Shown here one piece after another: positions 1 through 32,000 of a stretch of 32,000 bases of DNA. Origin of the DNA: an uncultured Erysipelotrichaceae bacterium. Its GTDB lineage: Bacteria > Bacillota_I > Bacilli_A > Erysipelotrichales > Erysipelotrichaceae. The notes under the pieces were generated by a model. That model made no database searches, was not told the DNA's origin, and saw nothing but the letters and a program-made list of their open reading frames with translations. Position 1 is the first letter of the stretch. Every line of letters starts with the position of its first letter. Where the stretch lies: contig CAYNZZ010000001.1 of the NCBI GenBank assembly GCA_964401865.1, forward strand, positions 120,001-152,000. Reading direction: 5' to 3'. The position numbers and the translations under genes were made by a program.

Positions 1-960
1 TTCATTACAAATATAACATTCATCAAAAACAATCTCGCTAAGTTTTTGACTATTATAATCGATTCCAAATTTCAATATCTCTATTGCTTGATTTTTATAT
101 TTGTCTAAATGATTTAAAGTGTATCTTAAACAATTGTTAATTATAGGGTTGATTAAGTTATATGTAATAGAATCAACCTGACATTTTCTTTTTTCGATAT
201 TTCCAAGTTTATATTCATAAGGTTTTATTTGAAACATTGAATGAAATAAATCATCATTATCTAATATGATTTCTAAAAATTCATCCTGACAAAAAATACA
301 TTCTTCTGATCCATAATGACCATTTGTTAAAAACATATTGTATGAGTCAAAAATATCATAAAATAGTTGAGCATCATTCATACTGGCAACAAGACGAGCG
401 AATTCAATAAGATTTTTAAAATTAATAAATATTAAATCATTAGTTTTTTTGGACTGAAAATGATTGTGATACCATTTTATCTTTATCCCATACTCATCAT
501 GAAGGTACCTAACAGCGTTGATTGAATTATATTCCACTACATAATCAAGAAAGCTATTTTCAAATTCATCGATTCGAGAAATAATAGAATGACCACTCCT
601 TGTAGTCAATAAATCGAGTTCTTTTTTATATAATTTTGGATCATCTAAGTACGCATAATATTCAAATCCTTTACTAAATGGCACATTATCTTTTTCAATA
701 GGTAATTTATATGCATCTTCATCTAGCAATCTAGCTAGTGAAACTCCAAATATTTTTTCTAAAGGAATGATAAATTCATATTTAAGAGGTCTTTCTTCTT
801 TTAACATTTTTGAAAAATTAGATTTTTCTTTATTGGCAAATTCATATGCTTCTTGTCCTTTGATTCCTAATTCATTAGCGATTTTAATGAGTAAATGACT
901 ATACATCTTTATTCCTTTTAGTTTCATGTAATGATCAATATTGTTTTTTAAGCTATTCAT
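1..960 (-). CDS. XRE-type HTH domain protein with uncharacterised C-terminal region (3' end runs off the window)
   Basis: Absent from the supplied ORF track, presumably because the window edge truncates it. My reverse-complement translation from ATG (960-958) stays open for all 320 codons down to position 1: MNSLKNNIDHYMKLKGIKMYSHLLIKIANELGIKGQEAYEFANKEKSNFSKMLKEERPLKYEFIIPLEKIFGVSLARLLDEDAYKLPIEKDN...ECYICNE. The N-terminal ~75 aa look like a Cro/XRE helix-turn-helix. 320 stop-free codons in AT-rich DNA is not chance. Confidence 0.7.
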   Translation of the reverse strand, partial: MNSLKNNIDHYMKLKGIKMYSHLLIKIANELGIKGQEAYEFANKEKSNFSKMLKEERPLKYEFIIPLEKIFGVSLARLLDEDAYKLPIEKDNVPFSKGFEYYAYLDDPKLYKKELDLLTTRSGHSIISRIDEFENSFLDYVVEYNSINAVRYLHDEYGIKIKWYHNHFQSKKTNDLIFINFKNLIEFARLVASMNDAQLFYDIFDSYNMFLTNGHYGSEECIFCQDEFLEIILDNDDLFHSMFQIKPYEYKLGNIEKRKCQVDSITYNLINPIINNCLRYTLNHLDKYKNQAIEILKFGIDYNSQKLSEIVFDECYICNE

Positions 961-1205
961 TTCTTTACTTCCATATCTTATATTATTTATTTTATATATT
1001 TTTGTCTATTTTTGTAGTCATTTACGACAACTTTTGTAGTCTATTTTGACTCTCATAATATTTTGAGTAAAAAACGAATCGTCAAATTTGACAACATATT
1101 TTATTGGACATTGTAGAATATTCACCTTCAAAAATTTACTTATCTAATTGTCAAGTCTTACATTTAAATTTAATATTTTGTATTATTTTTGTTGAGGTAA
1201 ATCGA

Positions 1206-3344
1206 ATGGAAGAAATAATTAAAAAAGTAGCAGATGAATTAAATATTAAACCAATTCAAGTTGAGAATACTTTGAATTTATTAGAAGATGGCAATACTGT
1301 TCCTTTTATTGCGAGATATAGAAAAGAGATGACTTTTAATCTTGATGAAGAAGCCATTGCTTATATTCAAAAGGAATATGCTTATCAGGTTAATTTGAAG
1401 AAGAGAAAAGAGGATGTTTTAAGACTTATTGAGACACAAGGCAAATTGACCGATGAAATAATCAGTGCTGTGAGTAGCGCAACAAAACTAAATGAAGTAG
1501 AAGATATCTATCGCCCATATAAACAAAAAAGAAAGACAAGAGCTACTGAGGCAATAAGAAAAGGACTTAAACCATTAAGTGATTATTTGCTTACTATCAG
1601 TAACAACAAAGACATCGAAAAAGAGGCATCAAAGTATTTAAGTGAAGAAGTTACAAGTATTGAAGAAGCAATTAAAGGAGCGCAGGATATAATTGCTGAA
1701 ATGGTTAGCGATGATACTAATAATCGTAAGAAAATAAAGGCTTCAATTGAAGGCTATTCTTATGTCGTGACCAAAGCTAAAAAGAACCATTCTGATGAAA
1801 AAGGGGTTTATGAATTATATTATGATCATAAAGAGAAGATTAAATATATTGAATCACATCGTGTAATGGCGATTGAAAGAGCAGTAAACGAAAAAGTTAT
1901 AACTTTAAGTTTTGAATATGATAAAGAATATCTTATCAATTTTGCCTATAATGCTTTGAGCAGAAAAAGACATTTTGTGGGTGAAGAATTGGTTTTAGAA
2001 GCATGCAAAGATGGACTTGAAAGATTAGCTTTTCCAAGTGTAGAGAACGAGGTTTGGTCGGAAGTATTAAAAGTGGCTCAAGATAAGTCAATCGAAGTAT
2101 TTGCTACTAATCTAGAGAAATTGCTGCTTCAAGCACCAGTAAAAAAACAGTCGATTATGGGTTTTGATCCGGCGTTTAGAACTGGATGTAAACTTGCGAT
2201 ATTGGATGGTACCGGCAAGATGATACATATTGATAAAATCTTTCCACACGCTCCGATTAATAAGACAAGTGAAGCTGAAAAGATATTTGTTGATTTATGC
2301 AAGAGATATAATGTGGAAATAGTAGCTATCGGAAATGGTACAGCTTCAAGAGAATCAGAGCGTTTTGTTGCTGAAACGATAAGAAAATATAATCTTGATG
2401 TTCAATATACCATTGTTTCAGAGGCTGGAGCTTCTGTTTATAGTGCTAGTGAAATAGCTAGAAAAGAATTTCCTGATTTGCATGTTGAAGAAAGAAGCGC
2501 CGTATCTATTGGCAGAAGATTATTAGATCCACTTTCTGAATTAATCAAGATTGATCCAAAAAGTATTGGTGTTGGGCAATATCAACATGATTTGCCAAAA
2601 AAAGAATTAGAAGAAAGTTTAGACTTTGCAATATTAAAAAGTGTTAATCGTGTAGGTGTCGATGTCAATACTGCTTCGATAGAGCTTTTAACTCATGTAT
2701 CTGGTATGAATAAAAGCATTGCTGAAAACTTAGTTAATTATCGTAATGAAAATGGTAATTTCACTAATCGAAATGAGCTTAAAAAAGTTAATAAGTTGGG
2801 AGCTAAAGCCTTTGAACAGGCTTCAGGTTTCTTGAGAATAAAAGATGGCAAAGAAGCTCTAGATATGACTTCTATTCACCCTGAATCTTATGATTTAGCT
2901 AAAGCAATACTTAATAAATGTGGGGAAAAGATAGGTAGTGAAGCGTTAAAAACCAAACTTGATAGTATCAATATCAAAGAACTTCAAAATGAGCTTAATA
3001 CTGATGAGTATACTTTAAAAGATATAATTGATTCTTTAAAAGAACCATTAAGAGATTATCGTGATAAATATGATGGTCCACTTTTAAGAAGTGATATTTT
3101 AGAGATAGAAGATTTAAAAGTTAATGATAAGCTGCAAGGAGTAGTTAGAAATGTCGTTGATTTTGGAGCATTTGTCGATATTGGATTACATGATGATGGA
3201 TTGATTCATAAATCTAAATTTATTAAAGGACAAAGTGTTTCGCCTTATGAACAAGTACAAGTTGGTGATATCATCGATGTTTTTGTATATGATGTTGATA
3301 CAAAAAAAGGTAAAGTCGCTTTAAGTATGTTTGAAAAAGAGTAA
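1206..3344 (+). CDS. tex: Tex-like transcription accessory protein (C-terminal S1 RNA-binding domain)
   Basis: ORF 1104..3344. The TTG at 1104 is an upstream extension. ATG 1206 follows GAGG (1194-1197) and gives the canonical Tex N-terminus MEEIIKKVADELNIKPIQVENTLNLLEDGNTVPFIARYRKE. S1-type C-terminus GVVRNVVDFGAFVDIGLHDDGLIH. Confidence 0.95.
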   Translation: MEEIIKKVADELNIKPIQVENTLNLLEDGNTVPFIARYRKEMTFNLDEEAIAYIQKEYAYQVNLKKRKEDVLRLIETQGKLTDEIISAVSSATKLNEVEDIYRPYKQKRKTRATEAIRKGLKPLSDYLLTISNNKDIEKEASKYLSEEVTSIEEAIKGAQDIIAEMVSDDTNNRKKIKASIEGYSYVVTKAKKNHSDEKGVYELYYDHKEKIKYIESHRVMAIERAVNEKVITLSFEYDKEYLINFAYNALSRKRHFVGEELVLEACKDGLERLAFPSVENEVWSEVLKVAQDKSIEVFATNLEKLLLQAPVKKQSIMGFDPAFRTGCKLAILDGTGKMIHIDKIFPHAPINKTSEAEKIFVDLCKRYNVEIVAIGNGTASRESERFVAETIRKYNLDVQYTIVSEAGASVYSASEIARKEFPDLHVEERSAVSIGRRLLDPLSELIKIDPKSIGVGQYQHDLPKKELEESLDFAILKSVNRVGVDVNTASIELLTHVSGMNKSIAENLVNYRNENGNFTNRNELKKVNKLGAKAFEQASGFLRIKDGKEALDMTSIHPESYDLAKAILNKCGEKIGSEALKTKLDSINIKELQNELNTDEYTLKDIIDSLKEPLRDYRDKYDGPLLRSDILEIEDLKVNDKLQGVVRNVVDFGAFVDIGLHDDGLIHKSKFIKGQSVSPYEQVQVGDIIDVFVYDVDTKKGKVALSMFEKE

Positions 3345-3444
3345 TGCGTAAGCACTACTTTTATGATGGGTTGATAATAATTTAACAAATTGTAATAGCT
3401 TATATGATATAATTATGTAGGCAAAAATAGGAGGATTTATAATT

Positions 3445-4644
3445 ATGACAAAGAAAAGCGTAACAGATTTAAATGTTGCAGGCAAAAAAGTCATCGTTCG
3501 TGTTGATTTTAATGTTCCACACAAAGGTGATGTAGTTACTGATGATAATCGCATTGTAGCCGCTTTACCAACTATCAATTATTTAACTGAACATGGAGCA
3601 AAGGTGATTTTATTATCACACTTGGGCAAGATTAAACACAAAGATCCAGAAGAAACCAAACAAATGATGGCAAAGAATGATATGTCTATCGTTGCTAAGG
3701 CATTACAGGGATTAGTTCCTAATACTAAGGTTACTTTTGTATCTGCTACTCGTGGTGAACAACTTGAACAGGCTATTAATGAAATGAATGATGGCGATAT
3801 TGTGCTTATGCAAAATACTCGTTATGAAAAAGGTGAATCTAAGAATGATCCAGAATTAGGTGCATATTGGGCATCACTTGGTGATTTGTATGTATCTGAT
3901 GCTTTTGGTTCTGTTCATAGAGCTCACGCATCAACTGTAGGTATCGCTGAACACTTACCTAGTGCTGTCGGCTTCTTAATTGAAAAAGAACTTAAATATT
4001 TAGGACATGCTTTAGATAATCCTACTCGTCCTTTCGTAGCTGTTCTTGGTGGCGCTAAAGTATCTGATAAGATTGCAGTTATTGATAATTTATTAAAGAT
4101 TGCCGATAAAGTAATTGTTGGTGGTGGAATGGCTTATACATTCTATAAAGCAATGGGTTATGAAGTAGGCACATCTCTGCTTGAGGAAGATAAAGTTGAA
4201 ATCGCTAAGGAATTCTTGGAAAAAGGAAAAGGCAAACTTATTTTGCCGGTTGATAATGTAGTCGCTAATGATTTTGATAATCCAACAGAAATTAAAGTCG
4301 TTCCATTTAATGAAATACCTAATGATTTCATGGGTCTAGATATTGGTCCTAAGACTATTGAATTGTTTGCGAAAGAACTAGAAGGTGCTAAGACAGTATT
4401 CTGGAATGGACCGATGGGTGTATTTGAAAAACCAGATTTTGCAAATGGTACTATTGGTGTATGTAAAGCTATCGCCGGACTTGAAGATTGCATGTCAGTT
4501 ATTGGCGGTGGTGATAGTGCTAGTGCTGCTAAAAATTTAGGTTACGCAGCTAACTTTACCCACATCTCAACCGGAGGTGGCGCAAGCTTAGAATATATGG
4601 AGGGTAAAGAACTTCCTGGTATTGCAGTTATCGAGGAGAAATAA
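3445..4644 (+). CDS. pgk: phosphoglycerate kinase
   Basis: 399 aa. N-terminal [12 protein letters not shown] and C-terminal [19 protein letters not shown] are PGK signatures. RBS AGGAGGA at 3429-3435. Confidence 0.97.
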
Positions 4645-4649
4645 TAAAC

Positions 4650-5390
4650 ATGAGAAAAGCTATTATCGTTGGAAATTGGAAGATGAATAAGACTTGCAAA
4701 GAAACAATCGAATTCATCGAAGCTGTTGATCCATATGTAAATGACACTTGTACATATGGCATTGCAGCTCCATTTACTAGCTTGAAAGACGCTACAAGCA
4801 TTGCTAAAAACTTAATTGTCGCAGCTGAAAACTGCCACTATGAAGAAAGTGGTGCTTATACTGGTGAAGTATCAATTCCAATGTTGAAGGAATTAAATGT
4901 TACTCACTGTATCATCGGACATTCTGAGCGAAGACAGATGTTCAATGAAACAGATGAAGCTGTAAATAAGAAGGCTAAGAAATTAATCGAAGCCGGTATA
5001 ACGCCAATCGTTTGCATCGGCGAAACGGAAAAAGAATTTGATGAAGGTAAAACCGAAGAAGTTATCCGTCGTCAATTGGAAAAAGGTTTAGCCGATATGT
5101 GTCCAAAATGTGTAAGCAGTATCGTTATTGCCTATGAACCTATTTGGGCAATTGGCACTGGTAAATCAGCAACTAAAGAAATAGCTCAAAACTGTTGTGC
5201 AATTGTGCGCGACCAAGTGCGCAAGATGTATGGCGAAGCGGCTGATAGTGTGCGCATTCAATATGGCGGCTCAGTAAAACCTAGCAATATTAAAGAATAT
5301 ATGGCTATGGAAGATATTGATGGTGCTTTAATTGGTGGTGCTTCTTTGAAGATTGATTCATTCAAAGAAATAATTGATGCAACTAAATAA
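4650..5390 (+). CDS. tpiA: triose-phosphate isomerase
   Basis: 246 aa. GNWKMN, IIGHSERR and AYEPIWAIGTG motifs. Starts 6 nt after the pgk stop. Confidence 0.97.
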   Translation: MRKAIIVGNWKMNKTCKETIEFIEAVDPYVNDTCTYGIAAPFTSLKDATSIAKNLIVAAENCHYEESGAYTGEVSIPMLKELNVTHCIIGHSERRQMFNETDEAVNKKAKKLIEAGITPIVCIGETEKEFDEGKTEEVIRRQLEKGLADMCPKCVSSIVIAYEPIWAIGTGKSATKEIAQNCCAIVRDQVRKMYGEAADSVRIQYGGSVKPSNIKEYMAMEDIDGALIGGASLKIDSFKEIIDATK

Positions 5391-6713
<1,323 letters not shown>

Positions 6714-6738
6714 CGATTGATTTATTATACATCTGAAG

Positions 6739-6760
6739 AAAGGTCCACATTGGACCTTTT
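6739..6760 (+). terminator. rho-independent terminator after eno
   Basis: Perfect 9-bp stem aaaggtcca (6739-6747) / tggaccttt (6751-6759), 3-nt loop, followed by a short T run. Confidence 0.75.
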
Positions 6761-6849
6761 GCAGTTTATTGAAGAGTATTGGAATGCGCTCATCTTTATA
6801 ATTGCATAAATAAAAGATATAATATATTTGTAGTGATGGAGGTATTATC

Positions 6850-7419
6850 ATGGACAAATTTATAGTTGAAGTTTCAGCGAGACATGTTCATCTTACTAAG
6901 GAGCATGTAGAAACATTGTTTGGCGAAGGACATGAACTTACAGTAAAAAAAGAATTATCTCAACCCGGACAATATGCGTGCGAAGAAAAAGTAACACTTT
7001 TTGGTCCTAAAGGGGAGTTAAAAGCAACTATTTTAGGTCCGGTTAGAAAGGCTAGTCAAGTAGAATTGTCATTGACCGATGCTCGTAGTTTGGGTGTTGA
7101 AGCTACTATTCGTGAGTCAGGAGATATCAAAGGAACAAAAGGTATCAAGATTGTCGGTCCTTGTGGTGAAGTCGAACTTGAAGAGGGGGTTATTGCCGCA
7201 AAAAGACATGTCCATATGACCAGTGAAGACGCCAAGAATTATGGTGTAAGCAACGGCGAGATTGTAAGCGTTAGCGTCAATACTGATGCTCGTTCGCTAG
7301 TATTTGGGGATACTGTAATTAGAGTATCTGATTCATTTGCCCTGGCGATGCATATTGATACTGATGAAGCAAATGCTGCCGGTGTCAAGGGAAGCGCATT
7401 AGGAGAAATCATTAAATAA
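6850..7419 (+). CDS. pduL: PduL-type phosphate acyltransferase (phosphate propanoyl/acetyltransferase)
   Basis: 189 aa with two PduL half-domains. SARHVHL (N-terminal half) and AAKRHVHM (second half), plus GPxRxxSQVELSLTDA and MHIDTDEANAAG, match my recollection of the PduL (PF06130) signature. RBS GATGGAGG precedes the ATG. Confidence 0.85.
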   Translation: MDKFIVEVSARHVHLTKEHVETLFGEGHELTVKKELSQPGQYACEEKVTLFGPKGELKATILGPVRKASQVELSLTDARSLGVEATIRESGDIKGTKGIKIVGPCGEVELEEGVIAAKRHVHMTSEDAKNYGVSNGEIVSVSVNTDARSLVFGDTVIRVSDSFALAMHIDTDEANAAGVKGSALGEIIK

Positions 7420-7430
7420 GGAGATAAATT

Positions 7431-8084
7431 ATGTTTGGTTCTCATGGATATGGTTATTATAACTCGTATTATAATATGTATAATTCATTTTTATTGTTGC
7501 TGATAATTGCGGTAATTCTAGTGATTATTTTAATGCTTACCTTTTTATCAAAACGCAATGAAAATAAATATACAGGTTTTTTAAAGACATTATATGATTT
7601 TCTAAACTTCAAAAAATTAACAATTAGCGTTATTTTAAAATTCATTTATCTATTCTTGGCTATATTCTTAGCTTTTGTCTCTATTATGATGTTATTTAAT
7701 GGCGGACTAAGTGGTGTGCTTACAGCTGTTGTTTATTTTGTGGTTAGTGAAGTTGTGCTTAGAATCGGATTTGAGTTTTCGATGTTACTAATAGTCGGCG
7801 TTACTAACTTAATCGAGATTAATGAAAAAATCAACAATAAAAGGGAGCACGAAATCAGTTTCATTGAACCTGATACCGATAAATATGCTTCTATTATTTC
7901 TGAACAGGCTAATAAGGTAAAAGATAAATTTAAAGAACAGAGCGAAAAGAAAGAAGAAACAAAGGAAAATGTATCGCTTGAAGAAGTAGAAGAAGAATCT
8001 GAATCAGAAGAAAAAACTGAGAAAGTTAAAAAGCCAAGAGCTAGAAAAAAAGCCATTGAAAAGGAAGAAAACGAAAATATATAG
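7431..8084 (+). CDS. small multi-pass membrane protein with long acidic/lysine-rich C-terminal tail (DUF4282-like by recollection)
   Basis: 217 aa with three hydrophobic helices (LLLLIIAVILVIILMLTFL, ILKFIYLFLAIFLAFVSIMMLF, VLTAVVYFVVSEVVL), then a low-complexity E/K tail. RBS AAGGAG overlaps the pduL stop, suggesting co-transcription. Confidence 0.7.
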   Translation: MFGSHGYGYYNSYYNMYNSFLLLLIIAVILVIILMLTFLSKRNENKYTGFLKTLYDFLNFKKLTISVILKFIYLFLAIFLAFVSIMMLFNGGLSGVLTAVVYFVVSEVVLRIGFEFSMLLIVGVTNLIEINEKINNKREHEISFIEPDTDKYASIISEQANKVKDKFKEQSEKKEETKENVSLEEVEEESESEEKTEKVKKPRARKKAIEKEENENI

Positions 8085-8120
8085 TTTTGTATTATTTTCA
8101 AGTGTTCAAAGTTAAGTGCA

Positions 8121-8157
8121 AAAGAGTGTAGTCATTGGAAAACTGCACTCTTTTTGT
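8121..8157 (+). terminator. rho-independent terminator
   Basis: Stem aaagagtgtag (8121-8131) / ctgcactcttt (8143-8153) with one G-U pair, followed by tttt. Confidence 0.7.
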
Positions 8158-8288
8158 AATTTAATTGATTAATTAGTCTATAAAATTACTATGGGCTTAA
8201 TTAATAAGGATAAAGACTCTTTTAAAATGCAGTGATTAACATTGTTTTTATTGCTTTTGTGTAATGAGTTAGCTATATCAATTAAATA

Positions 8289-8317
8289 TTGACAAGATAA
8301 AAATATAGCCATAAAAT
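8289..8317 (+). promoter_or_regulatory. sigma-A type promoter for the T-box/trpBA transcript
   Basis: TTGACA (8289-8294), a 17-nt spacer, then TAAAAT (8312-8317), directly upstream of the T-box leader. Confidence 0.65.
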
Positions 8318-8323
8318 CAAAGC

Positions 8324-8597
8324 ATAAAACCGTTGATGCGGAGATAACGGCAATGATGCCTCTACAGAGAACCTGTGATGCTGAGAATCGGGTGAGAAAC
8401 AAGTTGTCAAATGGACCGTTGAGGGCGCAGTGAAATGTTTATCAGAGTATTATGCGACGTGTGGACATACGTAAGTTGTCAGGGATATGTTGGTATCCTG
8501 TAAGTGCATGGTAATTGCCATGAATTCGAGGTGGCACCGCGGATAGTAAGTTCTGTTCGTCCTTGATAGATTTAGTTCTGTCAAGGATTTTTTATTT
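8324..8597 (+). promoter_or_regulatory. T-box leader (tRNA-sensing riboswitch), Trp specifier UGG
   Basis: Stem I elements AGAGA (8365-8369) and GGTGAGAA (8391-8398). Candidate specifier aaaTGGAcc, with TGG at 8412-8414 followed by the usual purine. Conserved T-box core GGTGGCACCGCG at 8530-8541. Terminator hairpin ccttgatag (8561-8569) / ctgtcaagg (8579-8587), followed by atttttta. It sits directly upstream of trpB. Confidence 0.85.
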
Positions 8598-8639
8598 GAC
8601 AGAGATAAAAATGACTTTTGTTAGAAGGGAAATGTGAAT

Positions 8640-9830
8640 ATGATAAATTCAAAAGGTCGTTTTGGTATTCATGGTGGACAGTATATACCAGAAACATTGA
8701 TGACAGCAGTTAGTGAATTAGAAAAAGCTTACGATTTCTATAAGAACGATCCAAAATTCAATGAAGAACTTAATGAGCTATTAAATGAGTATGCAGGTAG
8801 ACCGTCAAGACTCTATTATGCCAAAAAAATGAGTAAAGACTTAGATGGTGCAAAGATTTATTTAAAGCGAGAAGATCTTAATCATACTGGCGCTCATAAA
8901 ATAAATAATGTTTTAGGTCAAGCCCTTCTTGCCAAAAAAATGGGTAAGAAAAGATTAATTGCAGAGACTGGGGCAGGGCAACATGGAGTTGCAACAGCGA
9001 CGGCAGCGGCACTTATGGGAATGGAATGCGTAATTTATATGGGCGAAGAAGACACTAAACGCCAAGCCTTAAACGTATATCGGATGCGTTTATTAGGGGC
9101 GGAAGTTATACCGGTTAAGACAGGTACAGCTACTCTTAAAGATGCAGTTTCAGAAGCGATGCGAGAATGGGCGTCAAGAATAGATGACACACATTATTGC
9201 TTGGGTTCAGTGATGGGCCCTCATCCCTTTCCGACAATAGTTCGTGATTTTCAAGCTGTTATCTCTAAAGAAATAAAAGAACAAATATTGATAAAAGAAG
9301 GGCGATTACCGGATGCAGTTATCGCTTGCGTTGGTGGTGGTTCAAATGCGATTGGTACTTTTTATAATTTCATAAATGATAAAGAAGTTAGATTGATTGG
9401 ATGTGAAGCAGCAGGCAGAGGAGTCAACACCAGAGAAACAGCTGCAACGATATCTACTGGCAGGTTAGGAATTTTTCATGGAATGAAGTCCTATTTTTGC
9501 CAGAATAAAGATGGTCAAATTGCTCCAGTATATTCTATTTCAGCCGGTCTTGATTATCCTGGTGTTGGCCCGGAGCACGCCCACTTATTTGATATCGGCA
9601 GAGCAGAATATGTAGCAATTACTGATGAAGAAGCAGTTGATGCTTTTGAATATCTTTCAAGAACTGAGGGAATTATTCCGGCTATTGAATCATCACACGC
9701 ACTTGCATACGCCATGAAAATTGCACCATCTATGAGCAAGGATAAAATAATTGTGGTAACTTTATCTGGAAGAGGCGATAAAGATTGTGCAGCCATTGCT
9801 CGTTATAGAGGAGAGAAAATTGATGAGTAG
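8640..9830 (+). CDS. trpB: tryptophan synthase beta subunit
   Basis: ORF 8634..9830. I prefer ATG 8640, which has 9-nt spacing from GAAGGGA (8624-8630), over GTG 8634. PLP-lysine motif HTGAHKINN, plus AETGAGQHG and GGGSNAIG, are all intact. Confidence 0.96.
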
Positions 9831-10545
9831 GATTGAAAAAGCATTTATTAAGAAAAAACTCTTGATTCCATTTTTTGTTTGTGGATATCCAAATCTTGAA
9901 ATAAGTGGAAACGCTATTAAAGAAGCAGTTAAAAATGGCGCTGATATAATAGAACTAGGTATCCCCTTTTCAGATCCTGTCAGCGAATGTCCTGCAGTTC
10001 AAAAAGCTAATATCATAGCCTTAAACAATCAGATTACAACAGATAAGGTTTTTCTGTTTGTCCAAGAGTTACGCAAAAATATTGATATTCCAATAGTATT
10101 TAGGACATATGCCAATGTAATATTTTCTTATGGAACGGAAAAATTTATTGCAACTTGTAAAATAATAGACATTGATGGAATTATTGTTCCTGATCTTCCA
10201 TATGAAGAAAAAGATGAGTTTTTGCCATTTTGTCAAAGATATGGAGTGCATCTTATTTCTGCGGTTGCTGAAGCATCAAAAGAACGCATTGCAATGATAG
10301 TCAAAGAAGCCGATAGCTTTGTTTATGTATTTTTAGATAATAGAGATAAATATTCATCTTTGATTCAAACGATTAAAGAAAGCACTTCTATTCCTTGCGT
10401 TGTGGAGTGTGATGATTTGCCTTTAGATCAAAAAATAGAAGCTGATGGTGTAGTTATATTGTCAAGTTTAATCGAATTGTTTGAAAAATATGGAATTGAT
10501 GCACCAAAATATATTGGTAAGTATATTCATGAAATCAATTCATAG
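9823..10545 (+). CDS. trpA: tryptophan synthase alpha subunit homolog, active-site degenerate
   Basis: ORF 9787..10545. ATG 9823 (MSRIEKAF) follows AGAGGAGAG and overlaps the trpB stop by 8 nt. It has [14 protein letters not shown] and YANVIF like TrpA. However, DPLADGP is replaced by DPVSECP, the loop-6 segment is shortened, GFGI is VECD and GSA is LSS (see finding). Confidence 0.85.
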
Positions 10546-10591
10546 TTTTAAAGAAAAATGAATGTATTAAGGTTACGATTGATAATTGTGA

Positions 10592-10810
10592 TGTTTAAGC
10601 AAGGGAAGAGAAATAAAGATCGAAAGCTTAGATGGTTATGGAATAGCTGATACCAGTGCTAGTTCATACGGTAATTTACAAACCACACCAAAAAATAACA
10701 TTTCCTATAAGGCTGAATGGATAATTAAAACATCTGATGAGCAAGTGGAAGTAGTTGCTTCCAATAATAAGAGTGGTAAAGCCAGCAAAATCATTTCCAT
10801 TGATAAGTAG
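10592..10810 (+). pseudogene. 3' remnant of an unidentified gene (no start codon)
   Basis: 72 stop-free codons in an AT-rich region ending at TAG 10808-10810: ...SKGREIKIESLDGYGIADTSASSYGNLQTTPKNNISYKAEWIIKTSDEQVEVVASNNKSGKASKIISIDK. There is no ATG/GTG/TTG until 20 codons from the end. Four stop codons lie immediately upstream in the same frame. It is followed by a good terminator. Confidence 0.35.
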
Positions 10811-10815
10811 TTTAA

Positions 10816-10847
10816 AAATGTACGGAATATTAAAACCGTGCATTTTT
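10816..10847 (+). terminator. rho-independent terminator (probable end of the trpBA transcript)
   Basis: Stem aaatgtacgg (10816-10825) / ccgtgcattt (10836-10845) with one G-U pair, running into a T run (5 consecutive T at 10843-10847). Confidence 0.65.
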
Positions 10848-10930
10848 ATATAATTAATCATTGGAAAAATACATTTGAATAATTAAAGAAACATATTAAA
10901 AATAATAAATGATAAGTATAATTAAAAATA

Positions 10931-11590
10931 ATGAAAAAGTATGATAAAAGAAAAATCAGTGTCTATCTTTTTGCACTTTGTCAAATTATTACAATTTTGA
11001 TAGCTGTCTTTATATCTTTATGCTATGAGAGTACCATTTTTTACTTATTGGTACTTTTGCTAGTTGCATCAACTTTGTTAGGAGATTTTTTCATTTATAA
11101 GATTGTTCTTGGACTTATAGATAAAAATAAACAAGAAGCCGCATTAAAATCCATTAATGAACAAGCAAATAACTATAAACTTTTTTATGAGTTTTGCAAT
11201 ATCCAACAAGATAATATTCGACATTTTTACCATGATTTAAACAATCACTTGATTACATTAAGATTGTTGGCAAAAAGCAGCCGAAAAGATTATGATGAGT
11301 ATCTTTCAAATTTAAAAGAAAAATATAGAAATACTGTTGTTGCAGACAAAACAAATGACATATTGATAAATATATTAATTGAATATTATAGTGACAGTGA
11401 ATTTCAAATTGATATTTTGAATGAAAATGAAGCTGATGATATTGATTATCTTGAATTGTTAAATTTATTTGATGATTTAAAGAAAGAATGTAATTTAGTG
11501 ACTATTGACTTTAAAAAAAGAATCATTAATGCTGATGTAAATAGTGAAGAACTGACTAATAAGTATTCAAACTATATTTTTATAAAATAA
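10931..11590 (+). CDS. 2-TM histidine-kinase-like protein with H-box/DHp region but no ATP-binding G-boxes
   Basis: 219 aa. Two N-terminal TM helices, then IRHFYHDLNNHLITLRLLAKSSRKDYDEYLSNL, which is an HPK10/SpoOB-type H-box. The following region (TNDILINILIEYY...IDYLELLNLFDDLKKEC) resembles the start of a GHKL domain, but the N-box NA is replaced by DL. The protein ends before any GxG box. Confidence 0.7.
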   Translation: MKKYDKRKISVYLFALCQIITILIAVFISLCYESTIFYLLVLLLVASTLLGDFFIYKIVLGLIDKNKQEAALKSINEQANNYKLFYEFCNIQQDNIRHFYHDLNNHLITLRLLAKSSRKDYDEYLSNLKEKYRNTVVADKTNDILINILIEYYSDSEFQIDILNENEADDIDYLELLNLFDDLKKECNLVTIDFKKRIINADVNSEELTNKYSNYIFIK

Positions 11591-11608
11591 GAAAGGCACT
11601 ATTCATAG

Positions 11609-12829
11609 ATGACTAGAGATATATTTTGGCATTTAAATCAAATTCCTATATGTTTATCGTGGATTTATTTTTATCATGGTATGCTTACAAGATCTAAGCG
11701 AGGTAGTAGTTCGGATTTAATTCGTACAAGCATTGCGGTTATTGCTCAAACGATAATCGGAATTATTATTGCCTATTTGATTCCTGATCATAATTTTTTA
11801 AGGTTGATCATTAATTCTTTTGTCATTTGTGGATTAATAGTTTTGATAAGGAAAGCCAAGATTAAAGAAGCTATCTTCTGTTATGTAATTAATTTAACTA
11901 TAAACATTGTAATAGAAGTGTTAAGCATGTTAGGCTCTATGACATTAGATACACTAATTCATTCGACATCAACTAGTTTTTCTTTCAATGCGACATTCTA
12001 TATTTTAAATGATGTTTTATGTTTACTGGCATATATTGTTGTTGTGAGAATAAGAAATAAACAAACAATAAATAAACAAAAACATATTTTTGAAATAATT
12101 ATGTTATTGATTTTAAATCAATTTGCATGGATATATTGGGTTTCATATTATATAGTACTGCGTACTAAACCGAATGTTATTTTGACTTGTTTTGTATTGT
12201 TTATTCAAACGGTTAACATTATTGTTGTGTTTATTTTAATTAAAGGCTATGCGAGAATAAATAAAGAAGAGACTAAAACGATGATTAAGAATGATAATGC
12301 CGATAGATTAAAAAGGCTTATTATGGTTTTAAGTGATAAACAGAATGTAATTAATAATATTTATTTAAAGATTGAAAATGAAAACATTGAAATGATAGAA
12401 CTGAACAAGATGACTAATGAACTAAAGAATATAAAGAATAGGATATATTGTGATAGTCCAGTCGTTAATGCTTTACTCAGTTATTTTTATGATGAATGTA
12501 GTAAAATCGCTATTAAGTACACCGTAAATGTGCACTGCAGCTTACAGAATAATATTGATGATTTTGAATTCAATACTCTTTTGAGTAACATATTAAAGAA
12601 TGCACTTGAATCATGTGAGCGCTATGTTAATTTAGAGATTGATTGCAAAAATAATACTTTAGTTATTAAATGTCAAAATGATTGTGCAAATAAAAGAAAA
12701 ACCATGAAAATGATTCATGGTAATGGAATTCATATTATCAACAATATACTAGATGGATATGGTGGAAACTATAACTTATTCATTGACAATAATATTGCAA
12801 CTTCAGTATGCATATTAAATATCAATTAA
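11609..12829 (+). CDS. AgrC/LytS-like 6-7 TM GHKL ATPase protein lacking the phospho-acceptor histidine
   Basis: 406 aa with about 7 hydrophobic helices in residues 1-215. C-terminal GHKL elements are SPVVNALLSYFYDECSKIAIKY, N-box LLSNILKNALESC and G-box HGNGIHIINNILDGYGGN. The ~95-aa linker between the last TM and the ATPase domain contains no His. The expected RHDxxNH position reads LSDKQNV. Confidence 0.75.
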   Translation: MTRDIFWHLNQIPICLSWIYFYHGMLTRSKRGSSSDLIRTSIAVIAQTIIGIIIAYLIPDHNFLRLIINSFVICGLIVLIRKAKIKEAIFCYVINLTINIVIEVLSMLGSMTLDTLIHSTSTSFSFNATFYILNDVLCLLAYIVVVRIRNKQTINKQKHIFEIIMLLILNQFAWIYWVSYYIVLRTKPNVILTCFVLFIQTVNIIVVFILIKGYARINKEETKTMIKNDNADRLKRLIMVLSDKQNVINNIYLKIENENIEMIELNKMTNELKNIKNRIYCDSPVVNALLSYFYDECSKIAIKYTVNVHCSLQNNIDDFEFNTLLSNILKNALESCERYVNLEIDCKNNTLVIKCQNDCANKRKTMKMIHGNGIHIINNILDGYGGNYNLFIDNNIATSVCILNIN

Positions 12830-13535
12830 AAAAGTTATTAAGAAATTTATTCATTATTGCTTTGGAATAGGTTTTTGAAACAGGAATGATTTTTCCATTT
12901 AACATTGTTAGTGAAGAATTATTTACGGATTGTATGTAGTTGACATTGACTATGTATGATCGATGGACTTTTGAGAAGAAATTCGGAAGTTTATTGACAT
13001 AATCATCAAAAGAGGCATATGTTTCAATAGTTTTATTATCTTTTAAAGTGAAGATGATTTTTCTTAATGACTTTTCTAAAAAGAGAATATCATTAACTTT
13101 AATGATTGTAGTAGTCCGAGAATTTTTGATGGCTAAGCTTGTAATTTGCCTATCATCAATATTGCTGATAGCCTTTTTTAATGCGTTTGATAGTCGCAAG
13201 TTCAATTCATCTTTTAATATACAGTAAATGTGATTACATGAATATACTTCGGGCAGATAATTCGGGTATGCAGTAATGAAAATAATTTGCGCATCTTTAT
13301 TTATATTGTTTATCTTCATACCAAAAGGAATTGAAGTATCGCCTTTATCATTCATCTTTATATCCATTAAAAATATATCGTATGTCTTATCGATGATGGT
13401 TTGGTTAATTGCGTTGATATCAGAGTATTTGTCTATTTTAAATGCATAGTTGTTTATAGTCAGATAATCGTCAACTAATTTGCTCAGTTCATTTAAGAAA
13501 ATATGATCGTCATCAAGAATAGCTATGTTAATCAT
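12822..13535 (-). CDS. LytTR-family response regulator (REC + LytTR DNA-binding domain)
   Basis: 237 aa. REC motifs ILDDD, IFLMDIKM (phospho-Asp) and IIFITAY. C-terminal LytTR motif FFSKVHRSYIVNVNYIQSV. Convergent with the upstream GHKL gene; the stop codons overlap by 8 nt (12822-12829). Confidence 0.9.
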   Translation of the reverse strand: MINIAILDDDHIFLNELSKLVDDYLTINNYAFKIDKYSDINAINQTIIDKTYDIFLMDIKMNDKGDTSIPFGMKINNINKDAQIIFITAYPNYLPEVYSCNHIYCILKDELNLRLSNALKKAISNIDDRQITSLAIKNSRTTTIIKVNDILFLEKSLRKIIFTLKDNKTIETYASFDDYVNKLPNFFSKVHRSYIVNVNYIQSVNNSSLTMLNGKIIPVSKTYSKAIMNKFLNNFFN

Positions 13536-13643
13536 ATATTTAGGATAATATATTTTTTGGCGTTAAACAAATTAAAAACTATTATAAAAGCAAATCTGTA
13601 ATTGATTGATGGTTATTTGTAACTAATACAAAATTTAAGCATC

Positions 13644-13688
13644 AAAAAAGACAGCCATTATGCCATTAATTGCATGGGAGTGGTTGTC
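13644..13688 (-). terminator. rho-independent terminator after the ABC exporter gene
   Basis: On the minus strand: gacaacca (13688-13681) ... tggctgtc (13657-13650) with one mismatch, then TTTTTT (13649-13644). Confidence 0.5.
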
Positions 13689-13704
13689 TATCTGTGTTAG
13701 AAGA

Positions 13705-15438
13705 TTAGTCTTGAATTATAAAGTCATCTTTTCTAAATTGCAAACTGTATAAGTGAGCGTAGATGCCATTTTTGGCAAGCAGTTCTTTATGAGTTCCTTT
13801 TTCTTGTATTGTTCCATCGGCAATAACTGCTATTTCATTAGCATTTTTAATTGTTGATAGACGATGAGCAACTACAATTGTAGTTCTTCCTTTACACAAT
13901 TCATCTAGAGCATTTTGAATTAGTATTTCTGTTGTATTGTCTAAGGCGCTGGTCGCTTCATCGAGTATTAATATTTGTGGATTTTTTAAAAAGACACGAG
14001 CGATGCTCAAACGTTGTTTTTGTCCACCTGATAATTTAATTCCTCTCTCACCAATTTGTGTGTCATAGCCATCTGGTAAATTCATAATATAGTCATGAAT
14101 ATTAGCTTTTTTAGCAGCTTCAATCATTTCTTCTTCGCTAGCATCTAAACGTCCATAGAGAATATTTTCTTTGATTGTTCCGCCGAATAAGAACACATCC
14201 TGTTGAACGATGCCAATGTTTTTTCTTAAAGATTCATAAGTAATATCATTTATATTGATATCATCAATAAGAACTTCGCCACTTGTAGCTTTATAAAAAT
14301 TGGGTATTAAATGGCATATTGTTGTCTTTCCTCCACCACTTGGACCAACTAAAGCCAATGTTTGACCTTGAGGAATATCCAAACTGATGTTTTTTAATAT
14401 ATCTTTAGAATCATCGTAAGAGAAAGACACATTTTTGAATTCGATATGTCCAATTGCCTTTCCTATTGGCTTAGCATCTTTGTTTTCTACTTCTATCGGT
14501 TCATCGATTATTTCCAAGAAACGCTTAAAGCCAGTAACACCATTTTGATATTGTTCCATAAAATTAATCAATGTAGTTAATGGATTGATGAACAGATTAA
14601 TAGAAACAATGAAAGTTGAATAATCGGCGAAATTGATATTTCCTTGATATAGATATAACCCTCCAGCAATTAATACAATAACATTGAATACATCAGCGAT
14701 AAATGATGTAGAAGAATAAAACATACCCATAGCTTTATAAGCTTTTGAACGTGAAGCGACAAAATCATTATTTCCCACTTCAAATTTTTCTTCTTCTTTT
14801 TCGGAGTTAGTAAATGCCTTTGTAACACGAACTCCGGAAATACTACTTTCAAGAGCTGCATTGATGGCTGCGACATTTTTCCTGCTCTCCATAAAAGCAT
14901 CTTTCATCCTCTTTCTAAGTAAAATAGTGATGATAACTAAAATTGGTACACAAGTAAAAATGATTAGAGTTAAATTTAAATTGATACTTGCTAAATAAAT
15001 GAAAGACCCCAAGACCATAATTCCGCAGATAAACAAGTTTTCAGGTCCATGGTGAGCTAGTTCGCTAACTTCCATCAAGTCATTTGTCATACGCGACATT
15101 ATTTTTCCTGTTTCATGATCGTCGTAATAAGAGTATGGCAGTTTTTGAAGATGTGCGAACATATCGCTTCGCATTGCTGCTTGCATCTTTACGCCAATGA
15201 CATGTCCGTAGTATTGAACAAAGTAGCGTAGTAGCATACGAATAAAATATAAAATAAATAATGAAACTCCAAATAGTATAATCATTTCTACTTTTCTATT
15301 GGGAATAAAATCATTAAGCATGGTTCTGGTAATGATTGGATATGTCATACCGATTATGGAAATAAGTAGTGATGCCAACATATCAAGCAAAAACATTTTC
15401 TTATGCGGTTTATAGTAACTAATAAATCTTTTTAACAT
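13705..15438 (-). CDS. ABC exporter, fused permease/ATPase (type I exporter, MsbA/multidrug-like)
   Basis: ORF 13705..15453. The N-terminus MLKRFISYYKPHKKMF from ATG 15438 is typical of this family. Six-TM domain, Walker A GPSGGGKTT, signature LSGGQKQR and Walker B ILILDEATSALD. No C39 peptidase domain. Confidence 0.93.
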   Translation of the reverse strand: MLKRFISYYKPHKKMFLLDMLASLLISIIGMTYPIITRTMLNDFIPNRKVEMIILFGVSLFILYFIRMLLRYFVQYYGHVIGVKMQAAMRSDMFAHLQKLPYSYYDDHETGKIMSRMTNDLMEVSELAHHGPENLFICGIMVLGSFIYLASINLNLTLIIFTCVPILVIITILLRKRMKDAFMESRKNVAAINAALESSISGVRVTKAFTNSEKEEEKFEVGNNDFVASRSKAYKAMGMFYSSTSFIADVFNVIVLIAGGLYLYQGNINFADYSTFIVSINLFINPLTTLINFMEQYQNGVTGFKRFLEIIDEPIEVENKDAKPIGKAIGHIEFKNVSFSYDDSKDILKNISLDIPQGQTLALVGPSGGGKTTICHLIPNFYKATSGEVLIDDININDITYESLRKNIGIVQQDVFLFGGTIKENILYGRLDASEEEMIEAAKKANIHDYIMNLPDGYDTQIGERGIKLSGGQKQRLSIARVFLKNPQILILDEATSALDNTTEILIQNALDELCKGRTTIVVAHRLSTIKNANEIAVIADGTIQEKGTHKELLAKNGIYAHLYSLQFRKDDFIIQD

Positions 15439-15442
15439 AGTA

Positions 15443-15451
15443 CCCCCCCCC
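15443..15451 (-). repeat. G9 homopolymer (C9 on the plus strand) 4 nt upstream of the ABC exporter start
   Basis: The minus strand reads attaATGGGGGGGGGTACTATGTTAAAA. The tract is both the only SD-like element for ATG 15438 and in-frame Gly codons behind an alternative ATG at 15453. Confidence 0.9.
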
Positions 15452-15550
15452 ATTAATATTTTTATATTCTATCAAAAAATAATCAATGACACTAATATTT
15501 GAAAATGAAAAGAATGTATTTAAACATAATATATTTTTTTAAATAGTATA

Positions 15551-15579
15551 TTGCATTAAATAATAGTGAGTGTTACAAT
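15551..15579 (+). promoter_or_regulatory. candidate sigma-A promoter of the padR operon
   Basis: TTGCAT (15551-15556), a 17-nt spacer, then TACAAT (15574-15579), 20 nt before the padR ATG. Confidence 0.5.
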
Positions 15580-15599
15580 ACAGACAAGGAGGAGGCGAG

Positions 15600-15917
15600 A
15601 TGAATGCTCAATTTAAAAAAGGGGTCCTAGAAATGTGCGTATTAAGTCAACTGGCTGTTAAGGACAAATACGGTTATGAGTTGACAGAGATCATTTCTGC
15701 TTCTATGTCGATTGCAACAGGTACGCTGTATTTAATATTAAAAAGACTAAAAGATGATGGGTTAGTTGAAACATATTTGGTTGAATCCTGCGATGGACCA
15801 GCTAGAAAATATTATCACATTACAGAAAAAGGCAGAAAAGCAGAAAACGAGCAGAAAAAAGAGTGGTTTGAATTTGTGAAGGAAGTTGAAAAGATAATTG
15901 GAGGTATTGAGGAATGA
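15600..15917 (+). CDS. PadR-family transcriptional regulator
   Basis: ORF 15570..15917. ATG 15600 follows AAGGAGGAGG. MNAQFKKGVLEMCVLSQLAVKDKYGYELTEII...GTLYLILKRLKDDGLVE...ARKYYHITEKG is the PadR winged-helix signature. Confidence 0.93.
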   Translation: MNAQFKKGVLEMCVLSQLAVKDKYGYELTEIISASMSIATGTLYLILKRLKDDGLVETYLVESCDGPARKYYHITEKGRKAENEQKKEWFEFVKEVEKIIGGIEE

Positions 15918-16972
15918 CACGCCAAGAATACATGGAAGAGTTAGCAAACGCAATTAGTCATTGCCCAAGAAATCAGCAAGATGAGATTTTGGCTGATTTT
16001 GATGAACATTTTGACATAGCGACATCTAAAGGATTAAGTGATGATGAAATCATTGAGTCTTTAGGTGACATAAAAGATTTTATTAAAGAATTAAAAGTAG
16101 AAGAAAATTGGAATACTAAACCGATATTTGAAATGGATGATGAAATAACAGAAGTCGAAATAATTTGTGAGGGTTGCGATGTCAAGATTGTTGAAGGGGA
16201 ACGTACTGAGATGAATATAAAGAGTTGGCGCGCAACGATGAACAGTAAGTACAATATTTCTGAGAAAGTCATTGACAACAAATACATTATTAAAGTAGAA
16301 CTCATCAAAAATCGCTTCTTCTTTTTAAATACTGATTTAATAGTAGAAGTCAGCATAAATAATACAATAAAAAAAGTGAGAGTTGAAAACAAAACCGGCG
16401 ACGTAAGTTATGATGCTTCTTTGATGCTTGTTAAAGAAGTCGAAATGATTTTAGGCAATGGTGATGTTAGCGTTGTTGGTTCGATTGAGAATTTAACTAT
16501 CAATAATAATAAGGGTGATGTAGAAATTGACACAATAGCTGGTGAATATGTTAATATTCATGCCAATCTAGGTGATGTTAGTGTTTTGGCTAGTGCAAAT
16601 GAAGTCTTTATTAATGCAAATAGTGGCGACGTTGATTTTGATGTCAAATCTAGAATATTAGATGTTCATTCTAATAAAGGAGATATTGAAGGCACTGTTT
16701 CATCTAATAGCATTCAATGCATAAGCAATATGGGAGATATAAAATGCACGATAATTGATGCCGAAGAAGTGGTGTGTAAAACTAATATGGGCGACATTGA
16801 AGCGGATATCGCGTCTTTGAGTGATTATATCCTAGAAACCAAAACATCAATGGGTGATATTGATACTGAAGAAATTAATGCAATTGATTGTGGGGATTGT
16901 TTTATCAAAGGCGATCAAAATACATCGATATATTTAAAAACTAATATGGGCGACATCAAAGTAAAGGATTGA
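15914..16972 (+). CDS. DUF1700-like N-terminal helical domain fused to DUF4097-type beta-helix repeats, no TM segment
   Basis: ATGA overlap with the padR stop. The N-terminus MTRQEYMEELANAISHCPRNQQDEILADFDEHFDIATSKGLSDDEIIESLGDIKDFIKEL is the PadR-partner DUF1700 pattern. The C-terminal half has about 10 repeats of x(N/K/S)xGD(I/V)xxxx at a ~17-20 aa period. No hydrophobic helix is visible. Confidence 0.8.
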   Translation: MTRQEYMEELANAISHCPRNQQDEILADFDEHFDIATSKGLSDDEIIESLGDIKDFIKELKVEENWNTKPIFEMDDEITEVEIICEGCDVKIVEGERTEMNIKSWRATMNSKYNISEKVIDNKYIIKVELIKNRFFFLNTDLIVEVSINNTIKKVRVENKTGDVSYDASLMLVKEVEMILGNGDVSVVGSIENLTINNNKGDVEIDTIAGEYVNIHANLGDVSVLASANEVFINANSGDVDFDVKSRILDVHSNKGDIEGTVSSNSIQCISNMGDIKCTIIDAEEVVCKTNMGDIEADIASLSDYILETKTSMGDIDTEEINAIDCGDCFIKGDQNTSIYLKTNMGDIKVKD

Positions 16973-17048
16973 AACTAAATGTAACTTTGTATTCATAATA
17001 TTTACTTAATTGATTATTAGAGTAAAATAACAAACGGAGGAATTAAAA

Positions 17049-17522
17049 ATGAAAAAATTATTTACATTTCTAGCAACATTTGCCATGCTATTTTCTTTAG
17101 CGGCTTGTTCAACTGCTAATAACACTACCAATGAAAGCTTAATCGATGCGACAATTAAACAATTTAAAGAAGCTGAAAAAATTAAGTATGCCTTTATTGA
17201 AGATTCTGAATTTGGCGAAGTAAAAATAACTGAAGCAATAAATAATTCAGAATCAACATTAAAAGAAGAATTATTTAATGCTATTTTTGAAAAGGAATAT
17301 GTTGAAGCTGATGATGCAGAGTTCAACAACGCTAATGTCGTGGTTATCTTATGTGTCGAAAACGAAAACTATGAACCAACTATGCTGTATGTATGCAATG
17401 ATGGTTTGGTAAGAATAACTGTTAATCGTGATGAAGGCACTCTATATACATGTAATGCCGACATTAAAACAGAAGTTGAAACTTTATTAAGAGAATATCC
17501 TGAGTTGTTGCCACAAGCTTAA
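17049..17522 (+). CDS. hypothetical lipoprotein
   Basis: 157 aa. Signal peptide MKKLFTFLATFAMLFSLAAC with lipobox LAAC. RBS GGAGG lies 8 nt upstream. Confidence 0.8.
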   Translation: MKKLFTFLATFAMLFSLAACSTANNTTNESLIDATIKQFKEAEKIKYAFIEDSEFGEVKITEAINNSESTLKEELFNAIFEKEYVEADDAEFNNANVVVILCVENENYEPTMLYVCNDGLVRITVNRDEGTLYTCNADIKTEVETLLREYPELLPQA

Positions 17523-17540
17523 CTACCTTGAATAACTTTT

Positions 17541-17586
17541 AAGCAATCAGATGAAGCGAGTTATTGCTTTGTCGATTGCTTTTTTG
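17541..17586 (+). terminator. probable terminator after the lipoprotein gene
   Basis: aagcaatc (17541-17548) can pair with gattgctt (17574-17581), followed by ttttt. An alternative shorter hairpin uses attgctt at 17562-17568. Confidence 0.45.
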
Positions 17587-17655
17587 TTGAAGTGAAAAAT
17601 TAAATATTTTAATGAATGTCATAAATGGTAGAATAACATTGGGTAAGAGGGAATT

Positions 17656-18174
17656 ATGTACTATAAGAAATTAGTTGGAAAAGATATATATTTATCGCCT
17701 TGTGATGTTGAAAACGAACTCCCGATATTAACTAAGTGGTTTAATGAAGATAGAGATATTATTAGTAATAACGGTTTTTCTTCAAAACTACTTGGTGTTG
17801 ATAAAACAAAAGAGATGTTAGAACAGTGGAATGCTGGTCCTTATTGCTTCTCTATTGTTAATTTGGATAATGAATTTGCAGGACAATTATCATTATTTGA
17901 TTTAAATCATAATCGAGCTACAATGGGAATTTTTGTTGGCGAACAATTTCGTGGCAAAGGTTATGGTAGTCAAGCTATTAAGTTAATTACTGATTATGCG
18001 TTTAATATGTTGAATCTAAGAGTCATTCATATTTATGTTTATGGATTTAATCAAAAAGCCATAAGTGTTTATAAAAAAGTGGGGTTTGTAGAATGTGGAA
18101 GATGGCATCAAGATGTGTATTATGATGGAAAATATTATGATACCGTCATGATGGAATTGTTGAAAAATAACTGA
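17656..18174 (+). CDS. GNAT-family N-acetyltransferase (RimJ/RimL-like)
   Basis: 172 aa. Acetyl-CoA binding motif FVGEQFRGKGYGSQAIKLITDYAF. RBS AGAGGGA. Confidence 0.9.
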   Translation: MYYKKLVGKDIYLSPCDVENELPILTKWFNEDRDIISNNGFSSKLLGVDKTKEMLEQWNAGPYCFSIVNLDNEFAGQLSLFDLNHNRATMGIFVGEQFRGKGYGSQAIKLITDYAFNMLNLRVIHIYVYGFNQKAISVYKKVGFVECGRWHQDVYYDGKYYDTVMMELLKNN

Positions 18175-18200
18175 AAAAAAGAAAATAATTTACATTAAGC

Positions 18201-18230
18201 AAAATGGTTGAAACTTCAACCATTTTATTA
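18201..18230 (+). terminator. rho-independent terminator after the GNAT gene
   Basis: aaaatggttg (18201-18210) / caaccatttt (18217-18226), 6-nt loop, T-rich tail. Confidence 0.7.
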
Positions 18231-18274
18231 TATAAGTAATATACACAAAGAAATAAACAAAGGGAGCAACAAAT

Positions 18275-20449
18275 ATGAATGTAATTAAAAGAAGTGGTGA
18301 AGAAGTAATTTTTACTGGTGATAAGATTGCAGCGGCAATTAAAAAAGCAAGCGATGCAACAGAAAAAAATCAATTAAGTGGCCAAGAAATTTCCGATATC
18401 ACTGCAAAAGTTATAGATGAATGCGAAAAAGTAAAACGCAGTATGTCGGTTGAAGAAATTCAAGATTTAGTTGAAACAGAACTGATGAGATCTGGTCATT
18501 TTGAGGTTGCTCATAATTATATTACATATCGTTATAAAAGAGAATTGGTTCGTAAATCCAACTCAACAGACCGTCAAATCTTATCTTTATTAGAGAGAAA
18601 TAACGAGGAAGTTAAACAGGAAAATTCTAATAAAAATCCACTTGTAAATAGTGTTCAAAGAGATTATATGGCAGGAGAAGTATCGAAGGATATCACCAAA
18701 CGTTTCTTGCTGCCGCCAGATATTGTTGAAGCACATGAAAAGGGCATTATCCATTTCCATGATGCTGATTATTATGCTCAACATATGCATAACTGCTGCC
18801 TTGTAAATCTGGAAGATATGCTACAAAACGGCACAGTTATCTCTGAAACAATGATCGAAAGGCCGCATACTTTCTCAACTGCATGTAATGTTGCAACACA
18901 AATTATTGCTCAGGTTGCTAGTTCACAATATGGTGGACAAAGCATTACTCTTTCTCATTTAGCGCCATTTGTAGAAAATTCTCGTCAAATTTTAAGAAAA
19001 GAAGTTAGAGAAGAGTTTGAAGCACAAAATATTGAAGCTAGTGAGGAAACAATTAACGATATCGCCGAAATGCGCGTTCGTAAGGAAGTTGAACGCGGAG
19101 TTCAAACTATTCAATATCAGGTAATTACATTAATGACTACTAATGGTCAAGCTCCATTTGTTACTGTCTTTATGTATTTAAATGAAGTTGAAGAGGGAAG
19201 AACCAGAGATGATTTGGCATTAATTATTGAAGAAACTCTAAAACAGAGAATACTGGGAGTAAAAAATGAAAAAGGCGTCTATATCACTCCGGCTTTTCCT
19301 AAACTGATTTATGTATTGCAAGAAGATAATGTTTATCCAGGAAGCCGTTACTATGAATTAACTAAGCTTGCAGCTAAATGTACAGCTAAGCGTTTAGTTC
19401 CTGATTATATTTCTGAAAAGATGATGCTAGAACTAAAGATTGATAAAAATGGTAATGGTAATTGTTATCCGTGCATGGGATGCCGTTCATTTTTAACACC
19501 GTATGTCGATGAAAATGGTAAGCCAAAATATTATGGCCGTTTCAATCAAGGTGTCGTAACCATCAATCTAGTAGATGTTGCCTGTTCATCAAAGGGTAAT
19601 GAAGAAGAATTCTGGAAGATTATGGATGAAAGACTTGATTTGTGTAAACGTGCATTGATGTGCCGACATAATAGATTGCTTGGAACACCAAGTGATGTTG
19701 CACCAATTTTATGGCAAAATGGTGCTCTAGCTCGTCTTAAAAAAGGCGAAACAATTGATAAGTTGTTATTTGGCGGTTATTCAACTATTTCTCTTGGCTA
19801 TGCTGGACTGTGTGAGTGTGTTTACTATATGAAAGGAGTATCACACACCGAAAAAGAAGGAACTGAGTTCGGACTTAAAGTGATGCAATATTTAAATGAT
19901 GCATGTTTAAGATGGAAGAAAGAAGAAAACATTGACTTCAGTATTTATGGAACACCGCTTGAATCAACTACATACAAATTTGCTAAGTGCTTACAAGACC
20001 GTTTCGGTATTATTGAACATGTAACTGATAGAAATTACATCACTAATAGTTATCACATTCATGTTACCGAGGAAATCAATGCGTTTGATAAATTGACATT
20101 TGAAGCTCAATTTCAAAAATTATCACCAGGCGGAGCAATCAGCTATGTTGAAGTGCCGAATATGCAAAATAATATTGAGGCTGTATTGGCTTTAATGACA
20201 CACATTTATGAAAATATCATGTATGCTGAACTGAATACTAAGAGTGATTATTGTCAAATTTGTGGTTATGACGGTGAAATTAAAATTGTTGAAGACGAAA
20301 ACCACAAATTGATCTGGGAATGTCCAAATTGTCATAATCATGACCAAGACAAAATGAATGTCGCTAGAAGAACATGTGGATATATTGGTACTCAATACTG
20401 GAATCAAGGTCGTACGCAAGAAATTAAAGAAAGAGTTCTTCATTTGTAA
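18275..20449 (+). CDS. nrdD: anaerobic ribonucleoside-triphosphate reductase (class III)
   Basis: 724 aa. N-terminal ATP-cone (MNVIKRSGEEVIF), C-terminal Zn site CQICG...CPNCHN and glycyl-radical motif RRTCGYIG. Confidence 0.97.
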   Translation: MNVIKRSGEEVIFTGDKIAAAIKKASDATEKNQLSGQEISDITAKVIDECEKVKRSMSVEEIQDLVETELMRSGHFEVAHNYITYRYKRELVRKSNSTDRQILSLLERNNEEVKQENSNKNPLVNSVQRDYMAGEVSKDITKRFLLPPDIVEAHEKGIIHFHDADYYAQHMHNCCLVNLEDMLQNGTVISETMIERPHTFSTACNVATQIIAQVASSQYGGQSITLSHLAPFVENSRQILRKEVREEFEAQNIEASEETINDIAEMRVRKEVERGVQTIQYQVITLMTTNGQAPFVTVFMYLNEVEEGRTRDDLALIIEETLKQRILGVKNEKGVYITPAFPKLIYVLQEDNVYPGSRYYELTKLAAKCTAKRLVPDYISEKMMLELKIDKNGNGNCYPCMGCRSFLTPYVDENGKPKYYGRFNQGVVTINLVDVACSSKGNEEEFWKIMDERLDLCKRALMCRHNRLLGTPSDVAPILWQNGALARLKKGETIDKLLFGGYSTISLGYAGLCECVYYMKGVSHTEKEGTEFGLKVMQYLNDACLRWKKEENIDFSIYGTPLESTTYKFAKCLQDRFGIIEHVTDRNYITNSYHIHVTEEINAFDKLTFEAQFQKLSPGGAISYVEVPNMQNNIEAVLALMTHIYENIMYAELNTKSDYCQICGYDGEIKIVEDENHKLIWECPNCHNHDQDKMNVARRTCGYIGTQYWNQGRTQEIKERVLHL

Positions 20450-20967
20450 TGCATTACGGTAGTATTAAGAAAAATGATATAGCTAACGGTGAGGGTGTAA
20501 GAGTAAGCTTATTTGTTTCAGGATGTCGAGTTAATTGTAAACATTGTTTCCAAAAAGAAACATGGGATTTTAATTACGGTAAAGAGTTTAATGAGGAAAC
20601 AAAAAAAGAAATCATTGAAGCTCTTAAACCTAATTACATTAAAGGTCTTACGGTTCTAGGTGGCGAACCTTTTGAAAAGGAAAACCAAGAAGAATTAGTA
20701 AAGCTATATAGAGAGATTAAACAAATATATCCTAACAAAGATATATGGTCGTTTAGTGGATATCTGTTTGATGCGGATATCTTAAATGGCAAAAGACATT
20801 TCGATGTTACCGATGAGTTATTGTCTTACATAGACGTATTAGTCGATGGACCGTTTGTAAATGAATTAAAGAATATTTCTTTAAAATTCAGAGGCAGTGA
20901 AAATCAAAGGGTTATTGATGTACAAAAGTCACTCAAAAATAAAGAAGTAATTCTTTATTTAGACTAA
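20449..20967 (+). CDS. nrdG: anaerobic RNR activating protein (radical SAM)
   Basis: 172 aa. Cluster motif GCRVNCKHCFQKETW (CxxxCxxC). TAATG overlap with nrdD. Confidence 0.95.
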   Translation: MHYGSIKKNDIANGEGVRVSLFVSGCRVNCKHCFQKETWDFNYGKEFNEETKKEIIEALKPNYIKGLTVLGGEPFEKENQEELVKLYREIKQIYPNKDIWSFSGYLFDADILNGKRHFDVTDELLSYIDVLVDGPFVNELKNISLKFRGSENQRVIDVQKSLKNKEVILYLD

Positions 20968-20986
20968 CAATATTTTGGAAGAGACA

Positions 20987-21016
20987 TTGACAAATGGGGC
21001 AATTGTTTTATACAAT
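20987..21016 (+). promoter_or_regulatory. candidate sigma-A promoter of rpmH
   Basis: TTGACA (20987-20992), an 18-nt spacer, then TACAAT (21011-21016). Confidence 0.5.
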
Positions 21017-21061
21017 ATTAAAGCAATTGCTCTATAGGAAAGGAAGTAAAGGTGGCTTAGT

Positions 21062-21196
21062 ATGAAAAGAACGTATCAACCGAGCAAGAGAAAACACCAA
21101 AGAGTCCACGGTTTCAGAGCCCGCATGAAGACTGTTGGCGGACGCAAGGTCTTAGCTAGACGTCGTGCAAAGGGCAGAAAAGTCTTGTCGGCATAA
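21062..21196 (+). CDS. rpmH: 50S ribosomal protein L34
   Basis: Below the ORF-track size cut-off. My translation from ATG 21062 is [44 protein letters not shown], then TAA at 21194-21196. RBS AAAGGTGG upstream. Confidence 0.95.
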
Positions 21197-21217
21197 AAAG
21201 TCACGATTGTGACTTTT
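21196..21217 (+). terminator. hairpin between rpmH and rnpA (terminator/attenuator)
   Basis: aaaagtcac (21196-21204), loop gatt, gtgactttt (21209-21217), then aatttta. Confidence 0.6.
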
Positions 21218-21230
21218 AATTTTATCTATT

Positions 21231-21578
21231 ATGAAAAAACAATTTCGAGTTAGAAAGAATCAGGAATTCTCTAAGATAATTGCTGGAAAGCATATTTTTA
21301 GGGGTGAATCTTTCATTATATATGCATCAATAAGAAATGAAGATCATTCACGCGTAGGCATCAGTGTATCAAAAAAACTCGGCAATGCGGTTTGTCGCAA
21401 TAAAATTAAAAGGCAGTTGAGAATGATGTTGCAGAGCCTATTGGACTTCAAAGAAGATAATTACGATTATATTGTTATTGTACGCCCGAATTATCTAAAT
21501 ATGAGCTTTGATGACAATAAAAAGGACTTGGAAAAGACTATTAAAAAAGTTAAAATGAAAGGGTATGTAAAGAGGTAA
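21231..21578 (+). CDS. rnpA: ribonuclease P protein component
   Basis: 115 aa and basic. N-terminal KKQFRVRKNQEFSKI and central VSKKLGNAVCRNKIKRQLR (RNR motif) are typical RnpA. Conserved position after rpmH. Confidence 0.92.
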   Translation: MKKQFRVRKNQEFSKIIAGKHIFRGESFIIYASIRNEDHSRVGISVSKKLGNAVCRNKIKRQLRMMLQSLLDFKEDNYDYIVIVRPNYLNMSFDDNKKDLEKTIKKVKMKGYVKR

Positions 21579-21582
21579 ATCA

Positions 21583-22452
21583 ATGAATAAAAAGAAATTA
21601 TTATTGGTATTGACCATAATCGGATTACTGTTTTTGATGAGTGGTTGTTCAATTCCGACTGATGAAAGTGGTAATGTAATTCTAATTACTGAAGCAACAA
21701 CATTTGAGACAATGCTTCAAACAGAGGGCTTGTTTTCAGCAATATTTGTATTCCCGTTAGTTAAGATAATTGAGTGGTTAACTCCTCTTACTAATGTAGG
21801 TATCGCTATTATTGCCGTTACTGTATTAGTAAATGGATTAGCATTATTATTGACATTTAAGTCAAATATCGAATCACAAAGAATGCAGTTAATTCAACCG
21901 GAAATTCAAAAGATTCAAAGAAAATACGAAGGTAAGGAAGATCAGACTTCTAAGATGCGCGCAGCAACTGAAATGCAGAATATCTACAAGAAATATGATA
22001 TTCATCCATTCAGAACAATGTTTGCACAATTCATTCAATTCCCTATCTTAATCGCAATCTATTATGCAGTTAGAAGATCGAGCGCAGTCGTTACTGGTTC
22101 ATTCTTAGGTATGAGTTTAGAAGTAACTCCTATCGAAGGTTTGCAAAGTGGGCAATTCAGTTATGTAATTTTATTTGTGTTGATGATTTTAGCTCAGTTC
22201 CTTTCAATGAAGGCTCCTATGTATCTTCAGGAAAAGAAACTTAAGAAAGAAGCTGAAATTCATCACCGTCGCTATGAAAAACCACAAAATCCAGCCGGAA
22301 ACATGATGTATTTTATGATTATCTTCGTTGGTGTCTTGATGATTAACTGGCCAAGTGCGATGTCTTTGTACTATTTTATTTCATCATTTGTAGCAATCTT
22401 GAAGAGTATTTTAATCAATTCTCTAACTGAGAAAGAAGTAAAGAAGGACTAA
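21583..22452 (+). CDS. yidC: membrane protein insertase YidC/SpoIIIJ type (lipoprotein form)
   Basis: 289 aa. Lipobox LMSGC, multi-TM 60-kDa-IMP core (QPEIQKIQRKY, YKKYDIHPF) and basic C-terminus. Confidence 0.93.
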   Translation: MNKKKLLLVLTIIGLLFLMSGCSIPTDESGNVILITEATTFETMLQTEGLFSAIFVFPLVKIIEWLTPLTNVGIAIIAVTVLVNGLALLLTFKSNIESQRMQLIQPEIQKIQRKYEGKEDQTSKMRAATEMQNIYKKYDIHPFRTMFAQFIQFPILIAIYYAVRRSSAVVTGSFLGMSLEVTPIEGLQSGQFSYVILFVLMILAQFLSMKAPMYLQEKKLKKEAEIHHRRYEKPQNPAGNMMYFMIIFVGVLMINWPSAMSLYYFISSFVAILKSILINSLTEKEVKKD

Positions 22453-22453
22453 T

Positions 22454-23059
22454 ATGAAAAAATATACTGCTAAAAATCTTGATGAAGCATTAGCGCTTAT
22501 CATCAAAGAGCAAAATTGTAAAAAAGAAGATATTACTTATGAAGTCGTTGAAGAAAGTAAACATTTCTTAGGTATCGGAAATTCAATAACTATTAGTGCA
22601 TATACAAATCAAGATATTAAAGATTTCATTTTTGACTATCTAGGCTCATATTTTACAAACTTGAATCAGGAAGTCGCAATTGAAATTATCCTCGAAAAGG
22701 ACTTGTTCAAAGTTATTTTAGATGCTGAAAATAACGCTATTATTATAGGCAAAGGGGGACAGACTTTAAGAGCTATCTCGACTGTATTAAAAGCAGCAAC
22801 TAATAATACATTCAAGAAACGTGTAAATATTGTAGTTGATATCAATAACTATAAAGAAGATCGTTATCGTAAAGTTAAATCAATAGCCAATCGTGTAGCT
22901 AAAGAAGTAGCTAAAACACATATTGATGCTGCTTTAGATCCAATGCCTAATGATGAAAGAAAAGTTATTCATGAGTTCTTATCGAAAAGAGAACACATCA
23001 AAACTGAATCAGAGGGTGACGGAAGCCAAAGACATTTAGTCATTAAATATGTAGAGTAA
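22454..23059 (+). CDS. jag: Jag/KhpB RNA-binding protein (Jag_N + KH + R3H)
   Basis: 201 aa. KH-like IIGKGGQTLRAI and R3H-like ERKVIHEFL. Conserved position after yidC. Confidence 0.9.
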   Translation: MKKYTAKNLDEALALIIKEQNCKKEDITYEVVEESKHFLGIGNSITISAYTNQDIKDFIFDYLGSYFTNLNQEVAIEIILEKDLFKVILDAENNAIIIGKGGQTLRAISTVLKAATNNTFKKRVNIVVDINNYKEDRYRKVKSIANRVAKEVAKTHIDAALDPMPNDERKVIHEFLSKREHIKTESEGDGSQRHLVIKYVE

Positions 23060-23127
23060 TAAAAACAATAGCATAAAATTGACATGTACCCCAAATACTA
23101 GACAACTAGGAGGAGGGGTATTTTTAA

Positions 23128-23685
23128 ATGAAGTATTCATGGGAATTTAAATTAGAGTGTGTTAAGAATTATAAGATAGGTAAGAGTAACGTTAAACCGG
23201 AATACGCAAAATGTAACCAGAAAGGATTTTCTCATAAAGTAAGAGAATGGGTCAGGATATATGAACTACATGGAATAGATGGCTTGAAACACAAACCATC
23301 AAACAAAGAATGGACAAAAGAAGAAAAATTCGATTTAGTATCTAAGGTATTAGCAGGCAATTCTATTAAAAACACAGCTATTGGAGTAGAGATCGATCCT
23401 GGATTACCCCATAAATGGGTTAAAAAATATAAATATGAAGGTTACAATGGTTTAGAAGCAAAAAAAAGAGGAAGACCTCCAAAGGAAAATTCCATTATGC
23501 CAAAACCAAGTAACAATAAAGAAACCGAGCTTATAAAAAGCGAGTTAGAAGAACTAAAACTTCTAAGAAGAAGAAATGAGTATCTTGAAGCTGAGAATGC
23601 CTACTTAAAAAAAGTAAGAGCCTTGGCAATAGAGAAGATGGCATCATCAGCCAAGGCGAAAAAGCTAAAGTCATCAAAGAACTAG
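23128..23685 (+). CDS. IS3-family transposase OrfA (HTH + leucine-zipper region)
   Basis: 185 aa. The C-terminal heptad-like ELEELKLLRRRNEYLEAENAYLKKVRAL is typical of IS3 OrfA. RBS AGGAGGAGGGG. Confidence 0.9.
   Translation: MKYSWEFKLECVKNYKIGKSNVKPEYAKCNQKGFSHKVREWVRIYELHGIDGLKHKPSNKEWTKEEKFDLVSKVLAGNSIKNTAIGVEIDPGLPHKWVKKYKYEGYNGLEAKKRGRPPKENSIMPKPSNNKETELIKSELEELKLLRRRNEYLEAENAYLKKVRALAIEKMASSAKAKKLKSSKN
23607..23613 (+). promoter_or_regulatory. programmed -1 ribosomal frameshift site (A AAA AAA G)
   Basis: The run of seven A at 23607-23613 lies in orfA codons TTA AAA AAA GTA. The -1 frame is open from here (KKSKSLGNREDGIISQGEKAKVIKELVNKEGYRLSDLLKVSKLPRSTYYFE) straight into orfB. Confidence 0.8.
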
Positions 23686-23732
23686 TCAACAAAGAAGGAT
23701 ATAGATTAAGCGATTTATTAAAAGTTTCAAAA

Positions 23733-24527
23733 TTGCCTAGATCAACTTATTATTTTGAAGTCAATAAAACAAATAATGATAATAAAAATAAAGAAATCAT
23801 CAATGAAATAACAACTATATTTTATGATAACAAGCAAAGATATGGAGTAAGACGCATTACAGCAGAACTCCATAATAGAGGCCATATAATCAATCATAAG
23901 AAAGTTCAAAGATTAATGTCTATCTTGGGTTTGAAAGGCAAAAGACCAAAAGAGAAGTATCATTCATATAAAGGTGATATTGGTAAAAAAGCGGATAATA
24001 TCATTAACCGTGATTTTAAAGCTTATAAGCCTAATCAAAAATGGACTACTGATGTATCACAATTTAATTTTTCTTGGGGCAAATGTTACTTATCACCGAT
24101 ATTAGATATATATAATGATGAAATTATATCTTATGATTTATCTCTTCGTCCCAATCTTGAACAAATAATAAATATGTTAAACAAAGCATTTAACAAATAT
24201 GATAGCCTTGACGACCTAATATTCCATTCTGATCAAGGTTGGCAATATCAACATCAAGCTTTTATAGATAAGCTTAAAGAAAAAGGAATTAATCAATCTA
24301 TGTCTCGTAAAGGAAACTGTTATGATAATTCAATAATGGAATCATTCTTTGGAACTTTGAAAAATGAAATGTACTATGGATTAGAATCAACTTATACTTC
24401 TTTTGAAGAATTCGCTAAAGCAATTGATGAATATATACATTATTTCAACAATAACAGGATTCAATCCAAAACAAAATGGATGTCACCTGTAAAATACAGA
24501 GAAACATCCATATGTTTAAATAATTAA
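23733..24527 (+). CDS. IS3-family transposase OrfB (DDE/rve integrase core), expressed as an OrfAB fusion
   Basis: 264 aa as listed, although the TTG start is an ORF-caller artefact. DDE core motifs WTTDVS, HSDQGWQY and RKGNCYDNSIMESFFGTLKNE. Confidence 0.9.
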   Translation: MPRSTYYFEVNKTNNDNKNKEIINEITTIFYDNKQRYGVRRITAELHNRGHIINHKKVQRLMSILGLKGKRPKEKYHSYKGDIGKKADNIINRDFKAYKPNQKWTTDVSQFNFSWGKCYLSPILDIYNDEIISYDLSLRPNLEQIINMLNKAFNKYDSLDDLIFHSDQGWQYQHQAFIDKLKEKGINQSMSRKGNCYDNSIMESFFGTLKNEMYYGLESTYTSFEEFAKAIDEYIHYFNNNRIQSKTKWMSPVKYRETSICLNN

Positions 24528-24636
24528 ATGATATTATATGACCAATTAAATAGATTTATATATGTCTAGGAAATTGGGTACATGTCAAAATAACTATCTT
24601 GTTTATTTATGCTTTTTTTATAAGGAGGAAAAGAAA

Positions 24637-25137
24637 ATGTTAAAAGAAATTTATGAAAGACAAAGCATTAGAAAGTACAAGGATGTCAAAGTTGATGAAG
24701 AAGTCATCAATGAAATTTTAAGAGCCGGTATGAATGCTCCTACTGCTAGAAATCTCCAAACTTGGAAATATATTGTAGTAGAGAATAAAGAAGTGTTAAA
24801 CGAAATATCTACTTTCACTCCTAGTATGTCAATGATGAAAGAAGCCACGTTCGCTATTATTGTTTTGGGAGATAGAAAACTAGATGATAATGATATTTAT
24901 CTTTATGTAAATGCTTCTGCTTCAATCGAAAATATGCTTATCGAGGGTGTTAATCAAGGTTTAGGATCTTGCTGGTGCGCTATAGGTCCTAATGAAGATA
25001 GAGTTGAAGCATTTAGAAACTATTTCAAGATCGAAGACGATTTAGTTCCTGTTGCTTGTGTATCTTTTGGTGTTAGTAACGAAACTAAAGAAAAAGTAGA
25101 CCGTTATGATGAAAACAAAGTAGCTTGGATTAAATAG
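24637..25137 (+). CDS. nitroreductase-family (FMN) oxidoreductase
   Basis: ORF 24562..25137. ATG 24637 follows TAAGGAGGA. MLKEIYERQSIRKYKDVKVDEEVINEILRAGMNAPTARNLQTW is the nitroreductase N-terminal signature. The upstream part of the listed ORF reads through the IS3 right end. Confidence 0.9.
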   Translation: MLKEIYERQSIRKYKDVKVDEEVINEILRAGMNAPTARNLQTWKYIVVENKEVLNEISTFTPSMSMMKEATFAIIVLGDRKLDDNDIYLYVNASASIENMLIEGVNQGLGSCWCAIGPNEDRVEAFRNYFKIEDDLVPVACVSFGVSNETKEKVDRYDENKVAWIK

Positions 25138-25175
25138 AGAGCAACTATTTATAAATCTTTTATTTTGAACAAAAT

Positions 25176-25203
25176 AAGATTGCTTAATTGAGCAATCTTT
25201 TAA
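25176..25203 (+). terminator. terminator-like hairpin after the nitroreductase gene
   Basis: aagattgct (25176-25184) / agcaatctt (25191-25199), weak T tail. Confidence 0.55.
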
Positions 25204-25264
25204 ACTAACGATTGCTATATTTTAGCTATATTGAAAGAATGAGGCAATTTAGCTTCATTAATAT

Positions 25265-25274
25265 GGGGGGGGGG
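25265..25274 (+). repeat. G10 homopolymer abutting a -35 hexamer
   Basis: Counted directly: G at 25265-25274, immediately followed by TTGAAT. Confidence 0.95.
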
Positions 25275-25307
<33 letters not shown>

Positions 25308-25334
25308 GATAAAAAAGGGAGGATAATTTATCTA

Positions 25335-25751
25335 ATGAAAAAAACAGTGGGAACAATTATATTGTTGTGTGGGCTAGTATTATTAAGCTTAGGGTTATTG
25401 ATTAATATACCTGGAGAAGTTTTAACGACATATGAATATCTCGACAATGAAAAAACAGATTATTATGTTCGTGGTAATAAGTATTCAAGTATTGATGAGT
25501 ATGTCGGCGGGGATGCATATAACTATATTATAGGAGCAACATTGGTTGGTTCAAGAATCAGTGGCTCAATTGCTGCTAAATCAATCTATATCTCTAGCGG
25601 GATTATATGTATTTGTTTGGGTATAAAGGAAATAGCCGATAACAAGAATCAAGAAGAAATTATTAATCACATTAAATCAATAGATGGAAAAGTGCAAAAA
25701 GATACTGAACTAGAAACTAAAAATGAAATAGATGAGGCATTAAAATTCTAA
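25335..25751 (+). CDS. small 2-TM membrane protein, unknown function
   Basis: ORF 25212..25751. The upstream part reads through the repeats, so I take ATG 25335 (MKKTVGTIILLCGLVLLSLGLL), which follows GGGAGGA. Second hydrophobic helix IYISSGIICICLGI, exposed loop with EYVGGDAYNYIIGA, charged C-terminus. Confidence 0.7.
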   Translation: MKKTVGTIILLCGLVLLSLGLLINIPGEVLTTYEYLDNEKTDYYVRGNKYSSIDEYVGGDAYNYIIGATLVGSRISGSIAAKSIYISSGIICICLGIKEIADNKNQEEIINHIKSIDGKVQKDTELETKNEIDEALKF

Positions 25752-27523
25752 TGAACAACGAAATATTTAAAGAGTTATCTAATTATAAGGGGAGCAATTA
25801 CACATCGTTCTTATATTGGATATACAAAGTTGAATATGTTTCCGTTAAGAATCATTTTTATGTAAAAATATATTTATTTAATAGATTATTTAATGAAAAA
25901 AAATTAAATGTCGTTTCTTTTGAAATAAACAATCGAGTTTACGTTATCGAAAATTTTAAAGAAATATCTACTTATAACAACAAAAATATATTGGGTTGTT
26001 TTGTGGAATTAGATTCTGATGATTACAATAAAGATATAAAAATTGTTTTAGAACAAATAGATGGCAAAGACTACGCTGTTGATGGTGCTGAAATAAAATA
26101 TTCATTTAAAGATTTTGTAAAAGATGACCAAATGCTTTGTAATATTTATCCTGATTACAAGAATAATCATGTTGTTTTTCCTTTAATAGAAAATAATTAT
26201 TGGCAATGTTCGTGCGGCAGAATTCATACTATTGATGATATTAACTGTGATTGTGGGTTAAATTTATCGGTGATAAAGGAAATTGCTTTTTTTGATTTTT
26301 GTGGAGCGTATGCAAAAGAATATTTTAAGAATGGTATAGAGTATGATTATTCTATATCGTTTGATAAAAATATAGAAAACTGTAAAGATAAATTTAGCAA
26401 ATTGCATGGATATAATCTTGAAAATATAGAAGATTTTATTGATATAGCTGACGAAAAAATAGCTTTTGATGAAAAAATCGAAATATTGGATAAAGAAAAG
26501 AAAAACAGAAAAAAGAGAAATACAATCATTTGTGTGATTATACTCGCATTAATTGCTTTGGTGGCTACTTTTTTCGTTACTAAACCAGAATATTTTAAAT
26601 ATATTGAATGTTTAGGGGAAAAAGATTTGTTTACTGGTAGCAACTGCTTTTGTGAGATTACAGTACTCGATAGCGAACAAAGGGGTAATAATCTATATAA
26701 AGAATATATAACAAATATATATGAGAATGGCGAATATGAAAAATTTGTAAATGAGGTATATATAAATGGAATAAATAAAAAAAGAATCATCAATAGTGAA
26801 GACACGTACGATTATACGATACTAGATGAAGATGTGAGTGAGATGTTTTTAAAATCTTTAGAAATTTATACTAAAGAAAATAAAAATGATGTAGGTAAAT
26901 TGCATCATATTGATTTCATTGCAAAGAAATTTACGAATATTCCTGATGATTTTGTTGATGACGAATTCTATGGTTATTATAGTCGAAGCGTTACTTCCGG
27001 AAGCTCAGATGTAACTAAATATTTTTTGAATTCATATAAGGAAAGTGGAAATAGAAAAGACTATGTAAATTATCTTAAGTCTATTCATTATGAAATATCT
27101 GTGGCCGGTCAAGATTATAAAGATTCCGCAAGTTTTGAGAAAGGAAGTTTCTCATACGGTATAATTAGTTCAAATGGTTTTGAATCGTTTAATCAATACT
27201 ATAACGAATTGAAAAGCGCATTAGCAAATGATTCTTTTTATGATTCTATTATTAATGATCAATGTTATGACAAAGTGAGATTAAAAGGTTATTGGAGTGG
27301 TAATGGCTATTACTTCGAACTGAAAAGCGACGGACACATATCTTATAATATTCCTTGGGTTGATTATGGAGATTATTATAATTTGTATAATCATTATATA
27401 ACTTTATATGAAGAAGGAAACGATTACGGAAGAAACTTGTTTGGAATTAATTTTATTTCAGACACAGAAATTGAGATTGAATCGTGGAAAAATTTTAAAA
27501 CTTATAAATTATATAAACAGTAA
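25751..27523 (+). CDS. single-pass membrane protein with N-terminal zinc-ribbon-like motif, unknown function
   Basis: 590 aa. TAATG overlap with the previous gene. WQCSCGRIHTIDDINCDCG (CxC-x10-CxC), then KKNRKKRNTIICVIILALIALVATFFV (positive-inside rule, so the N-terminus is cytoplasmic), then a ~300-aa Tyr/Asn/Asp-rich C-terminal domain. Confidence 0.75.
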   Translation: MNNEIFKELSNYKGSNYTSFLYWIYKVEYVSVKNHFYVKIYLFNRLFNEKKLNVVSFEINNRVYVIENFKEISTYNNKNILGCFVELDSDDYNKDIKIVLEQIDGKDYAVDGAEIKYSFKDFVKDDQMLCNIYPDYKNNHVVFPLIENNYWQCSCGRIHTIDDINCDCGLNLSVIKEIAFFDFCGAYAKEYFKNGIEYDYSISFDKNIENCKDKFSKLHGYNLENIEDFIDIADEKIAFDEKIEILDKEKKNRKKRNTIICVIILALIALVATFFVTKPEYFKYIECLGEKDLFTGSNCFCEITVLDSEQRGNNLYKEYITNIYENGEYEKFVNEVYINGINKKRIINSEDTYDYTILDEDVSEMFLKSLEIYTKENKNDVGKLHHIDFIAKKFTNIPDDFVDDEFYGYYSRSVTSGSSDVTKYFLNSYKESGNRKDYVNYLKSIHYEISVAGQDYKDSASFEKGSFSYGIISSNGFESFNQYYNELKSALANDSFYDSIINDQCYDKVRLKGYWSGNGYYFELKSDGHISYNIPWVDYGDYYNLYNHYITLYEEGNDYGRNLFGINFISDTEIEIESWKNFKTYKLYKQ

Positions 27524-27572
27524 AAATAGAGTAAACACAAATATTAATCAACATTTTAAAAAGGAGAAATTT

Positions 27573-28169
27573 ATGAAAAAAATAACAATTGCTACACTGA
27601 TGTCAATTACATTAATGTTAATTTCATGTCATTCACATAACTTTACCAACGCAACTTGCACAGAACCTAAAAAATGTGAATGCGGCGAGAAAATAGGGGA
27701 ACCTTTAGGGCATACAGTCAAAATAGGTGTGTGTGATAGATGCGGCGAAAATATTAATTATGAAGAAATGGAAAGCTTTCATAATTATTTAAACAAAATT
27801 AACGATGATACATCTTTTCTTAGTGATTTCTTCGAGCAAACATATTATAACTATCTTGCCTATTATCCTTATTACGATATACATAATTACATAAAAAATC
27901 ATGTAGATACATTAATTGATATAGAAAATAGTGTTGATGAGATAATTAAAATATGTCAAAAATATCCAAACGAACTTAGTGACATAGGAAGGCAAGCAGA
28001 ATTAGTTAAATCAGCAATTCCTAGTCCATTAAGTACCGATGATAAAGAAGCTCTAAAAAAACATGTTGAGGGTATGACTGAATTTTTAAATCAATATAGT
28101 GTTTTATTAAAAATGTGTGTAGAATATAACGAAGAAGAAATAAACAAATTAGATAAATTCACGAACTAA
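27573..28169 (+). CDS. Cys-rich lipoprotein, unknown function
   Basis: ORF 27408..28169. ATG 27573 follows AAAGGAG. Signal peptide MKKITIATLMSITLMLISC (lipobox LISC), then HNFTNATCTEPKKCECGEKIGEPLGHTVKIGVCDRCGENI, then a helical C-terminal part. Confidence 0.8.
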   Translation: MKKITIATLMSITLMLISCHSHNFTNATCTEPKKCECGEKIGEPLGHTVKIGVCDRCGENINYEEMESFHNYLNKINDDTSFLSDFFEQTYYNYLAYYPYYDIHNYIKNHVDTLIDIENSVDEIIKICQKYPNELSDIGRQAELVKSAIPSPLSTDDKEALKKHVEGMTEFLNQYSVLLKMCVEYNEEEINKLDKFTN

Positions 28170-28217
28170 AAAACGAATAACAATTTATTTATATGAAAAC
28201 TTGGGTAACCAAAGTTT

Positions 28218-28312
28218 ATAGGGGTTTATCCAAACCTGTGGAGGTCATTAACAGGGGTTGATAACAGAGGTTTACACTTTATTCAAACTTAATAGTGGTC
28301 ATTTACAGGGGT
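28218..28312. repeat. array of G-rich direct repeats of unknown function
   Basis: GGTCATTAACAGGGGT (28243-28258) and GGTCATTTACAGGGGT (28297-28312) match at 15/16. The core A(C/T)AG(G/A)GGT occurs four times, starting at 28218, 28251, 28264 and 28305. AGGGGTTTATCC (28220) and AGAGGTTTACAC (28266) match at 9/12. Confidence 0.7.
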
Positions 28313-28328
28313 GTATATCAAAAAGAAT

Positions 28329-28375
28329 AAAGCTTCTGAATTCTAGATAAGTCACATTCTAGTTTCAGAAGCTTT
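28329..28375 (+). terminator. long perfect hairpin followed by a T run (terminator-like), abutting the ISL3 end
   Basis: aaagcttctgaa (28329-28340) pairs perfectly with ttcagaagcttt (28364-28375). There is an inner 5-bp extension ctaga/tctag, followed by ttttatt. Confidence 0.55.
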
Positions 28376-28400
28376 TATTGTGTCTAATGTAATTTATGTA

Positions 28401-29219
28401 TTATTTATTATAGTTTCCTCTTTTTTTGCCTTTTGTATGAACCTCGCTCTTACTTTTAGGATTACCTAATATAGCTGCGTCGTCACGTAAATACCAGAGT
28501 ATACGATTGCGATTAAATCGAAAATTATCAATCCCATGTGAGCTGGTTCTAAGGGCAGATGGTATATTATTAAATGATTCCAAAGGTCCATTTGATAAAC
28601 GTCTTTTTATATTTGGATCTGACAAAGAGTCTACATAGATAAATGAATTTACTATAGACTCACGATATCTTGTAAGCAGCTTAGAAAACTTGATGAATAT
28701 TCTGATATCACTTGTTTTGTATATTTCTATAAGTTCATCAAGACGTTTTTTTGCCTCATCAGTATCATTAATATAATTATCATTAAAATCTTCATATAAA
28801 TTCTTAAGATCACGTATGATTCTAAACTTATCATCTAATTCAAGAAAGCTCTTTTCTGAAACTGTATGTATCCATAAATCTATTTAATCGATGATTGAAT
28901 ACGAGCTCGTGATAATACCAGTTTTTAGGATTTAATAATAATACCCACTTAGCCTGTTTTAATATATAAACTTCATCTGATTCCTTGATTGTCTAATTAT
29001 TCTGGTTATTATCATGATTTTTATCTTCTAGTCTTTTTCTGTCTTTTGCCTGATATCTTTTCTTTACTTCATTGATATAGTTATTTATAAGATGTAATAG
29101 CCACTGAAGCACATGGAAGCTATCAGTTATAATCTTTGCGTTAGAGAAATACTGATTTGTATAATTTACATAGGGATCATACATATCGCAACAGATATAT
29201 TCTACAGTATTTCTTTCTT
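28401..29219 (-). pseudogene. ISL3-family transposase, C-terminal two thirds (disrupted)
   Basis: My translation reads ...EERNTVEYICCDMYDPYVNYTNQYFSNAKIITDSFHVLQWLLHL...NN, then an in-frame TAG (28993-28995). It continues TIKESDEVYILKQAKWVLLLNPKNW...FRKEL, then a frameshift near 28843-28856, then FLELDDKFRIIRDLKNLY...RRLSNGPLESFNNIPSALRTSSHGIDNFRFNRNRILWYL, with a stop at 28401-28403. Confidence 0.8.
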
Positions 29220-29273
29220 CGTGAAAACGTCAATCTCAAATTGTAGGTTTTCGCCAAGTTCAAAAATGTAGGT

Positions 29274-30026
29274 TTAGGCATCCTCCTCAAAAATATTCTT
29301 ATCTTTAATTCTATAAGACATACCAGTAATCTTGATTATTTCACAGTGATGTACCAGCCTATCAATGATCGCATTGGCTATTACAGGATCCCCAAATACC
29401 TCACCCCATTTGGAAAATGGCTGGTTAGTGGTAAGAATTGTGGATCTTTTTTCGTATCTTGCAGCTATTAACTGAAAGAATGCATATGACGAATCCCTAT
29501 CTACCGGGAGATAGCCAATCTCATCAATTATTAATAATGAGTATTTCAGATAATGTTTAACTACCTGTTCCACTCTGTTTTCCTTGGCAGCTCTTTTGAA
29601 TTTCTCCATAAGCTCTGCAAAGTTAATAAAATATGTTGATACTCTTTGACCTGCCGCTTCCATACCTATGGCAGTAGCTAAATGGGTTTTACCTACGCCT
29701 GGTGAACCCATAAGAATGATATTGGCTTTCTCATCCATGAATCTCAATGTAGCCAAATCATCAATCTTTCTTTTGTTTATTGTTGGCTGACAAGAGAAAT
29801 CAAAGTCTTTCAGCGTTTTGTGATAAGGGAATGATGATACAGTAATATTAATTTTCCTGGCTCTTTCATCTCTAAAATCAATCTCAGCTTTAGTTAATTC
29901 AACTAATGAATCAACTAGGGATTTATCTTCATTTCTTCTATCATCCAGATATATAGGTAATATTTCCTTTATCTTGGTTAATGATAAGGAATCAAGATTA
30001 TTATTTAGTTCAGCATATGTAGCCAT
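29274..30026 (-). CDS. istB: IS21-family helper ATPase IstB
   Basis: 250 aa. Walker A GSPGVGKTHLA and Walker B LLIIDEIGYLP, DnaC-like. Confidence 0.95.
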   Translation of the reverse strand: MATYAELNNNLDSLSLTKIKEILPIYLDDRRNEDKSLVDSLVELTKAEIDFRDERARKINITVSSFPYHKTLKDFDFSCQPTINKRKIDDLATLRFMDEKANIILMGSPGVGKTHLATAIGMEAAGQRVSTYFINFAELMEKFKRAAKENRVEQVVKHYLKYSLLIIDEIGYLPVDRDSSYAFFQLIAARYEKRSTILTTNQPFSKWGEVFGDPVIANAIIDRLVHHCEIIKITGMSYRIKDKNIFEEDA

Positions 30027-30029
30027 ATA

Positions 30030-31247
30030 TTATAACTTATCGAAGATCTTTAAATTATCTTCACAAATCCTTTCTATATTTTCTTCGTGAATCATATTGT
30101 GTTTTAATAGCGACTTATAATCATCAGGATTATAAGTAATTTGTTTATCAGTTATCCTGTGACTTTGAATGAGTGTTTTATTATAATAAATATTAAGGTT
30201 ATCATCTTGTCTTTCAAGAGTAACTGTCTTGCCTGTATAGGCAGGTGGTAAAGAATATTTATGTCCATCATAAGTAATCAGACAGTCTTTTGGCACTTTC
30301 CTAGTTAATACTTTCTCAGAGTAATAGGTTCCCAGTATGTCTAATCTTGGTAGTGGAAGTAAATATTCTTTTTCTTTTTCAAATCTGACAAATGGTTTTT
30401 CTTTGGTTGCAGACTGTATTTCTGAATTAATATCTTCATTTAGTTTCATGACAATATTAATCAGCTCTTCTATTGAATCAAATTCATTATTCATAACCTT
30501 AAGTCTATTCATTACCTTAGCCACTGTTTCAACCTTACCTTTGGTTTTAGGCTTATACGCAAGACAACTTTTGACTTCAAATCCGGCATCCTTGGAAAAC
30601 TGATAGAACTTATCATTATAAACAGGCTTACTGTATTGTGTTCTTGATTGATCTACAACTGTTTTCATATTATCAAACAGAAATTCCTTAGGAACTCCAC
30701 CAAAATATTTAATTGTATTTGTCAGGCATTTAAACAGTGTTGACTGTGATCTATCAAATGTCAGTTCTATATACTTAAGTCTTGAATAGCCAAGAATAGC
30801 TAAGAATATATTCACAGTAAAGGCTTCACCAAGTCTTGATACTAAAGTTAAATCCTCTTTCCAGTCTATTTGACACTGTTTACCCCGTTCGGTTTCAAAG
30901 TGTAATGTAACCTCATCCTGTTTCCTGACTTTCAAGTTTTGACAATAATACTTGATGGTAGTATAGGAACCAGTATATCCATATTTATCTTTTAAAAGAT
31001 TATATATTGCGATAGCTGGAGAATTATGTTTAAGATATTTATCTTCAATTATCGCTTCATAACCATCTATCTTCTTTTTAACCTTTCTTGGCATGCGTTT
31101 CTTTTTGTCCTTCTGACTATCTCTTTCGTTGTAGTACTTCTGTACAGTTCTATAGTCACAGTCATACTGTCTGGCTATAGCTGCGCAGTTTATTTTTTCA
31201 TCATTAAGTTTCATCAAATGTACAACCTCTTTAATGTCTTTTCGCAT
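30030..31247 (-). CDS. istA: IS21-family transposase IstA (HTH + DDE)
   Basis: ORF 30030..31253. GGAGGA directly abuts the first ATG, so the second ATG at 31247 (MRKDIKEVVHLMKLND) has better spacing. HTH NCAAIARQYDCDYRTVQKYY, DDE region CQIDWKE and FLFDNMKTVV. Confidence 0.93.
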   Translation of the reverse strand: MRKDIKEVVHLMKLNDEKINCAAIARQYDCDYRTVQKYYNERDSQKDKKKRMPRKVKKKIDGYEAIIEDKYLKHNSPAIAIYNLLKDKYGYTGSYTTIKYYCQNLKVRKQDEVTLHFETERGKQCQIDWKEDLTLVSRLGEAFTVNIFLAILGYSRLKYIELTFDRSQSTLFKCLTNTIKYFGGVPKEFLFDNMKTVVDQSRTQYSKPVYNDKFYQFSKDAGFEVKSCLAYKPKTKGKVETVAKVMNRLKVMNNEFDSIEELINIVMKLNEDINSEIQSATKEKPFVRFEKEKEYLLPLPRLDILGTYYSEKVLTRKVPKDCLITYDGHKYSLPPAYTGKTVTLERQDDNLNIYYNKTLIQSHRITDKQITYNPDDYKSLLKHNMIHEENIERICEDNLKIFDKL

Positions 31248-31350
31248 ACACATTCCTCCATATAATCAATATGATTATATGAAAAGAATGTAGGTAGCAC
31301 CTACATTTTTGAGATTGGCGTTTTCCTACATTTCTATTATGGCGTTTTCA

Positions 31351-31969
31351 CTTTCTTTTGGGATAGACAGAAAATATCTTTCAGTATATTCTTTTCTGCG
31401 GCTTTCGATAATATCTAATACTTCGCCTGTAATGAAGTTCATTATGACCAAAGCATATTTGCAATCTAGAGATATGTTAAGATAAACCTCATCAATACAG
31501 ATAAACTTTGTAAGTTTTAGTCTTGGAAGATCTACATAACGAAAAATAACTGATGTACATAGGTATCTGATACAGAATACATACTGGCTATTTGTCTACA
31601 CGAAAGTCTTATGTCTTTCATTGCCATGATTATTCTGAAGTCGACAATTTTAGTAACACGTTTTCTTTTCTCAATGAAGTTGAACTGATCATAACAGGAG
31701 TATGTACATTCAGGATTACTACATTTCCATCTCCTTCCAATTACAGTAATCTCAAGTTTATACCCGTCGTTTAATATCTGATTATTAGGGTATCTTCTGA
31801 ATTGACCTTTGGAGTTTAACTTATATCCACATAACGGACATACCAAATCATGCCTAAGATTTTTCATGATGGTTACTGATTTAGTATCACCATCAACACT
31901 TGTATCTACTATTGATGAATCTTCATCAACCAGATTTAAAATCTGTGCTATACTATCTTTGATAATTAT
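31351..31969 (-). pseudogene. ISL3-family transposase, N-terminal third (disrupted)
   Basis: The frame is open from ATA/ATT/ATC at 31969-31961 (IIIKDSIAQILNLVDEDSSIVDTSVDGDTKSVTI), with no ATG before MKNLRHDLVCPLCG at 31867. Stop at 31532-31534. The next frame continues RYVDLPRLKLTKFICIDEVYLNISLDCKYALVIMNFITGEVLDIIESRRKEYTERYFLSIPKE, implying a 1-nt loss in the A5 run at 31542-31546. Confidence 0.8.
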
Positions 31970-32000
31970 TCCTTCTTTCTATTTTTTATTAGACACAATC

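Follow-up and report, generated by a model that had tools for sequence, protein, structure and literature searches.

A putative split AgrC-type sensor kinase formed by two adjacent membrane proteins beside a convergent LytTR regulator

In the 32,000-nucleotide stretch of DNA analysed here (hereafter the window), two adjacent genes for membrane proteins, which we call A (219 aa) and B (406 aa), and a convergent gene for a LytTR response regulator probably encode a three-protein system of the AgrC/AgrA type, in which B would phosphorylate His101 of A in trans and phosphorylated A would pass the phosphoryl group on to the regulator. The two proteins are complementary in their motifs, as the original prediction had proposed: A, the sole H-box protein in the operon, carries an H-box and lacks ATP-binding motifs, and B carries a CA domain and lacks a conserved histidine. 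Alignment to HPK10 profiles, the check suggested at the time, bears this out on both sides, since the ATP-binding motifs are missing from A and the acceptor histidine is missing from B. Below we describe the evidence from motifs, family conservation, gene linkage and selection, and weigh other explanations where the evidence touches them.

Organization of the locus

The coordinates, strands and lengths of the three ORFs (Table 1) are identical to those reported earlier. The stop codon of B (TAA, 12827-12829) and that of the regulator (TGA, the complement of 12822-12824) together produce an overlap of 8 nt, and no terminator-like site was found between the two genes, so that the convergent stop-codon overlap without an intervening terminator is upheld. 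The count of promoter-like sequences equals random expectation and terminator matches are not enriched; Rfam and tRNA matches are absent from the window. A search for direct repeats resembling LytTR operators was negative both upstream of A and upstream of the regulator.

Table 1 Coordinates of the genes, domains and motifs of the A-B-regulator locus within the window
Feature	Coordinates	Strand	Description and basis
Gene A	10931..11590	+	219 aa; ORF; predicted membrane-anchored DHp/phospho-acceptor subunit (2 TM, H-box hairpin, degenerate CA stub)
A, two TM helices	10946..11104	+	Residues 6-58; hydropathy, AlphaFold2, A profile alignment, hhalign
A, H-box NIRHFYHDLNNHLITL	11213..11260	+	Predicted phospho-acceptor His101, codon 11231-11233
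A, truncated CA-like alpha/beta stub	11351..11587	+	Residues 141-219; alignments, AlphaFold2 secondary structure
Gene B	11609..12829	+	406 aa; ORF; 7-TM sensor, His-less helical hairpin, predicted ATP-binding CA domain
B, seven TM helices	11612..12253	+	Residues 2-215; hydropathy, AlphaFold2
B, DHp-like hairpin without His	12254..12448	+	Residues 216-280; alignments, AlphaFold2
B, CA (GHKL) domain	12449..12826	+	Residues 281-406; HATPase_c_5, alignments, AlphaFold2, Foldseek
B, N-box NTLLSNILKNALES	12572-12613	+	N327, N331, A332
B, G1-equivalent IKCQNDC	12665-12685	+	N357
B, G2 HGNG (HGNGIHI)	within 12701-12766	+	K367, G371, G373
Response regulator	12822..13535	-	237 aa; REC + LytTR; Pfam and NCBIfam matches
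Regulator, LytTR DNA-binding domain	12846-13112	-	Pfam/NCBIfam
B/regulator stop-codon overlap	12822..12829	.	8 nt, convergent

Protein A carries an H-box without ATP-binding motifs

Two TM helices and a clear H-box had been ascribed to A, and both are confirmed. Hydropathy gives a single 57-residue hydrophobic block, which the AlphaFold2 model (pLDDT 82.8; helices 6-31 and 35-116) splits into a pair of TM helices (6-31 and 35-58). The only histidines of the protein (98, 101 and 106) all lie inside NIRHFYHDLNNHL, where R97, Y100, H101, D102 and H106 are invariant across 11 members of the A family that share merely 17-38% identity. In the HPK10 profile alignment this column falls on the AgrC sequence RKFRHDYVN, and A accordingly possesses the H-box, with a predicted phospho-acceptor histidine, that marks HPK10/AgrC kinases, H101 and D102 included.

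The second hallmark of that group, an ATP-binding CA domain, is lacking. Neither Pfam nor NCBIfam has a match to A, the N-box equivalent reads LNLFDDLKKE with the asparagine replaced, and about 35 residues follow before the C-terminus, with G1 and G2 absent, in agreement with the degenerate GHKL region, cut off before any G-box, that was described originally. This condition is general in the family, as N-box asparagine and G-boxes are missing from 11/11 of the A-family proteins examined; a complete ATP lid was found in none of them, and some stop directly past the DHp hairpin. Sizes in the family range from 133 to 242 aa, and the shortest, mini-A forms (133-146 aa) consist of the two TM helices and the DHp hairpin only, with no CA-like stub. 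Because these are still paired with B, the conserved core of A is the His-bearing hairpin. The rate of evolution is also higher in the stub (pN/pS 0.42-0.54) than in the DHp part (0.21-0.37). In the AlphaFold2 model the hairpin of A is full-length, with the histidine 15 residues ahead of the turn; the region between histidine and turn is where regulators dock in known kinases.

In comparisons beyond the family, Foldseek on the A fold returned weak matches (best E 0.019), the A profile gave TM-helix noise only against the PDB, and no relatives of A were found on PLSDB plasmids. SPOB_a matches are weak and occur in 3/11 A members. Together with the layout of A, a DHp-like hairpin bearing a histidine followed by a CA-like domain devoid of ATP-binding motifs, they recall Spo0B of Bacillus and ChpT of Caulobacter, and so raise an alternative that we regard as unlikely. 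Under it, A is a membrane-bound phosphotransferase or phosphatase of the Spo0B/ChpT kind charged by an unlinked kinase, and B is an allosteric His-less pseudokinase or sensor, which might for example switch A between phosphotransfer and phosphatase states. Spo0B and ChpT are soluble and take their phosphate from a receiver domain within a phosphorelay; A has two TM helices, a constant His-less partner bearing a CA domain, and relatives that dispense with the stub.

Protein B carries a predicted ATP-binding domain without an acceptor histidine

With seven TM helices, B has the polytopic sensor (6-7 TM) expected of HPK10/AgrC kinases, and four polar residues within this region (N10, R65, E103 and D135) are invariant in the B family. 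The CA domain likewise has the expected features of a HATPase_c_5 domain, namely the N-box asparagine, the G1-equivalent asparagine and the G2 glycines: N327, N331, A332, N357, G371 and G373 show no variation across 61 sequences of B-type and canonical HPK10 kinases, nor inside the B family itself. The approximately seven TM helices and intact N-box originally assigned to B thus hold, and its supposedly intact G-box holds in part, given that G2 is present but the ATP lid falls short of that in most canonical relatives by about 9 residues. Owing to this short lid, the G-box region is best described as conserved yet not fully canonical. The Pfam match to HATPase_c_5 (E 2.8e-9) is modest, at 37 bits. 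The AlphaFold2 model of B, for which a mixed alignment of B and canonical kinases served as input, has a pLDDT of 83, exceeding 90 over most of the CA domain, and Foldseek superposes the modelled CA domain on that of AgrC (4BXI; TM-score 0.77, rmsd 2.1 Å); phmmer found no meaningful match to B among PDB sequences. In view of the short lid and the modest Pfam score, ATP binding and catalysis by B can, from its sequence, be called no more than plausible. The ATP-binding positions of B are nevertheless all invariant at 20-29% identity, which is hard to explain if B is a purely allosteric pseudokinase, and so argues against the Spo0B/ChpT-like alternative.

The hairpin that links sensor and CA domain is about 13 residues shorter than the canonical one, and within it K244-Q245 is invariant. 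B has histidines at positions 8, 23, 61, 118, 159, 309, 370 and 375 and none within 160-308, so the claim of a His-less DHp-type linker is correct. The segment LSDKQNV, by contrast, was wrongly taken for the aligned phospho-His position: in profile alignments the AgrC phospho-His column lies 10 residues downstream and is occupied in B by Leu253 (12365-12367, in NNIYLKIENE). When B-type and canonical kinases are aligned together, at least 90% of the sequences have histidine in this column; B has leucine there, and population variants have leucine or threonine. The AlphaFold2 helix of the hairpin ends at residue 257, placing the pseudo-His position 4 residues before the turn. No position holds an invariant histidine across 14 B-family proteins; a conserved histidine in B, which had been named as evidence against the original reading, was therefore not found, and the H-box histidine of HPK10/AgrC kinases (R-x-x-x-H-D-x-x-N) is absent from B's own polypeptide.

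That the hairpin is kept at all, with its invariant K244-Q245, could be taken to mean that B is a complete kinase which autophosphorylates on a non-canonical residue, with A an accessory or competing substrate. We consider this very improbable, since the B family has no conserved histidine, its hairpin has no invariant His, Tyr or Ser, the pseudo-His position is Leu in some members and Thr in others of a single species-level cluster, and the hairpin is truncated at just that level.

Origin, gene linkage and selection

The A profile matches canonical kinases of about 430 aa at positions of about 160-340, which cover the last two TM helices, the DHp and the start of the CA domain, and hhalign relates the A and B families with 92% probability over B residues 158-317. 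The HPK10 profile in turn matches AgrC 6E52 with E 9e-18. From these alignments and the structure models, the TM pair of A (residues 6-58) is homologous to the final TM pair of both B and canonical HPK10 kinases, and descent of both A and B from HPK10-type kinases is the best explanation of their sequences. A simple fission of one gene into A and B was also considered and rejected, because the region of paralogy, TM6-7 together with the hairpin, is shared by the two proteins, and they are not consecutive pieces of one protein.

Single-sequence searches yielded one or two relatives each, and genomes were scanned with a 7-sequence alignment. In 21/21 further loci, from Holdemania, Anaerorhabdus, other Erysipelotrichaceae and metagenomes, and comprising about nine lineages below about 65% identity, an A-type gene is followed directly by one or two His-less B-type genes, the two-paralogue arrangement being that of Holdemania and its relatives. 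Among the 16 loci compared, 13 have the stop codon of A overlapping or abutting the start codon of B. A LytTR regulator gene usually adjoins the pair, and loci of the Holdemania filiformis type have no regulator inside the fetched flank. With B as bait, two B-type lineages were recovered, both with an A gene upstream, so that one partner without the other, a further observation that would have counted against the original prediction, was encountered in neither the 21 loci nor these two lineages. The sample is small, mostly A-baited and drawn from one bacterial order plus metagenomes, and lone B-type proteins may consequently exist; as a search for B without A, the B-family profile is a weak test, having returned Anaerorhabdus proteins only and missed those of Holdemania. 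The conservation of the pair beside a LytTR regulator in this group of gut Firmicutes is indicative of an AgrC-type kinase that is naturally split.

Purifying selection acts on both genes, with dN/dS in three lineages of 0.09-0.29 overall and 0.09-0.27 for A. Protein clusters contain intact sequences for 9/9 A variants and 10/10 full-length B variants, and one B strain variant has an in-frame deletion of 42 aa in the TM region. It might be argued from this deletion, and from the fact that each protein lacks one motif essential to a canonical kinase, that A and B are what is left of duplicated kinase genes now in decay, with no joint function. Such decay is strongly disfavoured by the low dN/dS, by ORFs that show no disruption in any lineage or population variant, by the invariance of the remaining motifs at 17-38% identity, and by the conserved gene order and coupling.

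The LytTR regulator and the search for signal genes

The regulator was described as a LytTR protein with intact acidic residues in its REC domain, and D8/D9, D58 (13362-13364), T88 and K108 are indeed all present. An alignment of 10 regulators from related loci has D8/D9, D58, T/S88 and K108 kept in those adjacent to the pair. Such regulators require a phosphoryl donor, and the only H-box protein that the operon offers is A. The convergent arrangement of B and regulator recurs in L006, L009, L010, L013 and L019, with gaps of 16-29 nt, and in L004 the overlap is again 8 nt. The related locus L005 contains an additional regulator-like gene with Asn in place of the acceptor Asp.

This last gene hints at a more complex wiring and in that respect favours the Spo0B/ChpT-like alternative. 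At the window locus, on the other hand, one receiver protein only is encoded, and A and B appear translationally coupled, both of which count against this alternative; an unlinked phosphate donor may nevertheless exist.

A further explanation does without phosphorylation: B may use ATP binding or hydrolysis otherwise, and the hairpin of A may bind and sequester the LytTR regulator, following an anti-activator logic for which membrane inhibitors of LytTR regulators offer a precedent (PMC6193735). We hold this to be improbable, as the strict invariance of His101, Asp102 and His106 in A, along with the conserved phospho-acceptor set of the regulators, points to real phosphochemistry. In LytTR regulatory systems of the HdrRM/BrsRM type, moreover, the regulators are not known to contain a receiver domain, whereas the regulator here contains one in which the phospho-acceptor residues are complete.

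No AgrB or Peptidase_C39 match occurs among the scanned ORFs of at least 100 aa (precomputed domain matches being used for the trpB and trpA ORFs), and the domains of the ABC exporter are confined to ABC_membrane and ABC_tran, in keeping with the earlier statement that an agrB-like gene and a C39-domain exporter are not adjacent. A small ORF that might encode a peptide signal, shared upstream of A across loci, was not found. The locus thus differs from agr-type loci, with their AgrB/AgrD neighbours, or C39 exporter and double-glycine peptide.

Comparison with known systems

The usual view of class I sensor kinases is of one polypeptide that covalently links the His-bearing DHp to the CA domain. 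For the proposed split, CheA3/CheA4 and the phosphotransferases Spo0B and ChpT are the nearest precedents. AgrC/AgrA is similar through the 7-TM region of B and its HATPase_c_5 domain superposing on the AgrC CA domain, the alignable H-box of A, and the REC-LytTR partner; AgrC, however, has its histidine and CA domain on one chain, whereas here they are distributed over two membrane proteins, B having leucine in the histidine column, and no AgrB, AgrD or C39 exporter was found near the locus. When His-minus and CA-minus mutants of EnvZ are combined, the CA domain of one protomer phosphorylates the histidine of another. Those, however, are engineered mutants of one gene in a homodimer-like arrangement, whereas A and B occur naturally, as diverged paralogues that differ in size and topology. 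To our knowledge, the main known cases of trans-phosphorylation between separate chains are mutants engineered in this way and the CheA3/CheA4 pair, which is soluble.

In Rhodobacter sphaeroides the acceptor and catalytic domains of CheA3 and CheA4 reside on separate proteins, neither of which autophosphorylates alone, and their mixture phosphorylates an acceptor protein and, through it, the regulator (PMC3591291). A and B similarly place the acceptor histidine and the catalytic domain on separate, co-encoded polypeptides, and the phosphorylation logic that we propose for them is the same. The acceptor modules are not homologous, however: CheA is a soluble class II kinase with a P1 HPt acceptor that works in chemoreceptor arrays, whereas A and B are class I, DHp-type membrane proteins of the HPK10 group and contain no CheA-type domains (P1 HPt, P3-P5). 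RetS and GacS, like A and B, are two kinase-like membrane proteins, and are thought to interact via their DHp helices (PMC8498467); RetS there inhibits the complete kinase GacS, whereas A and B are both incomplete and interaction would be needed for activity. A description of a split membrane A/B architecture was not found in the literature we covered, which was incomplete.

Proposed mechanism

Since none of the contrary observations named beforehand was made, and given purifying selection and an intact receiver, a trans-phosphorylating hetero-oligomer is the best-supported reading. The original prediction offered two wordings; an obligate hetero-oligomeric kinase is the better supported, and a kinase plus pseudokinase pair fits less well, because neither A nor B is a complete kinase.

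We infer that B would have retained the 7-TM sensor and a predicted ATP-binding CA domain, losing the acceptor histidine and shortening its hairpin, and that A would have lost ATP binding, retaining, of the membrane part, only the last two TM helices, next to a DHp hairpin of full length that includes the H-box. Two arrangements in the membrane may be envisaged, a bundle resembling an A/B hetero-dimer, or a DHp dimer of A (A2) with B on its flanks. On sensing a signal through its TM domain, B would then bring its CA domain into position for trans-phosphorylation of His101 in A, whence the phosphoryl group would move to Asp58 of the regulator and alter transcription of its targets. At loci with two B paralogues (Holdemania and relatives), two sensors might address one acceptor.

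A more elaborate version, which we advance only tentatively and consider rather doubtful, has an obligate heteromeric receptor kinase in which A, a small membrane-anchored DHp subunit, is a shared acceptor and regulator-docking platform for one or two different His-less 7-TM sensor/ATPase subunits (B1 and B2), integrating signals at the acceptor histidine, with the regulator gene, convergent and separated by next to no gap, adding antisense or transcriptional-interference coupling; such an arrangement could give switch-like behaviour, as modelled for split kinases.

Implications

If the trans-phosphorylation reading is true, the A-B pair would provide a native system for studying the way in which a CA domain reaches its histidine and TM signals cross from one subunit to another, and may represent a possible route for two sensors to one output. 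A-type proteins have no domain match and no name in the source records, and 'GHKL domain-containing protein' is the sole name given to B-type proteins; consequently, two-component censuses would miscount these systems in gut Erysipelotrichales, and genome annotation of A-type and B-type genes would be corrected.

Locus organisation and genomic context

The open reading frames of A, B and the adjoining response regulator match exactly the positions, strands and lengths originally predicted (see table). A and B are separated by 18 nt, while B and the regulator converge, with the 8-nt overlap that had been proposed formed by the TAA stop of B (12827-12829) and the regulator's TGA stop (the complement of 12822-12824); as also foreseen, no terminator-like site is present at this junction. 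The gene order (tex, pgk, tpi, eno, a PTAC gene, trpBA, A-B-regulator, an ABC exporter, PadR and a toastrack protein, nrdDG, rnpA-yidC-jag) is an ordinary chromosomal context. The predicted lack of neighbouring agr-type processing genes was borne out: no match to AgrB or Peptidase_C39 was found among the scanned window ORFs of at least 100 aa (trpB and trpA being judged from precomputed hits). Searches of the window locus returned no AgrD, AgrB or C39 exporter, no conserved small ORF as a candidate peptide signal, and no LytTR-type repeats as a route to the regulon.

Positions of genes and other features in the window
Feature	Position	Strand	Description
trpB, trpA	8085-10545
Minus-strand ORF	10676-10861	-	61 aa
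Inverted repeat	10794-10867		32 nt, 78% complementary, 10-nt loop
A	10931-11590	+	219 aa
B	11609-12829	+	406 aa
Cys281 codon of B	12449-12451
Cys355 codon of B	12671-12673
Terminator-like hairpin	12701-12721	-	hairpin and T-run
Regulator	12822-13535	-	237 aa; REC + LytTR (Pfam/NCBIfam)
ABC exporter gene	13705-15453
PadR and toastrack genes	15570-16972		PadR family; HAAS + DUF4097
rnpA-yidC-jag	21231-23059
Insertion sequence	23128-24527		IS3-like pair (HTH + rve ORFs)
Low-GC ORFs	25212-28169		179, 590 and 253 aa; no Pfam hit
Insertion sequence	29274-31253	opposite to the other	IS21-like istA/istB pair

Several further features of the region deserve mention. The tabulated hairpin lies approximately 100 nt downstream of the regulator stop, over the G2-box codons at the 3' end of B, and could stop the regulator's transcript inside the B coding sequence; three terminator hits were found in the region against 1.8 expected, which is not above chance. 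Between trpA and A, which lie 385 nt apart, the inverted repeat overlaps the start of the 61-aa ORF; this ORF is without a Pfam hit and is likewise called by gene-prediction software in close relatives. The ABC exporter gene lies upstream of the regulator gene; divergent from the exporter gene, the PadR-family gene overlaps the start of the toastrack gene, and this pair resembles a small regulatory unit of its own adjoining the split kinase. The window holds no trp genes other than trpB and trpA, and the gap of approximately 550 nt preceding them gave no Rfam hit at the gathering threshold, with no T-box or other known leader. Two signs, the rnpA-yidC-jag cluster and a switch in the sign of the GC skew near 28-29 kb (composition table 28000-32000), suggest that the window lies near the chromosomal replication origin. 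The two insertion sequences bracket a low-GC stretch (27-29%) that contains the three ORFs without Pfam hits and a nitroreductase gene, and which may be an acquired island.

Complementary losses in A and B

A and B are two paralogous descendants of an AgrC-type kinase whose functional losses complement each other. Neither Pfam nor NCBIfam gave a hit for A, whose only histidines (98, 101 and 106) all lie within NIRHFYHDLNNHL. We built a profile from A and the single homologue that the word index gave, and ran it against 1.84 billion representative proteins. Roughly a dozen proteins of 218-239 aa ranked highest, followed by approximately 200 canonical kinases of approximately 430 aa, aligned over their residues ~160-340, a region made up of the last two transmembrane (TM) helices, the His-bearing helical hairpin (DHp) and the beginning of the catalytic ATP-binding (CA) domain. 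Across 11 short A members (17-38% identity to A), R97, Y100, H101, D102, H106 and Y124 are invariant, and neither the N-box Asn nor any G-box residue is present, as the original prediction of an A unable to bind ATP had it; SPOB_a, a DHp-type helix, was matched weakly in 3 of the 11. A mini-A subgroup (133-146 aa) ends directly after the second DHp helix, yet keeps H-D-x-x-N-H. The AlphaFold2 model of A (pLDDT 82.8) has two TM helices, the second extending as a long helix to residue 116, a return helix (118-135) and a small alpha/beta stub (144-218), with His101 placed 15 residues ahead of the hairpin turn. Foldseek matches to this model were weak (best E 0.019), the top-ranked being almost all kinase DHp-CA modules, AgrC included. 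The C-terminal stub is less constrained than the TM and DHp part (pN/pS 0.42-0.54 versus 0.21-0.37).

B matches HATPase_c_5 (E 2.8e-9, residues 318-396). Its histidines (8, 23, 61, 118, 159, 309, 370 and 375) leave the stretch from the sixth TM helix to the CA domain free of them, so the prediction of a linker without His stands, although the position originally aligned to the His (LSDKQNV) was 10 residues too far upstream: the His column falls on Leu253. This column is His in at least 90% of 61 B-type and canonical sequences, whose profile matches the AgrC kinase module 6E52 (E 9e-18) with the column paired to AgrC RKFRHDYVN; among metagenome variants of B it is Leu or Thr. Compared with canonical relatives, 12 of 12 B-type proteins lack the R-x-x-x-H-D-x-x-N-H box, reading L-[ST]-x-K-Q-x-V and then non-His residues, and have deletions of ~13 residues in the hairpin and ~9 in the ATP lid, but retain the N-box (LLSNxLKNAxE), the G1-equivalent Asn and the G2 G-x-G motif. 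An alignment of 14 B-family sequences (20-29% identical to the window B) has invariant residues in the TM domain (N10, R65, E103, D135), in the hairpin (K244, with Q245 nearly so), at the CA start (C281, N287) and in CA (N327, L329, N331, A332, C355, N357, K367, G371, G373, G386), of which N327, N331, A332, N357, G371 and G373 are also invariant across the 61 sequences. No His is invariant among the 14, and non-canonical autophosphorylation of B is a less likely explanation. In the AlphaFold2 model (pLDDT 83; CA mostly >90), the last of seven TM helices continues to residue 257, position 253 is four residues from the turn, and a short return helix (262-276) follows; the CA domain superposes on that of AgrC (4BXI) with a TM-score of 0.77 and rmsd of 2.1 A.

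Throughout the B family, but not in canonical HPK10 (AgrC-class) kinases, cysteine is invariant at position 281, at the CA start, and at position 355, two positions ahead of the G1-equivalent Asn; Cys281 and Cys355 may make up a redox or metal site close to the ATP pocket. In one strain variant of B (P0004, 364 aa), 42 aa are deleted in frame (roughly residues 79-120, TM3-TM4 region), which would alter membrane topology; the variant occurs in three sequencing runs (L002:3275-4369, L003:1749-2843, L004:319-1413), with A and the regulator intact alongside.

Conservation of the A-B pair and its regulator

A and B are co-inherited with a phosphorylation-competent LytTR regulator, with which they are probably also co-translated. 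A pattern scan of genomes and metagenomes for the A family yielded loci of four Holdemania species or MAGs, two other Erysipelotrichaceae/Firmicutes MAGs, Anaerorhabdus and human-type metagenomes; the window's relatives carrying this system are Erysipelotrichales. Directly behind A, every one of these loci has a B homologue of 411-426 aa, usually two in tandem, and all 21 other A-bearing loci (roughly nine lineages below ~65% identity) have an A-type gene followed directly by a B-type gene; this holds also for the Anaerorhabdus loci, whose mini-A has 146 aa, and for a Logan contig of 37% identity (L001). In 13 of 16 loci compared, the stop codon of A overlaps or directly adjoins the start codon of B, which suggests translational coupling. 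A search with B as bait gave strong hits (at least 336 bits) outside the window lineage only to two Anaerorhabdus proteins, both with mini-A upstream; the next hits (74 bits or fewer) are all canonical kinases, with a His in the H-box position. Aligned by hhalign, the two families match with 92% probability (A 5-172 on B 158-317), His101 lying opposite Leu253. In three independent lineage pairs, dN/dS was 0.09-0.27 for A and 0.10-0.29 for B, and all metagenome variants examined (nine A, ten B) are full length; pseudogene decay of A and B is among the less likely explanations. In L005-L010 and L013-L019 (Holdemania, other Erysipelotrichaceae), a single A gene precedes two tandem His-less paralogues, B1 and B2.

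The regulator adjoins A-B in most loci. It is convergent just past the last B gene in the window and in L004, L006, L009, L010, L013 and L019 (8-nt overlap to 29-nt gap), co-directional in L005 and divergent upstream in L011 and L020-22, and was not found within the flank of H. filiformis-type loci. Its receiver residues, described as intact in the window, are kept in related loci (D8/D9, D58, T/S88, K108). A second regulator-like gene in L005 (9309-10070) has the acceptor Asp replaced by Asn, and its product may be a pseudo-receiver.

Relationship to known systems and proposed mechanism

By homology the system belongs with HPK10/AgrC-AgrA, although neither protein alone qualifies as a histidine kinase, B lacking the phospho-acceptor His and A an ATP-binding CA domain. 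It is similar in logic to the split kinase CheA3/CheA4 (PMC3591291), but is class I, membrane-embedded and DHp-type, with an acceptor module not homologous to CheA. A literature search of incomplete coverage returned no description of an A/B-type split architecture. AgrC truncated to TM5-6 and its cytoplasmic module is reported to retain kinase activity in liposomes (PMC3841183), so that a two-TM anchor, as retained by A, is compatible with a functional DHp module.

In layout A also resembles Spo0B/ChpT, but differs in being membrane-anchored and paired with a CA donor. The main rival explanation is that A is a phosphotransferase or phosphatase of this kind, charged elsewhere, with B an allosteric pseudokinase; we regard this as unlikely, given that the ATP-binding residues of B are invariant. 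Sequestration without phosphochemistry is a less likely alternative. We instead favour, with some caution, a three-step relay from B to A to the regulator. This is the simplest scheme in which each conserved feature has a use; association, catalysis and direction of transfer are inferred. B would sense the signal and bind ATP, its CA domain would phosphorylate His101 of A within a membrane hetero-oligomer, and A, the only one of the two with a full-length hairpin, the normal docking site of regulators, would then pass the phosphate to Asp58 of the regulator.
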